A DNA stretch of 64,000 nucleotides, taken from IMG/VR virus record IMGVR_UViG_3300035698_004821, positions 1-64,000 of that record; one strand, given 5' to 3'. Below the pieces are notes generated by a model. It was not told the DNA's origin. It saw only the letters and a list, made by a program, of their open reading frames with translations, and ran no database searches. Positions 1 through 64,000 of the stretch are shown one piece after another. Each line of letters begins with the position of its first letter. Positions within the stretch are counted from its first letter, which is position 1. The translations under genes and the position numbers were made by a program. This DNA comes from a virus.

Positions 1-2
1 AA

Positions 3-626
3 GTTAGGAAAACTAAAGACTTTAGAAAACAACATAGAGTATTTAGAAAAGAATTAACTCTTCCCTTGGGTAATGTAGATGAGCCTCAGGCCTACGCTTT
101 AGGGGCCTTAATAGGAGACGGGTGTAGAGGTAAGCGCGCCCACGAAAAAAGGGCGAACATAGAAGTCATCAAAACATGGAACAGGAAAACCCTTCTAAAT
201 TTTGTGGCCGGCTTAATCGATTCAGATGGTAGTGTATACAGCAGTGGTAATGAGATAACCATAAATCTAAGCATGCAGGCTAAAGAACCTGTCTTAGCTT
301 TCCAATACGCTCTACTAGCTCTTTGGCAGCTTGAGTCTAGCATATACGTTGATAATAGGCCCAAGTATAAAAATGGTCCTGTCTTGAGCGTGTCTTTACG
401 ACATGCCCATAATGTACCTAGGATATTAAAAGAGCTAACCCCTTATTTAGCAATAGACAGAAAAAAGTACCTGCTAGAATATAACTCCATTTCTACTAAA
501 CATCTACCCACGGACGGTGGCCTTGGGATTATCACAAAAAATATAAGGGTGGAGCATTGCTACGATTTACATGTAGATTCCCCCACGAATCTATATTGCC
601 TCGCCAATGGATTAGTAACCCATAAT
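3..626 (+). mobile_element. Intein (C-terminal part) with LAGLIDADG endonuclease remnant, inserted in terminase Walker A
   Basis: Block C YALGALIGDG (93-122), block E FVAGLIDSDG (201-230), block F CYDLHVD and block G NGLVTHN ending at 626, followed by Thr (+1 nucleophile) at 627-629. Confidence 0.93.
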
Positions 627-2087
627 ACGGAGGCCATGGTTGTCGAGACTCTCCACCATGCTGTGACCAATAAGAACCATAATATTCTTATCATCGCTCC
701 GTATGAGCGACAGGTCGCAAGATTCTTTGATGAAATGAATAAGTTCATCGAATTGAGTGTAGGCCTAAAGGGATCCCTAGCTAGATATACAAAGACACCG
801 TCTTTGATGCAATTTAACAATGGCTCCAAGATACTTGGCTTCTCTGCTGGTGCAACCAGTGGTTCAGGGTCTGACAAGATTCGTGGACAGGATGCTCACC
901 TTATCATCATCGATGAGATTGATACCCTAGAGAATAAAGACATTGATGCCGTGCTTGCCATCCTCGCATCTCACAGTGACTGTAGGTTGATAGCTTCCAC
1001 AACCCCTCGTGGTTGGAGAAGAAGATTCTACACATACGTGACAGACAAGGACCTAGGCTTTAAAGAGTTCTGGTTCATCTCGGCTGAGTCTCCGGAATGG
1101 TCTGCTTCTACTGAAGCCTTCTTCCGAGGGACCACAGACCCTGTTACATACACTCAAGAGTATCTGGCTGACTTTGCTGAGCTTCAAGAAGGTGTATTCA
1201 AGGCTAGATGCCTGGACGCGTCTATACAGAACTATGAAACGGATAATTGGGAACCCAAGTATAACGCCGACTATATATTAGGTATTGACTGGAATAAGAC
1301 CGCTGGTACCCACATGGTCATTCTAGAGCTGTTTAATAATAAGTTACAGCTGGCTAAGAAAATTATTATTCCTGAAACAGAATACCTGCAAACAGAGTCA
1401 GTAGAGATCATTATTAACCTCAATAGGCACTGGAAGTTTAAGTACATATTCGTGGACGCTGGTTATGGTAGTGTTCAAGTGGAGCTACTTAAAAAGCACG
1501 CCCTAACTGAACCTAGTTCTCTACTAGATCAAAAACTATTCTCTATTGCTATGAACCAACACCTTACCGTGACAGACCCTGTTACTGGGGAAGAGGTCAA
1601 GAGAAGTGCGAAACACTTCTTAATAGAGCAGACTAAGAAACTACTGGAGGATGGGTTCCTTGTCCTGCCTAAGGTTGAGGATACGACCCTAAGTACAGGA
1701 ACAGGCAGCATGGGCATTGTACAGCAGATGAGAAACTTCCGGGTTGAGGGTATGTCTGTCTATGGCCTGCCTAGATACTCTCAGGGTGATGACCACACAC
1801 TCACAGCTTATTACTTAGCTTGTGGTGGCTACTACTGGAAGGAGGGTGACCTTAAGAGTGCGCCGTACGTGACACACATAGCTTCAGTTGAAGTGAGCGA
1901 CGAGGTTAATCAGAATGTACACCCATCTGTAATAGAGAGAGAGCATGACCAGCGTTCCGGATGGAACCTTGTAAAGACTACGTCAAAGAACCATAGGCAG
2001 GGTAATAGCAAGTCGAGAGGACTTGATAGTAACCCTAACAGTAGAGCCAGAGGTGGCGGTAGCGGTTTCACCAGGAAGAAATTCTAA
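3..2087 (+). CDS. terL: Terminase large subunit with intein (5'-truncated by the window edge)
   Basis: The frame is open from base 3, so the listed start at 66 is not the real start. After the intein come TEAMVVE (Walker A Thr), Walker B LIIIDEID, coupling motif ASTT, and RNase H-like nuclease motifs ILGIDWNK, FVDAGYG and DDH. It lies upstream of portal and capsid genes. Confidence 0.93.
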   Translation, partial: VRKTKDFRKQHRVFRKELTLPLGNVDEPQAYALGALIGDGCRGKRAHEKRANIEVIKTWNRKTLLNFVAGLIDSDGSVYSSGNEITINLSMQAKEPVLAFQYALLALWQLESSIYVDNRPKYKNGPVLSVSLRHAHNVPRILKELTPYLAIDRKKYLLEYNSISTKHLPTDGGLGIITKNIRVEHCYDLHVDSPTNLYCLANGLVTHNTEAMVVETLHHAVTNKNHNILIIAPYERQVARFFDEMNKFIELSVGLKGSLARYTKTPSLMQFNNGSKILGFSAGATSGSGSDKIRGQDAHLIIIDEIDTLENKDIDAVLAILASHSDCRLIASTTPRGWRRRFYTYVTDKDLGFKEFWFISAESPEWSASTEAFFRGTTDPVTYTQEYLADFAELQEGVFKARCLDASIQNYETDNWEPKYNADYILGIDWNKTAGTHMVILELFNNKLQLAKKIIIPETEYLQTESVEIIINLNRHWKFKYIFVDAGYGSVQVELLKKHALTEPSSLLDQKLFSIAMNQHLTVTDPVTGEEVKRSAKHFLIEQTKKLLEDGFLVLPKVEDTTLSTGTGSMGIVQQMRNFRVEGMSVYGLPRYSQGDDHTLTAYYLACGGYYWKEGDLKSAPYVTHIASVEVSDEVNQNVHPSVIEREHDQRSGWNLVKTTSKNHRQGNSKSRGLDSNPNSRARGGGSGFTRKKF

Positions 2088-4006
2088 TGAATCTAGAGTA
2101 CGATGGCAGGAAGCCTTTCCAGAGGGAAAGAAAGCTAACCGAAATACAGGACATTGATCAGTTTAGAGATAGGCTGACTGATGATGCTTTTGGTACTGAT
2201 GAAAGGCAAGAAGCTATCGACGAACTGTTCTCAGGGTTGGCTACTACATTTCTGAAAGGCAATGTCATCAAAGATGGCTTGTCCAAGATGAACCCTGCTC
2301 AGTTCATACCTATTGAAGAGTACGCTGACTCTGTACGAGCAGCGGCTACTCGACTAGCTAAGGAAGACTCTAAAGACGGTGACAGGATAACATACAGCCT
2401 CTACCAGAAGGCTATTGACATTACACTCGGTAAGAAGTGGGATCTACGCGGCGAAGTAATCAATATGCAGGTGCCTGCATCTGTAGAGCAGACTAGTAGG
2501 GAGACTACAGAGAAGCTCAGCAATGCGAAGGACACGGCAGACATGGTGAAGGAATTCATATCGGCTAATGGTATCATCACAACCATTATAGGTATGCTCA
2601 CTATCTCTCCCTTCCAGACAGTTATCTTCCAGGCACTGGGTGTAGAGCAAGGGGCCAAGGGCCTACAGATAGGGCAGATACCAGCGGGTATTGCTTTGTT
2701 CCTAGAACTAGGTATTAAAGCAGAACGAATACTAGCTATCCTTAAAGGGGCTAATATTTCCACACCTCTAGTAGAGCAACAGATAGAAGAGCTCTCTGCC
2801 TCTCCAGAGGCAAGAGCCGCAGCACTAGACAGTATTGGTCTAGACTATGACGAGTTCAAGAAAGGAAACGAATTCCAGGACTCACAGATCATCATCAAGT
2901 ACGTCTCCGAGTACTACGCAAGGTACGGTGGCTTAGACAGGCCACAAGGCTACCTGACGATAGATCACTGGATAGCCTACATGCATGTCGCCCAGAACCA
3001 ACAGACGATTAGAGGGGCTCTCAACACGGCACCTACATTCTCACCTAAGTTCCAATCGTACAAAGCTCAGTTCACAGACGTAAAGCCGCAGAATGATAAC
3101 ATCTTCAATACAGAAGCGGATGGAAAGGGAGGCACCAGTAAGATCTTTGTGCAGCTCGCCAGCTCCACTAGAGCGATTAAAGAATCAAGCGACGGATTGT
3201 ATGAGGATCTGATAGCCACATTCAACTACCAGTTGACCGACAGGGACCTATGCTGTCTCGTGCAGATCTTTGAAAAGCTAGGTGATCCAAACATCATGAG
3301 AACAATAGCCGGTCTGCTCCGCATACTCTCCACAAGCTTAGGTGGAGAGATAGTTAGAATAGAGAACCTCATATCTAAGTTCCTAGGCAACCTGGCCCAG
3401 GACGCTCTGTTTGAGATCATGGCCAATGTCAATGAGTTCTACTATAAGATAACACACAAGATAACCAAGGCCTTCACGGCAGACTTCGAGAACCTCTCCT
3501 CATGTGGTGGTATGTTCTCTCTTGGTTGGGCTCTACTACACTCTGTAAGAGTTCTATTCGATCAGGTCGATGCACTACTCAAGGAGATCAGCTCTACCAT
3601 AGGTGACTTCGGTGCCTCCAACTCAGGCTCATGGAAGTTGGGTGCAGACCGCCGTCAGCTCCTGGGAGTTGCTAGACTCCTAGAAATACAATCAGATAGA
3701 CCGGAACTGGCGAATAACTGTGCCATTGATAAGCCTACTATAATAGACAAGAACTATGACCAGGCAATTTTCTCAATACTAGAGGAAGTACCACCCAATT
3801 TAGTGATCTCCGAGGAAGACCGTAAGAAGTACTTCCCTAATCCCCCCACCTTCACTAGCGAGAATCTAAAGTTCCCATTTGGAATAGCGCCTGAGCAAAA
3901 TAGTGAGACGCTTGGTACAGACTGCTCAGAAGAGCAGCAACAGCAAAGAATTGACGAATTAGTCAGAAATATACAGACAGCTCTAGACGATACATTCAAT
4001 GGTTAA
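2087..4006 (+). CDS. Hypothetical 639-aa largely helical protein between terminase and portal
   Basis: Long ORF coupled to terL by TAATG. No recognisable motif. Confidence 0.75.
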   Translation: MNLEYDGRKPFQRERKLTEIQDIDQFRDRLTDDAFGTDERQEAIDELFSGLATTFLKGNVIKDGLSKMNPAQFIPIEEYADSVRAAATRLAKEDSKDGDRITYSLYQKAIDITLGKKWDLRGEVINMQVPASVEQTSRETTEKLSNAKDTADMVKEFISANGIITTIIGMLTISPFQTVIFQALGVEQGAKGLQIGQIPAGIALFLELGIKAERILAILKGANISTPLVEQQIEELSASPEARAAALDSIGLDYDEFKKGNEFQDSQIIIKYVSEYYARYGGLDRPQGYLTIDHWIAYMHVAQNQQTIRGALNTAPTFSPKFQSYKAQFTDVKPQNDNIFNTEADGKGGTSKIFVQLASSTRAIKESSDGLYEDLIATFNYQLTDRDLCCLVQIFEKLGDPNIMRTIAGLLRILSTSLGGEIVRIENLISKFLGNLAQDALFEIMANVNEFYYKITHKITKAFTADFENLSSCGGMFSLGWALLHSVRVLFDQVDALLKEISSTIGDFGASNSGSWKLGADRRQLLGVARLLEIQSDRPELANNCAIDKPTIIDKNYDQAIFSILEEVPPNLVISEEDRKKYFPNPPTFTSENLKFPFGIAPEQNSETLGTDCSEEQQQQRIDELVRNIQTALDDTFNG

Positions 4007-6143
4007 ACCAGTTTATATAAATACACCTGTACAAGGTAAGGATATCAAATTATCTATACAGGGATCTAGAGGTGGAGACATCGTCAAAGCCCTAGAGAAT
4101 CGCACCAAAATGCTGGGAAGAGTCAGGGGTTATGAGTACAAAGGACCCACTAGCTCCATAGGACGCCATAATGGCACCCGATTTACAACGCCTATATACG
4201 ACCTTAGTGAAATAGCCAGAGCCTCTGACATTGAACCTTACATAACTCAATCCATACGTAAGCACAGAGAGCAGATCCTAAAGGAAGGCTATCAGGTGTC
4301 CGGAGGAGATGAGGACTTCGTTAAGTATATTAAGACAAGACTCTTCGAGATATCCCTCCTAACTGGTATAACTACAGAGAGTTGGGTCAGAGAACTAGTA
4401 ACTAACCTAGTTACGTATCACAACGCATACATCATATTTAGACGAGACGCTAAGAGGTCCAGTGGTAAACCTATCAAGGTATGGGGCAAGGAACTAGAGC
4501 CTATAGCCGGTGTGTTCGTAGGCGACCCCACCACGATGGAAGTGAAGGTAGATAGGTTTGGCACACCTAAGAAGTGGCGCCAACATATTGAGGGAGGAGG
4601 CGTTGACGGTGGAGTCATTGATAAGGAGTACGCCTTCCAGGATGTAGTACACATCACAGTAGACAAGAAGACAGGGTTCACGTTCGGCACCCCATATTTG
4701 CTGCCGGTCCTAGATGACATCCGTGCCCTACGTAAGCTAGAAGAAGTAGCTATTATCGTCGCCTCTAAGGAGGCGTTTCCTTTATACCACTACAAGGTGG
4801 GTACTGAGAACAAGCCAGCCATATACTACGATGGTGGAGAGAACGAGGTAGACAAGGCACATGCTGAAGTACAGGGACTGCCGGCACAGGGTTACATCGT
4901 AACTAGTGAGAGACACGAGATTAAGCTCGTTAGTAGAGAGGGCTCTGCGCTAGACCTATCCCCCTACCTAGACTACTTTGAAGCAAGGTGTATTGCTGGT
5001 TTGAGACTATCTCCCCTAGACTTGGGTAGAGGTGGAGGCTCCTCAAGAGGCACCGCAACCAACATTAACAAGGGACTACAGGACTCTGCTAAGGATTACC
5101 AACAGGTCATCTCAGACACCATATCCCACTTTGTCATACTGCCACTCCTCCTAGAGGGTGGCTTTGACGTCGTAGAGGAGAACCTGGTTAAGTTCACGTT
5201 CCCCACTATAGATAGAGAAGAGGAAAGAGCTGCCCAGAACCATGGCCTTCAGCTGTTCATGGGTAATGCTATTACTACCTCTGAATTCCGTAAGCAATAC
5301 CTTAACAAACAGGCACTTACTGATGAAGATGAGAAGGACTGCAACAGGACTAAGGAGACTGAGGCACAGAAGGAGCTTGCTCAAGTAGCTGCTGCGGCTA
5401 AGGCCTCATCAGCCTCTTCAGGTACTGACTTAGGTCAGAAGTCTGTTAAGAACACCATTAGCAACAAGGGCCAGCCAGCTAACCAAAGTGGGACTAAGCA
5501 GGCTAAGAGCCGTTTCAAGGCTAACGACTATGAGTCTAAAGCCCTGAGCATATACTCTGCTCACAAGTCCAGCATCATAAATAACATAAATGACTTCGTC
5601 AAAGACGATGGCGTCATAGAAGAAATATTCCGTGACGTGGTCAAGTCATGCGTAGAGGCATCCAGAGAGTACATAGATGAGTCGATAGAAGAAGGGTACC
5701 TAAAGGCCAAGAAGGAATACGAGACCGCCAATCCAGATGAGGATGTGGACTTCGAAGAGTTGGGTAACAGAGCCAAAGATAGGTTCTACGCAAACTTCGT
5801 AACCAAGTCATACTGGAAGACCATCACACCCTATAAAGCTCAGATTAACGTGTTCCTCCAGAGGGACAAGGACAACAATCTGGACACCCCGTCGATCGTG
5901 GGTTGCCTGCATATCATTGAGGATAAGATCAAAATATTAATAAGAGATCAGTTAATCACGGCAGAAAGGTTTGGCTTTATTAAGTTTGCAAAAAAAATGG
6001 GCAGCAAAACTATTGATTTAGTGAATCCTGATAATCAGGAAACAGCGCCTTTAGATATAAGTAAGCTAATCTACAAAAGTTTTATCCCAACAGCCGTCGA
6101 CATTGACCACTTTTTAAGCTTTTCTACATCTAAGGAAGAATAG
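3999..6143 (+). CDS. Portal protein with C-terminal extension
   Basis: Synteny between terminase and protease. Portal-like segments (NLVTYHNAYI, DPTTMEV, DVVHI...FGTPYLLPVLDDIRALRKLEE), then an Ala/Ser linker and an extra helical domain. Confidence 0.85.
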   Translation: MVKPVYINTPVQGKDIKLSIQGSRGGDIVKALENRTKMLGRVRGYEYKGPTSSIGRHNGTRFTTPIYDLSEIARASDIEPYITQSIRKHREQILKEGYQVSGGDEDFVKYIKTRLFEISLLTGITTESWVRELVTNLVTYHNAYIIFRRDAKRSSGKPIKVWGKELEPIAGVFVGDPTTMEVKVDRFGTPKKWRQHIEGGGVDGGVIDKEYAFQDVVHITVDKKTGFTFGTPYLLPVLDDIRALRKLEEVAIIVASKEAFPLYHYKVGTENKPAIYYDGGENEVDKAHAEVQGLPAQGYIVTSERHEIKLVSREGSALDLSPYLDYFEARCIAGLRLSPLDLGRGGGSSRGTATNINKGLQDSAKDYQQVISDTISHFVILPLLLEGGFDVVEENLVKFTFPTIDREEERAAQNHGLQLFMGNAITTSEFRKQYLNKQALTDEDEKDCNRTKETEAQKELAQVAAAAKASSASSGTDLGQKSVKNTISNKGQPANQSGTKQAKSRFKANDYESKALSIYSAHKSSIINNINDFVKDDGVIEEIFRDVVKSCVEASREYIDESIEEGYLKAKKEYETANPDEDVDFEELGNRAKDRFYANFVTKSYWKTITPYKAQINVFLQRDKDNNLDTPSIVGCLHIIEDKIKILIRDQLITAERFGFIKFAKKMGSKTIDLVNPDNQETAPLDISKLIYKSFIPTAVDIDHFLSFSTSKEE

Positions 6144-7651
6144 TGAAAAACATACATTTCAAAGACTCTATAGTTATCGAACAACCTGTCTCCTCTGTCC
6201 TTAAGACAGATGCAGAAACCATGCTCAACCGAGACAGGAAGCCGAGACTGAAAGTACAAATAGACGCCACACACTCTGGTGTTATCATTAATAATAGGGT
6301 CTATCCTGGCAAGTTTGTCAGGGATGGACACACCTCTTTCTTCTCTAAAAAGAATGGTGGCTCCTCAGAATATGACAAACCAATACTGAAGCACCACAGT
6401 ATGGATGAGGACCCCATCGGTCGCATCATTGATGCTCAGTTTTCACAACTCAAGCACGGACAGTTATTCGATACTGATTTCCTGCAGCCCGATGAGAACG
6501 GGAGTAAAGGGTCTGGAGTAGTAACTATAACAGGGATCATCACTGACCAAGACGCTATAGCGAAGATACTCGACTCACGATACCTAAGTGTATCAGCCGG
6601 ACATAGTTCATCATACATGCTATGCTCCAATTGCGGTGACTCTATCTTTGAGTGCTCTCACTATCCCGGACTACGGTATAATGAAGAGGGCGAAGAAGAT
6701 GAAGATGGTCTAGCATGTTTTGCAATTACAGGTCCCATGAGATACAATGAGGCCAGCTTTGTTAACCTGCCCGCATCCCCTGCAGCGAAGTTAGTAAACT
6801 ACGCGTGGGAAGACTCCAAGGATTCTTGGTGTAAAACAGACATTATTGCCAGCCAAGTTCAGGGTCGGAAAGAAGCGGTACGAAGTTTCTCTCTCTGTGA
6901 TGAGGATGGCGAACTAAGCCTTCTTAGTGGTAAGAGTAAATCTTCCACAAAGAAGACAGTGATTGTAGTAAGCCCTGCAATCGCGGACAAGCTCAAGCAT
7001 GTTATATCTTCTGACGACACTGTTGTGGAGGACGAGCCCATTGATGGCCGTCAGCCAGACAAGAGTGTGAGCTCGGGAGCCTCAGATGCGGCGCGAACTC
7101 TTGATAAGGCGAACGATTTAGATAACACTTCTAAAAAGGAAACTGAAATGGAAAAAGAACTCGAAGACGCCAAGACCGAGATCTCAAGCCTAAATGATCA
7201 ACTAACCACAGCCAAGACCACAACCACTACATTAGAAAAAGAGGTTCAGGCTAAGAATAGTCAGATTGAAAGGCTCACGAGCGACGCTCAGGGCATGCAA
7301 GACAAGATGTCACAGACACTTGCTATGTCACTAGCGAGCATGAGAACTCGTTTCGGCAAGCAGCTCCCTAAGGGTGATGACGGTGAAGACCTAACGACGG
7401 ACCAACTAATTGAAAAGTTAGCTGGAAGATCGGTAGAATCTCTACAAGATTCCCTTGCGGACCTAATGTTTGAAATTGATCAACTACCTGTTGACAAAAT
7501 TGATACCGATGTAAAACCAGCTGATAAGATTATCAGTCAGGATAAGGTATCAGACCCAACCCATCAGCGTGATGGGAATGCACCAAAGGACAAGAAGCCA
7601 GCAGCTCCAACAAGAGCGGTTGACAAACTATCCAGTGGTCTAGGACTATAA
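6143..7651 (+). CDS. Prohead maturation protease with C-terminal coiled-coil scaffold domain
   Basis: KPILKHH...DPIGRI and ILDSRYLSVSAG (catalytic His/Ser-type motifs), CSNC..ECSH Zn-like insert, EASFVNLPA, and a heptad-rich C-terminus. GTG start overlaps the portal stop (TAGTG). Confidence 0.85.
   Translation: MKNIHFKDSIVIEQPVSSVLKTDAETMLNRDRKPRLKVQIDATHSGVIINNRVYPGKFVRDGHTSFFSKKNGGSSEYDKPILKHHSMDEDPIGRIIDAQFSQLKHGQLFDTDFLQPDENGSKGSGVVTITGIITDQDAIAKILDSRYLSVSAGHSSSYMLCSNCGDSIFECSHYPGLRYNEEGEEDEDGLACFAITGPMRYNEASFVNLPASPAAKLVNYAWEDSKDSWCKTDIIASQVQGRKEAVRSFSLCDEDGELSLLSGKSKSSTKKTVIVVSPAIADKLKHVISSDDTVVEDEPIDGRQPDKSVSSGASDAARTLDKANDLDNTSKKETEMEKELEDAKTEISSLNDQLTTAKTTTTTLEKEVQAKNSQIERLTSDAQGMQDKMSQTLAMSLASMRTRFGKQLPKGDDGEDLTTDQLIEKLAGRSVESLQDSLADLMFEIDQLPVDKIDTDVKPADKIISQDKVSDPTHQRDGNAPKDKKPAAPTRAVDKLSSGLGL
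7148..7651 (+). CDS. Probable nested scaffolding protein from an internal in-frame start
   Basis: SD-like AAGGA (7136-7140) lies 7 nt before an in-frame ATG at 7148, which begins the coiled coil MEKELEDAKTEISSL. Confidence 0.6.
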   Translation: MEKELEDAKTEISSLNDQLTTAKTTTTTLEKEVQAKNSQIERLTSDAQGMQDKMSQTLAMSLASMRTRFGKQLPKGDDGEDLTTDQLIEKLAGRSVESLQDSLADLMFEIDQLPVDKIDTDVKPADKIISQDKVSDPTHQRDGNAPKDKKPAAPTRAVDKLSSGLGL

Positions 7652-7663
7652 TAAGGAATAATT

Positions 7664-8587
7664 ATGGCAATCAGAGTACCTCGCGGATTTGAAGTTAGTC
7701 GACCGTATTACAATGAGCTTTGTGAAGGTGTACGCCCAGTTGCTGGCGCTACAGCAAAGGAAGCTTGGACGGGACTAGCAATGACTCGGGTCGATGAACA
7801 ACATCACGACCCAATCGTTTTAGAACCTGGTACCCTTGTGGGTATGGTAACAGGTGGAAACGCAATAGCAGAAGGCAAAATGACCCCAGCGGTCATGGGA
7901 ACAGGAGCATCGGACGCCGGTAACCTATCCCAATTCGGAAGTTCAAACGCATGGACGCTACCCATTGGTGCACAAGCTGCAGCAGTTGGTCGTGTTAAGC
8001 CAATTGGCGTTTGCTACCAGCCGATTTACAGCTTCATCCTACAAGATCTTTACACAAACTACACCCGTAACACGGCTGTTGGTGTTGTAACGGACTACGT
8101 TATCCAGATTCCGGCCCTTAACACGGACGAATGGGCTATCGAACCAGGTGATGCAATCATGCTGGGTGAAGGAAAGAACCACGGTATTGGTTACGTTGGC
8201 CCACTAGCCAATGGCACTAACCCAACACACGCTGCTGGCACACACCTTGCGGGACGTTACGCAGCTGTGAAGAACTTCGGTGCTGGTTCCTACGGTGCAC
8301 CTTATGTTGACAACGACTTGCACGACCGTGTAGTCGGTAGATGTCTTAAGAAGATCAAGCTCGGAAACACCACTAGCGCAGTAGGCACCATGCTTGCTGA
8401 TGACCTAGCTAACTTCACGATTGATCCGGCAGCAACAACTGAATACGCACATCTTGCAAAGATTCAGACTGTACCAGGACTACCACTGTCTGGTTCAGGA
8501 ACTAAGGGTATACCAGGCTTTTTCCTCGGCGCACGTGCTGACGCGAATGGAGATTACTGGGGCATGACCCTTCTAATTCGCCTGTAA
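7664..8587 (+). CDS. Capsid decoration / minor head protein
   Basis: Lies between protease and MCP. Strong SD TAAGGA (7652-7657); Gly/Ala-rich beta protein. Confidence 0.6.
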   Translation: MAIRVPRGFEVSRPYYNELCEGVRPVAGATAKEAWTGLAMTRVDEQHHDPIVLEPGTLVGMVTGGNAIAEGKMTPAVMGTGASDAGNLSQFGSSNAWTLPIGAQAAAVGRVKPIGVCYQPIYSFILQDLYTNYTRNTAVGVVTDYVIQIPALNTDEWAIEPGDAIMLGEGKNHGIGYVGPLANGTNPTHAAGTHLAGRYAAVKNFGAGSYGAPYVDNDLHDRVVGRCLKKIKLGNTTSAVGTMLADDLANFTIDPAATTEYAHLAKIQTVPGLPLSGSGTKGIPGFFLGARADANGDYWGMTLLIRL

Positions 8588-8599
8588 TAGGAGATCAAA

Positions 8600-9961
8600 A
8601 TGGAAGATAATCAATTTGACGTGTTCGATAATGCAGAACAAAAGAAAGTCCTGCTAGACATGAAGGCTGAACTAGAACGGTCGAAGGAAAAGAGCACGGA
8701 AGACATGCTCGGTTTCGACGATAGCCCTCTAGTTAGAAAAGACAGAGCTAACCTCTCGAAGGTTCGCGACGTCTGGACGAGAAATGGATACCTGGACAAC
8801 TCCGGTGAGCAGATCACTATTGATCAGCTGCTAGAGAAGGACATCGCTGCCACTCGCCAAATGCAAGATAACTTCAGTACTGACCTACCACTGCTAACTC
8901 CAAGAGTTATCAGCAACTTGGTTCGTGAAGCTATTGAGCCAAACCTGGTTCTGACCCCGCTGCTAAGCAGAGTTAACTATAGTCATGGTACAAGAGTGTC
9001 CTTCCCGACATTCGGTGCTCTAGCTAATGGTGCTGCTGATATTGCAGAAGGTGAAGAGTACCCAGAAGGCACCATGGAAATGGGTGGACAAACCGAATGT
9101 ATCATCGGCAAGAGCGGTATTGCTGTAAAGGTAACCGAAGAGCAGAAACGATACAGCCAGTTTGACATCATATCCATGAACTTCCGCGCAGCGGGTAGAG
9201 AACTAGCTCGTCTAAAGGAGATGAAGGTCTCGAAACTCATTACCAGCAATGGTTTGACTCTGATCGACAACCTAAACGCTGGATTCCCAAGTGCGACTGG
9301 TAGAGATGCCAGTGGTAGCTACAATGGTACCCTAACCCTGGACGACATGTTCAAGGCCTGGAGTGTTATGGTTGACACCGGCTTCGTTCCGAATACTCTT
9401 ATCATGCACCCGTTTGCATGGAGAATCTTCGCGGAAGAAGGCATGTCACGCCTATTCGGCTTCAACAGTGGAAACCAAGCTATGCTATGGCAAACGCCTC
9501 AGGGCAGTCCTGGTAACGCTTCGCAATGGTCGCAGACCATGCTAAACCAAAACACGTATGTTTCGAGTCCCGAGAACATCGCGAGCACGTTCACACGCGT
9601 TCCGTCCCTGTTCCCGACCAACTTTAACATCATCGTATCCCCATACGTCAACTTTACGGCAGCAACCAGTCTCACTGACATCGTCTTCTGTGATATCAAT
9701 GAACTTGGCATCATGGTCGTAGACGAAGATGTGACGATGGATGAGTGGAATGACCCAGCTCGTGACATCATGAAAATGAAGCTTCGTGAGCGTTATGGCC
9801 TGGCCGTCAAGAACGATGGCCGTGGAATTGGCCTTTTGAAGAACATCAAGATCGCGAAGAGTGTTGACTTTGTTGACCGTATTAGTGTTGATTACACTAC
9901 CGGCAGCTTTGGCGCTACTCCTCTAAGTGGAGATGAGACTTACACAGCCGACCCTACCTAA
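8600..9961 (+). CDS. Major capsid protein (HK97-like fold)
   Basis: SD AGGAG (8589-8593). LLTPRVI..VREAIEP, IAEGEEYPE, KSGIAVKVTEE, PNTLIMHP and KLRERYG resemble large-phage MCP motifs. Followed by a terminator. Confidence 0.9.
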   Translation: MEDNQFDVFDNAEQKKVLLDMKAELERSKEKSTEDMLGFDDSPLVRKDRANLSKVRDVWTRNGYLDNSGEQITIDQLLEKDIAATRQMQDNFSTDLPLLTPRVISNLVREAIEPNLVLTPLLSRVNYSHGTRVSFPTFGALANGAADIAEGEEYPEGTMEMGGQTECIIGKSGIAVKVTEEQKRYSQFDIISMNFRAAGRELARLKEMKVSKLITSNGLTLIDNLNAGFPSATGRDASGSYNGTLTLDDMFKAWSVMVDTGFVPNTLIMHPFAWRIFAEEGMSRLFGFNSGNQAMLWQTPQGSPGNASQWSQTMLNQNTYVSSPENIASTFTRVPSLFPTNFNIIVSPYVNFTAATSLTDIVFCDINELGIMVVDEDVTMDEWNDPARDIMKMKLRERYGLAVKNDGRGIGLLKNIKIAKSVDFVDRISVDYTTGSFGATPLSGDETYTADPT

Positions 9962-10000
9962 TCTAACTGATTAGGTGGTGTAGCCTGTAAATAAGCAAGC

Positions 10001-10038
10001 GGAGCCGGATGCTGTAAGAGGTGGCCGGCTCTTTTTTT
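10001..10038 (+). terminator. Intrinsic terminator after MCP
   Basis: GAGCCGG (10002-08) pairs with CCGGCTC (10025-31), followed by T7. Confidence 0.8.
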
Positions 10039-10049
10039 AATACCTACCC

Positions 10050-13000
10050 ATGTCTAACATAATAGTTAAAAACACTACATCCTTCGCTAGAACCGGACAT
10101 GTCACGGTTGGAGTACCTCTCACGAGGGCCTTTGATCTTAAGTTTGGAGCAGAAGTCCTAGTTGTTAACAACGCCAAGGTAGGTGTTACTAACCTTAAAG
10201 CTCAATGGGACTTTCAGGGTAACCGTTATGATAATGGTGCAGCCAAGTACATTAGAGTCACTTTTGAAGTGGATCTACTGGCTAACGAAGAGAAAACTGT
10301 TGTCCTAACCAGACTTCCTGGTTCTGGTACAGTAACTGAACTAAGCTTTGCACCCAATCTAAATATCTTGGGGGACATAGCAGGCACTGTTATAGAGTTA
10401 AGTATAGAGGGGGTGATACACTCCTTCGATATGTTAGACTTGCTACAAAACTCAAATAGGATTTCGGCAAATGGCAGTAAAGATTACTACCACCGTCAAA
10501 AACTCTTCACCCATATGGCTGCTACGTCTGACAGTAGGCGACGCTATCTGTGGGCAGACATAGTAATAGACATACCTGCGCGTCTAGACCAAGTTAATTT
10601 CTTTATTAGATACGGGTACTTCAGGGACTTCCCTGAGTCAGAGCCCAACAGGCCGGAGCCTGTCTTTAACTTATCCCAGAATATAACCCTAAGAGTCATA
10701 GGCCCCAGAACTAAGATCAGATGGGAAGAGTACAAGGTACCTTCTATACAAACCATCTCCCCCACACACAAGATATACACACTCGTAGATAGAGCCCAAC
10801 CTGGACAAAGTAAATTCGTAGCCGGATCATCTAATGTCTACAAAGGGGTGTTCTGCTACGGAAACAGCACCACAGACTCGGCTGAGCTTGAAGACCCCAT
10901 CCTCGCCATGGCTGAAGACTGGAAGCTAAGTGAACACTACCCCGTCACTGGCGTTATGCCTCCGTACCCTAGTTACGTAACTAGTGAATCAAACGCGTTC
11001 AGTAGGAGTGAGACCTTAAGAGTTGACATGGAGAGTGATGTAAAGAACCCTGCCTACAGAAGCCCGTATAACTGGTCACCTATGGCTAACCGACCTGACA
11101 CCACAGGTACTGGAGATCATGGTGAGAGAGACTATGCATACGGCATGCGGGGCATGCCTTGGATGCGCCCTGTCAACTACAATTGGATCCCTTTCCTAGA
11201 GTTCACCACCAGGCAAGAAGGCCTAAGACACATATTCTACTATGACACAGATGGAGAGCCCATACCTCCTTCTGAGTTCCTAAACACTGGTGTATTAATC
11301 TTCCACTCCCTTCCCTTCCGGACAGGGAGTATTAGAGGGTTTACCCGGGTACCTGCTTCTTCTGATACAGCTAGGCCCGTATTCATCCCAGAGAATATAT
11401 ACGGACCTGACAGACAGCACCACACACTGAAGATAATGATGCTGCAGTCTCTCATGACCATGGACTGGTACGGTCTTGAGTTTGCTAAGATGTCAGTTGT
11501 TAACTGGATCAACAACAACAGAGCGGATACGGGTAACCTCTTCATTAACACATGGGAGGCGTCAAGAGCTGCAGGTAGAACGTATGAGAACGCAGCGTTC
11601 CTGTATGAGGTCACGTATGACCAGAGCCTAAAAGCTTTTGTCGAACAGAACCTTAATAGGAACCTGTACAACGGTGCCGATAACCCCTCTACAGCTAACC
11701 TAAACAAGACTGCATTCCCCGGTGGTGTGGAGGTGCTCAGAAGAGCAACAGACAACGTGCCTTCTATACAAGGTGCAGGCTTAGGCCCGCTTAGGCACTG
11801 GAGGCCATGGGAAGAGTCGGCCGTTGCTCTAGGGTTCTTCTTCCTAGCTAAGGCCTTACTTAGATCTGAGCCTAATAACTCCACTGGACTTAAGATACTA
11901 GAAATAGCCCGAGATGTTTCAGCCTCCCTTGTTATAGGTGGTCTATATGATTGTAGCCCCACGTCTAATAGACGTGTTATTGTGGTAGAGTTCCCCAACT
12001 CGTCACAGAGAGCTGCTTTCCAAACAGCCTTAGGTCCCTTGTCCTACGTCGTCCAGGTCACTGGCCAGACTTCAGGTGCTACAGGTCTTATGTACCTACA
12101 GCATCAAGAGGAGGAAGTGAGTACTAACACCAGGCAAAGGATCTTTGTAACGAACGCTAGCGGAGACTTCCAAATAGGTGAAACTATAATGACATCAGTA
12201 GGCGCCACAGCCCCCATAGTGAGGAAGTGGAACTACCTGGGTCGTAAGTCGTACGCTGAAACGGCCCCCACTAATGGCATCTACAGAGAGCTAACTGAAG
12301 CGGAGCAAGATGAGCTAACATTTAGTAATGTCAACTACCCAGTGTCTCGTTACCCAATGGGGTACTTTAAGTACCATGTACTCTACTATGTCTATAGCAC
12401 TCTAGTCATGGTAGGCCCTGCTGTAGTCAAAGAAGCGGGCAGCTACTATGGTGTTGATGAGGCTGTCGTATCCTCCAAGGCAGACCTTTTGATAGCTGAG
12501 TTCGGCACTGACTATGACAACGGAGACTTCAATGAGGCCACATCTAGGTTCTATGGTTACATTGACCCTAACTTTGGTGGCATCTCGACTAAGTTTGTCT
12601 TACCCGCAGCACTTACTAGTGATAGTACATTGCCAATACCTACCATCGTTGTAGAGACAAACATTATAAACGCACAGGCAGAACCGGTATCTCCCATACC
12701 AACTATAGCTGTGACGCCCACTAGCAAAGTGATAGCCATTGGTACTATAGGCTCAACAGACGTTTCGATAACTGTGCCCAGTATTGACCTCACTGTAACA
12801 CCGTTCGATGCCACACCAAGTGCGGGTGGCACACACCCTGTAGTAGGTGCAACCGTCGCCATAACATTCGATGCCCAAGATGTATTTGATGTAGTAGCCA
12901 TACAGAACATCTCAGCCTTTACGAAAAACACCTTCACAATTATTGGTAAGCCACTCAGCGTCATCAACCCATCCTTTGTACATGAGTCTCAAGGCTTATC

Positions 13001-14390
13001 CCCAGGGAACACTGAGGTCACTGTCTTTAATTACCACAAAGTTGTTGTGCTAAAGACCATTGTTGTGTCTGACATTATCACCAACTACTACCTAAGGAAT
13101 CCAGAGAACCCTGTGCCTGGCTTATTAGGTGAGGCCATTGGACTCAATGGCCAATCTTTAGGCCCACAGGGCTACACCTGGAGCCTCCCAGGTACTACTG
13201 AGTACGAACCCACGCAATATGACGTGTCGAGTCATCAGGCCACCCACCGTATCACCAGAGCGGGTAGAGGCGGGTCTATAAGAAACTGGGCAACAACGGT
13301 AGGTAAGAGCACGGTATCTTGGCTGAAGGCAGAGTCAGCCGTACAGGGCCTTAGAATGGATGAGGTGTATGTCGCCGATGTTGACACCAGCAATGTAACC
13401 TACACACCTAACTTCCTAGGAGCGGTTACATCTTTAGTGGGTAGCCAATACACCTTTGTCTCACCTAACCGACTAGTAGAGTCGGCTCTTGTTGAGGCCG
13501 GACTAGTCTTTGAGTCTTCAGTAACGCCCCTAGAGTATGATGGCTTCGCTTTCGGTGGCTCTGCTTCCGAACCAGCTATAGCTCCGTTCATGAAGATGTA
13601 CCACAATATAGCTGTTGAGACAAAGATACCTGGGGTTACTCAACTAGACTTCTGGTCCTTCCATGTTAATGGCATACCCTCTGGTAATCACAACCTATCC
13701 GCCAACCTCAAGTTGGACATACATCAGATGTTTAACCAGATGGTTATCTATGATGTAGACACACAGACATGGGCAGACGTATCATCCCTCCTTCTCAACC
13801 TAGATCAAGAGATCAGGTTTGGTGTAGATAACACTGTCATACAATCTAAGTTGGTGGGTGCCGATCCTGTCATATTACCTAGTAACTTAACGCAGGGCAG
13901 AGGTGCCATCATCTGCGCTGATACGAGTCAGCCCTTTGTAATGGGTTTTGTAGCTGGGTTATCCTCAGCATCAGACTCCTTGAAGAGTGTGACTCACCTT
14001 ACCTTTGAAAACTTCGCTGTTGATAAGTTTAATCCAGGTGGACACAGAATAGGTATATCCAGTATTGACCACTATAATCCAGGATCAGTTACGTCTGATC
14101 CGAGCAACACCTTTAAGAAGACCAATGGCCCTGTTAAAAAGCCCATATTGGAATATGTAGAGGAAACGAAGCCTACTGCTGATGAAATACTATATAAGGA
14201 GACCTCGTCAGGGAAGTTAATAACATCTTCCCGAGCTCCTGGTTGGGTTGGCAGAAGAATGTACGTAGTATTTGGTGCGTCGTACCAGGAAGTGTTTGAC
14301 GCTATTAGGGCCATTGACATTAAGGCACCTATCAAATCTACTATAGATTCTAATGGTCTTCATGCATATGAACGGCCCGCAATAATATAA
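10050..14390 (+). CDS. 1446-aa virion protein with YetA/PcRGLX (PL26)-like lyase module, Pro/Thr/Val linker and C-terminal beta domain
   Basis: N-terminal VTVGVPL...QW...RYDNGAAKY resembles the PcRGLX/YetA RIFT barrel. DRQH, RAAGRTYENAAFLYEVT and WRPWEES resemble an alpha/alpha toroid. Recognition by eye only. Confidence 0.5.
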   Translation: MSNIIVKNTTSFARTGHVTVGVPLTRAFDLKFGAEVLVVNNAKVGVTNLKAQWDFQGNRYDNGAAKYIRVTFEVDLLANEEKTVVLTRLPGSGTVTELSFAPNLNILGDIAGTVIELSIEGVIHSFDMLDLLQNSNRISANGSKDYYHRQKLFTHMAATSDSRRRYLWADIVIDIPARLDQVNFFIRYGYFRDFPESEPNRPEPVFNLSQNITLRVIGPRTKIRWEEYKVPSIQTISPTHKIYTLVDRAQPGQSKFVAGSSNVYKGVFCYGNSTTDSAELEDPILAMAEDWKLSEHYPVTGVMPPYPSYVTSESNAFSRSETLRVDMESDVKNPAYRSPYNWSPMANRPDTTGTGDHGERDYAYGMRGMPWMRPVNYNWIPFLEFTTRQEGLRHIFYYDTDGEPIPPSEFLNTGVLIFHSLPFRTGSIRGFTRVPASSDTARPVFIPENIYGPDRQHHTLKIMMLQSLMTMDWYGLEFAKMSVVNWINNNRADTGNLFINTWEASRAAGRTYENAAFLYEVTYDQSLKAFVEQNLNRNLYNGADNPSTANLNKTAFPGGVEVLRRATDNVPSIQGAGLGPLRHWRPWEESAVALGFFFLAKALLRSEPNNSTGLKILEIARDVSASLVIGGLYDCSPTSNRRVIVVEFPNSSQRAAFQTALGPLSYVVQVTGQTSGATGLMYLQHQEEEVSTNTRQRIFVTNASGDFQIGETIMTSVGATAPIVRKWNYLGRKSYAETAPTNGIYRELTEAEQDELTFSNVNYPVSRYPMGYFKYHVLYYVYSTLVMVGPAVVKEAGSYYGVDEAVVSSKADLLIAEFGTDYDNGDFNEATSRFYGYIDPNFGGISTKFVLPAALTSDSTLPIPTIVVETNIINAQAEPVSPIPTIAVTPTSKVIAIGTIGSTDVSITVPSIDLTVTPFDATPSAGGTHPVVGATVAITFDAQDVFDVVAIQNISAFTKNTFTIIGKPLSVINPSFVHESQGLSPGNTEVTVFNYHKVVVLKTIVVSDIITNYYLRNPENPVPGLLGEAIGLNGQSLGPQGYTWSLPGTTEYEPTQYDVSSHQATHRITRAGRGGSIRNWATTVGKSTVSWLKAESAVQGLRMDEVYVADVDTSNVTYTPNFLGAVTSLVGSQYTFVSPNRLVESALVEAGLVFESSVTPLEYDGFAFGGSASEPAIAPFMKMYHNIAVETKIPGVTQLDFWSFHVNGIPSGNHNLSANLKLDIHQMFNQMVIYDVDTQTWADVSSLLLNLDQEIRFGVDNTVIQSKLVGADPVILPSNLTQGRGAIICADTSQPFVMGFVAGLSSASDSLKSVTHLTFENFAVDKFNPGGHRIGISSIDHYNPGSVTSDPSNTFKKTNGPVKKPILEYVEETKPTADEILYKETSSGKLITSSRAPGWVGRRMYVVFGASYQEVFDAIRAIDIKAPIKSTIDSNGLHAYERPAII

Positions 14391-14394
14391 GACA

Positions 14395-14568
14395 ATGTCG
14401 AATAAACTAAAGCTTTGTCCGGGATTAACGTGCCGGACGGACCGTGCTACACTGCGCTGGAAACAGTCATGTAGCGAAGCGGTATCACTTTTTGCATCGC
14501 TACCTTTAGTGATACCTACGGGCGGAGAGGGGCTTGACCCCTCCCTGCCTTATTTTCTTGAGAGATAA
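14395..14568 (+). CDS. Possible 57-aa leader-like ORF spanning the structured element
   Basis: ATG 4 nt after the upstream stop and TAA 3 nt before the downstream ATG. Translation: MSNKLKLCPGLTCRTDRATLRWKQSCSEAVSLFASLPLVIPTGGEGLDPSLPYFLER. Below the ORF-track cutoff. Confidence 0.35.
   Translation: MSNKLKLCPGLTCRTDRATLRWKQSCSEAVSLFASLPLVIPTGGEGLDPSLPYFLER
14415..14516 (+). ncRNA. Candidate structured cis-regulatory RNA (three hairpins with alternative pairing)
   Basis: GTCCGG/CCGGAC (14417-38); a long bulged stem 14441-83 capped by CTG-GAAA-CAG; GGTATCACT/AGTGATACC (14481-14516). The loop of the last stem contains TCGCTAC, complementary to GTAGCGA (14471-77). Confidence 0.5.
14520..14559 (+). 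terminator. Intrinsic terminator-like hairpin
   Basis: GGGCGG-A-GAGGGG pairs with CCCCTC-C-CTGCCT around loop CTTGA, followed by TATTTTCTT. Confidence 0.65.
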
Positions 14569-14571
14569 ATA

Positions 14572-15117
14572 ATGCCTAGAAAAAAGAAAGAGACTACAGA
14601 TAGTCAAGATAATGATATAAGCATTTCAGCATCAGTCGGAGATCCGTCTGCCAGCAATACTAAACTGAAGGGAAAAGAAATTTCTCTTAACCAAAAAATT
14701 GAGTCGTTCTTTGGAGTTGGTGATGTTTGGCTCACCCCTGAAAACTACTCAGCTACTGTGCCTGATAACCTCACGACACAGCAGTGGGAGATCCTAACCG
14801 AAGCCCTTAACAGAGGTCACGTTGTAGAGGGTAACATCTACATTGCGCCTATTGACAAGGACCTAGAAGTACTCGAAGAGTACTGGCACCTAGTCAAGAC
14901 GTACGGCATCGACACTAACGATGAGCAGGCAGTCTCAACACTGGCCTGGCGAAAACTATTTAGGAATGGAGTAGACAGAAACTGGACAGCTAAAGAGATA
15001 GCTAACTTCTGTATGGAGAGAGAACAACGTGGCAAGAACAGAGACCGGGTTATGAAGCTCCTGAAAGATACGCATAAGTACAGCAACTGCCCAGACACAC
15101 TACTAGAAAGCAGATAA
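14572..15117 (+). CDS. Hypothetical head-region protein
   Basis: 181-aa ORF with a basic N-terminus. The C-terminal EREQRGKNRDRVMKLL resembles a small helical motif common in genes next to phage MCPs. Confidence 0.65.
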   Translation: MPRKKKETTDSQDNDISISASVGDPSASNTKLKGKEISLNQKIESFFGVGDVWLTPENYSATVPDNLTTQQWEILTEALNRGHVVEGNIYIAPIDKDLEVLEEYWHLVKTYGIDTNDEQAVSTLAWRKLFRNGVDRNWTAKEIANFCMEREQRGKNRDRVMKLLKDTHKYSNCPDTLLESR

Positions 15118-15122
15118 CATAA

Positions 15123-16478
15123 ATGGCTATATCACTACTATCCAGTACTCCGTCCAATGGTGCGACGGATTACTTTATTAATAAGTCAATTGAACTAACG
15201 TTCGATAAGGCTATAGCTGCATCCAGCTTAGATGCCAATGTATTTTCACTAGTAGACATAGCTGCGGGCACTATCCTGCCTGTCACGATCTCACACAGCA
15301 CAGCTTCGACATCTACTGTAGTTCTGTTACCTGGTACAACCTTGAAAGAGGACACCGAGTACAGAGTCATACTTGTAGGCTCGTCTATGGGTCTTGGCTA
15401 CTCTCTCGTCGCTGAAGACCTAGACACTCTCGTAACATCCATCACAGTAGAGTTCTCCACCGGAGATACTGTATACAAGATAGATACGACTGTAGAGAAG
15501 GAAGCAGCTAGTGTGACCTTGGAGGGAGACCTATTTCTACCCACCAATGTCAAGGCCTTAGGCTTTGACTTCGTGATTGAGAAGGTTAGGCCTAAGAATA
15601 ACAAGCACTCTATCCCAGTTGATCTTACCGGTGACAACACCTTAAGGTTCACTTTTTCCAAATCCCTCTACACCGGGTCTGTAGACTTTACAGATTGGGT
15701 GGACATTTCCACCTTCCCCCTATTAAACACAGCTGGGTATCTTGCTAGCGGAGAGACACTAGGGGCCGGAACCATACCCGGCTATACGGTTTCAGTCACC
15801 GGTACAGATCTTTTAGTTGCATTCGACTCTAACCTTCCTAAGAACTTAGGTATCCAAGTAGGGTTGTACGACGCCATCACATCTATTGATGGTGAGTCGT
15901 ATGGAGGTAACATGCAGTACTCCATCAACACAGCGCTTTACCCAGAGATCTACGGGATACAGACAATTAAGAGAGAAGTAAGAGAGGTCTGCGACACATT
16001 CACCGAGGACTACATTGGTGCACTTCTGTTCAAGAACACTATGTGGTCATGGGAGAAGGTTGGCAGATCATTCGACATAAGTAATCCAAGCTTCGCAGCG
16101 AAGCAGTTCATCGTTTACAGCACTATCCTCGATCTCATGGAAGACCGGGAGTACTACAAGTACGTTGTTGCTGGTACTAGACGACAACTCGGAGACCTCA
16201 ACGTCTCCGTGGATAACATCATAGGAAGAATAGCCATGAAGGTGGCTAAGTATCAGAAGGCTAAAGAAAACGCCTTTGAATCATTAGTAGGTGGATGGCA
16301 GTTCAGGGTCGGAGGCAATCAGCTAGGGTACACGGAGATAGCTAATACTATCAACAGGCTCTGGTATAACGTCAACGGCAGATACACGGACAGCAGATTC
16401 AGCTACAAGCAGGACCGGGTTCCTGCGTCTAACATCGCATCAAACAGAGGCGCTAGAACAAACAACCCTATTTGGTAA
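15123..16478 (+). CDS. Head-tail adaptor fused to N-terminal Ig-like (Big_5-type) domains
   Basis: SSTPSNGATD...IELTFDKAI...LKEDTEYRV is an Ig-like signature. The C-terminal helical domain with RRQLGDLNVS is adaptor-like. Neck position. Confidence 0.65.
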   Translation: MAISLLSSTPSNGATDYFINKSIELTFDKAIAASSLDANVFSLVDIAAGTILPVTISHSTASTSTVVLLPGTTLKEDTEYRVILVGSSMGLGYSLVAEDLDTLVTSITVEFSTGDTVYKIDTTVEKEAASVTLEGDLFLPTNVKALGFDFVIEKVRPKNNKHSIPVDLTGDNTLRFTFSKSLYTGSVDFTDWVDISTFPLLNTAGYLASGETLGAGTIPGYTVSVTGTDLLVAFDSNLPKNLGIQVGLYDAITSIDGESYGGNMQYSINTALYPEIYGIQTIKREVREVCDTFTEDYIGALLFKNTMWSWEKVGRSFDISNPSFAAKQFIVYSTILDLMEDREYYKYVVAGTRRQLGDLNVSVDNIIGRIAMKVAKYQKAKENAFESLVGGWQFRVGGNQLGYTEIANTINRLWYNVNGRYTDSRFSYKQDRVPASNIASNRGARTNNPIW

Positions 16479-16485
16479 ATAAGAA

Positions 16486-16920
16486 ATGGCAAACATAATT
16501 TATACAAGTTACCTGCAGCACCTGCTAAGTGGAACGATAGATGTTACATCTGACCCAATCTACGCTATGCTACTGTCTGGTACCTATACACCTAACACTG
16601 GGCACTCCCTAGTGGCAGACATCACAGCCTATGAAGTTGTGGATACAGCTGTCTCCCCTATATATGAACAAGGCGGACTAGAGCTGACAAATAAGACAGT
16701 ATCAGTAGTCGCCGGTGAGGTTGTCTTTGATGCCGCTGACGTGTCATGGTCACCCTCGACGATCACCGCATCTGGCATAGCACTGTGGACCTCTGGGGCT
16801 TCAGCTGCAGATCACCATCTTCTAAGTTGGACAGAACTAGGAAACACATCTAGTACGAATGGTACCTTCCAGGTTGTATGGTCACCCAGCGACGGCGTCT
16901 TTAAAGTTGGAGTAAGTTAA
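16486..16920 (+). CDS. Small beta-sandwich virion (fibre/neck appendage) protein, paralogue 1
   Basis: MAN.IY...HLLSG.ID...I..ML.SGTY...H...DI..E...Y..GG..L pattern shared with the next gene. Confidence 0.65.
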   Translation: MANIIYTSYLQHLLSGTIDVTSDPIYAMLLSGTYTPNTGHSLVADITAYEVVDTAVSPIYEQGGLELTNKTVSVVAGEVVFDAADVSWSPSTITASGIALWTSGASAADHHLLSWTELGNTSSTNGTFQVVWSPSDGVFKVGVS

Positions 16921-17336
16921 TGGCAAATCAAGTATACAATAGTTTTAAAATGCATCTTCTTAGTGGCGATGTAAACCTAGAAACAGCGAACATCTGGATG
17001 GCTCTGACAAGTGGAACCTATACGTTCTCACAGACCCACGAAGTAATAGGTGATATTTCAGAAGAAATTATATCCGCAGGCTATGACGTAGGCGGTCAGT
17101 TAATACCTAGTACATCCCTTACTACAGGTACGACAACAACTGAGGGCCAACTAACGGGACATGGAATGACATATAGTGGTTTAACATCTATTGTAGAGTT
17201 TGGTATTATTTGGGTCTCAGGGGGAACAGATACTACTAACTACCTACTTGGGCAGGTTGATTTTGGTAGTCAAACTCTGACCAGCTCGGACCTAGTCATT
17301 ACCTGGAACACGGACGGCATTTACAACCTTACCTAA
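16920..17336 (+). CDS. Small beta-sandwich virion protein, paralogue 2
   Basis: End-to-end similarity to 16486..16920; TAATG-coupled. Confidence 0.65.
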   Translation: MANQVYNSFKMHLLSGDVNLETANIWMALTSGTYTFSQTHEVIGDISEEIISAGYDVGGQLIPSTSLTTGTTTTEGQLTGHGMTYSGLTSIVEFGIIWVSGGTDTTNYLLGQVDFGSQTLTSSDLVITWNTDGIYNLT

Positions 17337-17896
17337 TGTTACCTGATCTAAGAGAAGTTATCGACTCCCTCTCGGGGAGATCCAATAAGCTCTTCCCTAA
17401 CGGGAAGGAGGCTATTGGTTTTCAATGGTTTGGTTTACGCCAGCCTGATTTCGGTAAGAAGTGTGGATGCACGCCCTTAGAGGGTACGTCTGAAAATCAT
17501 ACGTGTACCCGGTGCCTAAACACCGGCTACCTGTTTACAGACTACTTGGTTAAGGGTTACTTCTGGATAGGTGTATTAGGTTCTGAGTTCGGTGCTGCCC
17601 CAGGCATCCTATCGACACAACAAAAGAACATAGTGGTAGAACATAACAGACCTATCAATAAGTTCGACTTTGTACTTGAGATAGACAAGGACCCCGATAC
17701 AGGCGTCCCTAGACAGCCGTTTGCTATAACTAAGTACTTACGTGTACAAGATAGTGTTGCCCTTAAGGGTGACTCAGCTAAGACAGAGTTCTGGAAATGC
17801 TCCCTAGAAGAAAGGAACATAGAAGACGGCCGACCACAGGGTGGCGGCACCGGATTCAACTACCAGGGTAATAGGTCTAACATTGAGCCTCAGTGA
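17336..17896 (+). CDS. Head closure/neck protein with Zn-binding motif
   Basis: CGC...CTRCLNTGY motif and neck synteny. Confidence 0.6.
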   Translation: MLPDLREVIDSLSGRSNKLFPNGKEAIGFQWFGLRQPDFGKKCGCTPLEGTSENHTCTRCLNTGYLFTDYLVKGYFWIGVLGSEFGAAPGILSTQQKNIVVEHNRPINKFDFVLEIDKDPDTGVPRQPFAITKYLRVQDSVALKGDSAKTEFWKCSLEERNIEDGRPQGGGTGFNYQGNRSNIEPQ

Positions 17897-18938
17897 CGAT
17901 CAGCTACCTAACTTCGGAGATAGGTACCTTCAGTATTTCAACCCTGAGCGTCAACAGTTTGAGCTGAGGCGCAAGACAACCCATGAAGGCTCCCTTGGTA
18001 TATCCCAAGCTATGGAGCTGGCACAGAGACTAATGCGTAAGCATCAGCTCTCCTACGTACCCAACAAGACGGACAAGAGACTCATACTCTTGCCGTTCGC
18101 GTTCATAGAACCACAAAAGGGTCAGAAGATCATTAACACCACGACTAAAGAGGTGTACACTATTGATCAGATTATAAAGAACCCTAACACTAACCAGTGG
18201 AACGGATTGGTCAAGCTAGACTTGATCAACGCACCTTCCATAGAGGCAAGGCACTCCTTACAGTACTTAGACTCAGACAACTACATAAAGTTCGACCATG
18301 AGTTCCCTGACGTTCTGTTAAATGTTCCAAGAGCAAATTTAGAGGGTGAGTTGAAAAACTTACCGCCTATAGTACCAACGATTACCTGGTCCCTCAAGAC
18401 CGTAGAGCCTGGAGGGATAGGTAAGGCCTTTGACAGCAGAAAAGAACTAAAACCAAGACTTAGGGAGTCAACTAAAGACCCTTATGTTAGCGGCCACACA
18501 GTTGAGATCTGGGGTCAGTGGTTTGATAATATTGTTCAGTTCGATGCATGGACCTCTGGGTTTAAAGCCTCAGAACGTCTCTTGTCCTGGATGGAGCAAT
18601 TCCTAAAGCTGTATACAGGGTATCTGAGAGAGCAAGGAGTCAACCAAATGTTTTTCTGGAGGCGTCATGAAGACACTCAGCTTAGCAGTTGGAGGCAACA
18701 AATGCCCGTCAAAAGTACCCAGTTTTACTTTCGTACCGAAGAGATAGAAGCAGTATATCAAAGAGATATACTCAAGATAGATGTGTCAATCGGAACTGAA
18801 GGCGTTCTACCCTACAATGATAAGTACCGTTATATTGCAGGGCAGAGAGTTTCAGGGGCTTATACCCCTGACGAGTACCGAGCGCTATTCTATAGATCTG
18901 GTGAATATTTGTTTGGAGACTTAGATATTCGCCAATAA
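17883..18938 (+). CDS. Tail completion/terminator-like neck protein (start uncertain: TTG 17883 or GTG 17841)
   Basis: Directly upstream of the sheath. Segment WGQWFDNIVQFDAW...ERLLSWMEQFL. Confidence 0.55.
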   Translation: MSLSDDQLPNFGDRYLQYFNPERQQFELRRKTTHEGSLGISQAMELAQRLMRKHQLSYVPNKTDKRLILLPFAFIEPQKGQKIINTTTKEVYTIDQIIKNPNTNQWNGLVKLDLINAPSIEARHSLQYLDSDNYIKFDHEFPDVLLNVPRANLEGELKNLPPIVPTITWSLKTVEPGGIGKAFDSRKELKPRLRESTKDPYVSGHTVEIWGQWFDNIVQFDAWTSGFKASERLLSWMEQFLKLYTGYLREQGVNQMFFWRRHEDTQLSSWRQQMPVKSTQFYFRTEEIEAVYQRDILKIDVSIGTEGVLPYNDKYRYIAGQRVSGAYTPDEYRALFYRSGEYLFGDLDIRQ

Positions 18939-18953
18939 TGGAGATAAAATACA

Positions 18954-20627
18954 ATGACTAATTACCTTCCTCGTGTTAATACAATACTAAATGATCAAGG
19001 TTTAAAGATTGCTCCGCCTCCTGCCGGTCCGAAAGTAACCCTTCTGGGAGTAACATCCAACCCGGATGTGCCTCTTCTGGAGCCGTTCACAGTAGGTTCA
19101 GTGGAGAAAGCAATCAACTCGCTTTACTTCGACTTAGGTGGAGAAGCTGGAGGGTGGCCTGCGACCACTTATCCTGGTGAACTAGCACTGGCTATTGAAG
19201 AAGCCATTGCTGCAGGTGCACCAAATATTGAAATCGTAGCTATTGGCTACTACAGTGGGGCTGACCTGCTGAACTATATTAAGCCGAATGCTATGCAATC
19301 GGGCAGGTACACGGACCTAGAAGAGGCCTACGAAGTCCTGCGTAATAGAACGCTTGACGTCGTTGTTCCGGTCGGAGCTTACATGGATGACAACATCTAT
19401 GATAGCGTATCTGGTGCAGCACTATCTTGGAACTTCGGAAAGCAGCTTGCTGACTTCTGTTTCCAAGCCACTTCAGAGGAAAACTCTTGCGTGGGTGTTA
19501 TACCTAACAGACCGATTCTAAGTTGGGCTATGCGCCATGCAGTAAACACCACGGGACATAACGCTGATGCTTACTTCCAAGAGTACAAGGATGGGCCTGG
19601 ACTAACGACAGATGCTACGCTACTTGCAGAGATGCAAAGCCTTTACGGAACCACATGGATCACAGGTGGTAACGACTCATCTGCCACTGAGATTCGTGAT
19701 GCTATAGCTTCTGTTGAGTACGGAACACCGTCTACTAGACTAATCAAGGAATGGCACGCCTACCATGCGTACCCAGAAACTGCTGGTAAGTTTAACTCTG
19801 CTGTATCAGGCCTTACCTATTACAACAGTGCGTACAACGCTTGGCAAAAGGGAGCTGCAGACCAAGATGGTAACATGCTAGGTGCTGTTACAGTGGATGG
19901 TGCTACAGCGGTTAACTCAGCTTACTTCGCTTCGTGGCAGGCAACTGACTCGGAAGATGCTGCTGCAGTAGACTCAAGAAATGGTAAGATTGACGCCGGC
20001 CAATACCTGAGTGTATTCACAACACCACTGAGAAGTGTTGGCACACAGACGTCGCAGAGAGCACTAGCTGTCGGAGCTTCGCTATCTAACACATCCCGTA
20101 ACACTGATGGAGCTGCAGCATACGCAGGTCTAATGACTAGTCTTGCCCCACAGTCTTCAACGACTAACAAGCAAGTTGGTGGAGTTGCGCAGCTCAAGCT
20201 GCTGTCAGCTAAGCAAGCTAATGACCTAGTCGGAATCAGACACGTCACCATGTACAGTAGAACAAGTGGTCTAACTGTTGCCTCTGGAGTAACGGGTGCC
20301 CACAGTGTAACTAGGTACGTTCGTTCTGACTACGTCAGACTAACGACTGTTAGAATTGTGCACGCTACAGTTGACCTAATTCGTTCGGTCGCTAACAAAT
20401 ACATTGGAGAGCCTAACAATGCTCCTCAGATGAATGCATTGGATGCAGAAATTGACCAAGTACTATTGAGCATGAAGGGGTCTGGCGCACTAAACGGCTA
20501 CAGCTTCTCTATCTCATCAACACCTGATCAAAGAGTACTAGGCATATTAGATATTAATCTAACTCTGGTACCAGCCTTCGAGATCACTACTATTAACCTA
20601 GTAGTCTCACTGTCGAAAGAACTATAA
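18954..20627 (+). CDS. Tail sheath protein
   Basis: N-terminal LPRVNTILNDQGL and C-terminal SDYVRLTTVRIV...YIGEPNN...LTLVPAFEITTI are sheath signatures. SD GGAG (18940-43). Confidence 0.9.
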   Translation: MTNYLPRVNTILNDQGLKIAPPPAGPKVTLLGVTSNPDVPLLEPFTVGSVEKAINSLYFDLGGEAGGWPATTYPGELALAIEEAIAAGAPNIEIVAIGYYSGADLLNYIKPNAMQSGRYTDLEEAYEVLRNRTLDVVVPVGAYMDDNIYDSVSGAALSWNFGKQLADFCFQATSEENSCVGVIPNRPILSWAMRHAVNTTGHNADAYFQEYKDGPGLTTDATLLAEMQSLYGTTWITGGNDSSATEIRDAIASVEYGTPSTRLIKEWHAYHAYPETAGKFNSAVSGLTYYNSAYNAWQKGAADQDGNMLGAVTVDGATAVNSAYFASWQATDSEDAAAVDSRNGKIDAGQYLSVFTTPLRSVGTQTSQRALAVGASLSNTSRNTDGAAAYAGLMTSLAPQSSTTNKQVGGVAQLKLLSAKQANDLVGIRHVTMYSRTSGLTVASGVTGAHSVTRYVRSDYVRLTTVRIVHATVDLIRSVANKYIGEPNNAPQMNALDAEIDQVLLSMKGSGALNGYSFSISSTPDQRVLGILDINLTLVPAFEITTINLVVSLSKEL

Positions 20628-20642
20628 TAATAGAGGTATATT

Positions 20643-21329
20643 ATGACAAATAAAGGTTTAGCACCATCAGGCGCAGGTAGATCGGCATCGTCATTCCAGA
20701 AAACGTACAACTCGTTCTCTGGGGTTGACATGGTCGTAACGTTTGGAGGTAAGATATTGGGTGAGCTACAAGGTATTTCGTACACCATTCAAAGAGAAAA
20801 GGCTCCCATCTACTCGATGGGCGAAGCTGATCCGAGATCTTTTTCAAGATCAAAGAGAGGTATCGCAGGGTCTATTGTCTTTGTAGTGTTCGACCGTTCA
20901 GCGCTTCTTGAAGCGATGAGGGACCGTCCTTACGTAGCCAACCGGTACTCGATACCAGAGGGTTTTGAAATTGCCGACGTCAATGTTGACACTATTGAAA
21001 TCGTACCTGGTGTCATCGGTCCTGCTGTAGGTTCAGCATCACCGACTGTATCTAGAATCGCTCTAGATAAGGTAATAGCTGCCCCGAACTACATTGACCA
21101 GGTCCTGCCTTTCGATGTTGTTATCACGGCATCTAACGAATATGGCGCTGTAGCCAGAATGATGATTCATGGAGTTGAAATTATGAACGTGGGCTCGTCC
21201 CTCTCGATTAACGACATCACCACTGATGAGGCATGCACCTACATTGCTACTGCGGTCACTCCTTGGAAGGACCAAGGCTTCATTAGAATTAACAACGATG
21301 GACGTTCAGCAACGTTTGTTGGTGGGTGA
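20643..21329 (+). CDS. Major tail tube protein
   Basis: Follows the sheath. SFSGVDM, REKAPIYSMG..PRSFSRSKRGIAGSIVF, DQVLPFDVVITASNEYG. SD GAGGT and a downstream terminator suggest high expression. Confidence 0.8.
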   Translation: MTNKGLAPSGAGRSASSFQKTYNSFSGVDMVVTFGGKILGELQGISYTIQREKAPIYSMGEADPRSFSRSKRGIAGSIVFVVFDRSALLEAMRDRPYVANRYSIPEGFEIADVNVDTIEIVPGVIGPAVGSASPTVSRIALDKVIAAPNYIDQVLPFDVVITASNEYGAVARMMIHGVEIMNVGSSLSINDITTDEACTYIATAVTPWKDQGFIRINNDGRSATFVGG

Positions 21330-21347
21330 TAACTAGTAAGTAATCCT

Positions 21348-21385
21348 GGGTCAGCTAGCTTTATCCCTAGTTGGCCCCCTTTTTT
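21348..21385 (+). terminator. Intrinsic terminator after the tube gene
   Basis: GGGTCAGCTAG pairs with CTAGTTGGCCC (11 bp with G-U pairs), followed by CC and T6. Confidence 0.8.
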
Positions 21386-21388
21386 ATC

Positions 21389-22123
21389 ATGGCTGACAAC
21401 GTTCAAAATCAAGTATTCGTCAACGGCAACGTGGCTAAGCTTTTAGGCCCCTCTTTAGGTCGCCAAGCAGCTTTCCAAAGTTATTCAGGCACAGACATAT
21501 CGGCCTTTATTTACTTGCCATTACTCGCTCAGAGTTCTATGAAGGGTAAAGCACCCAAAAAGTCAAAGCTTTTTGCTACACTGCAGACTATGTCTATCTC
21601 TAGTACTAGGTCTGTATCCCCCGTAAGAGTGTTCGGTCGCTCTAGTCCTCTCGCATATACTCGCGGAGCTAGAACAATAGCTGGTACTCTTGTCTTCGCA
21701 TCAGTTAACGAAGACGTATTCCAAGACATTTATGATGAAGGTATTGGTGAGAGCACAATGGCTGCTTCCTCTTCATTACTATCAGATCAACTTCCTCCTT
21801 TCAGCATTGTCATAACGGCAGCTAACGAGAAGGGTGGCGCAGCTATCCACGCTGTGCATGGTATCACCTTAGTTAACTATGGTACCACCTACAGTATTGA
21901 TGACCTCTACACTGAAGTGACGTATAGTTATGTAGCGACAGACGTTCTACCTCTAATGGCTAACGCAGTCTCCTTTGAAAGAGCCAAGAGAGAAGACGTC
22001 CCTATCAGTCCCGCCCTTGTTAATGTGTCTGATATTATCACAAAGAACATTAGCAAGGCATACGGAACTGAAGAGGACTATGTACGAGCCATACGTAAGA
22101 AGCTAGATCCCAACAATAGATAG
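21389..22123 (+). CDS. Tail tube paralogue 2 (likely start ATG 21389)
   Basis: SYSGTDI, RGARTIAGTLVF and DQLPPFSIVITAANEKG parallel the motifs of 20643..21329. The listed start at 21371 lies inside the terminator stem. Confidence 0.75.
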   Translation: MADNVQNQVFVNGNVAKLLGPSLGRQAAFQSYSGTDISAFIYLPLLAQSSMKGKAPKKSKLFATLQTMSISSTRSVSPVRVFGRSSPLAYTRGARTIAGTLVFASVNEDVFQDIYDEGIGESTMAASSSLLSDQLPPFSIVITAANEKGGAAIHAVHGITLVNYGTTYSIDDLYTEVTYSYVATDVLPLMANAVSFERAKREDVPISPALVNVSDIITKNISKAYGTEEDYVRAIRKKLDPNNR

Positions 22124-22141
22124 ACCAGGCATAGATTTCTA

Positions 22142-22864
22142 ATGACATACCTGTATCCCACAGCAAGTACTGTAGCCATCTTTCTCAATGGGTACCACAT
22201 AGAGCAGAGCTACCAGCTCCAGTACAAAGAGTCCGTCAACAAGGTCCCCATCTTTGGGTATAATGACCACTCGTATTCTAAGGTTGCTCTAGGCAGACAG
22301 ATGATACAAGGCGTACTGGTAGTTAACTTCCTCTTCGCTGGTTACCTCAATGCTATCATAGACACCATGTTTGACGAAGGGGGTGCCTACGTACCTAAAC
22401 TTTATAACTATGGCTTCTCTGAAAAAGGGGAGACACAGAAACAAAGGTTGGTAACAGGCATCAAAAATGAGATGCGTACTGAGTTACCACCCAACGCAGA
22501 TGCGGATACTCGCGCCGCAAGAGCCTCATACATCGCCTCCCTCTTGTCTAAGGACAAGAACACACGGGATGCCACTAAGGCTGCCTTGGAAAGCGCCTTT
22601 AACCCAGACGTTCAGAGTAATGGGGGTGCCATAACAAACCTACACAGCCCATTAACATCGAACAACCAAAGTATTACTCTAGATATTTATTATCAGGATC
22701 CAGAATATGCTACCTGGTTTACACGCTTTAAAAACGTAAACTTTTATGAAGTGAGTCAAGTAGCCTCTATGGCAGGAGCCGAAGGAAGTTCAGACCCCCT
22801 ATACGAAGTATATAGCTTTGTAGCTAGCGAAAAGATAATAAAACTAGTTAGTGAGAACACATAA
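22142..22864 (+). CDS. Tail tube paralogue 3 / tube initiator-like
   Basis: KVPIFGYN...ALGRQMIQGVLVVN and YEVYSFVA are distant versions of the tube motifs. Confidence 0.6.
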   Translation: MTYLYPTASTVAIFLNGYHIEQSYQLQYKESVNKVPIFGYNDHSYSKVALGRQMIQGVLVVNFLFAGYLNAIIDTMFDEGGAYVPKLYNYGFSEKGETQKQRLVTGIKNEMRTELPPNADADTRAARASYIASLLSKDKNTRDATKAALESAFNPDVQSNGGAITNLHSPLTSNNQSITLDIYYQDPEYATWFTRFKNVNFYEVSQVASMAGAEGSSDPLYEVYSFVASEKIIKLVSENT

Positions 22865-23289
22865 TGACAGACAAGAAAACAACATTACCTGTAGAAGTAC
22901 AGGCCTCAGTAGATACAGCTAAGGCAGAGGGACACGTAGTGTTCGCTGTTAAGTTAGCTGGCGTAAAGTACATATACAGAAGTATAAACAGAAAGGAGTT
23001 CAGAGAACTCCAAGGACTCATCGCCGACGAGGCTGAAAAAGCCAAAGCAGTAAATGATGCGGCTAAGCTAGGCCTAGCAGAAGGTGACCCTATGATGGCC
23101 TCTTTGGATACAAAGCTTGAGAAGCTAGCTATTGATATCAGAGAAAGCGGAGAAGAAAGGCTAGTCCAGAAGGGACTACTGCACCCATCCCTTTCCGAGA
23201 ACACACCCGCTGGTGTATCAACCACAATAGCTGACCGAATAATGGAAGCCAGTGCGTTTGGCTCAGAAGAAGAACCTGAAATGCTCTAG
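22864..23289 (+). CDS. Tail assembly chaperone 1
   Basis: YIYRSINRKEFREL...PAGVSTTIADRIMEASAF; position between the tubes and the tape-measure locus. Confidence 0.6.
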   Translation: MTDKKTTLPVEVQASVDTAKAEGHVVFAVKLAGVKYIYRSINRKEFRELQGLIADEAEKAKAVNDAAKLGLAEGDPMMASLDTKLEKLAIDIRESGEERLVQKGLLHPSLSENTPAGVSTTIADRIMEASAFGSEEEPEML

Positions 23290-23906
23290 TGGACATAAAC
23301 CAGATACTAGATCCCCAGAAAGTGGATAAGCTGTTCCGTGCCAAAGCAGAGTATGGGCAGCTTTTTTCGTTTAACTCAAAAGAGTTCGTGTCTGTCTTCA
23401 GACCACTAACCGTGGAAGAGACAGAGACACTAGCTTTGTTAGGTGAAAGGCTAAATCAATGCGCCGTAGAGGACTGGATATTTAGCACCTGCTTTGTGGC
23501 TGGGAACAAGGACGTACCCTACTTCTTAGAAGAGGGCCCGTTCCTTTACGTTAGCAACATAGCTTCTCAGATACCTGTCATGTCTAGTGCACAGGATAAA
23601 AAGACGTACAACAAAGCTGTACTGCAATCCCGAGAAGAACTTAACACCCTACAAAACGTTGTAGAGGTTATAATCACTAAGGGATACATGGGCTTAAAGG
23701 ACGTTAAGAAGTATAGCCAAAGAAAGCAGTTTGACTTACTAGCTAGAGCAGAGAGCATTTCTGGAGAGATGTTAGACCTAGGTGAAAAGGGCAAGAACAA
23801 AAGGGCCCTTAGAAAGTTCACAGAAGGCGCCACAGTTATAGGTGGCACCGAGAATATAACGAGCCCCACCGTAGCCGATAAGCCTGACTTTAACGAAGAG
23901 TTCTAA
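23289..23906 (+). CDS. Tail assembly chaperone 2 (paralogue-like)
   Basis: VFRPLTVEE parallels IYRSINRKE of the previous gene; TAGTG-coupled. Confidence 0.55.
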   Translation: MDINQILDPQKVDKLFRAKAEYGQLFSFNSKEFVSVFRPLTVEETETLALLGERLNQCAVEDWIFSTCFVAGNKDVPYFLEEGPFLYVSNIASQIPVMSSAQDKKTYNKAVLQSREELNTLQNVVEVIITKGYMGLKDVKKYSQRKQFDLLARAESISGEMLDLGEKGKNKRALRKFTEGATVIGGTENITSPTVADKPDFNEEF

Positions 23907-26900
23907 TGACCAGCGACTACATCAACAGACAAGCAGATCAGGAGAGACAACGATCTGTAGACGCAGACCAAAGTAAATGGGTAGCTCCATTCGCTGCTGG
24001 CCTAGGTGTCATTGGTCTTGGTTCCTATCTGTTGAAGACGAGGCTAACGCATGGTGGAGAGTTCGTTAGCAACATGTTCAATTTCTTGGGTGTGCCTAGA
24101 GGCATATCCTTGTCATCAGATGCAGCTGCTAACGTTGGTAAGTCACAAGCTAGAGCAGGCAACTCAGGTCTAAGAAGTCTACTTAATTCCACCTACGATA
24201 TAAATAGAAACAGGCTTAACATAGGCCCTATAGATTTAATAGATGATCTTAGAAACTCTATACAGCTCATCGGCAACACCGATGTCTCCATAGGAAGGCA
24301 CATCTTAGAGAGAACTACTGAGTACGTAAACCGTGAGATGGTAGCCAATGGACCCAACACTGGGTTCTTTACTAGGGACTTGGACCGTGTCACCTTTGGC
24401 CAAGTACTAAAAGACCAAAAAGCTTGGTCCAAAGTTCTAGGTGATGAGCAGCTTTCCGTAATAGCCCGAGCCAAAGAACTAAAGGTAATAGGGGACGACA
24501 CTCTACTCGATAAGAGGATCTTCTACAACAAAGGTACCAATGAGATCCTAGACCTTAGACTTAGAAACTTAACATCCAAGGTTGTCGAAAGGAAGACCGG
24601 AGCAGGCTCCGTCTTTGAAAGAACAGGTAAGTTTGATATGTTTGGGCAAGCGAATGTGCTCTCATCTATCTTTGGTGTTAAGGGTAGAGGTATTGCCCTT
24701 CTAGGTCCAGGAGATGGACACGCAGGTTCTAGGGTATTCATTGGTGGCAACACATATCGCTATCAGCTGAATCTAGCTACTAAGTCCTATGATGAAGTTC
24801 ACATAGGTGCGAACAGGACTCTAAGAAAGTCAGGCTCCCCACTAGAAGTGATCTCAGCATCTAGGGATGGAAGGATAGAGCTAAAGACTGCCCCCAAGAA
24901 AGGGCTGGTCGGATGGATGGAAAGGAACCTAGGTATAGGTACCTCCTTTAGTAGTAGGCCCACCCGAATCGAAACGGTGATTATAAACCCGTACAAGAGG
25001 TTTAGAGCTCTCCAAAAGGGAGAAGCTATAATCTTTAGCCACCCGTATAAGCGCCACGGTAAGTCATCCAATATGATGGATGCAGTCTTAGGTGGAGAGG
25101 CTCCTGAAATATCTACTTTAGGTTCAGGCCATGTAAGGGCAGGCACGGGCACCAGTGTCAAGATGTCTGACATAAGCGGTAGGACTTGGGGATTCATACC
25201 TAATAGGGTGGCCGTTATATTTGGTCTACTTGACGACTACTCTGTTATTGCAAAGAAAAACTATAAGAAGTATCTGTCGGGTGCACAGGACTCTATCTCC
25301 TCTTCAGACTTTGTTGTCCCTCTCAAAACAGGTGGGTATAAGATAACAGGCAGAACTATACCAGAGAGATCTGCTGCCAATAACCTAACCGATGTTGTCT
25401 CAGATGACCTGAGCGCAGGAGGGGTACCTTCTAAAACTAATCGCTATGGCTACTATGACACAAAGAAAGTAGCTGGCTCTAGCACTCTGTCTGGTCTTAG
25501 AGACGCAGCATCTTACATGCTGTACAGGGTAAATAGTCTCGCCTCTGAGACTGGCCTAGGTATTAGCTTCGCTCCCAGTCATAAGATATCGACTAACTTG
25601 GCTAGACTAGGTGGTGTCGCCTTTGCTTACGAGGGTCTACGGCAGGCTGGTCTCTACGCAGACTACGCGGTAGAGAAGGTAACAGGCTTCTCACCCATCA
25701 AAGCAGTAGCATCAGCGTATGCCGGAACTCGCATAGCACAACAAAAGGCCAGAGAAGTAACAGGCATCCAGCAGGGTGCTGAGTTCCTGGACAAGTACTT
25801 CCCAGGTAGTGTCAACTCAGAAGGCTCAACACTAATAAGAAGTATCCTGGCTCCCATGTTTGTCGCCAGTCGCTTCCTAAAAAAGGCTAACTACTTAGGG
25901 GCTGCACTAGGGGCAGGTGTAACCTATGCTGCTATAGGTGGTTCAGAGCCAGGGCAAGAAACTTCAGAGCTGATAAGAGAGTACTCAGGTGACAAGAAGG
26001 TTGCCGTGCGTAAGGGTGCCTTCTGGGGTATGGGTTATACCCCCTTCTTCGGTGGTGAAGTAGACAGGTATCAGGCTGGCTGGTATGCTAAGCTCCAATC
26101 TGACTATAGAAACAAATCCATTTACGGCTCTAATGATGAGTACTGGAAATACCACGCCAACGTGTTCGGTGTTCCATTGCCTACCCCATCCAACATGTTC
26201 GGTCTCAGCAACATCCTGAACCCTTACAGGATGGAGGACATTAATAGAGAGAACAGACCGTACATACAGTCGTCGCACCCTATAAGTAATTTCCCAATCA
26301 TTGGTCCGATACTGGGAGCTACTCTGGGAGAGCTGATGAAGCCCACGGTATTCCGTACTCCAGATCAGCTACCCCTGCTAAAGGCAGGTCTAGCACCCGC
26401 AGGCCTTACTCCGTCCACAGCTAGAATGATGGGTCTGTCATCCATGGAGGCTACTAGCCCTGAAGCAGAGAGCCCTAACACTATATCTAACCTTATAGCT
26501 AAGCAAGCCAACATTGCTACGGAACCTCTGGGTGTCTATAAGTTTGCTATGGAGTTCTTTGGCATAAGTACTAAGCCTGAGATGGGTAGAGAGTATGCCA
26601 CTAGTGCCACCATAGGTGATCCAGGTAGACAGCTCTATGACTCATCACTAGCTGGTGCTTTCGGACAAACAGAATTCATACGTCGTTTCATGCTCGGTGA
26701 CTACAGCGCCCAGTACAGAAGAGCGGCGGCCATCAACCCTATAAAGAACTCCATGCCCGACTGGTTGCCTGGTGCGTTCTCCTCTACAGATGCCGATAAG
26801 GCTTACTTCAGAGACTTCACCATGGGTGACCCTTACTCTAAGATTAAAGATGGAGAGGCCAGGCTACCTGGCAAGGGCTATGAAGCTCTGAATGAGCTTC

Positions 26901-28246
26901 ACTCAGGGACACCGGGTAAGTATAGTGATGTAGACAAATTCTTGATCCTATCTGATGTGGCACCATACTCCTCAGCGTACACCCAGTATGAGCAGAAGGT
27001 CAGAGACCTGAAGCTGGAAGGACGTTGGGGTAAGAAGGTAGAAGAAGCTATAGAGCACAGGCGACAATCTATAGGTGTAGACGACAGGTACAAGAGGTAT
27101 GAGGAAGAGATTATAGATCTAAACCTTAATATCTTGGCCGGTGCTGTGTACGAGCCTTTAAGGAAAGGCTATGATTTCTTAACCCATGATGTGCTTGCTG
27201 AGATACCGTACATAGGTTCTAAGCTATTCCCCTTCCGTAACCCTCACGAACAGTACCGTAAGACGCATGTCGAAGGGTCCGAGTACGCCTCCTGGGATAA
27301 ACCTTATGAAGGCATCATACGCCCTATGATATATGACACTGCATTGGAAGACCCTATCACAGCAGCCGGTAAAGGCGCTGTGCTGGGACTTCTAATATCA
27401 GGCCCCATGAAGTGGTTCTCCCCCTTAAAGTCCATCGTGAGCAACCCTGGGCACTCCTTCAACATGACTACCATGGCAGCGGGAGCAATAGGTGGTGCTG
27501 GACTAAGTACAGTGCGGATAGCTTCTGGCAATGACCAGAACATGTTGCCTAGCCACATTGAGGATGAGAGCGCAGCCATTGGCTACATGGACAAGATTGC
27601 TTACATCAAAGGGAGGGTGGAAGAGCAGGGAGGAGGCAGTAGTCTCCAGGCCAATAAGACTATGGTTGGAGCTAAGACAGTCATCAACTATAGGTCTGCT
27701 TTACCCAGGTCATCAGACAGAAGGTATTTTGACTACTTTGTTGGGCAAGAAAACGAAGATGTTAGATCGCAAATAATGGGAGGTCTCCCAAATTACATGC
27801 GGGAAGGCCTTAGTAAGACTTGGAATCAAGATTTTAATACGAGGCAGGAGTCTGATCAACAGATATTAGACTTCGTTAACACTAATGAGATTCCTGATCT
27901 TGGGTGGCAAGGATGGAGGCCTGAAGTCTCTGCTGCGGCCACTAAACTTAAGTTTGTACAGCATGGCATTAATGGTATATCTAATGATATACACAGATTC
28001 GGTTTCTTTGAGTCACACGAGATAGATATGAAGACAAGACTTAAAGAGTTCTCTAGTCAGAATATTAACTTCGTGCAGTCACCGATGCACTCAAGCTTTG
28101 ATTCCTTCCTCATGGGGCAGTCAAAGAGTATAGGAAAGTCTTCTTTCCGAATAGACTCCTTCTCCACACCTCAAGGTAGTCGCCGTGATATGACGGTGTA
28201 CGCTGATAAGGACAAAGAGCTTCTAGACCAAGTCAGGCGTAGATAA
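23906..28246 (+). CDS. Tape-measure-locus protein A (1446 aa; tape measure / DNA ejection protein)
   Basis: Directly follows the chaperones. Several Gly/Ala hydrophobic segments (FAAGLGVIGLGSYLL, LGAALGAGVTYAAIGG, AAGKGAVLGLLISG, AAGAIGGAGL). Confidence 0.6.
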   Translation: MTSDYINRQADQERQRSVDADQSKWVAPFAAGLGVIGLGSYLLKTRLTHGGEFVSNMFNFLGVPRGISLSSDAAANVGKSQARAGNSGLRSLLNSTYDINRNRLNIGPIDLIDDLRNSIQLIGNTDVSIGRHILERTTEYVNREMVANGPNTGFFTRDLDRVTFGQVLKDQKAWSKVLGDEQLSVIARAKELKVIGDDTLLDKRIFYNKGTNEILDLRLRNLTSKVVERKTGAGSVFERTGKFDMFGQANVLSSIFGVKGRGIALLGPGDGHAGSRVFIGGNTYRYQLNLATKSYDEVHIGANRTLRKSGSPLEVISASRDGRIELKTAPKKGLVGWMERNLGIGTSFSSRPTRIETVIINPYKRFRALQKGEAIIFSHPYKRHGKSSNMMDAVLGGEAPEISTLGSGHVRAGTGTSVKMSDISGRTWGFIPNRVAVIFGLLDDYSVIAKKNYKKYLSGAQDSISSSDFVVPLKTGGYKITGRTIPERSAANNLTDVVSDDLSAGGVPSKTNRYGYYDTKKVAGSSTLSGLRDAASYMLYRVNSLASETGLGISFAPSHKISTNLARLGGVAFAYEGLRQAGLYADYAVEKVTGFSPIKAVASAYAGTRIAQQKAREVTGIQQGAEFLDKYFPGSVNSEGSTLIRSILAPMFVASRFLKKANYLGAALGAGVTYAAIGGSEPGQETSELIREYSGDKKVAVRKGAFWGMGYTPFFGGEVDRYQAGWYAKLQSDYRNKSIYGSNDEYWKYHANVFGVPLPTPSNMFGLSNILNPYRMEDINRENRPYIQSSHPISNFPIIGPILGATLGELMKPTVFRTPDQLPLLKAGLAPAGLTPSTARMMGLSSMEATSPEAESPNTISNLIAKQANIATEPLGVYKFAMEFFGISTKPEMGREYATSATIGDPGRQLYDSSLAGAFGQTEFIRRFMLGDYSAQYRRAAAINPIKNSMPDWLPGAFSSTDADKAYFRDFTMGDPYSKIKDGEARLPGKGYEALNELHSGTPGKYSDVDKFLILSDVAPYSSAYTQYEQKVRDLKLEGRWGKKVEEAIEHRRQSIGVDDRYKRYEEEIIDLNLNILAGAVYEPLRKGYDFLTHDVLAEIPYIGSKLFPFRNPHEQYRKTHVEGSEYASWDKPYEGIIRPMIYDTALEDPITAAGKGAVLGLLISGPMKWFSPLKSIVSNPGHSFNMTTMAAGAIGGAGLSTVRIASGNDQNMLPSHIEDESAAIGYMDKIAYIKGRVEEQGGGSSLQANKTMVGAKTVINYRSALPRSSDRRYFDYFVGQENEDVRSQIMGGLPNYMREGLSKTWNQDFNTRQESDQQILDFVNTNEIPDLGWQGWRPEVSAAATKLKFVQHGINGISNDIHRFGFFESHEIDMKTRLKEFSSQNINFVQSPMHSSFDSFLMGQSKSIGKSSFRIDSFSTPQGSRRDMTVYADKDKELLDQVRRR

Positions 28247-31200
28247 TGAATAGTGATAACCCAGTTAATCGGCTGATTAATGAGACCTTAGGTTTAGGGT
28301 CTGCGCCTAAGTCTTTCTCTGATAAGATGGATGGGCTTCGCCGTGAGTTGAACCTGCCTGATGCTGAGTACATAGACTTGTTTAGAAAAGATCCTGGGCT
28401 CGAACAGCTTAGATCCTATTCTAGTAGTAGGCCGACCTATAGAGCCTCCGACCCTGACAACCTGCGCGCTATGTACAAAGGGCTGAGTGGTAGGGGTCTT
28501 ATCCCAAAAAGTGCCGAAGCAATCTTTAAGAAGGCCGGCTTAGCCGCCGGCGATAGCATCTACTACAACGGTGAGAATGCTTCTCTATTCTACAGATCAG
28601 GTAACGTAGTCACACCTCTTCCTGTAAGATCAGGTATGGGCGGAGTGCGATTTGGCAACGCCACTAGAAAAGCTAACTCACTAATGACAGGTGATGTAGT
28701 CACACCTTACATAGATGAATACTACAAAGGCATAGCAAGTTCTTCTAAACACTCCGTAGCGGAGGCAGTTAAGGAGTTCACTAGCTCAAGCAAGAATGTA
28801 CTTCTAACTCAAGGTGAGATCCCTCGGGCAGACCTATCCAATATCCTACTTGACGGTACGAGTGTTAAGGGTATCAATACACCTGAAGAAGCTTTTTGGA
28901 CTTCAAGACGATCTATCTTAGACATGCCATCTAACAAGGCTTTCCAAAAAAGCTTTAACCAGTTCCAACTATACTCAAGCTCTTTCTCTATGCTTGCTAA
29001 AACAGCTGGTCGAGTTATTAACCCCCAACTACAAGCCATAACCGGAAAGATAGATCACAGAGAAGCATTTAAAGTCTTGGAAGGGTATAAAAAGAACTAC
29101 ATCAGTTCACTGAGCGCTATGTTATTAGCCAGTGATGCGCCCTCTTCTTTTGTGTTCACTAAGCCTGGATTTTTAGGGCACGAAGAAGGGAAGTTTCTAA
29201 TAAGTTCTCCGCAGCTAACTAAGATGTTCGGCGGTGACTTAGAGAAACACACCTTAGACAAGGGTCTTTTTCAACTAGCTAAGCTTAAGCACACAGACAG
29301 TGGTCTAGCGCGAAGCCTTATAGAGGAGGGCATAGACCCAACTGCGCCGTATGTGATAGCGGGTGAAAGTCGTGGGCAAACGTTAGCTAGACTAAAGCTG
29401 AAAGTAGGTATTGTTGATACAGCTAATGATGCTGTATCTCGTTTACTATTCCAAGAAGGCGGAGCTATACTTGGTAAGCCGGGCATAGCTATGTTTGCAC
29501 AGAATGCACCTATGGGTGATCTGTCCTTCTCTTCACCTTCTGAGAAACTCATAACCTCAGTAGAAGATGTCTTTGGTATTAACCTGGGAGCAGGCAATGT
29601 ACAGACCTTCGACTGGAGCCCAACTACCCAATTAGGCAAAGCAAAAACTGAAGACTTAAAGAGAATACTTAAAGCTAGTGGAAATCAGAGAGGCTTGGCT
29701 AGGCTACTGGCTGTGACAGACAACAGGCTAGCCAAAGTAGAGCTAACTGACTCAACCCTTAAGCTGAGCTTCGTCACCCCTAATAGGGTGACTCCTGCCA
29801 CCTCTGAAATTAACATAGCGGCCCGTAGATTCGCCGCCACTAAGCTCAATGACTTTAACAAACTAGCTAACTCTGGCATCCCCGAAGACCTATTAGAGAG
29901 TGTTCATGTTTGGCATGGTGCCGATGAGTATCTTAAGAACCATGGTCCTGATGTCTTTATCACCAACTTCATAGAAAAGGTAAAAGGCAGAGACGACGCC
30001 GAAGTAATATTCCGTAAAGCTTTTGGACACGCAGCTAACATATCTATAAATGGTAAAACCAGAATGGTTGTGCCCGAGATTACCAGTGTAGATCACGCTT
30101 ACCGTAACTCTAAGTTACTCGTCCTACGGATGCTCAGAGGAGGCACAGATGAAGAGAAGACGCTAGCCGCAACGATACTAAAGGGAAACAAGGTAGTTAC
30201 AGATAAGATGCTCAAGTCTGGCATCACGGGTGTCACTGTAATTGGTATGGGTGGCGCGTCTAGAACTGACTTCATGGGTGATATCAATATGATGAACCCT
30301 GTGACTATCTCTCCAACTAAGATGACCCACATAGCTGCTGGTGCAAGGCAGCTAGGCTATGACCATCTGTACCAAGACCCAATGTACAGTCTCTTGGCTG
30401 GATCTAATAAATCATGGAATAGTGGGGATATACGTGTACTAGCCGGATCAGGTCAGCTCCATATTAGTGACAAGCATATAATGTCCAGGTACGCTAAAGC
30501 TTTATATGCTAAACCAGGACACATAGATCCGTCGGCTATAGTTACGCTTAACAAGGGCGGAGGCTTTTCAATAGGGGGTAAACCACTTAGAGCACTACCT
30601 ACTGACTTTAACGATTTTTCACATGCTAAAGGTGTTGATTTTAGCCGATTAGAAGGTACCATTTTAGGCCAAAAGCAGGACATGTTGTATCTTGACCTAG
30701 GCAAAGAAAGGCAACTAGATCTTTTGGGCTCAGGTAAAAAAAGTTACAGATACTTGCCTATACCTTTAGACTACCTAAGAGTTAAAGAAGGGTTACATAA
30801 CAGACTAATAATTGGCAAAAAGAACCCAACACGAGGTATTGTCCAGTCACTAGTAGACATAGACTCTAATAGAGACTTTTATAAGGATGTTTTAGCTGAG
30901 CTAGAAAATACAGAGTCAAAATTAGGCCGTCAAATGAGCCAAGGCTTCTTTAGCCTTAACAAATCTATAGCGGGTAAAGAAGGTATTTTCCAAAAAAGCA
31001 ACACTATCCTTATGCCATTAGGCGCAAGAACTAGATTGACCCCACAATCGGGTAGTTTCTTTGACATGGCATCTTTAGATGATGCCAGTAAACTATACAC
31101 CAGTGTTATGTCTTCTTCAGATTTTGAAGACTACTTAGCTAGAAAGAGCGGAACAGGGAAAGGAGTCCAAAAGCAGATAAGCAAGATCAAAGAGCTGGTT

Positions 31201-32766
31201 AAGAAGCAGGGTCACTTCTACGCCATGGTATCTGTAGACCCCATGCAGAGAGCAGAGCACGCTAACCTGATGCGAATTCGAGTGGATCCTACTATACCTG
31301 GCTCTGCAAAGATAGGTCAGCTTAACATGGCCCAGCACCCGTTCTGGTATTTATTGTCGGAAAGAGACACAGACAGAGATGCTGCGTCTATAGTCCCTCT
31401 ATCTGGTATGAGTAATACAGGGCTAACAGACGAACAAATAAACTCTCTGCTAGAAGATAGATGGTTGAGACAGCAAAAGCTATCTAAGCACTTTATGTGG
31501 TTTTACAAGCACCAGCTACTGACGGGTAGCGTGGCGTCTGCTGAAGATAGATTCTCTCTTTTAAAGAAAGGTCTAGTTAAGGCTAAGAACGCTATTAACC
31601 ACATACCTACATACTTAGGTATTTCTGAGTCACTTGGTTACTCTACAGTGCGTGCCTCAGAAGACATAATGAGTAACCTCATAGCCTATGATGTGCGTGG
31701 CGCAAGACTAGCTGGCGTCAAACACTCAACAGCGTCAGATGAAATGCTGAAACTTATACGCGCTCCCTACGCTAATGACAAGGTAAGAGCTGAAATAGCT
31801 AGAAAAGCATACCAAAACATATACCAGTCACCTGTTGTTAAAGCTGGAAAAGACCTTCTAGGTGCGTTTGACGCGGCGCTCATAGACATTGGACACAAGT
31901 ACAAGGGTACTGCCTTCGACTATGACAAAGTAGTAAGTGAAACTGCAGACGCTTTCTACGATCTTTTAGCCGGATCAGGTAAGGTTAGATCATTCACAGA
32001 AACGGAATACCTATACAACAACTTCCCAAAGGTAAAGTCCTCTATGGACCTCATGAAGGCAGACCTAGAGAGAGGTGCTGAGTACGCTAAAGAGAGTGGT
32101 AAAAAAGCCAAAGAACAAATCTTCAGAGCAACCTCTCAGCTGATGGGAGAAATGCTAGGTGGAGGCCAAGTTCTCGCTGCATCACAAAGCATGCCTAAAG
32201 GTGTCAACAGTATTATACAGTCAATAATGAGACCTGAAACAACTCAAGCAGTTGTTGAGTCTAATGTTTTGAGACCAGCTCTTGGTCTTGAAGAGAAAAA
32301 CAAAAATAGCCAAAAAGTGGTAGGTGCGCTTCAAGACACGGGTGGAAGAATGCCGATAACCGATGGCGATGCTAGTGAGTCAATGATGTCTAAGGCGACT
32401 AAGTACTTCAACTCATCTAAGGGTAGAACTTTTGGTGCAGGTATTGGCATCGGCGCCTTGGTAGGCGCTGGTATAGTATCTAGCATGTCTGGCCCTGAAG
32501 CACCAATGCCAAGAGACGTCGATGGACGTCAACCTACAGACCGTGCACCCGACGTGTACAGCACGCCACCAAGAATATATGGTAACCACCAGAGTTTCTC
32601 CGCTTCAAAGCAGGGATCTCCAACGGCAATACCTAACATAGGGGCTTATCAGTTCCCGAGTTTTGGTAATTCATCAATAACTATAAGGGACAGATCAAGT
32701 TCCAGCAACCCCCGTATGATCGAGAGACATATGAGAGATATATCTAACAGCGATTACACATACTAA
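28246..32766 (+). CDS. Tape-measure-locus protein B (1506 aa): single-chain two-barrel (DPBB) RNA-polymerase-like protein
   Basis: Beta'-like motifs in order: IAGKEGIF (908-915), GARTRLTP (926-933), MVSVDP, HPFWYLLSERDTDRDAASIVPL (1031-1052). Weaker beta-like motifs upstream: KVGIV..FQEGGAIL, KLSFVTPNRVTPATSEINIAARR, VHVWHGADEYLK. C-terminal Gly-rich hydrophobic helix. Confidence 0.7.
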   Translation: MNSDNPVNRLINETLGLGSAPKSFSDKMDGLRRELNLPDAEYIDLFRKDPGLEQLRSYSSSRPTYRASDPDNLRAMYKGLSGRGLIPKSAEAIFKKAGLAAGDSIYYNGENASLFYRSGNVVTPLPVRSGMGGVRFGNATRKANSLMTGDVVTPYIDEYYKGIASSSKHSVAEAVKEFTSSSKNVLLTQGEIPRADLSNILLDGTSVKGINTPEEAFWTSRRSILDMPSNKAFQKSFNQFQLYSSSFSMLAKTAGRVINPQLQAITGKIDHREAFKVLEGYKKNYISSLSAMLLASDAPSSFVFTKPGFLGHEEGKFLISSPQLTKMFGGDLEKHTLDKGLFQLAKLKHTDSGLARSLIEEGIDPTAPYVIAGESRGQTLARLKLKVGIVDTANDAVSRLLFQEGGAILGKPGIAMFAQNAPMGDLSFSSPSEKLITSVEDVFGINLGAGNVQTFDWSPTTQLGKAKTEDLKRILKASGNQRGLARLLAVTDNRLAKVELTDSTLKLSFVTPNRVTPATSEINIAARRFAATKLNDFNKLANSGIPEDLLESVHVWHGADEYLKNHGPDVFITNFIEKVKGRDDAEVIFRKAFGHAANISINGKTRMVVPEITSVDHAYRNSKLLVLRMLRGGTDEEKTLAATILKGNKVVTDKMLKSGITGVTVIGMGGASRTDFMGDINMMNPVTISPTKMTHIAAGARQLGYDHLYQDPMYSLLAGSNKSWNSGDIRVLAGSGQLHISDKHIMSRYAKALYAKPGHIDPSAIVTLNKGGGFSIGGKPLRALPTDFNDFSHAKGVDFSRLEGTILGQKQDMLYLDLGKERQLDLLGSGKKSYRYLPIPLDYLRVKEGLHNRLIIGKKNPTRGIVQSLVDIDSNRDFYKDVLAELENTESKLGRQMSQGFFSLNKSIAGKEGIFQKSNTILMPLGARTRLTPQSGSFFDMASLDDASKLYTSVMSSSDFEDYLARKSGTGKGVQKQISKIKELVKKQGHFYAMVSVDPMQRAEHANLMRIRVDPTIPGSAKIGQLNMAQHPFWYLLSERDTDRDAASIVPLSGMSNTGLTDEQINSLLEDRWLRQQKLSKHFMWFYKHQLLTGSVASAEDRFSLLKKGLVKAKNAINHIPTYLGISESLGYSTVRASEDIMSNLIAYDVRGARLAGVKHSTASDEMLKLIRAPYANDKVRAEIARKAYQNIYQSPVVKAGKDLLGAFDAALIDIGHKYKGTAFDYDKVVSETADAFYDLLAGSGKVRSFTETEYLYNNFPKVKSSMDLMKADLERGAEYAKESGKKAKEQIFRATSQLMGEMLGGGQVLAASQSMPKGVNSIIQSIMRPETTQAVVESNVLRPALGLEEKNKNSQKVVGALQDTGGRMPITDGDASESMMSKATKYFNSSKGRTFGAGIGIGALVGAGIVSSMSGPEAPMPRDVDGRQPTDRAPDVYSTPPRIYGNHQSFSASKQGSPTAIPNIGAYQFPSFGNSSITIRDRSSSSNPRMIERHMRDISNSDYTY

Positions 32767-32767
32767 C

Positions 32768-35700
32768 ATGACAACCACAACATTAACTAACTATGCAAGC
32801 GCATATGCAGTAGGCCGCCAGCATGTTCACTTTGACTGCAGGGCGAGCACACCAACTACTGGTTTAATGAGTGATCGAGATGCCCAAGGATATTGGAGGG
32901 TTATTCGCGCAGGATCAATTATTAAACGTGAAAATGGTATATTAGACTTTGCTTGGCTTGGTCTAGACGGAGACATCGTACAATGCATGGCTGTCGATAG
33001 TGCTGGCAACAAAGGGGAGTTTGTATCTTACACTTATAGTGTTGCTGCGAACACTGCCGCTGATGTTGTTTACTACGTCAACTCAGCAACGGGTAATGAC
33101 TCTACTGGTGATGGCTCAAGTGGCCTACCTTGGGCTACTCCAGGTAAAGCTGCTACTGAGATGGCCTCGGCCTTAGGTGGCACTGAATCAGGTGTTATCT
33201 TTATCTCAGGCAGTAACACATACGTGATTACTGGATCCTTATGGGGTGGTGGTGATGCACTAACCCGTCAGGTTAGGTTTATATGGGATGGGACTGGTAC
33301 GAAGCCGACTCTTAGCTTCTCGAATAATGCTACAGGATTTATCACTGGTAAGCGTGAGTCGCCACATATTGAAGGCTTTATATTAGATGGTGACGCGGTA
33401 GACGGAACTGCTAATAGTTACTGCGTTACCTTTAACCGTGATGGCGGAGTCGCAGCTGATCGATCGGCCTACAACATCATGTTGGTCAATTGTGACCTGC
33501 GGAACTTTTCAAACCATATTGAAGGTAATGAGGTAACCGTAGGGTCATCGGACCGATCATCTGGCTGTTTTGACTTTGTCGCTCTTGAAAACTGCACACT
33601 AGCGGGTATTCACGGAGCATCTCCAGGTGCCCAGTACTACCTTTACTCTTGGAAGTACGTAGAGAAGTGGTTACTTAACAACGTCTCATTCGGTGCTGCG
33701 GTTAGTTTCAACTCAGGTATAAGACTACTACAGACAGGTAGAGGTTATACCTCTGATGTTGTAGAAGACTACGGAATCAAAAGAACCCGATTCACTATCG
33801 CTCCAGGAGTAGGTAACGAGACTAAACTTCAGTCTCACGTTCGATGGACTAAGTATGCTGGAGATGGAGATGATGTCATAGGTTACGAGACTGATGCGTC
33901 TAACGTTGGCATTAGTTACGTTGAAGATATTCGATACTACGACTGTAGGCTACTGGATTCAAGAATATCTTTTAGAGCTAATGAAGGAGCAGTTCTAAAT
34001 GGTGTTAATGTCACTAGGTTTGACATTATCAATACAGTATCTAAAGGCTACCATATTGGTAGGACTGCTGCTGTAGGTCACTCCATTAGCTCCATCAGGT
34101 GGAGGGATTGTGCAGTAATCAGAGACTACCAAAATGGCGCATTCATCACTATAGATGGTGTAGCCGATGGTCTAGAGACTGACTCCTTACTGTTCAACGG
34201 CTGCTACGTTTATTGGCGGATGACTAATGGCTTTGAAGGTGGTGGTGTATTCTACTCTGCGTTCAATGCACTAAGAGCCACGATCGCTGCGGCAGTTCAC
34301 GGTGACTCTGATAATAACCATACTGCTAAAGTAAACTCTACTTTCCTGCGGTGGGCTTCTCACTCAGATGATTCTGGGGAATCTGACTTAACTCAATGGC
34401 AAGCTGTATCTGACGCTGACGACTCTTCAGATACACATAATAGTACTACACTATTCTTAACTAATAATGGTGCATCTGACTTTAGAGATACTGATGTCAC
34501 ACTAACTAGTGGAGCAGGACCATTAAATAATGTTGGATCTCCCTTAGCTCTTGGCGTTGCTATTGACTCAGCAGGTAAGTTAAGAAGTGCCTCTACCCCT
34601 GATGCAGGACCCTATGAGTTTGGAGCTACGGATCTACCCGACGACCCACTACCCGACGACCCACTATCCCCTCTATTAACTACGAGTTCCATGCCTGTTG
34701 TTACAGTCGAGGTACAGTCCCCACCGGTGACGCCTTTGCCCCTAGTATCAGCAGGCTCTATACCTGCTGTAACAGCGAACATCGCTACATCTACAGAAGT
34801 AGTGGTTGGTTCTCCTCTTATATCCACAGTTAGCCTACCAGTAGTGGTTGGTTCTCCGCTTATACCCACGGCTATCCCACCCCTTTCTAGTGTAAGTAGC
34901 CTACCAACTGTAAGTGTTGCTTCCGTTGATCACTTTCAAATTGACACAGCTGGACCAGGAATGGAAAGCTGGAGATCTACAAAATTCTCGGCTACAGTTA
35001 ATGGTGATACAGCCTACGTCTATGCACATACTAGAGAGACACAGTTTTCGTGTTCAGTTTGGGACGCAGGGGTTGATGTTGAGCAGTCCGTGCTTAGGTA
35101 TGGCGCTAGTGAAGCAACGACAGTAACCATTAGTCTTGCGGATGCCACTGCAATTACGTCTGCTATAGTCTACCCAAAAAACTTAGGTGTTACCCAGGTA
35201 ATTTCAATGGGAGTCTTGACATTGACCGTGCCTGCGAATGTCAGACTACGGGTTGAGGTTAATGGGGACCGTGCCGAAGTACTGTCTTTACTCGCCAACC
35301 CGCTTACTTCTACTCCTACCTCAGTAGTTGACTACACAACTCTAGCAAAAGCTATTGACTCTGTGAGTACTACTGCAGACGGGTATATAACTATTACGGC
35401 GCATGGTTGGACTGGGTTTTTACGCGGTCTTATGACTACGCCAGATGAGTTACCAACACCTACCGAAGGTACAATAGGGGCTTATGAAGCAGTTCTTCTT
35501 TTGGTCATTGATGAAAATACTGTTGTAATTTTAGACGATAATTACGTCCCAAGGACATTTAGCGCATCAGGTAGTGATGTGTTTATGTCTCCAGCCCAAT
35601 GGACTGATACGGTTAACACACTGTTAATACCCGCCGGTCAGCATAACATAGGTGCTCAGTTTACCCTGGGTGATAACGTAAGCGTCTACCTTGAAAAAGG

Positions 35701-37159
35701 GGCTGTAGCCCTAGGGTCATTTCAAATGAACTGCACTAATGCAAGGGTACATGGTCCTGGCGTTTTAGCAGGAACTCACGTTGATTCTCTGGTTGGCTGG
35801 AACTCGGGGGACTTTAATGTAAAAGTAGTTACATCTATGTTTTACAGGGCCCCCACTAGTTCTGATGATCACTCTAATACTATTGAAGATATCACAGTGT
35901 TGGGTAGCCCTTTCTTTTTAAACTTTTTAGGTGTAAAGAAGTTTAAAAATGTGGCACATATATCTCCCTGGAATTACTCAACAGATGGTTTTGCTCCTCA
36001 GACTATAACAAGTAACGAAAGTGATATAAGTGAGATCATAGATTGTTACGCTCTTTGTGGCGATGACGCGTTACGAATAAGTATAAGAGAACGTAGCTGT
36101 GAAACTTCAGGCACCTTTGTTACCACTACAAACAATTCATGCATTAGCAGTGACACTAGGGTGCATTTTATTAATGAAAATAGGTATAGCAAGACTACAG
36201 ACACGCACTTAATGCATTTAGGAAAAGCGGATAGTGTCGGGGGTAATATAGCCTCTAAAACAATAATTAAGTTATTGACCGACGGTCGCGATAACACACC
36301 ACCCTTTGGTCACTTCAACTACACTTTTGAACGGATCAATGTATGGGGACCAATAGAGTCTAGGCTTTTTTGGTTGGGTAGTTTAGCTAACCCGTTTCAG
36401 GTTAGTAGAGGTTTGCATGGTGTGGTGCAAAACGTACTCTTTAAAGACTTTACTGTAGAAGCAGTCCCTGGTCAAATCTCATCTATCACATCTAAGGATG
36501 CCACTAACACACCCTCTAATATTACTTTTGAAGAACTATCTATAGGCGGCCAAAAAATATTTAGTGATAACCGGCATTCTTATGTGTCCGTGTCGGGTCT
36601 TGCATATGATATAGTCTGGGACATTCGGCCTGGCACAATACTTCTTGATCCTTCTGAGGTGCACAGCATCTCGTCTATTAATCTTCTTTATGCTGGTGAT
36701 GTACCGGCCATACTTGTAAGTAATAGTGAATCAGTAGCGACTACATCAGCTGGGCAAGGAGGCTTAACAGAGGTTATAGCTTTTGATCTACACCTAAAGG
36801 TAGGTCAAGCAACAGCCTCTGGAACTAATGAGCCCATTGATCCACCAAGAGATCCACCGACCGAGCTACCCGTATTTAGCATATCCGTTCCCTCCTCTAC
36901 TCCCAGCTTAGAGCAGGCTGTGGCTATACGGGATGAAGTGGTGCTGCCTATACTGCTAGAGCTTGATAAAATTGATAACAATATTGCTAAAGCATCCACT
37001 AATAGCAAGGTGGTGTGGTCGCAAAGTGTATTAGATCGTATAGAGGTTCCTGCTGTGTCACGGACCATAATTAAAATTAAAGCTGCCAACTACAGTAAGT
37101 TCACCCGAAGGGTGGACAGTCCTGTCGTAAGAGCGTCCACACCTAGACGAAGATTCTAA
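32768..37159 (+). CDS. 1463-aa tailspike/depolymerase with two beta-helix-type domains
   Basis: Domain 1 runs from YYVNSATGNDSTGDGSSGLPWAT to PDAGPYE (pectate-lyase-fold signature). After a linker, domain 2 has VYLEKGAV, GPGVLAG, WNYSTDG and GDDALRI (GH28/GH49-like). Confidence 0.7.
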   Translation: MTTTTLTNYASAYAVGRQHVHFDCRASTPTTGLMSDRDAQGYWRVIRAGSIIKRENGILDFAWLGLDGDIVQCMAVDSAGNKGEFVSYTYSVAANTAADVVYYVNSATGNDSTGDGSSGLPWATPGKAATEMASALGGTESGVIFISGSNTYVITGSLWGGGDALTRQVRFIWDGTGTKPTLSFSNNATGFITGKRESPHIEGFILDGDAVDGTANSYCVTFNRDGGVAADRSAYNIMLVNCDLRNFSNHIEGNEVTVGSSDRSSGCFDFVALENCTLAGIHGASPGAQYYLYSWKYVEKWLLNNVSFGAAVSFNSGIRLLQTGRGYTSDVVEDYGIKRTRFTIAPGVGNETKLQSHVRWTKYAGDGDDVIGYETDASNVGISYVEDIRYYDCRLLDSRISFRANEGAVLNGVNVTRFDIINTVSKGYHIGRTAAVGHSISSIRWRDCAVIRDYQNGAFITIDGVADGLETDSLLFNGCYVYWRMTNGFEGGGVFYSAFNALRATIAAAVHGDSDNNHTAKVNSTFLRWASHSDDSGESDLTQWQAVSDADDSSDTHNSTTLFLTNNGASDFRDTDVTLTSGAGPLNNVGSPLALGVAIDSAGKLRSASTPDAGPYEFGATDLPDDPLPDDPLSPLLTTSSMPVVTVEVQSPPVTPLPLVSAGSIPAVTANIATSTEVVVGSPLISTVSLPVVVGSPLIPTAIPPLSSVSSLPTVSVASVDHFQIDTAGPGMESWRSTKFSATVNGDTAYVYAHTRETQFSCSVWDAGVDVEQSVLRYGASEATTVTISLADATAITSAIVYPKNLGVTQVISMGVLTLTVPANVRLRVEVNGDRAEVLSLLANPLTSTPTSVVDYTTLAKAIDSVSTTADGYITITAHGWTGFLRGLMTTPDELPTPTEGTIGAYEAVLLLVIDENTVVILDDNYVPRTFSASGSDVFMSPAQWTDTVNTLLIPAGQHNIGAQFTLGDNVSVYLEKGAVALGSFQMNCTNARVHGPGVLAGTHVDSLVGWNSGDFNVKVVTSMFYRAPTSSDDHSNTIEDITVLGSPFFLNFLGVKKFKNVAHISPWNYSTDGFAPQTITSNESDISEIIDCYALCGDDALRISIRERSCETSGTFVTTTNNSCISSDTRVHFINENRYSKTTDTHLMHLGKADSVGGNIASKTIIKLLTDGRDNTPPFGHFNYTFERINVWGPIESRLFWLGSLANPFQVSRGLHGVVQNVLFKDFTVEAVPGQISSITSKDATNTPSNITFEELSIGGQKIFSDNRHSYVSVSGLAYDIVWDIRPGTILLDPSEVHSISSINLLYAGDVPAILVSNSESVATTSAGQGGLTEVIAFDLHLKVGQATASGTNEPIDPPRDPPTELPVFSISVPSSTPSLEQAVAIRDEVVLPILLELDKIDNNIAKASTNSKVVWSQSVLDRIEVPAVSRTIIKIKAANYSKFTRRVDSPVVRASTPRRRF
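34634..34666 (+). repeat. 15-bp tandem duplication (LPDDP x2)
   Basis: CTACCCGACGACCCA repeated exactly at 34634 and 34649. Confidence 0.9.
34798..34870 (+). repeat. 42-bp-period direct repeat (VVVGSPLI x2)
   Basis: AGTAGTGGTTGGTTCTCC at 34798 and 34840, with near-identical continuation. Confidence 0.85.
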
Positions 37160-40100
37160 TGCTAGAAAATAACACAAACCTACAGATAGGACCCCTAAAG
37201 TATAGCCACGTTGTTCAGAAAATTGCTATACAGGAGAGAAAGTCTGTGGACGTCCTAGAGACTACAAGGTCGAATAGAAACTTTGTAGTAGACTCTGGCG
37301 AAGCAATGCACAAGGCGCAGATAAGACTATTGTTTACTGGGCTAGATGAGATCAATAGAGGTGCAGGAGCCGAAGGCGAAGAGAGTGGCCTAAGAGGACT
37401 GATAGCTCTATTCCGTACTGCCCCCATTATCTCCATACTAAACAAGTACCTGAATACATCATGGAAGAAGCAGGACGAACTGCTTAGAGAGGATGATGGC
37501 TCCCTCTCTGAGGGTAGTGTCTATTTCTCAGAGATAGTTCCTGTGGCCTTAGATGGTATAGAGCTAGAGAATGTCCCTGACATTCCCTTTAGTATCCAGG
37601 TCACGCTGTCGGTATCTAGGGTTGAGATTGGCCCTGTGTCTAACTCCGAAGTTCTGTATTACCTAGGTGAGAATAGCAAGGAGGATAGGAAGGAGAGACC
37701 TCAAGATGCCTTCTGGTTAAGGAAGTGGATAGAGCAGATATTAAGTTCTGATGAAATACCAGAGCTAAAGCCTACCGACTTTGATAAAGCTAACTTTAAC
37801 TGGTACGGTAAGACAGCAGTTGGCACAAGCATAGAGACTAATAGAGAGAACTTTCACTTACACCTTACTACATCAGATACAACGACAGGCGGTGTACTCA
37901 TATCTGAGAACTGCTCCATGCGCCATAGGTTTGCCTACAACAAGCTACTGGGTAACATCTTCTCCTTTCCAACGCACATGGGATCCACAGCCCGATCTAT
38001 GTCTCTGGACATTGTCTTCAACAACCAGGAGTCGGATGAAACGTACGCCCAGTTCTGCAGGTTCAAGGAGACAGCGGATGAGATAGCTAAGAGCAAGAAT
38101 AGGTTTGATAGAGTCACAGGGTGGCACATTCAGACCCCTATATCTAAGTTGCTTGGCCTTAAGAAGACGACACTAGCCGAAGGAGTCCCAGGTCAAAAAC
38201 CATACGAAGGGGTGTACGTGCCTGTTAATATTACCTCTGAGAGTGGGGAGCAACCTAATATGGTCAACTGTAGAATAGACCTACTAGAGAGTAATGTAGA
38301 CTTCTACAGGGATAATGAGATCAACCTAATCAATGGAGGCACAGACTATGAGGACCTGTGGCAATACTTTGATAGTATTATGGATCAGGAGTTCGCCTTT
38401 CGGAAGAAACTAAGGGATGATAAGGATGCGGCCATACGAGAAATAGTAGGTAGAAGTAGTGAGGATAACTACAAAGGGTACCAGCTGTTCTGGCCTATAA
38501 CCCAGGGGGTTACAAAGATCAAGACAGCTTCTCCCTTTGCTATACTAAATGTAGATACACTACGTGCCGTCTTCCTGGACCCTGACTTTGATGTAGGTGG
38601 AAGGATACGTGACGCACTGTTGAACCACTCTCTAACATACGGGGAGGTGGTAGCCAACCGTCGAGTAATTATATCTGATAAAGTTGTACAGAATGGTAGC
38701 CTAATTTGGAGAACTTTTGCTGGACTAGACAACAATGATCTAGAGACAGGAAAACTAATAGAGGCAATTCGTAATGTAGTTGCTACTCAATTCATGACTT
38801 GGTCTGACTTAGAGGAGCCAAGTGTGCAGGACATAGTTCGACATTTAGCTAATCCGGCTACCTTAGGTGATCAACCCCCAGAGATTCTAGGTGGGCTTGG
38901 AGCCGTAGATATTCTATCTACTGCCATAGCTATAGACCTAACCCGAGGGTTCTTAGGTGATGCTAAAAGCTTTTTTACTACAGAATCATCAACAGGAAAA
39001 GTACTTTCTAGGCTATTCTCAAGTAAGTATGAGTTCCTTCCAGCCTTCAAGGAGGCTTTGTTTAAGGTAATAACAGAGCGAAAGGGTAAGCCTAAACTCC
39101 TACCTCATGTATATTCTACAGATGGTGTCTACTCTGCCTTCTACAAACTCATAACATCCTACACCCTAGAGAAGGACGCCACCATAGGCATACAAGAGGC
39201 AAGAGATAACTATGTACAGGACAATAGGAACCTACAGGGCTCCAGTCTATACCCTGACCTTTTACTGCCTACGTATGTTGACCTCTATGGGAAAGATAGA
39301 TGGAGTGAGTTCGCGCCGACTATAGAAGACTTAGGTCTAGACACTTACTACGAGGGGGCACTTACTTCAGAAGACCTTAAGGCTGTTCAAGGTAATGACA
39401 TCGTGTCACCTGCTGCATGGTTCTATATAAAGCGAGTTAAGAATGGGGAGACAGGCTTGAAAAGCCTAGCCAGAACTACGGCTGACGTCATAGACAAGAC
39501 TAGTCCCAACCTCCATATCTCCATGCCCTTCAATACTAATGAGATAGCAGACATCAAACAGCTGATCCAAAAGGATGGGAAAGAGACAGGCATGAAGGGT
39601 ATGAAGACTAACCGTACCCTCTCTGAAATCATTGAGGATTCCTTATACTCCTACAAGGAGTCTGACCCCTCTGGGTACAGACAAGACCTAACCACCCTAC
39701 TAACTAACGCTGATAAGTTTGAAGAGGGGTATCTAAAGGATAACGGATCTCTTAAGGTCTACATACACCACAATAATAACTACTCGATACCTAGGGAGAT
39801 TAATGTTCCAGGACTAGGTGCTCAAGTATACAAGATAGCGAGCAAGAAGAGAGAGCTCAATACTGATAAGCTACGCAGACTAGACGCAGATGCGGCGTAC
39901 ACGACTCCTCTTGAGGAGGATGTCAAGTTCAACAGACACCTAGATGGCAACACTAGAAAACTTATGGACTCTTCTCTTAGCCAAATACCAGATGACCAGT
40001 ACAGCCCGGAAAGGTTGTTCCCATCTATAAAGGTATTCCTGATAGACAGAAGAGGCAATGACATAATAGCAGACGATGGTCTGTTCTCTGTCAACGCCAT

Positions 40101-43100
40101 AGTCTCTGTGGATGTGACACTAGATAAACAAGACGCCCCACTGGCCGTGATAAAGTTAGCTGACCCACTGTACACACTGCAGAATGACTACTTCGATAAG
40201 TCCAACATATCCAACAGGGATAGCAAAGGGAACGCTTTACCTGAGAATAGAAAGAAGGTCCTAGGCTCTCTAAGAGACCCTGACTCAGATAGCAACCTTA
40301 AGAGATACAAACTCATCCAGGGCAGATCCATACAGATCAGGATGGGCTATAGCTCCATGGCGTATAACCTGCCTATCGTATTCACAGGCAGAATTACAGA
40401 GATAGTGCCTGGTGATCAGCTCACTGTCGTGGCGCAAGGCTGGAAAGCTGAGCTTATAAACCGTAAGGTTAGCTTCCTTAACAAGGAGCCTGCCAACTGG
40501 GGAGCAAGAGACCTAGCTATCCAAGCGATAACCTACGCGAACCCGGATGGGTTCGGCGATAAGTTCCCTGAGCATGACGCTCAGTTCATCCTACGTAACC
40601 TTAGAAACCAGGATGTCGCTTCCGCAGTTACTAACGCTATAGATGCCTACCAGAACATCCAATTAGAGGGTGTCGGCTCGACAGGTGTTGTAGGTGGCTT
40701 AGGCAATTACATAATCAAGACCATAGGTCTTAAGTCGGTTACTAAGAAGGATAAAGGCTTTGACACACGCCTAAAGAACATATGGTATCCGGATACATCA
40801 CTGTACAGTAACGTATTCGGTCTGAGATCCACCTTTGGTTTAATGCCTAGCTTCCTAAACGATAGCTGGATTATACCCTTACAGCCCGCCTGGGACGCCC
40901 TACAAGAGGCGTCAAGACATGCGTGGAACTGCATTATAGATGTGGTGCCATACGATAATGAAGCAACCATCTTCATGGGCCATCCTGACCAGCCTTATTA
41001 CTTCACTCGGGGTACAGCCCTTAGCAAGGCGCTGTATAACAAGTACAGGAAGAGCTCTAACAAAGATGTTAACAAGGTGTTGAGCAACTTGTTCAATGGG
41101 TTCTTAGACTCTAAGTACTATGCCAATGAGGCTCCAGACTTTATAGAGGGTCGGATTAAGGCTGCTGCAGCACTACTGACTGAAAGACAAGGCTTCTTTG
41201 TAACTAATAGGAACGCGATTTCAGCTGCTGCCGCTAGCATCTTCCGAGGAGTAGAGCTATCGGGTCTGTCCGCATTCGGTTCCCTAAGTGACTACTATAG
41301 GCTGTACGCCAAGTACTTACTTGAAGACAAGGGTAACGCCTCTGAGCTTGTCGCGTCCAATGCCATATTTGAGGAAGCAGAAAAGTCCGGACTACCCTTA
41401 GCTAGACTAGAGCAGGTGAAGAATACGGGTGTATCTTCCGACTTCACTATCCTAGTCTTTGCCAAATTCTTTGGCATAGATGCTAGTAGAATATTCATAG
41501 GCTGGCCGAATGCAGACAAGGATATAAATCAAATACTAGCTAGGAACTCAAACGTGGAGGACTTCCTGAAGCCTGTAGAGATAGCTATAGACGGGCTGAC
41601 GGGAAGGAGCTACTACAGCGACAAGTTATTGGAGTACATAGACAAAGACCTACGCCGAATAAACTCTACTAGACCCCTCGTTGAATATGTGAGCGCAGGA
41701 TCAGGTGGAGCCTCAGTTAGTGCCTACAGCATTCTACCCACCCTTAGATACGCCAAGACGTCTACGTCGTACCTGAGTAACGAAGGTCTTACCTCGTTCA
41801 TTACTCAAAGCTTAGAAGCCTACAGTACTGATGATGCATCTAGCAGAGGTCTACTGGATAAAGCTTCACACAGGGCAACACTGACGGACCTTAGGGCCAA
41901 GATAGAAGCCATCAGATCCAACAAGGAATACATAGTTAGTAAGTCCATACTCAGTGAGCTTGGTGTACCAATTAATGGAAAGCTGTCTGACATAGTCAAG
42001 GACAACATAGCCTTATTCAAGATATTCATGTACTTCTTCTGCTCCTACGTCATGGAAGACGGAGAGGCTATACAGACAACACAAGAACTTACTGAGGATA
42101 ATGACTTCAAGTTGCCACCGAACATGAAGGTGTTTAGGGTACATCACTACGCTGACGATGACCACAACATTATACAGAATAACATTGTGTCTACTACTCG
42201 TGAGATGTGGAATACGGTAGTTATTGAGCACCCTTCCGCTGGCTCAGCCGAAGACACCGTTAGCTCAGAAGAGCAGCTCTACACTCAGGGAAGAATCAAT
42301 GCAGGCGCCAACTGGGTGTACTACCCCAAGCAAGAAGTGACAGGTGTAATAGGTCTACAGTTCCACCCTGGTCTAACATTAGCTAATAAGAAAATAAAGG
42401 TATTCACAGAGCTAAACTGCCAGAGCCCTGAGCTCGCTGCAAAGCTGGCTTGTAACCACCTTGCCCAAGGCATTAGAAAGATGTATCGTGGTAACTTGCT
42501 CCTACTGGGTAAAAACATTAAGCCCCACGATAGAATCATCTTAGGTGACAAGTACACCAACATGGCTGGACCAGTAGAGGTGGAGAGCGTGATACATCAC
42601 TGGAATGCTGATCAAGGTTGGGTAACCAACATCATACCTAATGCTGTATGCGACTCCAACCCAGGAGCAGGTATACTACAGACAGCTGCCATGGAAGCTA
42701 CCTTCCAAGGTGTCTTCAATGTAATTGACTTCGTATCAGACGCACTCATGTGGGCTACAATTATAGCAACCCTAGGCGCGGCTACTCCTCTAGCTGTGGG
42801 TGCCTTTAGTGTTAAGCAGGGTGTATTAGGTTTAGCCAAGAAGGTAGTGAGTAAGGGTCTACGTGGGAGCTCTAAAGAAATCCTCAAGTCGTATGGAAGA
42901 AGACTCAAGTCCGCAGGGGCAGGGGCAGGTGGTGTTGGCGGTGCGCTCCTAAAGAGAGGGCAGTCGGTGAATGCACTTAGAAAGGTCTTCCGTGAAGTAG
43001 CCGGTCCAGGAGTAGCTTTGCTTAGCAATGAGTTGAAGATAGGCGCAGCAGAATTTGGGGCACATATGTTCTTTAAATCCAATGTTATCGCTGGGTTTGT

Positions 43101-43287
43101 TGATTCATCTAAAGATGTCGAACAACTGCCCGTAATTCTATCCCCCATACTGTTCAATGGCAACCCATTTACATCAGGGCTAGAGACAGAGGATGCCATA
43201 TGGGCCATAGCCTCTTTCGGATTCTACTACTCCTCAAGAGAGCTTCAGAGAGGAGCAGCCCTTCTTTACGATGAGATCTTTAAATAA
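37159..43287 (+). CDS. 2042-aa baseplate hub-like protein
   Basis: IQIRMGYSS..LPIVFTGRITEI..GDQLTVVAQG and MYRGNLLLLG..IKPHDRI..VESVIH..GWVT are gp27/gpD-type hub motifs. Hydrophobic C-terminal region. Confidence 0.7.
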   Translation: MLENNTNLQIGPLKYSHVVQKIAIQERKSVDVLETTRSNRNFVVDSGEAMHKAQIRLLFTGLDEINRGAGAEGEESGLRGLIALFRTAPIISILNKYLNTSWKKQDELLREDDGSLSEGSVYFSEIVPVALDGIELENVPDIPFSIQVTLSVSRVEIGPVSNSEVLYYLGENSKEDRKERPQDAFWLRKWIEQILSSDEIPELKPTDFDKANFNWYGKTAVGTSIETNRENFHLHLTTSDTTTGGVLISENCSMRHRFAYNKLLGNIFSFPTHMGSTARSMSLDIVFNNQESDETYAQFCRFKETADEIAKSKNRFDRVTGWHIQTPISKLLGLKKTTLAEGVPGQKPYEGVYVPVNITSESGEQPNMVNCRIDLLESNVDFYRDNEINLINGGTDYEDLWQYFDSIMDQEFAFRKKLRDDKDAAIREIVGRSSEDNYKGYQLFWPITQGVTKIKTASPFAILNVDTLRAVFLDPDFDVGGRIRDALLNHSLTYGEVVANRRVIISDKVVQNGSLIWRTFAGLDNNDLETGKLIEAIRNVVATQFMTWSDLEEPSVQDIVRHLANPATLGDQPPEILGGLGAVDILSTAIAIDLTRGFLGDAKSFFTTESSTGKVLSRLFSSKYEFLPAFKEALFKVITERKGKPKLLPHVYSTDGVYSAFYKLITSYTLEKDATIGIQEARDNYVQDNRNLQGSSLYPDLLLPTYVDLYGKDRWSEFAPTIEDLGLDTYYEGALTSEDLKAVQGNDIVSPAAWFYIKRVKNGETGLKSLARTTADVIDKTSPNLHISMPFNTNEIADIKQLIQKDGKETGMKGMKTNRTLSEIIEDSLYSYKESDPSGYRQDLTTLLTNADKFEEGYLKDNGSLKVYIHHNNNYSIPREINVPGLGAQVYKIASKKRELNTDKLRRLDADAAYTTPLEEDVKFNRHLDGNTRKLMDSSLSQIPDDQYSPERLFPSIKVFLIDRRGNDIIADDGLFSVNAIVSVDVTLDKQDAPLAVIKLADPLYTLQNDYFDKSNISNRDSKGNALPENRKKVLGSLRDPDSDSNLKRYKLIQGRSIQIRMGYSSMAYNLPIVFTGRITEIVPGDQLTVVAQGWKAELINRKVSFLNKEPANWGARDLAIQAITYANPDGFGDKFPEHDAQFILRNLRNQDVASAVTNAIDAYQNIQLEGVGSTGVVGGLGNYIIKTIGLKSVTKKDKGFDTRLKNIWYPDTSLYSNVFGLRSTFGLMPSFLNDSWIIPLQPAWDALQEASRHAWNCIIDVVPYDNEATIFMGHPDQPYYFTRGTALSKALYNKYRKSSNKDVNKVLSNLFNGFLDSKYYANEAPDFIEGRIKAAAALLTERQGFFVTNRNAISAAAASIFRGVELSGLSAFGSLSDYYRLYAKYLLEDKGNASELVASNAIFEEAEKSGLPLARLEQVKNTGVSSDFTILVFAKFFGIDASRIFIGWPNADKDINQILARNSNVEDFLKPVEIAIDGLTGRSYYSDKLLEYIDKDLRRINSTRPLVEYVSAGSGGASVSAYSILPTLRYAKTSTSYLSNEGLTSFITQSLEAYSTDDASSRGLLDKASHRATLTDLRAKIEAIRSNKEYIVSKSILSELGVPINGKLSDIVKDNIALFKIFMYFFCSYVMEDGEAIQTTQELTEDNDFKLPPNMKVFRVHHYADDDHNIIQNNIVSTTREMWNTVVIEHPSAGSAEDTVSSEEQLYTQGRINAGANWVYYPKQEVTGVIGLQFHPGLTLANKKIKVFTELNCQSPELAAKLACNHLAQGIRKMYRGNLLLLGKNIKPHDRIILGDKYTNMAGPVEVESVIHHWNADQGWVTNIIPNAVCDSNPGAGILQTAAMEATFQGVFNVIDFVSDALMWATIIATLGAATPLAVGAFSVKQGVLGLAKKVVSKGLRGSSKEILKSYGRRLKSAGAGAGGVGGALLKRGQSVNALRKVFREVAGPGVALLSNELKIGAAEFGAHMFFKSNVIAGFVDSSKDVEQLPVILSPILFNGNPFTSGLETEDAIWAIASFGFYYSSRELQRGAALLYDEIFK

Positions 43288-43805
43288 TGGAACTATTTGA
43301 TAAACTAAGAAACCAAGCCAAGCTAGATTCTAGGCGATTCGGCAAGAGTATAGCCTGTAGGATTGTGTACGACAAGCTACTGGATATAGTGGAGAAGGAG
43401 AACCTTGCGCCCTCTGGTATATTCTTCAACAGGAAGACAGGGTTAGACCCCATCAATTACAAAATGTTTGTGATACCTGTGAGTAGCTACCCGCAAATAG
43501 AGAGGTTAGTTAAGGACTATACGACTAGCCTTCCAGATAACCAAGACCCCCAAGACTTTGAATCTATAGAGAGAACCACCCAATCTAGGTCAGGTCTTGT
43601 AGCAGCCCTTGAACAGAACCTCATCTTAGTTACGATAGGAATGGCAGTACCTCATGGACTGGGAGCAGGTCTTCTCCCCGAAATGTGTGACGTACTTATA
43701 GATAGTGTTGATGTAAACCAAACTATAGAAGGTACCTATGTCTATAGGACTAAGGAAAAACTTAGAACACGAGCACAGCTCAATGACAAATTAGACAACC
43801 AATGA
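43287..43805 (+). CDS. Hypothetical baseplate-region protein
   Basis: 172-aa coupled ORF between the hub and gp25-like genes. Confidence 0.6.
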   Translation: MELFDKLRNQAKLDSRRFGKSIACRIVYDKLLDIVEKENLAPSGIFFNRKTGLDPINYKMFVIPVSSYPQIERLVKDYTTSLPDNQDPQDFESIERTTQSRSGLVAALEQNLILVTIGMAVPHGLGAGLLPEMCDVLIDSVDVNQTIEGTYVYRTKEKLRTRAQLNDKLDNQ

Positions 43806-44464
43806 CACAACCTAATCCCCTTGACGTCACCGCTATAGGCGGCTCGCACTCTGGAACGAAGTCTCAAGATGAGATGGCGGCCAGGGTTAGCTTTACAATA
43901 GATAATGATAAGAGTATATCTGAAGTAGGTAACAAGATAATGAGTGCTGCCGAGTGGCAGTTCACTTCTCTGTCTGACCCTAATAGATCACCCAAGTATG
44001 CTGTAGATCCTTCGGTCGCCTACTACGGTGCTGGTGCTCTTAGCTTGCTGCCTAGGGTAGGTAAGTTTGTCTTCGCCGCTAACATGAATGAAGCTAATCG
44101 AGGTGCCTTCCGTTTAGATCATGGAGAGTCTAACTTCTACTCTAGCATGAATAAGACCACCCTGGGGTCACTAGACATAGACACTGTGGACGGTCAAGTT
44201 CTTAACCCTCAGTCTCCTCAACAACCTAGCACCAACTACAGTCCTACCAAGCCTTGGATCAAAAAGCTATTCCCTACACTGTCTTCAAAAAACTTGATGT
44301 CCATAGCTATACTAGAGCTTGTGCAAAGGACACTTCTCGACTCACTAGACAGTCAGAGAGAGCCTCAAGCGTCAAAAAATAACGAGCGCAAACAAGGTAT
44401 AGACATGGGCACCATTATCGCGGATAACCAAGAGATACAAGATCAAATTTTAGGAATCAATTAA
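43802..44464 (+). CDS. Hypothetical baseplate-region protein (spike position)
   Basis: 220-aa ORF with ATGA overlap; synteny only. Confidence 0.55.
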   Translation: MTQPNPLDVTAIGGSHSGTKSQDEMAARVSFTIDNDKSISEVGNKIMSAAEWQFTSLSDPNRSPKYAVDPSVAYYGAGALSLLPRVGKFVFAANMNEANRGAFRLDHGESNFYSSMNKTTLGSLDIDTVDGQVLNPQSPQQPSTNYSPTKPWIKKLFPTLSSKNLMSIAILELVQRTLLDSLDSQREPQASKNNERKQGIDMGTIIADNQEIQDQILGIN

Positions 44465-44907
44465 TGGCTATATATACCCAACAAGATATTGAATCAACAC
44501 TAGATGGTGATATACAGCTATCCCCTAGAGGGGATCTACAGTTAGCCAATCCACTTGACACGTTCAAGTCATTAGCTAACTTTTTATTAAGGACAGACTT
44601 CGGAGATTATAGCCCGGATACATCGGTAGGCTGCAATCTAGGTTCCTTCGTAGGTGAGCTAAACACTACGGATAACAGGCAGTTTATGGAGTATAATATA
44701 ACTAGTGTCCTGCGAGAGAGATTATTCACCGTAGCAGATGTTGAAGCTACGGTTGTTCCATTCGATCTAAACGAAGTTCTTTGTGTTGTCAATATAGGTG
44801 GTTCCTACTTACTAGATGGAACCATACAGACTATTAAAGGCGAAACACTAACGTACACATTCCCATATATAGATGGGACCCACATCACGCCAATCACTAC
44901 AGACTAA
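44464..44907 (+). CDS. gp25/W-like baseplate wedge (sheath initiator)
   Basis: DGDIQLSPRGDL...LRTDFGDY....GCNLGSFVGE; directly upstream of the J-like gene. Confidence 0.8.
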   Translation: MAIYTQQDIESTLDGDIQLSPRGDLQLANPLDTFKSLANFLLRTDFGDYSPDTSVGCNLGSFVGELNTTDNRQFMEYNITSVLRERLFTVADVEATVVPFDLNEVLCVVNIGGSYLLDGTIQTIKGETLTYTFPYIDGTHITPITTD

Positions 44908-46052
44908 TGGTCACAAGAAAAAACTTTTCTGATTCAGTACAAGATAGCGTCAGATATCTAATTAAAAATACTGACATAACCTACTTTTCTGACGGGTCTA
45001 TAGCAAAGGCGTTAGTTGAAACCAATAACTTAGAAGTAAGTAGGATTCAGCAATACGTGACAGGAGTGTTCCAGAATGCATTCTTGAGTTCCACCACAGG
45101 TATCTATCTAGATATGTGGGGAGAGACTCTTGGTCTTCCTAGAATTAAGGACAGACGAGCAACGGCACTGATCCAAGATGGAGCAGTCCGTTTTTATGTA
45201 TCTAACGGAACACTGGGATCAAGGCTTCCCAATCCCGACAACTCAGGTTTAGGTCTTATACAATCAGGGGTATCTATTACGACTGCCTCAAACACTGTAG
45301 AGTACAAAGTTACGGAAGCGGTAACTTTCCCGGTAAATACTAGATCAGTATTTGTACCAGTCACAGCACAAGGAAGCGGCACAGACTACAACGTAGGTGC
45401 TAACCAGCTGACTGTACATAACCTCAACAAATCAGAGGTCAAAGTTACTAATGACATTGCCATAGTTACGGGAAAGGACGTGGAATCTGATGAAGAGTAC
45501 AGGTTCCGGCTTTCACGAGCTATGACATCTAGATACGGAAGTAACCTCGCTGCTGTTGAGGTAGCTGCTGTATCTAATCCTGGCGTAGCCAGGGCAGAAC
45601 TCCTGCAGTATGCTAGAGGCGCTGGGACCTTCGACGTACTGCTTATACCTCAAGGCAATAGAGTTACAGTAAGTACACGAGAGAATACTAGAAGAGCTAT
45701 AGAGCAGGTCGCTGCCTATGGTGTCTCTTTCGAGGTAAGAGAACCAGAGTACGTTCCTGTAAGGATCTCACTCCAGCTAATATTTAACAACAACGTCACA
45801 GAAGCAGAACGAATTAGCCTTAGAGCACAAGTTCAATCTAGTATTTTACAATACATTGCCTCCATCCCTCTGGGTGGAGAACTAATCATTAACCAATTAC
45901 GAGCCGCTTCCCTTGTGAGTCCCAGTATTAAAGATATCAAAATAATTGAACTGTATGTCAACTGTAAGCCTAGAACGCTCAGAAATGTACAGCTTCGCGA
46001 GGATGAGCTATTCATCCCTGACGAGAAGACTGAGGCCATCGAGATAATATGA
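44907..46052 (+). CDS. Baseplate J-like (gp6/gp47) wedge protein
   Basis: GSIAKALVE, TGIYLDMWG..LGLPR, G..YNVGAN, G.DVESDEEYRFR, RGAGTFDV and LGGELIINQL. Confidence 0.92.
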   Translation: MVTRKNFSDSVQDSVRYLIKNTDITYFSDGSIAKALVETNNLEVSRIQQYVTGVFQNAFLSSTTGIYLDMWGETLGLPRIKDRRATALIQDGAVRFYVSNGTLGSRLPNPDNSGLGLIQSGVSITTASNTVEYKVTEAVTFPVNTRSVFVPVTAQGSGTDYNVGANQLTVHNLNKSEVKVTNDIAIVTGKDVESDEEYRFRLSRAMTSRYGSNLAAVEVAAVSNPGVARAELLQYARGAGTFDVLLIPQGNRVTVSTRENTRRAIEQVAAYGVSFEVREPEYVPVRISLQLIFNNNVTEAERISLRAQVQSSILQYIASIPLGGELIINQLRAASLVSPSIKDIKIIELYVNCKPRTLRNVQLREDELFIPDEKTEAIEII

Positions 46053-46522
46053 CATTCGAAATATACAAACCTGAGTACAACCCTAGTGACCTTACTGGTC
46101 AGGTAGGAGGCAACATAGGTACAGAGATACTAAGTGGGTATATTAACGAACTGTTCCAGCACGTCTCTTCTCCTCCCTCTGGGATAGACACCACTTCGTA
46201 TCAATATAGGAAAGTGTTTGTAAAGAACACTTTTACAAGCACAGCCACAAATACACGAGTATGGGTGGACGCTATAGAGCATGTAGATCAGATTACGTTA
46301 GCTAAGTCTACAGCCATAGATGACCTTAGTACGGCGTCTACAAGGGAACCTGCTGGTATATCTGGCTGGTCATCCCCCGCAAACTACGCAGAAGGGACGA
46401 GTCTCGGAACACTTGTCTCTAATGCACACACAGGCATCTGGATAAGACAAGCTCTTTCCGGCGTCTCCCTCCCTGACCCATATGCCACCTTCCGTATCTA
46501 CGTCGGTGGAATCGTACAATGA
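46049..46522 (+). CDS. Small baseplate/fibre beta-sandwich protein
   Basis: YRKVFVKN...GIWIRQ pattern; synteny after J. Confidence 0.55.
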   Translation: MTFEIYKPEYNPSDLTGQVGGNIGTEILSGYINELFQHVSSPPSGIDTTSYQYRKVFVKNTFTSTATNTRVWVDAIEHVDQITLAKSTAIDDLSTASTREPAGISGWSSPANYAEGTSLGTLVSNAHTGIWIRQALSGVSLPDPYATFRIYVGGIVQ

Positions 46523-48171
46523 CATCATCTAACTTTGACCTTTCGGTTCACCTTGATTACAAAACTAGACAGACAACGGTAAGTCTAATTAACCCTTATC
46601 CTACTGGTGGTACCACAGACACCCCAAACATGCTGTTCAGAATGTATGATAAGAACGGCTGCGTCATCCAACACATAATACTATCGGGGGACCCTTCGTC
46701 CTATCAGTCTCAGACCCTTAATCAGACCGCCTCGTTCGGCCTACAGATAGGAGGTCTTGGATCAGAGAACCCAATCGGAGGTTATGACTCATCTATAAAC
46801 CACACAGACACCTCTGGTGTCTCCGTCGCCTACACGACAACTATGTGGGAGATGAGTGCGGAAGTCATTGACACCCCCGTCTTCCTCTTCGCTACACAAG
46901 CGATAGAGAACGGTTTCCGTGATTCCCTGTACATTGATGTGGACAGGAGAGATGACTGTTACATAGGGACCCCACTACTTATTACAGACGGCGACGCTGT
47001 AGTCCAGGGCACAGTAGATGTTGTGACTGGTGACACGTACATGACCCTGGCATACGATAAATCTATCTCTGCCTATACTAACTCTACTATGGGTAATGCT
47101 GTCTGCGAGGTAATAAGTGGAGCCAACCTAGGTCAGACGTTCTCTGTAAGAGAACATACACCAGGTAGTGATTCATTATCTGTGGACTTGGACGTCAACC
47201 ACCTATCAGGGCAGATAGTTAAGGTCATGCCCTACCGTACTGTTACGTCCTATGAGGGTTGGACTTACACTGGCTCTTCAGCATCTAACAAGGGCGATGG
47301 AGGTATGCGGGCTAGGTTTGGTTTAGATACGGATATACCAGCGGGTCCAGGATCAATACATTATCTCTCTGGCACCGTAAGTGGCGACGCCACAATTGCT
47401 CACCCGTTTGATTTAACGAACACACCTGTGTTCAGCGCTTCTGTCGTTGTCCTACAGGACGACCCTTACATGCGTATTGTTTCCCCTGGTGACTTAGTTT
47501 ACTTTACACCAGCGGCTTCCCCTAGTTCTGAATCCACAGGTGTGATTATATCTGTAAATGAGCATGCTGTGTCTGCAGATGGTGACTTTGCAATAACATA
47601 CTGGCCAAATGAGCCACCGACCGCCACGTCAGAGTATAAGATCTTCCGATCAAATGTGGTCGATCTGCAGTCTTACCCAGAGCTAGGTAGGGATTACCTA
47701 TGTATCGCTCGCGATGGCTCCTTAGTAAATACTGGAGAGAGGTACGCAACTGTAGTTAGGACTCCTTCCGTCGAAGTAGACTTCGCAGCCAATGAATTTG
47801 AGAGTACCTTCCCAGCCATACCGGAGTCTAGTCACTTCCACATCGGACCTGTCTACCTTAGTAACGGGCAGACGCTACTAGAGGATGGAGTAGGCAGTAA
47901 CGGAGTGGCCCCTCACCTGCACTTCAGTGGTCTGGTTACCAACGGAGATCCAGAAGCACCGGCGACTTTGATTGACACTACAGCCTTCTCAACCCAGAGA
48001 GCTGATGCAGCCCACAAGTTTGCTGGTATGTACTACAAGGATGGCATCATGACCATGGCAGTAGGGACCTCCTTCAATGCATCAGAAACTATAATCTGTA
48101 AAACGGTTATCAATTACGGATCTATTAAGATAGACAAAGTATTTACTATACCTGTACAGCCTTCAGTATGA
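46519..48171 (+). CDS. Hypothetical baseplate/fibre protein (550 aa)
   Basis: Ser/Thr/Asp-rich beta-type ORF, coupled on both sides. Confidence 0.6.
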   Translation: MTSSNFDLSVHLDYKTRQTTVSLINPYPTGGTTDTPNMLFRMYDKNGCVIQHIILSGDPSSYQSQTLNQTASFGLQIGGLGSENPIGGYDSSINHTDTSGVSVAYTTTMWEMSAEVIDTPVFLFATQAIENGFRDSLYIDVDRRDDCYIGTPLLITDGDAVVQGTVDVVTGDTYMTLAYDKSISAYTNSTMGNAVCEVISGANLGQTFSVREHTPGSDSLSVDLDVNHLSGQIVKVMPYRTVTSYEGWTYTGSSASNKGDGGMRARFGLDTDIPAGPGSIHYLSGTVSGDATIAHPFDLTNTPVFSASVVVLQDDPYMRIVSPGDLVYFTPAASPSSESTGVIISVNEHAVSADGDFAITYWPNEPPTATSEYKIFRSNVVDLQSYPELGRDYLCIARDGSLVNTGERYATVVRTPSVEVDFAANEFESTFPAIPESSHFHIGPVYLSNGQTLLEDGVGSNGVAPHLHFSGLVTNGDPEAPATLIDTTAFSTQRADAAHKFAGMYYKDGIMTMAVGTSFNASETIICKTVINYGSIKIDKVFTIPVQPSV

Positions 48172-51100
48172 TCAATAAAAGAGCAACCGTGGGTGGGCTA
48201 GCTCCCACCTCATTCCATAGGGGTAAGGTCCTCTACCCCCGAGTAGACGTGTCCTCACTATCTAATTGGACATTGACTAATGGCAGGGTGAGCTTCACCT
48301 TTCTAGAAGATATTACTACTGGAGTACGCTTGGCCAACTGGGAGGAAAGTTCCTTCTCAGCACCCACCGTTAACCAGTCTAAGAATCTATGGTCTATGGG
48401 TATGCTCAGCAAGTACACGCTACACAACGCGTCAACAACAAGATTCAACACATATGTGGTCTACCCTAGAAAGGCCAACTTTGTAGGTCCTGCACCTCTA
48501 CCTGTTGAGAACGGTACTGTCAAATCATTCACGTTTCAATGGACAAACGTGGCGTACGATAGAAAGAACCCAACGTACACCTGCTCCGTTACTCTAGTTG
48601 CCTCATTAGACACTGAAGAAGATAGTCTGGATATGCAACTGCAGGTTGATGCCGATCAAGCTTACACGTCCCATGATCTTGATCTTCTGTATTCCGACGC
48701 AGTGCACTACCTGGGGATGCCTACGCTCATCTTTCAGAAGGACGCTGACGAGGCAGTTAACAAGGGTTCTTTCGTAACTAACTCAAGCGGTTACGGGTAC
48801 ACGTACCTTAACCCTTTTAAGCACCTAAGGGCCCCTAGATATGAAGCAGAGTCTATTCAGTTTAGCCATCTAGGGAACAGGGCATATGCTGCTGGCCAAC
48901 CTAGTGCTCCACTCGCAGCTCTCTTTAAGTATAACTACGGGTCTCCCGGTGGTTTCTCCATTCCGGCTATGGTGTATGGCAATAGGGATACCAAGGAAGG
49001 TACTCTGATTTACGGGCTAGACACAGAAGGAACTAACCCTAAAGCCTTTCAGTTCTACTTAGACGATGCAAACCTATTCATCAAGACGGCACACATCTCT
49101 GATGAAGCCTTTGACCCCTACGGTGTTGGCGGTTACGTCAATGACTCAGGTGGACAGAATTACTCGATACAAAATAAACCCACCTGGTCACTAAGGATAC
49201 ACCCATTCAAGTCCACCACTAAATGGGCAGATTGGTATGGCTATGGACTGTACAGGGATACAGTAATTGACAAGCAAGAAGCTTACGGCTGGCTGCCTCC
49301 TAGCTTCTATGACAGGTACCAAGCAGGAGAGATAAGCAAGCAGGCTGCAGAAGTACCTATGATACTTAATACCTTTGGTTTCACAACTGGAGATATGAGC
49401 ACACTTCCGATTGCTGCTGACTATTACAGATACCTGTATACAAATGCAATCAATCCGGGACACACTACTCCTCCTGTCATACCTATACACTACCAAACTG
49501 CTGAGCTGAACTTCGACACTAATAGAAGAACGGGTGAGGCTGATCCTGCAGCGACTTACAATGGCTGGGAACCGTGGGCTGGACATGGTACAGGTATTGA
49601 TCACTTTGGCCCTGAGGCATATAAGGCCCCGGACTACACAGGGCTTAATGCCAATTCATCGGGAGCGTTCTACGAACTAGCTGCCACAGGTCACCTACCT
49701 TATTCATATAACGCATACCCATTCACTATATCCTCTGGCTCTGTGTGGACACAAACGTATAGCGGCATTGACCTCATTGGTAAAGCCATCAACGAGTCAT
49801 CTACACGCATAACAAATGATATATATAGGGCCTGGGCATATGATGGTCAAGCTCCTGGTATCTTTGGTGGAGGCTTTAGTGCTTGCTTTGTTCCTCAGGT
49901 GAACAAAGATAAGAATAAGCTGATAGCCGCCACCCAAGGTCTGCAAGGGATGAACAACTACCACGACACCTTAGGTGCCTGGGGTAGAGGTTGTACTGCA
50001 GAGTCCCACGTACATTATGACCCCACCTTAAAGAAGGAAGTAGTCACTACCCACCCTAGATCCGTGTTCTCCCGTTACTATAACAGGAAGATGGTAGAGT
50101 GGTCTGATGAATGGACCGTAGCCTCAACTAGTGGCTTTCGAACTAAGTTTGGTAATGACGCAGGTTCGTATGGTATAAAGGACTGGAAGATGGGTCAGAG
50201 TGCTGAGTTCCCTGTAGACCTTAACCTATCAAATGTACCTATTGCCCTTATCTATGAATCAGTAGGCCCCATCTTTAATGCGTACGTCCACGATGTTTTA
50301 AATCCTAGAACAGATGTCACGTCTGTACCTTTAATAGACAACCTATCCGACCAATCTATAGCTAGTGGTGTGGCTCTTGGAATAACACAATACGCGTGCC
50401 ACATCGAGCCACCGAACTGGCTTCAACGTTGCCCCGTAGCTAAGATAGCTCTAAACGATAGGATGACCCAGAATGAATGGCATGCTGTCTACGCATCTAA
50501 TGCCTCACCTGTCTTCTGGAGGAATGAGGCACCCACTGGAGTAGGTGCATACGGTCAGTCGTTCTACTCAACGGGCACCAGCGAAAGACAAGCTATGGAC
50601 TGGGCATCATTTGCTCTTACTCAATGGCCCTACTCAAACAACCTAAGCGTGTGGCATGTGAGTAATCAGTTTGAATTCATCAACCCAGCATACGGCGAGA
50701 TCGTTAGTAATGAGAATGAAGTATTCCAATCGGGTGTATGGAGTGGCTATGCAGAAGACCTACTAACTAGGATGATCCGTATCCAATCATACAACCCTGA
50801 TTTCATACATCATGGTGATATGCTATATCCTCTGGATAGTTATTCAGTAGATAGGAGTGTAGAGAATGCGGGAACCAATGGTTTCCTCCGCTCTCAGCAC
50901 CCCAATAATGAGGACATTGACTCCCTTGTCACAGGCGACGAAAAAGTAACCCACTTTGTCAGGCGACATAGAGAGAATGGTAACCTGCTTATTGCTATAG
51001 GTAACTGGTTCTCAGGTAGTAGCTCTTTCCAGGCTACCTTCGATCCGGATACGTATGAAATAACTAATGGCTATCAGGTGTATTCTCTGGATGTAAACAC

Positions 51101-52844
51101 CGTTAACCATGGCACTAAGACCTTAGACACTATTGTTGAAGCGGGTGCCAACTTCCACATAAACCTCAACCTAGATCAATATGAGTTCAAGGTGTACGAG
51201 ATAGAGGTCAACCAGGGTCAACTGGACAATGAAGTCTTTGCTGACCTACGGACAGACTACACTCCCGTAGCCTACGGCTACTCAATACAAGACGTCTCTA
51301 TGGATAGCTTGTCAATGGCTTACTCATACGGTAGTATAAGTCTTGGAGATCTTGAAGCTCGTCAAGAAGGGTTCAAGTCTCCGGCCACGCAAGAGATACT
51401 AAACAATCTCCCGCAGTGGATGAAGATGAGGCAGAGCACAGAGTCCGATGGCTGGAAGCTAACCAACACATGGGGCATGGCCCTAGAAAGGGTAGTAGAG
51501 AATGCAGAAAAGAACACCACCAACCTAAACATCATCACGGCAGAGACATACCCCCTTAGCAAGGTCACACACATAGATATAACATCCAAAGATCTCCTGG
51601 AACCCAGAAATGCTAGGAACCTTTTGTTCAACTCGTCCTTTTCTATAAAGGATGTTAGCAGATCCAAGATGCCAGCCGGCTGGGAGAAGTACACGGCTGA
51701 CCAGTCTACGGCTCTCAGCGACAGGAGTACTGGTATAACTTGTTGCTCCCTAGTCTCCCCATCTGGTAAGATGAAGGTAGGGCAAGGCGCCATACTAGGT
51801 AATGTCATGATAGGGAAGATGTATGCATCCGTGTACGTTCTATGTGACGCGCCTAACACTGATATCACACTCCATGTGTCTGTCGAACAAACGGATGCTG
51901 TTAACAACGCAAGCCAAGCCAAGATAACTAGTAGATCAGCCGAGTGGGTAAGACTAGTACTGCCTATAGATGTTAATAGCCAGGTGTACAGAGTCAACTT
52001 CTCCATCACAACCAACTGCAATAACCCCGTTATCATCGCTGCCCCTCAGTTAGAAGTGGGGTCTCTAACAGCTTGGTCTAAGTCACTGCTTGACACGCTG
52101 CCTTATGAGCCTGCTAGTTCTATCTTCAACCTAGTCTACTCTCACTCCAACGAAATTAATACAAGAAAGATAGTCGTGCACCCTATATCTGAAGAAGATA
52201 GATTCATTAACGTTAGCAGGCCTACGAGAATAGAAAGAACCTCAGCACCTATAAGGGATATAGAGCCCTACTCCAGTGCCGCATTCGGCAGGAAGGTTGA
52301 CCAACTAGGTGAAGTAACTCGTACCGAGTTCTCAGTACTAAACGGTCAAGTAGCAGAAAGATCTATAGCCCCGTCCAACTGGGACATCTTTGGTAGGTAT
52401 AACATTAAAGATCTAAGGTTCTATGAGGAACTAAGATATGGCACAAGAGATGACTCTAGTGTAACTATACTGCCTGTAGTGGCAGCCGTAAGAAATGACA
52501 TCCTGTACGTCGTCTGCAAAGAGACGTCCAATGGTGAAACTAACTATGTGGTTAAGATAATCGACCCTAGGACCCCACCTAATGGTGAGGACTACCTAGA
52601 GTCAGTGATAGACTTTGACCTTGATCTAAATTTTGATAAGACGTTTAGCATAGAATCACAAATAGATGAAAAGGTGTTCTCTATATCTTTCTCAGATATC
52701 GAGCCCACTTATATGATCATCACTACTACAAATAACATAAGCTGTTACTACAAGTTGCACTTCGATTATTACTACTTTAATAATTCAAAAAATAGACTGT
52801 ACCTTGTAGAGTCTTACCCTGAAGCTAATATATCAGTTATCTAA
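48168..52844 (+). CDS. 1558-aa baseplate protein: DUF6259-like glycoside-hydrolase-type region fused to wedge and carbohydrate-binding domains
   Basis: YHDTLG..GRGC..SHVH and SAEFP resemble DUF6259. TQEILNNLPQWMKMR is wedge-like. RNLLFNSSF...PQLEVG is a CBM-like signature. Confidence 0.5.
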   Translation: MINKRATVGGLAPTSFHRGKVLYPRVDVSSLSNWTLTNGRVSFTFLEDITTGVRLANWEESSFSAPTVNQSKNLWSMGMLSKYTLHNASTTRFNTYVVYPRKANFVGPAPLPVENGTVKSFTFQWTNVAYDRKNPTYTCSVTLVASLDTEEDSLDMQLQVDADQAYTSHDLDLLYSDAVHYLGMPTLIFQKDADEAVNKGSFVTNSSGYGYTYLNPFKHLRAPRYEAESIQFSHLGNRAYAAGQPSAPLAALFKYNYGSPGGFSIPAMVYGNRDTKEGTLIYGLDTEGTNPKAFQFYLDDANLFIKTAHISDEAFDPYGVGGYVNDSGGQNYSIQNKPTWSLRIHPFKSTTKWADWYGYGLYRDTVIDKQEAYGWLPPSFYDRYQAGEISKQAAEVPMILNTFGFTTGDMSTLPIAADYYRYLYTNAINPGHTTPPVIPIHYQTAELNFDTNRRTGEADPAATYNGWEPWAGHGTGIDHFGPEAYKAPDYTGLNANSSGAFYELAATGHLPYSYNAYPFTISSGSVWTQTYSGIDLIGKAINESSTRITNDIYRAWAYDGQAPGIFGGGFSACFVPQVNKDKNKLIAATQGLQGMNNYHDTLGAWGRGCTAESHVHYDPTLKKEVVTTHPRSVFSRYYNRKMVEWSDEWTVASTSGFRTKFGNDAGSYGIKDWKMGQSAEFPVDLNLSNVPIALIYESVGPIFNAYVHDVLNPRTDVTSVPLIDNLSDQSIASGVALGITQYACHIEPPNWLQRCPVAKIALNDRMTQNEWHAVYASNASPVFWRNEAPTGVGAYGQSFYSTGTSERQAMDWASFALTQWPYSNNLSVWHVSNQFEFINPAYGEIVSNENEVFQSGVWSGYAEDLLTRMIRIQSYNPDFIHHGDMLYPLDSYSVDRSVENAGTNGFLRSQHPNNEDIDSLVTGDEKVTHFVRRHRENGNLLIAIGNWFSGSSSFQATFDPDTYEITNGYQVYSLDVNTVNHGTKTLDTIVEAGANFHINLNLDQYEFKVYEIEVNQGQLDNEVFADLRTDYTPVAYGYSIQDVSMDSLSMAYSYGSISLGDLEARQEGFKSPATQEILNNLPQWMKMRQSTESDGWKLTNTWGMALERVVENAEKNTTNLNIITAETYPLSKVTHIDITSKDLLEPRNARNLLFNSSFSIKDVSRSKMPAGWEKYTADQSTALSDRSTGITCCSLVSPSGKMKVGQGAILGNVMIGKMYASVYVLCDAPNTDITLHVSVEQTDAVNNASQAKITSRSAEWVRLVLPIDVNSQVYRVNFSITTNCNNPVIIAAPQLEVGSLTAWSKSLLDTLPYEPASSIFNLVYSHSNEINTRKIVVHPISEEDRFINVSRPTRIERTSAPIRDIEPYSSAAFGRKVDQLGEVTRTEFSVLNGQVAERSIAPSNWDIFGRYNIKDLRFYEELRYGTRDDSSVTILPVVAAVRNDILYVVCKETSNGETNYVVKIIDPRTPPNGEDYLESVIDFDLDLNFDKTFSIESQIDEKVFSISFSDIEPTYMIITTTNNISCYYKLHFDYYYFNNSKNRLYLVESYPEANISVI

Positions 52845-52845
52845 C

Positions 52846-55275
52846 ATGACATACCCTATATTCTCTGATCACGCACCCACTGGGGAGAACGCTACAAAGG
52901 TAGTGTCCCCCAACTCATATAGTACAGCCGGCAGAACTATCGGGTACCCTAACCGGTTTGATGTGTACGTCCAGCATCTTTCTGATGCCGACGGATCTAA
53001 ATCTGTCATAGAGTCCAGAGAGGTTGCTGACCTCATTGGTAGTCGACTATACCTGCACCACAGGCCTATGGTCAACTCAGACGGGACACCATCTACGATA
53101 TCTGCATCCGACGGCACTATAGACTCCTCGTTTACCAACGCTTCTCAAAGTTATATCGTATTCTCTGTCCTACCAACTGCAGCCTTCACGGTCAGCTATG
53201 TGGCTGTACCAGATTGTGACCTATCTTGGAGTGTTAATAATCTGCAGAACTCTGTTATGGAGCTTCAAGGGCAGTTAGGACCAGACAACGATACTGACTA
53301 CCCAGGCATCAAGAACCTCAAGATAGCTACGTTCAATAACCCCACAGGCTTTACGGCCGACGGCGTGCTGAATAATGGTGTTCACTTACCTCACCTGGAC
53401 CAGAACATAACCATAGCCTCTAGTGATGACCCTACCCTACAGATACTGAGAGGTACCGGATACACCATCCAGATTGGACGAGAGGCTGATAACATCATCG
53501 TAGACGGCGAGAGCTTCACTGTAACGCAATCAGATGGATCAAAGGTATCAGAGATCAATCTAGGAACTAAGACCGGAGACTCGATCTGGTGGAAGGGTGT
53601 GGCATCAGGAGCTGGTCCTCTCTCACTAGGTGGCCCAGAATGGGCTGGCTACTCAGGTGTCGTGTTCGCTGGTGACCTTACAGGGGCCTACTACACAGGC
53701 TCAATGCTGCGAGTACATGGTGACGCCTCCTTTATGGGAAACGTTAAAGCCATAGGTAACATCACAATTATCAACAGCACAGGAAGCACATCTACTGTCA
53801 TAGGTGACTGGACTATCCGAGACGAGCTGTTTGTAGAAGGCATCTCTCACCTACAGGGCCCGACCATAACTAGTCAATTAACCGTACAAGAGAACCTACA
53901 CCTAGACAAGGACCTCATAGCTAATAACGCGGCAGGTCAAGGTGGAGGAGGCCAATCTCTGGTTGATGGTTTAGATTGCTCTGAGATAGCTTGGACGTAC
54001 AATACAAGTATTAAAGCTAGACATGCTAACAGTGTTGTCTCTGCTCCGATGAACACATCCTACGCCGACCCTAAGAATGTAACCTATAGACCCTGGATGT
54101 CACTAGGCCCAGACAGCCTGGTTGGTGATATCTTTGCTATCACAGGGTCACTGAATGCTACGGCGTCTAGTTCCGGCGCTCACCCACATATACTCCAACT
54201 ACTAATGAATGTCTCTATGGTCAGCGGCACCTACAGTGAGTATGGCTATGAGTCAGGTTACTGGTCACCTGGTATGATGGAGCCAGGATCTATGTGGATC
54301 AAGATGCTAGACGGCCAGGCACAGGGATTCAACTCGCCTATCTACGGACACACAGTGGAAGAGACGGGTACGGTTAATACACTAACGAGACTTAATGTCT
54401 TCCTTCCGGAAGCCATCTCCAACCCCCCTCAAACGAATAACAACTACATACTGTACAACCCGGGCTCTGTTCGGTACAACACAGTAAGTGCTGCTGGTGG
54501 AGCAGGACCCACTTTCTCTATCAACGCGTCAACTACAGAGCCTTTAGCTCTGTCATTCGAGGACTCAGTCCGAGTAATGAAGTCTAACTCCTCATCATAC
54601 TCACTGACTGCTGCTCTCAACAGTTCAGTCTCAGGCTTAGGTGGCTCACCTGTAACAGGTGTCGCTTACATCTATGCGGATGCTAATGGCACTGACCCTG
54701 AGAACCCACCTATCTTTAAGGCAAGACCAACTTCCATACGTATGAAGAACCAGACACCGGTCGGCGAGGTCGTGGCATCCACCAATGGGGCCACATGGAC
54801 TATCCTAGATACTGTATCATACAGACCGAATGGACATTATGACTCAGCTTGGATACCTATCTTCAATGACGAAAACGTATCAGAGGTCTCTGGTCGTTGT
54901 GTGCCCGGCTTTACGAGTGACTCGACGGACTACCTACAGGTATACTTCCACCATGATCTTGGGACAGACCTAGACATTGGTAACATCTCGGCTAACCTAT
55001 TCTTAGGTTCCCGCGCATCTGCTACACCTGATTGGAATCAAACTCATACGCCTATGTACAGTTTCTTTGGCCAAGACAGTAGAAACCCTCATGGTATATC
55101 TGGGTCCTTTACTCACGTGTCTCTAGGTGCAAAGAGTGTGCCCAATGCTGTGGGTGACGCAGAAGCTTCTATCTTCTTCTTAGATAGTTCACTAATAGGT
55201 ATTGATATAAGCCCTGGACTCCTAGCAGGTGCACAACAAAACTACCTAAGACTATCCGTAAACAAGAATAACTAG
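52846..55275 (+). CDS. Tail fibre/baseplate protein (809 aa)
   Basis: VNNLQNSVMELQ coiled segment, then beta-roll-like LRVHGDASF.GNV..IGNITI repeats. Confidence 0.55.
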   Translation: MTYPIFSDHAPTGENATKVVSPNSYSTAGRTIGYPNRFDVYVQHLSDADGSKSVIESREVADLIGSRLYLHHRPMVNSDGTPSTISASDGTIDSSFTNASQSYIVFSVLPTAAFTVSYVAVPDCDLSWSVNNLQNSVMELQGQLGPDNDTDYPGIKNLKIATFNNPTGFTADGVLNNGVHLPHLDQNITIASSDDPTLQILRGTGYTIQIGREADNIIVDGESFTVTQSDGSKVSEINLGTKTGDSIWWKGVASGAGPLSLGGPEWAGYSGVVFAGDLTGAYYTGSMLRVHGDASFMGNVKAIGNITIINSTGSTSTVIGDWTIRDELFVEGISHLQGPTITSQLTVQENLHLDKDLIANNAAGQGGGGQSLVDGLDCSEIAWTYNTSIKARHANSVVSAPMNTSYADPKNVTYRPWMSLGPDSLVGDIFAITGSLNATASSSGAHPHILQLLMNVSMVSGTYSEYGYESGYWSPGMMEPGSMWIKMLDGQAQGFNSPIYGHTVEETGTVNTLTRLNVFLPEAISNPPQTNNNYILYNPGSVRYNTVSAAGGAGPTFSINASTTEPLALSFEDSVRVMKSNSSSYSLTAALNSSVSGLGGSPVTGVAYIYADANGTDPENPPIFKARPTSIRMKNQTPVGEVVASTNGATWTILDTVSYRPNGHYDSAWIPIFNDENVSEVSGRCVPGFTSDSTDYLQVYFHHDLGTDLDIGNISANLFLGSRASATPDWNQTHTPMYSFFGQDSRNPHGISGSFTHVSLGAKSVPNAVGDAEASIFFLDSSLIGIDISPGLLAGAQQNYLRLSVNKNN

Positions 55276-55277
55276 AT

Positions 55278-57869
55278 ATGACTTCTGATGACAGATTCTA
55301 TGTCTGTGAGGCTCTGGGATTTCCAGAGGTTTCACAGTACGACTATCAAACCAACCTTCCTATCCGAGGAGTCAACGACAGAGACTTCAGGTGGGAAGAG
55401 GTAGCAGTAAAATCTGTCTATCTACTTCAAGAGGCTACAGTGAGTGGCTCCTTTGAGTTGAACTCCTATCTTACAGACTTCTCCGTACCCAATCCAACAG
55501 GTGTCAACTATATAACTAGTGGCCTAACATCTAATAGTATGACGTATGATGGGTGGACTATAACAGGTAGCAGCACATTCTATATCGGAATGTCTGGTGT
55601 CCAGGTAACTAGTGGAGCTATACCAGGAGTCACGGAAGACTTTTACGCACACCCCATAGCAGGTAACGATGCTGTAGGTCTTTACTGTAGAAGCGGCAGT
55701 CAGTTCCCTGGCATGATTTCCACAGCTATGTCAACTGGAGAAGAGGGCCCTATTGTGCTCTCTAATACTCACCAGGTTTACATGCGTGCTAAGCTCAACT
55801 ACGGGGAGAGTGGCAGGATACACCCAGTTATGCGAGGGTGGTCTGCTGGTAGTATTGTTGCGTACTACAACCCATTCAGTGGTTACTGGGATACGACGGA
55901 GCCTGATGAAGGTTACTCCGTGTCTGCTACTGGCTACACAACAGTTAAGTATCAGTTCCTAGCTAACAACTTTCCTGCTGCTACACCCACCTCATTTGAT
56001 CTGCACGTCCACAGTGACGTTAGTGGTAGTTACCTTACTGTAGATGACATCCATGTGGATGCCTTGATGAAGAAGAATGCCTTCCTGGATTACATTGTAC
56101 CTACTGGGTACATGATTCAAGTTACCCCTGACCTTGGGTGGCATGACATCACAGCCATGTTCGAGTCTGATGAGACTCTACTTAACCCTCACCTTAAGAC
56201 GTTAGGGCCATACCAAGCGGACCTTGGTAACCTAAATGATAACCTGGACAATACTGTCACAGCAGCTATAGACCTAAGTGACTTCACCACGTCTACCTCA
56301 GATAATTTCAAGAAGTATCTATGGAGAGCTATACCTATTAGCCCTAATGGGCAGCTAGGATCTGGAGGACTACCAAGTAGGTTTGACTACGTTGGTACTA
56401 TCATCGATAGCCTCTTTACTGTGACTGATGTTATTAATGAGGACACGTCCACTAACAAAACCATACTAGGTACCAAGTCTAGCTCTATGACTGTCCTAGT
56501 AGATGATATGGTGGCCTTCCCCGGTCTTGAGTACCCTTCCAGGACCACATGGAAGCTCACCCTTAGCATTAACTCACCAACTAGAACTCTTAGTCTAAAA
56601 GCTATAGACACTTCTGGTACCAGTTCCAGTATTCGTTATGTCACGCTTACGAACAAGTTGTATGAGCAGAACACCTCTGCTCTCTGGAATGTCTTTGATG
56701 AGCATGGACTCATAGCTGATGTAGTAAGGTTAGAGGACGAGAGCAACTACGATTACTCGCAGCGGATCAAGGATGCCTACGCGTTCAGGAGCAGCCCTGA
56801 CTTCGTTGGTATAGTCAATGGCTCCACTAGAGAGTTGAACCTCAAGAAGGTGCCCGACGGCATTAAGCTTAGCATTAATAAAAACCAGTACAACACATCA
56901 AAGGCAACTGACTTTGATATAGAGGTGACACCTTACTCCTTTAGATTGTTTAATGGCATGTTCACTAAGACGGAGAGACTCCTAGTCGACCCTGTTCATA
57001 GAACTATAGAGTTATCTAACCTACCTAAGGACTTGCCTTACTCAGTACGGTCTGATGTAAGTGCAGATATAAAGTTAAAGGATATCTCACTACAGCTATC
57101 CCAAGACAGCTCACGGATAACGTACAGAGCTAAGATAAACTGTAAGAGGTCTACCTTCGTAAATGTCACATACCAATACGTTGAGGAAATACTCTTTAAG
57201 AGTTACCCCACTCTTGAGTCTGTGATTAATTACATAAACCAAATAAAAGACCCGTCTGGAGAATCGATACTCACCGCTCAAATTTCTTCTCTCCTTTCGG
57301 GCAATGAACAATCCCTAGGTCTATACCTTACAGCTGCTACTCTGCCTGACACTAATGCGATAGATATTGGCTGGTCCCCCGTCTACCTAAAGAAGATGAC
57401 GGACATTGGGTACAAGGATTACTTCCTTACTGAAGACAACACACTTAAGGAGACTGAGTACTATGAGTTCGTCAATGAACTCAAGAGGAGCACTAAGGTG
57501 TTCTGGGGGCATGTAGAAACGGATAGAGATAGATGGGATGCGGCTGACAGCAAGTCACTAGGTATGGAATCTATACCCACTCTATTCGATCCACCTGTGA
57601 CTAAGATCCTATCTTTAGTTAGTGGCAAGGACGAAAGGATAGACCCTACCGTAGCATGGGGCAGAAACTACATTGGTTTCAATGGTGAGTACCTCGCGAA
57701 CTATGGTCTTAGTTCTCCTCTGTTCCAGCCTGGTGTAGCTCACACGAATGACCTTCAGCCTGACCTGTACCTCACGACCAGCTATACAAACTATGCTGAC
57801 TCCTTAGACTCCAACATAGGGCCCACGCAGAACAACAACAAAGTTGTTATCTTCTCCGGACAGAAATAA
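55278..57869 (+). CDS. Baseplate wedge-like protein (863 aa)
   Basis: WNVFDEHGL..DVVRLEDESNYDYSQRI resembles the wedge LD..G....R...E.D..YR.R motif. Confidence 0.55.
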   Translation: MTSDDRFYVCEALGFPEVSQYDYQTNLPIRGVNDRDFRWEEVAVKSVYLLQEATVSGSFELNSYLTDFSVPNPTGVNYITSGLTSNSMTYDGWTITGSSTFYIGMSGVQVTSGAIPGVTEDFYAHPIAGNDAVGLYCRSGSQFPGMISTAMSTGEEGPIVLSNTHQVYMRAKLNYGESGRIHPVMRGWSAGSIVAYYNPFSGYWDTTEPDEGYSVSATGYTTVKYQFLANNFPAATPTSFDLHVHSDVSGSYLTVDDIHVDALMKKNAFLDYIVPTGYMIQVTPDLGWHDITAMFESDETLLNPHLKTLGPYQADLGNLNDNLDNTVTAAIDLSDFTTSTSDNFKKYLWRAIPISPNGQLGSGGLPSRFDYVGTIIDSLFTVTDVINEDTSTNKTILGTKSSSMTVLVDDMVAFPGLEYPSRTTWKLTLSINSPTRTLSLKAIDTSGTSSSIRYVTLTNKLYEQNTSALWNVFDEHGLIADVVRLEDESNYDYSQRIKDAYAFRSSPDFVGIVNGSTRELNLKKVPDGIKLSINKNQYNTSKATDFDIEVTPYSFRLFNGMFTKTERLLVDPVHRTIELSNLPKDLPYSVRSDVSADIKLKDISLQLSQDSSRITYRAKINCKRSTFVNVTYQYVEEILFKSYPTLESVINYINQIKDPSGESILTAQISSLLSGNEQSLGLYLTAATLPDTNAIDIGWSPVYLKKMTDIGYKDYFLTEDNTLKETEYYEFVNELKRSTKVFWGHVETDRDRWDAADSKSLGMESIPTLFDPPVTKILSLVSGKDERIDPTVAWGRNYIGFNGEYLANYGLSSPLFQPGVAHTNDLQPDLYLTTSYTNYADSLDSNIGPTQNNNKVVIFSGQK

Positions 57870-60800
57870 TGGTAACATACGTCTACTCACTAAGTCCTAG
57901 CGGACCAACGTCTAGCATCCAACAAGTGATGAATAACATCACTGCCGAGCTGTCTACTGACCCAGTTATATCTAGGGACATTGAGGTCTTACTAGGCAGG
58001 GGTAACTATGCTGGGTTTACGATACCTACTGGAGCCCTGCTCCCACTGTTTGGTACCCCCTACCGCCTCAACATAAAGGCGGCCGGTGATTTCTTCCCCA
58101 TAGTTGACTTTAACTACTCAGACCCTTCTCAGGTTGTTGGCATAGATATAGGCTCTGGTAATCCTAATGTGACGATCAAGGGACTCAGAGCTCAGTACTT
58201 TGCTATTGGTATACGGGCTGGACTAAACAGTCACTTCCCTCTTGTACGTAACTGCATAGCAAACAACAACCGTAACGTTGGTATCATGTTCGAGCAGTCG
58301 GCAGAGGCACAAGCACTACAGAACGTTGTCATCAATGGTGACTACGGTATCGTGTCCCGTCTGTGTAAGTCCTCAGCTATAATACATAACACTATATTCC
58401 AGAACGGTGCCATTAGCACGCAGGTAGGAAAGTCTAAGTCCTGCATCTGGGCTGAGTCTGCTAACGACTACGGAGGTGGCCTTAATGACACTGGCGTAAT
58501 ACACCTAGTAGGTAACGTGGCATGGAACACATCAGGCAGGTGCTTGACGCTGTTCTCTAACAACGTTGACCAGCCTGGTGCCATAGTATCGAATTACAAC
58601 GACTGGGTCGTAGGCGATCCAGATGACTTCATAGCTGTAGAGGACAACGCCTTTTTCTTCGGCCCTGAAGCTGAACCTAGACAGGTGTTCACCAACCTAA
58701 CGGCATGGAAGTCAATAGGTTTCGACGCTAACTCTATAAGCCAAGACCCTAAGTTCATAGCACCCATTAAGATCAGAGCAAATAGAAACGGCTTTGCTAT
58801 TGACCTCAATCTATTGCCTGTCTCCCCTGTCCTAGGGATGGTTCCTAGTTTTGCCTTCAACTCAGTAGCAGCTCAGGAATGGATACCAAGCTACACGGAC
58901 ACATCACATATAGCCACAGACATACTTAGAAGTAACCGTAACCAATCTGGTACAGCTGCTGGATCTAATGAGAAGGTATCCTCGTCTGGTTTCTTTGGCC
59001 AGGACGTATTTAGTAACCCACTGGACCTTGGCCTAGCCAAGCAGTGTGGCGTTGACCCCTTCTCTAACGTACTCTTCAAGAGTCTAGACCTATGGTACCC
59101 CAAGCTGAAACGTGGCTACTTCTACTCTAACGATAGAGAGTTCTACCTATACTCAAGAAAAGAAACGATGACCATAGGTGAACTGTCGGCGACTACACTG
59201 TACCTACCTGCGGCTATTGTGCACAACAAACCAATAGAGGTGAGGGTAGCCGGAGGCGTCGTGGCTGCAGAGTACTATGACTTGATCAAAGATCAACTTG
59301 TTATATACCATAAGAACCTACCTATATTCACAGGTAACGAAGAAGTGGAGATCAGCGGATCAATAGCCAACTGGAATGGGGACAGCTTTGTCCATAACAC
59401 CGTACTCTATAGGCTTAAGATAAATGAGGGCCACACTAGGTACCTCCTTCCGGAATACTATGTCAATGTGGGTCCAGTCGTCATTACGGATGATATGTCC
59501 TACCCAACGGATAGTGATGCTGTATCTAATAGAGAGTTTGCACTCTCTTTCGACCCTGACTCTAATACGTCAGAGATTATCCTAGCTAACAATACAAACA
59601 AGGTATTGAACTCTCAGTTCGATTACCTTACTACAGGTAGTCTCCCAACCTTTTGGGATTCTAGTCTCTGCACTATACATGACGGGGAAAAGCCTCACTT
59701 CACAGTTGCGGGTAGCAAAGTAGCGCACATAGCTGATCAAGGATACCTAAAGACATCGCTGCAGGTTAATACAGGTGACAGCCACAACCTTTCATTCCAT
59801 GCACGAAGTGATGGTAAGGGTGATATCTCCTGGGAGATAGAGTACTACGACGCCTCGCACAACGTCCTCGGTGTCGTCGAGACAGGTTCAATAGCTGCTA
59901 CTGAGTCATGGCACAGGTACGTTATTGGCTTCAATACTACAGACCAAGACTTCGGTATAACTGTCCCTCAAAAACCCCACGCCTGTACATGGCTAACGGG
60001 TTACACACCACCTACTAGGTCTTACCTCATGACTGTTAAGCTCAAGCACAACTATAGCCCAGCATTCACAGGTGACCTAAAACTTGATGCCATACAGTAT
60101 GAGAGCACAGACAATGCAACACTATACCACCGTAAGACCTTCTTCAGTGAGATGACTGTGGAGTATGAGGTTGGAGAGGACGAACACTTCATTGATACCA
60201 AGTTGTCTATGTCTCCCGTAACAAACCTAATGACAGATGGTTTCCTCTATATCCCTGAGGTCCCAGCGGCTATGTACAACGGCCCGTACACACCTACTGT
60301 CACTACACTACATGAGTGGCGCTGGCCACTCGGTCGCAAGAACGTAATGCCTTGGGCTAGGAGCAAGGGAAAGGACAAGCTAAGGAAGAGGCCATTAGGC
60401 CTATTCAACCTTGTCCCAGAGGATAAGCCCGAGATAGTTTCTCCAGTTAGTAACTACCCAACAGCCGGCAAACTGTATGTAATACCATCTATCCCATCCA
60501 CATTCGTGGGGGACAAGAATGGAGTAGGCTTCAGTATCCGAGTGAGGGACACAGACAATAACCCGTTTGCTATAGCGGGCGTACACGTCACCCTATCGGA
60601 CTATAACCTAAGGTACCCTGGCACATTATCTAAGAGGCTTTACGGCCTCAAGCAACAGCTAGGGGCTTCCATAAACACCCAGACAGATAACTCTGGAGTG
60701 GTGTCCTTAACCTGGATACCACCCGATAGGAATGCAGGCATATACAGGGGACCTCTCCCTACCCCTAGTCTAACATCTACTATTGGGGATCGCATCTCCG

Positions 60801-61351
60801 TCATCAAGACGGAGTATCCTGTTTCTCTTGAGTCATATGGTAATGTAACTATACTAGACAACCAGGGAAGCCAAGTAAAGACGTACGCGTCATCGGCTAC
60901 TATTGAGATACATGAGCCTGCTCTGGGGGAGAACTCCTCACAGGTCAAGCTTAAGTACCCAGCCAAGGTAAGTTCAGTTAGTGTTATCGTAGATGGCATG
61001 AGGTATACTGAGAACGAGATAAACATACTAAGCACTCATCAGTTCTTTGTAGACTATGACAACGCCTTAGTAACTGTGAAGGGTAGAGCCCCATCCGTCA
61101 AAGTAGAGTACATTGCCAGCTACGTATTCGTTAGTCAGGTAGACCCCTACAAGATAATGCTGTACCATGACAAGCTATTCCCCGGCTACACCAACAGCAT
61201 AGTACTAGGCTATGACTTCTCAATTAGCTTAAACGTAACCGTGGCTGATCCTGGCACACTTGGCACTCTACAGAAGAGCTTCCTACTGACAGCTCAGAAC
61301 TCACTAGGCCAAAAAACGAACACCTATAGCCCCTTATCACTTGAATTCTAA
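57869..61351 (+). CDS. 1160-aa virion protein with right-handed beta-helix, CBM-like and Ig-like domains
   Basis: VRNCIANNN..GI, IIHNTIFQNG, SNYNDW and SISQDPKF...L..SP mark a beta-helix. NKVLNSQFD...DAIQYE is CBM-like. Confidence 0.6.
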   Translation: MVTYVYSLSPSGPTSSIQQVMNNITAELSTDPVISRDIEVLLGRGNYAGFTIPTGALLPLFGTPYRLNIKAAGDFFPIVDFNYSDPSQVVGIDIGSGNPNVTIKGLRAQYFAIGIRAGLNSHFPLVRNCIANNNRNVGIMFEQSAEAQALQNVVINGDYGIVSRLCKSSAIIHNTIFQNGAISTQVGKSKSCIWAESANDYGGGLNDTGVIHLVGNVAWNTSGRCLTLFSNNVDQPGAIVSNYNDWVVGDPDDFIAVEDNAFFFGPEAEPRQVFTNLTAWKSIGFDANSISQDPKFIAPIKIRANRNGFAIDLNLLPVSPVLGMVPSFAFNSVAAQEWIPSYTDTSHIATDILRSNRNQSGTAAGSNEKVSSSGFFGQDVFSNPLDLGLAKQCGVDPFSNVLFKSLDLWYPKLKRGYFYSNDREFYLYSRKETMTIGELSATTLYLPAAIVHNKPIEVRVAGGVVAAEYYDLIKDQLVIYHKNLPIFTGNEEVEISGSIANWNGDSFVHNTVLYRLKINEGHTRYLLPEYYVNVGPVVITDDMSYPTDSDAVSNREFALSFDPDSNTSEIILANNTNKVLNSQFDYLTTGSLPTFWDSSLCTIHDGEKPHFTVAGSKVAHIADQGYLKTSLQVNTGDSHNLSFHARSDGKGDISWEIEYYDASHNVLGVVETGSIAATESWHRYVIGFNTTDQDFGITVPQKPHACTWLTGYTPPTRSYLMTVKLKHNYSPAFTGDLKLDAIQYESTDNATLYHRKTFFSEMTVEYEVGEDEHFIDTKLSMSPVTNLMTDGFLYIPEVPAAMYNGPYTPTVTTLHEWRWPLGRKNVMPWARSKGKDKLRKRPLGLFNLVPEDKPEIVSPVSNYPTAGKLYVIPSIPSTFVGDKNGVGFSIRVRDTDNNPFAIAGVHVTLSDYNLRYPGTLSKRLYGLKQQLGASINTQTDNSGVVSLTWIPPDRNAGIYRGPLPTPSLTSTIGDRISVIKTEYPVSLESYGNVTILDNQGSQVKTYASSATIEIHEPALGENSSQVKLKYPAKVSSVSVIVDGMRYTENEINILSTHQFFVDYDNALVTVKGRAPSVKVEYIASYVFVSQVDPYKIMLYHDKLFPGYTNSIVLGYDFSISLNVTVADPGTLGTLQKSFLLTAQNSLGQKTNTYSPLSLEF

Positions 61352-63615
61352 TGTCTAACTGCATAAACATAAACGGTCTAGAGATCCTCCCTCAGGAGGA
61401 TACGTTACTTGTACACTACAGTGTGACGTGTACTGGTACATGGTATTTGGCGCAGCTATCTACAGCGTACCGTAATGTCTGCGACACTGAGTGGACTGTG
61501 ATGTACCCTAACCATCAGCATCCCCGCCACACAGACTTCCCCATCGTTGTTACTCAACCTCCGTACCCTGCAACATTCGCGTGGAACTATGGGGGCATAC
61601 AAGGTATATTAGCAGAGAGCTTTGATGAACAACACTCGTACCTAGTTCAGCTGACCATATTTAACTACGATTGTTTTAACACAGGACAAGTAAACACAGG
61701 AGAACCGCCTGGTAGTGGCGGAACCACCGGTGAACCTACGGGGCAGACTACTGGTCAACCTGGTACTGGAGGAGGAGGCCCTAGTGGACCTAGTGGACCT
61801 GGGCCAGGTATTCCATCAGGACCAGCGCCGGGACAACCAAGTGGCCCCTCTAATCCTGGTGGTGGCGCCCCTGGAGCCCCAGCTCCAGGAGGAACAAACC
61901 CTGGAAGACCTACTACAGGAGGACCAGGAAGACCAACAACCGGAGGCAACCCTAAAGTGCCTGGGGCTCCGCCACCCGTAAGAAGACCAGGAGGACCAAC
62001 AACCGGAGGCAACCCTAAAGTGCCTGGTGCTTTGCCACCTGGAACAGGTGGCGGCCTTCCTGGTACTTCTGGAGAGCCTACTGGTACTAAACCTATCGTA
62101 CCTCCTCCCCTAGTTAATGAGCGAATCCCATGGGTGTACTATACACCACACCCTGACCCTACAACACCTGTAGACCCAGGTCTGCTTGGAATTCAAATAG
62201 AAAATACAACACCTGTAACTAACAATACTAGCTATAACACGAATGTGGCACTAACATTTAACAGACCTAGTAATGCTGAACCAGGTGAAACACTGAACCC
62301 CAATATTAACTTTGTCTCAATATCCACATCACCTGCTATACCTGGCGAGCCTAACAACAACATAGGTACACCTCAGCTGACGTCTAATGTAAACTTTAAC
62401 CAGGTCAACGCCTCCAGCGAAGGCAGTATACCTGGGTCCCTATCATCCAGACTCATTGGGGACAGGGTTGTTGGTAAAGCGACAGTGAATCAGATTAATA
62501 CGTCCAGCCTGGAGACATCCGCATTCATGGATGTCCTGGTAGCTAGTGAGGTCGTGACTATAGGTGAGCCAATAGTTATCTCTTGTGTCTTCGCACCGCC
62601 TACGGCTATGCAAGCCAGAGCAACCATTACTGTGCAGGATGGCAACCACAACGTGACTGTGGGGAGTACGTCTCTGCTTGAGGTGTCCACAACACTGCCA
62701 CTCACATGTGGTACCTCCACCCTCTCATCCCTGTACAACTTAGGTGAGCTAGTAGTCACTTGCATCATACGTGACATGAATGACATGGTCATTGGTATCA
62801 AGTCTATCTTAGTCTCCAACATAGAGGGGGTTAACAATGGTGTGTACCAAAGCTCTAAGGTAACTATCTCTGAGGCTATACCTTCTACCATATGTAATCA
62901 TGGGGGTATGTCCAATGAACCTGTTACTCTAGACCTATCTAATAACAGGACTAAGTACGTTCTACTAACTGCAGAGACATCTGCTTCCAACTTCTCATCT
63001 GTATTACAGACGGATGGAGCTGAACAAACACCATACTCCATGTCTGTGTTCGTTCCCTCTGGAGGAGGGGGGTTCGAGGAGATCTTCTTAACTTACGATG
63101 AGGAAGAGGAGACTCTTAATGTACCTAAACTTAGTGGTGAATTTAGCTTCATATCTTCTCAAAGTGTTTTCTCTAGTTCCTCTAGGTACACTATTAATGA
63201 GGCAGAAGTCTACCCACACACACATACAGTGGGTATTGCTAATGCAACTATACCCTCAGCAACTAATGTGGCTGTCAAACTATCTGCTACGTCTACGAGT
63301 ACGGCAGAATATGGTAAGCTGTACATCTCATCTGAGTTTTCCCTGAGAACAGCAAGTGGGGCTGCAACTGCCACTACTGTCACGGCCTACTTGCCTTACG
63401 GATCTGAGACCTATGGTCTCATACTTCACGGCAAGGCGTCTGGCCAAGTACCACCCACGTATACACCTAACTTGACGATGACTAGTAATGATGGCATTGG
63501 AGTGTGGAGCGGAGTAGCGCTAGCAGACGGTGACTACTACTCAGTTGTTTCCAGCATTAACAACGTCGTAAACCCATTCAAGTTACCTGTGCTCACAAGC
63601 ATCTACACACCATGA
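61351..63615 (+). CDS. 754-aa virion protein with Gly/Pro/Thr low-complexity region
   Basis: GPSGPSGPG / PTTGG repeats at about aa 115-255, flanked by beta-rich domains. Confidence 0.65.
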   Translation: MSNCININGLEILPQEDTLLVHYSVTCTGTWYLAQLSTAYRNVCDTEWTVMYPNHQHPRHTDFPIVVTQPPYPATFAWNYGGIQGILAESFDEQHSYLVQLTIFNYDCFNTGQVNTGEPPGSGGTTGEPTGQTTGQPGTGGGGPSGPSGPGPGIPSGPAPGQPSGPSNPGGGAPGAPAPGGTNPGRPTTGGPGRPTTGGNPKVPGAPPPVRRPGGPTTGGNPKVPGALPPGTGGGLPGTSGEPTGTKPIVPPPLVNERIPWVYYTPHPDPTTPVDPGLLGIQIENTTPVTNNTSYNTNVALTFNRPSNAEPGETLNPNINFVSISTSPAIPGEPNNNIGTPQLTSNVNFNQVNASSEGSIPGSLSSRLIGDRVVGKATVNQINTSSLETSAFMDVLVASEVVTIGEPIVISCVFAPPTAMQARATITVQDGNHNVTVGSTSLLEVSTTLPLTCGTSTLSSLYNLGELVVTCIIRDMNDMVIGIKSILVSNIEGVNNGVYQSSKVTISEAIPSTICNHGGMSNEPVTLDLSNNRTKYVLLTAETSASNFSSVLQTDGAEQTPYSMSVFVPSGGGGFEEIFLTYDEEEETLNVPKLSGEFSFISSQSVFSSSSRYTINEAEVYPHTHTVGIANATIPSATNVAVKLSATSTSTAEYGKLYISSEFSLRTASGAATATTVTAYLPYGSETYGLILHGKASGQVPPTYTPNLTMTSNDGIGVWSGVALADGDYYSVVSSINNVVNPFKLPVLTSIYTP
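61931..62027 (+). repeat. 34-bp exact direct repeat with 63-bp period (PTTGGNPKVPG x2)
   Basis: GACCAACAACCGGAGGCAACCCTAAAGTGCCTGG at 61931 and 61994. Confidence 0.9.
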
Positions 63616-64000
63616 CAAAAATAAGAGACGAGAACTTCTCAGATCCTTCTGAAATAAACATGCATCCGTGTGTGACATCAGACCGGTGGCTTAATGCCGT
63701 GCCGGAAACTGTTGTTATAAACCAAGTGTGTCAGGACGTTTACAACACCTCTCTAGTAATTTTTAATATCTCACTAGTTGGTGCCTTCCTCTTCTCGCCC
63801 ACTCTGAAGATTACGGCTGTAGACGGAGACGTGTCTTACTCCACTAATAGCGTCTCAGCTCCCTTCGCCCAAGGACACTACAAGAACCCAGAGATACCCA
63901 TCAACACAAACTGCGCTACGTGGCACGGTCAGTTAGTCTTTGATGTTGGTTCTGTAATAGCTGAGTACTTGAGTGCAGCCACTATAGAGTTCGTACTAGA
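63612..64000 (+). CDS. Hypothetical protein, 3'-truncated by the window edge
   Basis: ATGA overlap with the previous stop. Frame MTKIRDENFSDPSEINMHPCV... is open to the window end and is absent from the ORF track. Confidence 0.7.
   Translation, partial: MTKIRDENFSDPSEINMHPCVTSDRWLNAVPETVVINQVCQDVYNTSLVIFNISLVGAFLFSPTLKITAVDGDVSYSTNSVSAPFAQGHYKNPEIPINTNCATWHGQLVFDVGSVIAEYLSAATIEFVL

Follow-up and report, generated by a model that had tools for sequence, protein, structure and literature searches.

The window analysed here is a stretch of 64,000 nucleotides (IMG/VR record IMGVR_UViG_3300035698_004821, positions 1 to 64,000) from an uncultured marine phage with a contractile-tail gene set. The genes around the one described below are homologous to those of Bacillus phage 0305phi8-36 and Acinetobacter phage ME3, and the phage belongs to this lineage. 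An earlier sequence-only reading had pointed to a 1506-aa open reading frame; we found it present, with all quoted motifs in place (Table 1). The gene is translationally coupled, as had been proposed: its start overlaps the upstream stop in TAATG at 28244-28248, and the next gene begins 1 nt past its own stop.

Table 1. Coordinates of the genes, domains, and motifs discussed (window positions).
Feature	Position	Strand	Basis
Tail-chaperonin-like gene, marking the tape-measure neighbourhood	22864-23289	+	Weak similarity to 0305phi8-36 gp143/gp144 and ME3_33
Upstream giant, 1446 aa, coupled to the polymerase-like gene	23906-28246	+	Homologue of 0305phi8-36 gp145 / ME3_35
Polymerase-like ORF (P0001), 1506 aa	28246-32766	+	ORF check; homologues; TAATG start/stop overlap
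N-terminal region, residues 1-330	28246-29235	+	Homologue conservation; outside the AF2 model (331-1330)
Beta/Rpb2-like module, first double-psi barrel (DPBB-B), residues 331-680	29236-30285	+	VIA, conservation
Beta'/Rpb1-like part, residues 725-1330: connector, DPBB-A, helical region after it	30418-32235	+	VIA, Foldseek
GKxG...GxRxRL motif, residues 907-933 (S907-P933, SIAGKEGIFQ..MPLGARTRLTP)	30964-31044	+	Conservation
Second double-psi barrel (DPBB-A), residues 920-1083	31003-31494	+	VIA
DPxQRxEH motif, residues 998-1005	31237-31260	+	Conservation
ERDxDxD metal-binding-type loop, residues 1039-1045	31360-31380	+	R1040/D1041/D1043/D1045 invariant, 57 homologues
Single Gly-rich hydrophobic segment FGAGIGIGALVGAGIVSSM, residues 1396-1414; candidate membrane-inserting helix	32431-32487	+	
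C-terminal tail, Pro-rich, conserved, residues 1419-1506	32500-32766	+	Homologue conservation
Baseplate-hub-like giant, 2042 aa, lysin domain; closes the slot	37159-43287	+	Homologue of 0305phi8-36 gp147 / ME3_37

The gene order sheath, tube, chaperonin, gp145-like gene, polymerase-like gene, and hub is kept in relatives at 31% and 26% identity, and the gp145-like gene always precedes the polymerase-like gene in the relatives compared. The upstream giant had been taken for the tape measure; it is rather a homologue of gp145/ME3_35, a virion structural protein, and its model is predicted to be compact and mostly helical, with no known fold neighbour in a structure search. The 1506-aa gene, earlier placed beside the tape measure, itself holds the slot of 0305phi8-36 orf146, which was assigned as the tape measure (Hardies et al., 2007); nothing else in the locus looked like an obvious tape measure. 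In the 0305phi8-36 record, gp145 and gp146 (the product of the polymerase slot) are virion proteins by mass spectrometry. As gp146 has neither a DxDxD motif nor detectable similarity to the polymerase-like protein, this virion evidence carries over by position only.

Searches of Pfam, PHROG, PDB sequences, and phage databases with the 1506-aa protein returned zero matches, including none to PF05183 or any other Pfam family, and a PDB profile search found nothing. Comparisons by hhalign with P23-45 gp96, E. coli beta', and 0305phi8-36 orf99 were all non-significant (E 0.08-0.19); the alignment to E. coli beta' sets the ERDxDxD loop on NADFDGD, at a non-significant E of 0.08. Significant sequence similarity to known RNA polymerase (RNAP) families was thus found in none of the Pfam, PDB profile, and hhalign comparisons. 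Approximately 50 metagenomic homologues were recovered, with identities of 18-77%. The complete 189.7-kb genome of one relative, G001, has no match to PF00623, PF00562, or PF05183, and therefore the polymerase-like gene is the sole recognisable RNAP candidate there; a scan for PF00940 (T7-type) also gave no match but is uninformative, as it matched in none of the control genomes either.

The AlphaFold2 model, built for residues 331-1330 without templates, has a pLDDT of 90.6 and a pTM of 0.89. The best 50 Foldseek matches in the PDB are all RNAP beta' chains (probability 0.9-1.0, E-values only ~2e-3), while VIA-align gave 367 chains at Z of at least 8, and all 50 chains among the matches listed are RNA polymerases. 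Model positions 1-350 resemble second-largest subunits at Z ~10-11 over ~250-280 residues, namely, vaccinia Rpo132 (Z 10.3-10.9), AR9 nvRNAP beta (Z 10.1-10.3), and the second subunits of Pol I/II/III/IV/V (Z ~10). Model positions 395-1000 match Pol IV NRPD1 (Z 11.4, 388 aligned), Pol II Rpb1 (Z 8.6), and M. tuberculosis beta' (Z 7.2). Within this part, model positions 590-753 match archaeal RNAP A' (2pmz_A; Z 8.3, rmsd 2.5 A, 111 residues) and also designed and AAA-N DPBB domains (Z 5-6.8), and a long helix predicted at residues 1062-1093 is a bridge-helix candidate. The whole model superposes on the single-chain QDE-1 as one body (Z 10.0-10.7, 342-369 aligned, rmsd 4.1-5.3), with weaker matches to P74 gp62 (Z 7.9), P23-45 gp96 (8h2n_A, Z 6.5; 8h2m_A, Z 6.3), and phi14:2 gp66 (Z 5.2, 359 aligned). 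The sequence-only reading had suggested a beta+beta' fusion of the gp66/YonO kind. A two-barrel polymerase in one chain, akin to these and to QDE-1, is backed by the invariant DxDxD and by the fold, in which the beta-like module comes first and the beta'-like module second and the neighbours are RNA polymerases.

Conservation was assessed in 57 homologues, down to 18% identity and with a mean column identity of 19%. R930, P999, R1040, D1041, D1043, D1045, Q1194, and K1199 did not vary in any of the 57, and this includes the three aspartates that had been marked for such a check. These lie in the stretch H1031-L1052 (HPFWYLLSERDTDRDAASIVPL) at 31336-31401. With 6% Asp, a protein of 1506 aa is expected to contain ~0.3 DxDxD by chance, and a single occurrence is therefore not beyond chance; what exceeds chance is that the motif never varies among 57 homologues with a mean column identity of 19%. 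The loop here reads ERDTDRD vs. the canonical NADFDGD. Of the proposed HP-x8-DxDxD...VPL signature, only DxDxD held up, HP being merely frequent and the trailing VPL not conserved. Similarly, in GKEG the G913 is nearly invariant and K911 is usually K/R, but E912 is variable; judging from the alignment, VPL, HP, and this glutamate are not family features. L931 is nearly invariant as well. The previously noted AMVSVDPMQR lies at residues 993-1002 and runs into the DPxQRxEH motif, in which D998, Q1001, R1002, E1004, and H1005 are nearly invariant. The three beta-like candidate motifs of that reading sit within the part that folds like beta/Rpb2, where invariant or near-invariant residues are K339, G340, G406, R528, G647, and R673; D675, D679, N681, and K692 of the same grade come directly after the R673 stretch.

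Both ends of the protein are also conserved. D4, N5, and P6 are conserved at the N-terminal extremity, with N5 and P6 invariant, and the conserved C-terminal residues are P1420, P1422, R1423, D1432, P1435 ... S1502, D1503, Y1504, and Y1506. A hydrophobic segment comparable with that of Table 1 lies ~100 residues before the C-terminus in ME3_36 and 0305phi8-36 gp146, with alignments that are not significant.

To our knowledge, a virion-carried, injected polymerase that starts the phage's own transcription has been demonstrated in only a few unrelated phages. Here the phage is contractile-tailed, and the nearest known case is Thermus phage P23-45, whose virion RNAP is fused to the tape measure. 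Chaban et al. (2024, PMC10770324) showed that this two-barrel enzyme, gp96, transcribes pre-early genes, and put forward its ejection and pore coupling as a hypothesis; kin occur in P74-26, G20c, and TSP4. Both proteins combine a single-chain two-barrel RNAP, a tape-measure position, a DxDxD loop, and a membrane-type segment in one polypeptide, and in both cases annotation missed the polymerase. However, P23-45 is a siphovirus, the gp96 loop is DFDGD rather than DTDRD, and its polymerase takes up the N-terminal 1100-1200 of 5002 residues, with a long ruler part and a metallopeptidase, whereas in our 1506-residue protein only ~175 residues follow the polymerase core, with no peptidase and no long helical ruler. 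No sequence similarity between the two was found.

The order of a beta-like and then a beta'-like barrel is shared with the QDE-1/eukaryotic RDR family (PF05183; phage kin YonO of SPbeta and 0305phi8-36 orf99), of which Neurospora QDE-1 is the best whole-chain structural match, with both barrels together. Those enzymes are soluble, non-virion proteins of ~800-1400 aa coded outside structural modules, unlike the present one; 0305phi8-36 has orf99 in its right arm besides its slot protein (PMC2147016). The crAss-like phi14:2 gp66 (PDB 6VR4) is a virion-packaged single-chain two-barrel RNAP within a block of giant virion proteins, and crAss-like RNAP fragments in BFVD match our model at E ~4e-4; it differs as a 2180-aa capsid cargo of a podovirus-like crassvirus with another gene neighbourhood and no sequence similarity. 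In the same slot, between the gp145-like gene and the hub, lie ME3_36 (1603 aa, "hypothetical"; EPAQG...DHDQD at 1217) and Bacillus phage KLEB27-3 gp034 (2434 aa, "structural protein"; NRYPT...DYDGD at 1933), neither with detectable sequence similarity to the polymerase homologues. A BFVD fragment of an ME3 protein, which from the entry's length appears to be ME3_36, matches the model in Foldseek at E 3e-7. Like classical tape measures (lambda gpH, T4 gp29, and orf146), the 1506-aa protein is encoded downstream of the tail chaperonins and ahead of the hub, has a hydrophobic segment close to its C-terminus, and is conserved at its C-terminal end; unlike them, it is for two-thirds of its length a compact polymerase fold instead of an extended helical ruler.

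The gene product is very probably a highly diverged two-barrel polymerase homologue and is predicted, with good confidence, to be catalytically active. Most probably it is a DNA-dependent RNA polymerase. What is seen directly is the modelled fold, the motif invariance, and the conserved gene position, from which catalysis and template would follow by inference. We somewhat favour delivery by the virion, to which position and precedent point, and as a whole the explanation we prefer, on balance, is a virion-carried single-chain two-barrel RNA polymerase serving the first phage genes. One chain would hold a barrel at ~331-680 (beta/Rpb2-like), a barrel at ~920-1083 with ERDxDxD, and then a helical bridge/trigger region. 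Expressed along with the tail genes from the tape-measure slot, it may become part of the virion, lying in the tail lumen or attached to the hub as an ejection protein, and would exit with the DNA at infection; the C-terminal Gly-rich helix may anchor it at the membrane while it transcribes pre-early genes without the host polymerase. Virion location, ejection, and timing of action are thus suggested by position and by analogy with the precedents. A 1000-residue core cannot lie folded inside a tail tube, a point against storage and ejection of this kind.

The fold and motif evidence would agree equally well with an active two-barrel RNAP that stays outside the virion, whose gene is simply transcribed together with the late genes and whose role is in middle or late transcription within the cell, as for P23-45 gp64 and YonO, and packaging is itself something that we infer. 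Although the best whole-chain matches include the non-virion QDE-1 and P74 gp62, we consider this unlikely: if produced only alongside the late structural proteins, the enzyme would come too late for middle or late transcription in the same cycle, relatives down to 26% identity keep the gene flanked by a virion protein gene and the hub gene, the 0305phi8-36 slot product is present in virions, and the conserved termini and C-terminal hydrophobic segment are unlike those of soluble non-virion RNAPs. Less likely still is that the active two-barrel enzyme catalyses another reaction, as a primase, an RNA-templated polymerase, or a polymerase for DNA synthesis or repair (PolD-DP2-like); its delivery or use would then serve the processing of genome ends or the start of replication, not transcription. 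An N-terminal DEDDh 3'-5' exonuclease, a typical companion of proofreading polymerases, occurs in 9 of the 20 distant relatives examined with intact DxE / D / HxxxxD motifs and could mean a different nucleic-acid transaction, but it is absent from the 1506-aa protein, relatives having it as an insertion in region 1-330. The catalytic loop is non-canonical, and QDE-1 takes RNA and DNA templates (PMC9508822); yet the strong structural neighbours are all RNA polymerases, and PolD DP2, a comparison target of the sequence-only reading, is absent among the VIA matches listed. G001 encodes its own family A DNA polymerase and DnaG-DnaB primase-helicase, and therefore the polymerase-like protein is not needed there as a replicase.

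An improbable alternative is that a polymerase ancestor lost catalysis and gave rise to a structural protein of the tail or of ejection (a tape measure or a channel former), in keeping with the slot, the hydrophobic segment and conserved tail seen also in the ME3 and 0305phi8-36 slot proteins, the deviation from DFDGD, and the lack of DxDxD in the same-slot 0305phi8-36 gp146 and MTATph1 CDS0027. Against it, invariance in the 57 sequences is limited to the Asp triad, the Arg beside it, and a small number of basic or polar residues in the polymerase core, a pattern that indicates a maintained active site rather than a scaffold. That the likeness is a structure-prediction artefact hiding an unrelated fold is very improbable, even with Foldseek PDB E-values of only ~2e-3 and non-significant sequence-level tests, because the template-free model is highly confident, its two parts resemble the two different RNAP subunits and follow each other in the proper order, the whole matches QDE-1 as a rigid body, and the independently conserved DxDxD sits in the barrel that bears it in RNAPs. 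As anticipated by the sequence-only reading, which expected "tape measure" or "hypothetical", databases call the protein hypothetical, and a protein that resembles it in structure carries the label "Minor tail protein".

The start codon of the 1506-residue ORF P0001, our candidate slot polymerase, overlaps the stop codon of the upstream 1446-aa ORF (TAATG), and the downstream ORF begins 1 base past its own stop. In this work, we found 14 full-length metagenomic homologues of P0001 (33-100% identity), and the family comprises 49 cluster representatives among 1.84 billion proteins, nearly all of them 1450-1940 residues long. P0001 has no match in Pfam at E<=1 except a spurious methyltransferase hit, no family in PHROG, no tblastn match among 50,697 phage records, and no relative among PDB sequences when its profile is used, where spurious PPR hits were the only return. 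All motif strings quoted by the sequence-only reading, which had proposed a hidden beta+beta' fusion polymerase at this locus, were found in place in the translated ORF.

Coordinates of the ORFs, motifs and relatives discussed (window positions unless a locus or protein is named; L014, L022 and L028 are the loci of ME3, G001 and KLEB27-3)
Feature	Position	Strand	Length (aa)	Correspondence or content
ORF after major capsid gene	10050-14390	+	1446	
Sheath gene	18954-20627			
First paralogue after sheath	20643-21329	+	~230-250	
Second paralogue after sheath	21371-22123	+	~230-250	
ORF at 22142	22142			gp142 of 0305phi8-36 (pairwise BLAST)
ORF at 22864	22864			tail chaperonins gp143/144 and ME3_33 (pairwise BLAST)
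gp145-like giant	23906-28246	+	1446	gp145 and ME3_35 (pairwise BLAST)
P0001	28246-32766	+	1506	
SIAGKEGIFQ...MPLGARTRLTP	P0001 residues 907-933			
AMVSVDPMQR	P0001 residues 993-1002			
HPFWYLLSERDTDRDAASIVPL	P0001 residues 1031-1052			includes D1041/D1043/D1045
ORF between polymerase and hub	32768-37159	+	1463	
Hub homologue	37159-43287	+	2042	gp147 and ME3_37 (pairwise BLAST)
ME3_36	L014:14430-19241		1603	labelled 'hypothetical'; EPAQG...DHDQD at 1217
KLEB27-3 gp034	L028:14652-21956		2434	labelled 'structural protein'; NRYPT...ADYDGD at 1933
Ro60/TROVE-vWA protein of G001	L022:233-1822			
Nicotinamide phosphoribosyltransferase of G001	L022:7674-9113			

A single DxDxD motif is expected by chance in about one of every three proteins of this size, so a lone one proves nothing. 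In the family alignment (57 sequences, 18-77% identity to P0001, mean column identity 19%), strict invariance is confined to R930, P999, R1040, D1041, D1043, D1045, Q1194, and K1199. The next tier of conservation includes K339, G340, G406, R528, R673, D675, D679, N681, and K692 in the N-terminal part and G913, D998, Q1001, R1002, E1004, H1005, E1039, Q1076, G1131, Y1132, and R1136 in the C-terminal part. This is the pattern left by an active site that the family has kept. Outside the Asp triad, the details of the sequence-only reading fared less well: there is no constraint on the trailing VPL, HP is common without being fixed, and the second Gly is the one letter of GKEG that comes close to invariance. 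The extreme termini are also conserved (D4-N5-P6 at the N-end and S1502-D1503-Y1504..Y1506 at the C-end).

For structure prediction, residues 331-1330 of P0001 (model positions 1-1000) were modeled with AlphaFold2 from the 57-sequence alignment without templates, which gave a pLDDT of 90.6 and a pTM of 0.89. The best 50 Foldseek matches in the PDB are RNA polymerase beta' chains only (probability 0.9-1.0, with marginal E of about 2e-3). An exhaustive VIA-align search with a second look returned 367 chains at Z>=8, and every chain among the matches listed is an RNA polymerase; PolD DP2 is absent from those matches, though P0001 may still be related to it. Model positions 1-350 (residues 331-680) resemble second-largest subunits in their barrel region (Z 10-10.9), with vaccinia Rpo132 at Z 10.3-10.9 and the AR9 and phiKZ non-virion beta subunits at Z 9.5-10.3, and align also with those of Pol I-V, archaeal B, and bacterial beta. 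Positions 395-1000 resemble largest subunits, namely, NRPD1 of Pol IV (Z 11.4 over 388 residues) and Rpb1 of Pol II (Z 8.6), and these alignments extend to the end of the model. Within this part, positions 590-753 superpose on the beta' barrel of 2pmz_A (Z 8.3, rmsd 2.5 A, 111 residues) and also resemble isolated double-psi barrels, such as designed DPBB proteins and AAA N-domains.

According to this model, P0001 has two double-psi beta-barrels in a single chain, with the beta-like barrel before the beta'-like one, and its predicted fold is that of a two-barrel RNA polymerase with putative polymerase activity. The conserved DxDxD loop, a feature of the superfamily, is present in the beta'-like barrel, and the invariant Asp triad maps to the DPBB-A range, the barrel that carries the triad in RNAPs. 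K339, R528, R673, and K692, all invariant or nearly so, lie in or beside the beta-like module and are candidates for the two basic residues that this barrel gives to the active site in the superfamily. After the beta'-like barrel, where the superfamily has its bridge helix and trigger loop, come a 32-residue helix (1062-1093), a candidate bridge helix, and then a conserved helical region that holds G1131, Y1132, R1136, Q1190, Q1194, and K1199. The sequence-only reading had tied its proposal to the presence of two barrels and to conservation of its motifs; with both barrels modeled and the three aspartates D1041, D1043, and D1045 invariant in 57 homologues, the fold proposal is therefore not refuted. 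Profile comparisons by hhalign were all non-significant: the best match to E. coli beta' placed HP...DxDxD on 446-471 (E 0.08), the best match to 0305phi8-36 orf99 was the Asp loop, and gp146 of the same phage gave nothing significant.

The source record, from an uncultured virus, spans 93 kb, is about 48% complete, and contains structural genes only. In the window, the terminase, portal, capsid, and sheath genes are followed by two tube paralogues, chaperonin-like genes, four giant ORFs (1446, 1506, 1463, and 2042 aa), and P2 W/J-like baseplate genes. Among cultured phages, the nearest are Bacillus phage 0305phi8-36 and its Bacillus relatives WH1, Edson, and KLEB27-3, together with Moorella phage MTATph1 and Acinetobacter phage ME3. 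Based on the correspondences of the flanking genes with those of 0305phi8-36 and ME3 (see table), the polymerase gene therefore occupies the slot of orf146, which is called the tape measure in 0305phi8-36. The same gene order is kept in G001, a complete 189.7-kb metagenomic relative with terminal repeats (31% identity), and in a second relative at 26% identity, such that synteny with both phages and both metagenomic relatives puts P0001 at the tape-measure position of the tail operon. The sequence-only reading had placed the gene between the tape measure and the baseplate genes. This placement has to be revised: synteny and BLAST identify the giant upstream as a gp145-like virion protein, and the slot is taken by the polymerase itself. 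A classical ruler of extended helices is a poor description of P0001, as residues 331-1330 are confidently predicted to form a compact alpha/beta polymerase core.

Two side observations concern other genes of the window. The two paralogues that follow the sheath gene match phrog_9206, 'major head protein', and are syntenic with tail tube gp140/gp141 of 0305phi8-36 and with ME3_30/31; this label, which the MTATph1 record also uses, seems to have been wrongly given to tail tube proteins. The ORF directly after the major capsid gene has no family and is equal in length to the gp145-like giant, yet unrelated to it by BLAST.

Slot proteins of cultured relatives differ in their motifs. RNAP-type Asp loops occur in ME3_36 and in gp034 of KLEB27-3 but are absent in gp146 of 0305phi8-36 and CDS0027 of MTATph1; therefore, not every phage of this group has a polymerase in the slot. 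In BFVD, Foldseek matched the model to a metagenomic 'Minor tail protein' (1e-10), a fragment of an ME3 protein (E 3e-7) that is probably ME3_36 judging from its length, a protein of Microcystis phage MaMV-DC (6e-6), and crAss-like RNAP fragments (4e-4). The family HMM found no match in the genomes of ME3, MaMV-DC, and P23-45, nor in the slot proteins of ME3 and 0305phi8-36. P0001 and gp146 each have a hydrophobic stretch, rich in Gly/Ala, that lies about 100 residues before the C-terminus; in P0001 it is the single Gly-rich hydrophobic segment (residues 1396-1414). A similar stretch can be seen by eye in ME3_36, below the hydropathy cut-off. The C-terminal ends of P0001 and gp146 are vaguely alike. 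These resemblances, of the stretches and of the ends, are a lead drawn from non-significant alignments. The orf146 product, like gp145, is flagged in the GenBank record of 0305phi8-36 as found in virions by mass spectrometry. Since gp146 lacks the Asp loop, this evidence transfers to P0001 by position only, and P0001 may likewise be a virion component.

To examine other polymerases in the lineage, we used the complete genome of G001, which encodes a family A DNA polymerase, a DnaG-DnaB primase-helicase fusion, and a class II ribonucleotide reductase. No match to PF00623 or PF00562 (multisubunit RNAP) or to PF05183 (RdRP/YonO) was found in G001, and no paralogue of the slot-polymerase family was found; a PF00940 (T7-type) scan was likewise empty but uninformative, since its controls gave no signal either. 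A 1221-aa ORF near the genome end of G001 was rejected as a second polymerase because its DxDxD occurs by chance, it is unrelated to orf99, and it looks repeat-rich and fibre-like. In 0305phi8-36, a QDE-1-like orf99 in the right arm is additional to the slot protein; the PF05183 profile finds it, yet finds nothing in G000 or G001. In the marine clade, therefore, no RNAP candidate other than the slot protein is recognisable, though a second, very diverged enzyme may exist there. As a separate observation, G001 carries genes for a Ro60/TROVE-vWA protein and a nicotinamide phosphoribosyltransferase.

Virion-delivered two-barrel RNAPs have experimental support in only a few phages, namely, crAss-like phi14:2 and P23-45 (as a tape-measure fusion), and in the multisubunit enzymes of phiKZ/AR9-type jumbo phages. 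The closest structural relative of P0001 is single-chain QDE-1, on which the whole model superposes as one body (Z 10.0-10.7, 342-369 residues), yet PF05183 does not match P0001. Superpositions on P74 gp62 (Z 7.9), RDR2 (7.6), P23-45 gp96 (6.3-6.5), and phi14:2 gp66 (5.2) are weaker. The closest functional precedent is P23-45 gp96. Transcription of pre-early genes by gp96 has been demonstrated; that it is ejected and coupled to the membrane is a proposal of its authors (PMC10770324). P0001 departs from the gp96 type in two tested features, the long peptidase continuation and sequence homology. It does not continue into an extended tape-measure region bearing membrane and metallopeptidase domains, as only about 175 residues with one hydrophobic segment, and without a peptidase or other Pfam domain, follow the polymerase core. 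No longer fused forms (2637-5000 aa) were found in the family, which is weak evidence. Comparison of the family profile A1 with gp96 residues 1-1200 by hhalign gave no meaningful match. In the literature drawn on here, tape-measure association of an RNAP is described for the P23-45 group only; the supplements of Chaban et al. (PMC10770324) consulted here make no mention of ME3, MaMV-DC, or 0305phi8-36, and Iyer et al. (2021) list no enzymes for 0305phi8-36 beyond the orf99 type and mention none of the present kind for ME3.

Among the longer or more distant family members, 9 of 20 (P0025, P0027, P0029, P0033, P0035, P0039, P0042, P0054, and P0055) carry an N-terminal RNase_T/DnaQ-type DEDDh 3'-5' exonuclease (PF00929, best E 8e-19; within residues 60-410). 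The domain forms an insertion that follows the DNP motif conserved at the N-terminus, and its catalytic motifs (FDLETTG, GYNxxxFDxPxL, and GAHxAxxD) are intact. P0001 itself is without this insertion. To our knowledge, a DEDDh module built into a two-barrel RNAP has not been described, and these relatives represent a new architecture for the two-barrel polymerase superfamily. The exonuclease-fused relatives keep alive the alternative that P0001 is a two-barrel enzyme doing something other than plain transcription; the strong structural matches described above, all to RNA polymerases, count against it.

With its fixed place in the tail operon and its translational coupling to the gene of a virion protein, P0001 is probably assembled into the particle along with the tail and released at infection; it would possibly be tethered to the membrane and, by analogy with P23-45 gp96, transcribe pre-early genes. 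Extended to the whole lineage, the slot protein itself would be the injected transcription machine of large contractile-tailed phages, a picture that we consider unlikely when taken in full. Before infection, the tail would hold the RNAP in an unfolded or partly folded state, with its conserved C-terminal tail docking it to the hub, and contraction would thread it through the tube. The RNAP would then refold at the inner membrane, with the Gly-rich helix as anchor, and transcribe the incoming genome, perhaps helping to pull it in. The always-adjacent and more conserved gp145-like giant could be an obligate partner, and the DEDDh exonuclease of some relatives may act in proofreading or in clearing nucleic acids. 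If the family is indeed delivered with the virion, whatever the details, tape-measure-associated RNAPs would extend to contractile-tailed phages, and host-independent early transcription would be far commoner than annotation suggests, as the family covers an abundant, uncultured marine lineage with genomes of about 190 kb (about 50 clusters at 50% identity). It would also raise mechanical questions: how a 1000-residue enzyme travels through, or with, a contractile tail, where the particle keeps its folded core, and which protein acts as the ruler of the tail. Because the cultured phages ME3 and KLEB27-3 carry motif-bearing slot proteins, the idea is directly testable.

The giants that flank the polymerase have distinct features. 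The gp145-like giant, a homologue of a virion structural protein, shows stronger conservation than the polymerase does: identity is about 55% over dozens of metagenomic homologues, and many Gly, Pro, Arg, Tyr, and Trp between residues 517 and 1380 are invariant. Like P0001, it contains no cysteine (1446 + 1506 residues; window 23906-32766). Its residues 331-1446 were modeled to look for signs of a tape measure, of an enzyme, or of another polymerase; the AlphaFold2 model (pLDDT 80, pTM 0.77) is mostly helical and has no fold neighbours by Foldseek (best E 0.4) or VIA-align (best Z 4.7). Two of its homologues (P0083 and P0098) contain a LAGLIDADG (PF14528) intein-type insertion. For both neighbours of the polymerase, protein-atlas look-ups gave sub-threshold leads only. 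Neither 0305phi8-36 nor ME3 has an equivalent of the 1463-aa ORF, and in G001 its place is held by a gene for 1022 aa. By its protein-atlas features, the 1463-aa protein weakly resembles right-handed beta-helix and pectate-lyase-like proteins (0.85-0.86, below trust level), and it has a short repeat (VVVGSPLI...) around residues 676-703. The hub homologue contains a lysin-type domain at residues 1655-1838 (phrog_20474, 2e-33), and its residues 576-594 and 1862-1885 are hydrophobic segments.

Follow-up and report, generated by a model that had tools for sequence, protein, structure and literature searches.

The 64,000-nucleotide window analyzed here (positions 1 to 64,000 of IMG/VR record IMGVR_UViG_3300035698_004821) belongs to an uncultured, marine, contractile-tailed phage and encodes a 1506-residue protein, P0001, in the tape-measure slot of a tail module like that of phage 0305phi8-36. 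Its gene (28246–32766; all features described here are on the plus strand) was characterized from the ORF list, translation, family, an AF2 model and fold searches as that of a single-chain two-barrel polymerase. The tail module is one co-directional string of overlapping genes, in which the P0001 gene lies downstream of the sheath and tube genes, between a homolog of 0305phi8-36 gp145 and the hub gene. The start of the P0001 gene and the stop of the gene upstream (23906–28246) overlap, and the next gene begins 2 nt past the P0001 stop. The upstream product, of 1446 residues, was recognized by BLASTP as a homolog of a 0305phi8-36 virion protein, matching ME3_35 (E = 8.5e-30) and gp145 (E = 3.6e-21), the latter identified in virions by mass spectrometry according to its GenBank note. 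The upstream gene is kept directly before the polymerase gene in the related contigs L002 and L003. In 0305phi8-36 the P0001 slot is occupied by a 2537-aa "hypothetical tape measure protein" that has no DxDxD motif. A complete 189.7-kb relative, G001, has a family A DNA polymerase gene of its own; no recognizable second RNA polymerase was found in that genome.

Fold of the P0001 Core

No Pfam RNA polymerase (RNAP) domain was detected in P0001. An AF2 model of its core (residues 301–1300, pLDDT 79.7) was compared with 48,161 PDB chains in an unbiased search whose top 18 matches were all two-barrel RNA polymerases. The best solved match, QDE-1 (7y7p_A; Z 11.2, rmsd 4.4, 314 residues), spans both barrels. 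Fold alignments delimit a beta-like half consisting of DPBB-B and a helical insertion of ~125 residues (residues ~334–700; 29245–30345), and second-largest RNAP subunits (ASFV, vaccinia, Pol IV, AR9 beta, and Rpb2) align to residues 334–680 with Z 8.9–9.5. The catalytic barrel, modeled with a pLDDT of 89.7, had 383 Foldseek matches with E <= 1e-3, of which RNAP beta' chains were the best (4e-7). The top 12 matches to this barrel by VIA-align were all largest RNAP subunits (Z 7.7–9.9), and against the largest subunits of multisubunit RNA polymerases the barrel alone scored Z 8.5–9.9. Its predicted order of strand, Pro loop, strand, strand, helix, acidic loop and strand is the same as in beta'. 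The helical region past the barrel (residues ~1062–1300; 31429–32145) may contain equivalents of the bridge helix and trigger loop, as the largest RNAP subunits and QDE-1 align into it, through model residue 939–1000; within it Q1076 is near-invariant and Q1194 and K1199 are invariant. P0001 is related to cellular RNA polymerase, though very divergent and made of one chain, and has the two-barrel (double-psi beta-barrel) fold.

Conservation and Exonuclease Fusions

The P0001 family comprises 58 representatives found among 1.84 billion proteins, and conservation was counted in an alignment of 52 diverse sequences with identity down to 16%. Twelve columns are invariant, of which 11 are in the polymerase core (R528, R673, D679, R930, P999, R1040, D1041, D1043, D1045, Q1194, and K1199) and the twelfth is the N-terminal P6. 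Each of the 63 family members whose sequence extends over the acidic loop has R-D-x-D-x-D. A preliminary description of this sequence had argued that the three retained Asp residues speak against simple decay, and the family bears this out: the invariance of the triad, R1040 and P999 in 52 relatives makes decay of the site unlikely, with strong purifying selection and no random loss of the triad.

The same description had also proposed a catalytically dead fold reused for DNA delivery. An inactive structural or ejection protein of this kind, such as a tape measure or pore former that has merely retained a polymerase fold, would accord with the DxDxD-less protein in the same slot of 0305phi8-36, with the replacement of several canonical active-site residues, and with the C-terminus, which like that of delivery proteins combines a hydrophobic helix with a stretch rich in Pro and a conserved tail. 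The helix, revealed by a hydropathy scan, is the Gly-rich F-G-A-G-I-G-I-G-A-L-V-G-A-G-I-V-S-S-M (residues 1396–1414; 32431–32487), with a similar segment in distant relatives. The tail, I-R-D...N-P...R-x-M...S-N-S-D-Y-x-Y (32677–32763), has S1502 and D1503 in at least 90% of sequences and a consensus end of SDFxY, and distant relatives end alike. However, even at 16% identity no change is seen in the triad, the Arg beside it, the gate Pro or further core residues, whereas the remainder of the sequence has drifted. Such a pattern is expected of catalysis and not of a scaffold, and we regard an inactive P0001 as very improbable.

In roughly one family member in four the polymerase is fused to a DnaQ-like 3'-5' exonuclease, a type of enzyme that is the usual partner of DNA polymerases. 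An intact DEDDh exonuclease is N-terminal in at least 10 representatives, with PF00929 above cut-off and DnaQ, PolC and epsilon as the best NCBIfam domain matches, and a divergent version is present in about 5 more. P0001 itself has no exonuclease domain.

Active Site of the Catalytic Barrel

The residues named in the preliminary description were all found at their places in the translated ORF. By-eye alignment had suggested that ERDTDRD is the counterpart of the beta' motif NADFDGD and that a Val stands in place of R425. Both equivalences were recovered when the family profile of the catalytic barrel was compared by hhalign with E. coli beta' 340–500 (E = 7.5e-4, 141 columns; a whole-core run was weaker). 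This comparison pairs V997 with R425, P999 with P427, H1031-P1032 with H450-P451, E1039 with N458, R1040 with A459, R1044 with G463, and D1041, D1043 and D1045 with the Asp triad D460, D462 and D464. It also makes the segment S-I-A-G-K-E-G...G-A-R928-T-R930-L (30964–31041) the counterpart of beta' N-L-L-G-K-R-V-D-Y-S-G-R-S-V-I...Y-L-R-L; R930 is present in 52/52 sequences and G913 in at least 90%.

The helix and acidic catalytic loop, H-P-F-W-Y-L-L-S-E-R-D-T-D-R-D (31336–31380, with E1039 to D1045 at 31360–31380), are strongly conserved: R1040 and the three Asp residues each occur in 52/52 sequences, and position 1039 is Glu in 44. The survey of DxDGD versus DxDRD that had been called for gave a uniform answer, as position 1044 is never Gly (R31, K9, N4, L3, M2, A2, Q1). 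The Pro-gate loop S-V-D-P-M-Q-R-A-E-H (31231–31260, with S996 to P999 at 31231–31242) keeps its Pro in all 52 sequences, along with D998 (47), Q1001 (48), R1002 (43) and H1005 (50), and lacks the Arg two residues before it. Position 997 is Ala in 26 sequences and Val in 18, and never Arg or Lys, so that the proposed absence of the ribose-sensing Arg and of an N458 equivalent extends to the whole family. The [RK]xP...DxDxD signature by which Chaban et al. defined RNAPs (PMC10770324) is missing from 58 of 65 members, and the other seven match it only via a non-homologous KxP or RxP.

Possibly, the ribose-sensing Arg has moved past the gate Pro to R1002 (Pro+3), leaving P0001 an ordinary rNTP-specific RNAP with a functionally canonical site. 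A basic residue is found at Pro+3 in 45/52 sequences; of the other seven, two instead carry Arg at Pro-3 (R-P-T-P), but five are basic at neither site, and hhalign pairs Pro+3 with beta' H430, which is not known to contact the NTP. Such a relocation is a sub-case of our preferred explanation (see below) and not a true rival to it; we consider it unlikely.

Candidate Residues of the Beta-like Barrel

Equivalents on the beta side are less firmly placed. E521 and R528 had been proposed to occupy the positions of the two beta lysines (K1065 and K1073), and E404-G405 that of the beta "ED" motif. The positions themselves were correct (codons at 29806–29808, 29827–29829 and 29455–29460, respectively), whereas hhalign gave no significant alignment in this region, and the equivalences are candidates based on domain order, predicted topology and conservation. 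E404-G405-G406 (29455–29463) is by topology a candidate counterpart of "ED" and of QDE-1 D709, a metal B ligand (PMC9508822). Position 404 is acidic in nearly all sequences (E 31/52, D 20/52), position 405 is Ser, Gly or Ala, and G406 is kept in 48/52. The candidate basic (b-) motif, E521 with R528-x-T530, is in a beta-hairpin (residues 519–533; 29800–29844) with strands at 519–524 and 527–533 in the AF2 model; R528 is found in 52/52 sequences, T530 in 42 and E521 in 36. A second strongly conserved block, R673-T-D-F-M-G-D679-I-N...S-P-T-K692-M (30262–30324; R673 and D679 52/52, N681 44/52, K692 42/52), resembles E. coli beta D-I-V-L-N-P-L-G-V-P-S-R-M by eye, although hhalign gives a different, non-significant pairing.

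Comparison with PolD

The preliminary description had pointed to PolD-like features in the active site, and its account of PolD was correct in substance. Pyrococcus abyssi DP2 reads GLAPHTS ... HPYFHAAGRRNCDGDED, and Thermococcus 9N PolD has K959-R960-R961-N962-C-D-G-D (PMC7708050). PolD DP2 and P0001 have in common a two-barrel core, a gate loop without Arg (G-L-A-P-H-T in PolD), an Arg right before the acidic motif (R-R-N-C-D-G-D) and equal spacing from H-P to that motif. The likeness does not extend further. PolD NxDGD has two Asp residues and keeps its Gly, whereas P0001 has three and has lost the Gly; the PolD steric-gate His (H931, of PHT) directly follows the Pro, whereas the matching position in the P0001 family is Met (20 of 52), Thr (18) or Ala (9). 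PolD also has an Mre11-like DP1 proofreading partner and Zn modules, neither of which was seen for P0001, and fold searches with P0001 returned no close match to PolD, RNA polymerases and QDE-1 ranking first.

These data bear on whether P0001 is a phage-delivered enzyme of changed sugar specificity that has converged on PolD-like solutions, yielding DNA, mixed or primer-like products, with its relatives working together with their fused DnaQ-type exonucleases. The absence of the gate Arg in 52/52 sequences, the Glu at the N458 position and the intact exonucleases are in line with this, as is invariant R1040 at the position of PolD R961, an Arg described as PolD-specific (PMC7708050). However, the family has no conserved bulky steric gate, and PolD H931A/S/V mutants, with small residues at that site, incorporate rNTPs (PMC7708050). 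The triad differs from NxDGD, RNA polymerases and QDE-1 came first in every fold search, relative G001 is already equipped with a DNA polymerase of family A, and the exonuclease fusions could serve DNA-end processing or another injected function. We know of no phage two-barrel DNA polymerase. Taken as a whole this reading, the exonuclease partnership included, is unlikely. The broader suggestion of altered sugar or template specificity is a live hypothesis and not a conclusion, because single-chain enzymes that are proven RNA polymerases normally lack both N458 and the first beta lysine, the non-Gly loop has a precedent in crAss DFDID, the PolD His and NxDGD are missing, and RNA polymerases rank first by fold. 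The first beta lysine is itself limited to multisubunit enzymes and PolD (PMC7708050).

Comparison with Other Two-Barrel Polymerases

Multisubunit RNAP beta' is the top match of the catalytic barrel by both Foldseek and profile, sharing with it the G-K...R block, the H-P helix and the acidic-loop spacing, although those enzymes have two chains to P0001's one and R425, N458 and G463 are replaced. QDE-1 and related eukaryotic RDR-type enzymes (PDB 7Y7P, 2J7N, 7W82) are the best whole-core match, with barrels in the P0001 order and with the first barrel contributing just one acidic residue (D709, and candidate E404 in P0001). QDE-1 differs as a eukaryotic RNAi enzyme with R962-S-P964, whose R962 is hydrogen-bonded to the NTP 2'-OH, and DYDGD, and its sequence identity to P0001 is 8–9% in aligned regions.

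Among phage enzymes, P23-45 gp96 (PDB 8H2M/8H2N) is likewise a single-chain two-barrel polymerase in a tape-measure locus, and also lacks the N458 residue, having Gly there. This tape-measure-fused virion RNAP has been proposed to enter the host via the tail and then start transcription (Chaban et al. 2024, PMC10770324). Unlike P0001, it is from a siphovirus, makes up the first 1200 residues of a tape measure 5002 aa long and has a canonical R-N-P gate and DFDGD; the two have no sequence similarity and a modest structural match (Z 6.2 core, 6.5 catalytic barrel). The crAss-like phi14:2 gp66 (PDB 6VR4), a virion-packaged, ejected single-chain two-barrel RNAP, shares a non-Gly fourth acidic-loop position (DFDID) and is active, with each Asp required. 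It differs in being from a podovirus, in keeping R-I-P and in having Ile or Val where the P0001 family has Arg or Lys, and its structural match is weak (Z 5.7 core, 4.9 barrel).

Proteins of Acinetobacter phage vB_AbaM_ME3 and Microcystis phage MaMV-DC were among the best BFVD structural matches (E = 3e-6 and 3e-5). The matched proteins are probably ME3_36 and a 1697-aa MaMV-DC ORF, which we picked as ORFs of >=900 aa with R-x-P followed by DxDxD. Both come from cultured phages, are uncharacterized, and have no detectable sequence similarity to P0001. Like P0001, ME3_36 is flanked by a gp145-like virion protein and the hub, but it keeps R-E-P and reads DHDQD, while the MaMV-DC ORF keeps R-T-P and reads DADGD.

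Proposed Role of P0001

The fold, beta'-side motifs, conservation and gene context lead us to propose, with a probability of about 0.6, that P0001 is an active RNA polymerase, probably delivered in the virion, whose sugar sensing is relaxed or relocated. Most likely P0001 would be a late product that is packaged in the virion and leaves it together with the DNA, and would then synthesize the earliest phage transcripts as a DNA-dependent RNA polymerase, by analogy with P23-45 gp96, crAss gp66 and N4 vRNAP. Delivery is suggested by the slot between the gp145 homolog and the hub together with the gp96 precedent, although it is not obvious that a folded 1000-residue core would fit through the tail tube. 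In the active site, catalytic Mg ions would be held by the three Asp residues of the R-D-x-D-[R/K]-D loop together with E404 of the beta-like barrel, and R528, R673, R930, R1040, K1199 and mostly K692 probably replace the canonical Lys and Arg residues for the primer 3' end and NTP phosphates. With Ala or Val beside a retained gate Pro, in place of the 2'-OH-reading Arg of E. coli RNAP and QDE-1, recognition of ribose may be loose, rNTPs prevailing because they outnumber dNTPs in the cell, or may fall to another residue, for which R1002, Q1001, E1039 and R1040 are candidates.

An RNA product is favored over DNA because of the crAss DFDID precedent, the lack of a bulky PolD-type gate, the three Asp residues as opposed to NxDGD, and the gene content of G001, with its family A DNA polymerase and no recognizable second RNA polymerase. 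Against it are the R-x-P kept in every experimentally validated two-barrel RNAP checked (E. coli beta' RAP, gp96 RNP, gp66 RIP, and QDE-1) and in the ME3 and MaMV-DC relatives, the failure of most family members to match the Chaban et al. signature, the Arg before the motif, a feature described as PolD-specific, and the DnaQ-type fusions; DNA synthesis by P0001 is, in our view, rather unlikely. We describe as new the DnaQ-like fusion in about a quarter of the family, the R-x-P kept in the ME3 and MaMV-DC relatives, and the placement in the 0305phi8-36 tape-measure slot. The loss of the gate Arg makes what P0001 polymerizes a testable question.

Fold of P0001 and its relationship to two-barrel polymerases

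The region 29401-31401 lies within a 1506-residue ORF (28246-32766, + strand), and several comparisons indicate that its product, P0001, is a single-chain two-barrel polymerase. An AlphaFold2 model of the core (residues 301-1300; pLDDT 79.7, pTM 0.78) returned RNA polymerase (RNAP) beta' chains first when compared with the PDB by Foldseek. VIA-align, which is independent of Foldseek and was run against 48,161 representative chains, gave exclusively two-barrel RNA polymerases as its best 18 matches. The alignment of the core with QDE-1 (Z 11.2) extended over 314 residues and both barrels, and the phage enzymes P74-26 gp62, P23-45 gp96 and gp66 of crAss phage phi14:2 were matched with Z scores of 8.6, 6.2 and 5.7, respectively. 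P0001 residues 334-680 were aligned with second-largest RNAP subunits, and a later stretch, about 740-1300, with the largest ones; as judged from these alignments and that of QDE-1, the DPBBs occur in the order B then A within one core, as in the two-barrel superfamily. Isolated DPBB domains (VAT-N, Cdc48-N and a designed DPBB) aligned to residues 921-1073. A separate model of the catalytic barrel (residues 891-1120; pLDDT 89.7) had 383 Foldseek matches at E ≤ 1e-3, led by the beta' proteins of AR9, plastids and E. coli (4e-7 to 2e-5), and its best 12 VIA-align matches were all largest RNAP subunits (Z 7.7-9.9).

Profile comparison leads to the same conclusion. The family profile aligned by hhalign with E. 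coli beta' 340-500 (E 7.5e-4), pairing S-I-A-G-K with beta' N-L-L-G-K-R, V997-D-P999 with the gate loop R425-A-P427, H-P-F-W-Y-L-L-S with H-P-L-V-C-A-A-Y and E-R-D-T-D-R-D with the acidic loop N-A-D-F-D-G-D. The pairings of V997 with R425 and of E-R-D-T-D-R-D with N-A-D-F-D-G-D bear out the by-eye alignment of the preliminary description on the beta' side, and all the residues it quoted are at the positions it gave. D1041, D1043 and D1045 thus correspond to beta' D460, D462 and D464, the DxDxD a-motif that two-barrel polymerases have between the last two strands of DPBB-A. Compared by hhalign with E. coli beta or P23-45 gp96, each as one sequence, the family core gave no significant alignment.

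A family without matches in Pfam, PHROGs or NCBIfam

P0001 has 13 homologues with 33-75% identity, and 58 family representatives were identified when 1.84 billion proteins were searched with a profile. Scanning IMG/VR produced only two relative loci. The protein matched no family in Pfam, PHROGs or NCBIfam; PDB sequences gave nothing significant by phmmer with P0001 or by hmmsearch with the family profile, and tblastn with P0001 and its family members P0056 and P0063 found no match in 50,697 phage records.

In an alignment of 52 sequences, with identity down to 16%, only 12 columns are invariant: P6, R528, R673, D679, R930, P999, R1040, D1041, D1043, D1045, Q1194 and K1199. The first of these lies in an N-terminal D-N-P-[IV] peptide (residues 4-7; 28255-28266, + strand) that is conserved across the family, and its invariance may reflect forced alignment in the most distant members. 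Five of the remaining columns belong to the gate and acidic loops. The sequence R-D-x-D-x-D occurs in all 63 members that cover the acidic loop, so that the random loss of the Asp triad among homologues, which the preliminary description had considered a point that would speak against its reading, was not seen. The active-site pattern is thus real, shared by the whole family and under purifying selection, which argues against P0001 being an inactive scaffold, a reading that we regard as very unlikely.

An acidic loop with precedents and a gate loop without one among RNA polymerases

The preliminary description proposed that the active site is non-canonical, and a survey of the homologues bears this out for the acidic loop, in which the fourth position (1044, the Gly of DFDGD) is never Gly (R in 31 of the 52 sequences, K in nine, N in four, L in three, M and A in two each, and Q in one). 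Gly at this position is not strictly defining for two-barrel RNA polymerases, as crAss gp66, whose acidic loop reads DFDID, is active, with every Asp needed. Other variants of this loop (DSDFD, DTDFD, DNDGD and DHDGD) are listed by Chaban et al. (2024). In 44 of 52 sequences, Glu stands where beta' has N458; P23-45 gp96, which reads T-G-V-D-F-D-G-D, is also without this Asn, and its loss is ordinary among single-chain enzymes.

The gate loop is different. The Arg is kept in E. coli (R-A-P), P23-45 gp96 (R-N-P) and crAss gp66 (R-I-P), and in the conserved R-X-P "Pro-gate" of QDE-1, R962 is hydrogen-bonded to the 2'-OH of the NTP. By contrast, the corresponding residue of the P0001 family, two places ahead of the invariant Pro, is never basic (A in 26 of 52, V in 18, P in three, I in two, and F, T or S in one each), and it is this gate loop without Arg that lacks precedent among RNA polymerases. 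In keeping with this, 58 of 65 family members fail the RNAP-defining filter [RK]xP x{20,100} DxDxD (Chaban et al., 2024, Supplementary Data 4), and the other seven pass only via a non-homologous KxP or RxP outside the aligned gate loop. Since the family fails this filter as well as all Pfam, PHROG and PDB sequence searches, it would go unnoticed in present-day surveys for phage RNA polymerases. A basic residue is present three positions after the Pro (R1002 in P0001) in 45 of 52 sequences, and two of the seven exceptions have an Arg three positions before it. This distribution is a faint hint that the Arg that senses the ribose may have shifted its position instead of being lost; covariation between the missing gate Arg and a basic residue three positions after the Pro is only weak.

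On the beta side, which was compared by topology and conservation, an acidic residue (Glu or Asp) is found at position 404 in every sequence, with a small residue and then Gly after it. This fits QDE-1, in which one acidic residue, D709, is a ligand of metal B (PMC9508822). R528 is invariant and located on a hairpin in the region expected for the basic b-motif (R-x3-K, whose Lys holds the primer 3' phosphate), where there is no conserved Lys and no significant profile alignment, whereas E521 is kept in 36 of 52 sequences. In the basic motif only one Lys is universal, the first being restricted to multisubunit RNAPs and PolD (PMC7708050), and a Glu at 521 in the place of that first Lys would therefore not be unusual for the QDE-1-like clade. 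At 528, the putative counterpart of the other beta Lys, Arg for Lys would be a conservative substitution. Another block of conserved residues, R673-x-D-F-M-x-D679-I-N...P-[ST]-K692-M, looks similar by eye to beta D-I-V-L-N-P-L-G-V-P-S-R-M, but hhalign gave no significant pairing of the two.

Comparison with PolD and the possibility of DNA synthesis

The PolD motifs compared here are those given in papers, and the form in which the preliminary description quotes them agrees with the published sequences. DP2 of P. abyssi reads G-L-A-P-H-T-S and H-P-Y-F-H-A-A-G-R-R-N-C-D-G-D-E-D, and in the PolD of Thermococcus 9N, R960 and R961 precede N962-C-D-G-D and were called PolD-specific (PMC7708050). PolD and the P0001 family have in common the absence of a gate Arg and the presence of an Arg directly before the acidic motif (R1040, 52 of 52). 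The hallmarks of PolD are absent: PolD has NxDGD after two Arg, whereas the P0001 family has E-R-D-x-D-[R/K]-D, keeping all three Asp without the Gly. In addition, the steric-gate His of the PolD P-H-T motif (H931) is absent: the residue after the gate Pro is M in 20 of 52 sequences, T in 18, A in nine, V in two and others in the rest, but never His, which occurs at the second position after the Pro in only four. PolD variants with Ala, Ser or Val in place of H931 incorporate rNTPs (PMC7708050), and the residues at this position argue against exclusion of rNTPs in the P0001 family by the mechanism that PolD uses. The matches listed in the four fold searches were RNA polymerases, QDE-1/RDR and isolated DPBB domains; PolD DP2 was not among them, which is an absence from those lists and not an exclusion. 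Of the PolD features, the two Arg-related characters are thus present and the steric-gate His and NxDGD absent, and RNA polymerases lead the fold searches.

A different kind of evidence comes from the domain composition of the relatives. At least ten representatives (P0026-28, P0035, P0036, P0039, P0044, P0053, P0054 and P0059) have an intact N-terminal DnaQ-type DEDDh 3'-5' exonuclease (55-420) that keeps all three motifs (ExoI D-x-E, ExoII N-x3-[FY]-D and ExoIII H-x4-D), and a divergent version is found in about five more distant relatives (P0056, P0058, P0062, P0066 and P0067), the carriers amounting to about a quarter of the family. PF00929 was above cut-off in six of the proteins tested, and the best NCBIfam domain matches were to DnaQ, PolC and epsilon models, below their equivalog cut-offs. 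P0001 itself has no DnaQ-like exonuclease domain by Pfam or NCBIfam. A fused DnaQ-type exonuclease is a classical partner of DNA polymerases, and these fusions therefore keep alive the reading that the family makes DNA or mixed products. Set against the missing PolD steric-gate His and the lead of RNA polymerases in the fold searches, we consider that reading unlikely. The exonuclease could equally be a trimmer of DNA ends that exposes template, or have another injected function.

Tail-module context and related phages

The source record is 93 kb and estimated to be 48% complete. All large ORFs of the window are on the + strand and together form a myovirus structural module, with terminase (66-2087), portal (3999-6143), major capsid protein (8600-9961), sheath (18954-20627) followed by two tube-like genes, four giant genes encoding 1446, 1506, 1463 and 2042 residues, and a Baseplate_J gene (44907-46052). 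The tail module is of the type of Bacillus phage 0305phi8-36, and a 228-residue protein resembles the tube protein of that phage, gp140 (E 6e-34). The 1446-residue protein (23906-28246, + strand) matches ME3_35 of Acinetobacter phage ME3 (E 9e-30) and gp145 of 0305phi8-36 (E 4e-21), the latter annotated as identified in virions by mass spectrometry. No hydrophobic helix was detected in it by simple scan, and its gene immediately precedes that of the polymerase in both of two related contigs. The start codon of P0001 overlaps the stop of this gene, and the next gene begins 2 nt past P0001. That gene (1463 residues; 32768-37159, + strand) is an extra one, without counterpart in ME3, between the polymerase and the 2042-residue hub-like gene (37159-43287, + strand), whose product weakly matches the hub protein ME3_37. 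In this hub-like product, a segment of lysozyme type spans residues 1655-1838, and there are two hydrophobic helices (576-594 and 1862-1885). The two neighboring giant proteins are not paralogues of P0001.

P0001 occupies the slot of gp146 in 0305phi8-36 and of ME3_36 in ME3. Although the annotation of gp146 is that of a hypothetical tape measure protein identified in virions by mass spectrometry, DxDxD is absent from both gp145 and gp146, and 0305phi8-36 thus offers no proteomic proof of a polymerase in that slot. The family shares a C-terminal module (32431-32763, + strand, in P0001) made up of a hydrophobic helix rich in Gly, a stretch rich in Pro (A-P-x-P...Q-P-x-D-x-G-P) and the terminus ...I-R-D...N-P...S-D-[FY]-x-[YR]. 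Such a C-terminus fits a delivered tail-lumen or membrane-active protein, and the module may be a membrane-insertion or tail-docking signal.

One related contig, G001, has terminal repeats and, at 189.7 kb, is rated as complete. A family A DNA polymerase is encoded at 140335-141480 (E 4e-118), and no PolB and no T7-type or Rpb1-type RNAP was found in this contig. Its two-barrel gene is single-copy, and no second polymerase copy was found in G000, G001 or G002. This phage accordingly has a replicase and no other recognizable phage RNA polymerase. A weak sigma-70 region-2-like frame is present at 155847-156044 (E 0.003, under cut-off).

The family profile finds nothing in the genomes of ME3 or MaMV-DC, two cultured phages whose proteins were among the best BFVD structural matches. 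Selection by ORF size and motif nevertheless yielded candidates: unannotated giant ORFs encoding ME3_36 (L036:15173-19984; REP...DHDQD), in the same tail slot, and, in MaMV-DC (KF356199, both on the - strand), ORFs at 49227-54317 (RTP...DADGD) and 66655-77343 (RSP...DFDGD). These candidates keep R-x-P, which argues that loss of the gate Arg is specific to the P0001 family, and they are possible tractable models for tail-slot polymerases.

Proposed function and significance

The most likely reading, to which we assign a probability of roughly 0.6, is that P0001 is an RNA polymerase that is active, is delivered with the virion and belongs to a hitherto undescribed family. Virion-delivered phage RNA polymerases include those of N4, crAss and phiKZ/AR9 as well as P23-45 gp96. 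The last of these, a virion enzyme made as a fusion with the tape measure, is a published precedent (PMC10770324), and the tail slot of P0001, which lies between the genes of a gp145-like virion protein and of the hub among late genes that all run in one direction, is consistent with delivery. Such an enzyme would function with an acidic loop R-D-x-D-[R/K]-D and a gate loop without the Arg that reads the 2'-OH, and its sugar selection would be either relaxed or performed by another residue. The observation of a non-canonical active site is confirmed, and the interpretation given in the preliminary description is partly supported.

Among two-barrel polymerases are all cellular RNA polymerases and the archaeal replicase PolD. 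It is conceivable, if rather doubtful, that the P0001 family consists of phage-borne two-barrel polymerases blind to the 2'-OH, which would make DNA, DNA/RNA hybrids or primer-like products on the genome as it enters, a fused exonuclease of DnaQ type providing proofreading in many relatives. If true, this would be the first PolD-like DNA-synthesizing two-barrel enzyme outside Archaea, injected via the tail. Switching between rNTPs and dNTPs on one catalytic core bears on the divergence of replication and transcription, and the P0001 family represents a natural experiment in which the metal site is strictly conserved, the gate Arg that reads the 2'-OH in E. coli RNAP as well as in QDE-1 is gone, an Arg formerly seen only in PolD is present and an exonuclease is often fused. 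If P0001 is instead a virion RNA polymerase, as we favor, delivery of a transcription enzyme from a tail slot would reach beyond one Thermus siphovirus to widespread large marine myoviruses.
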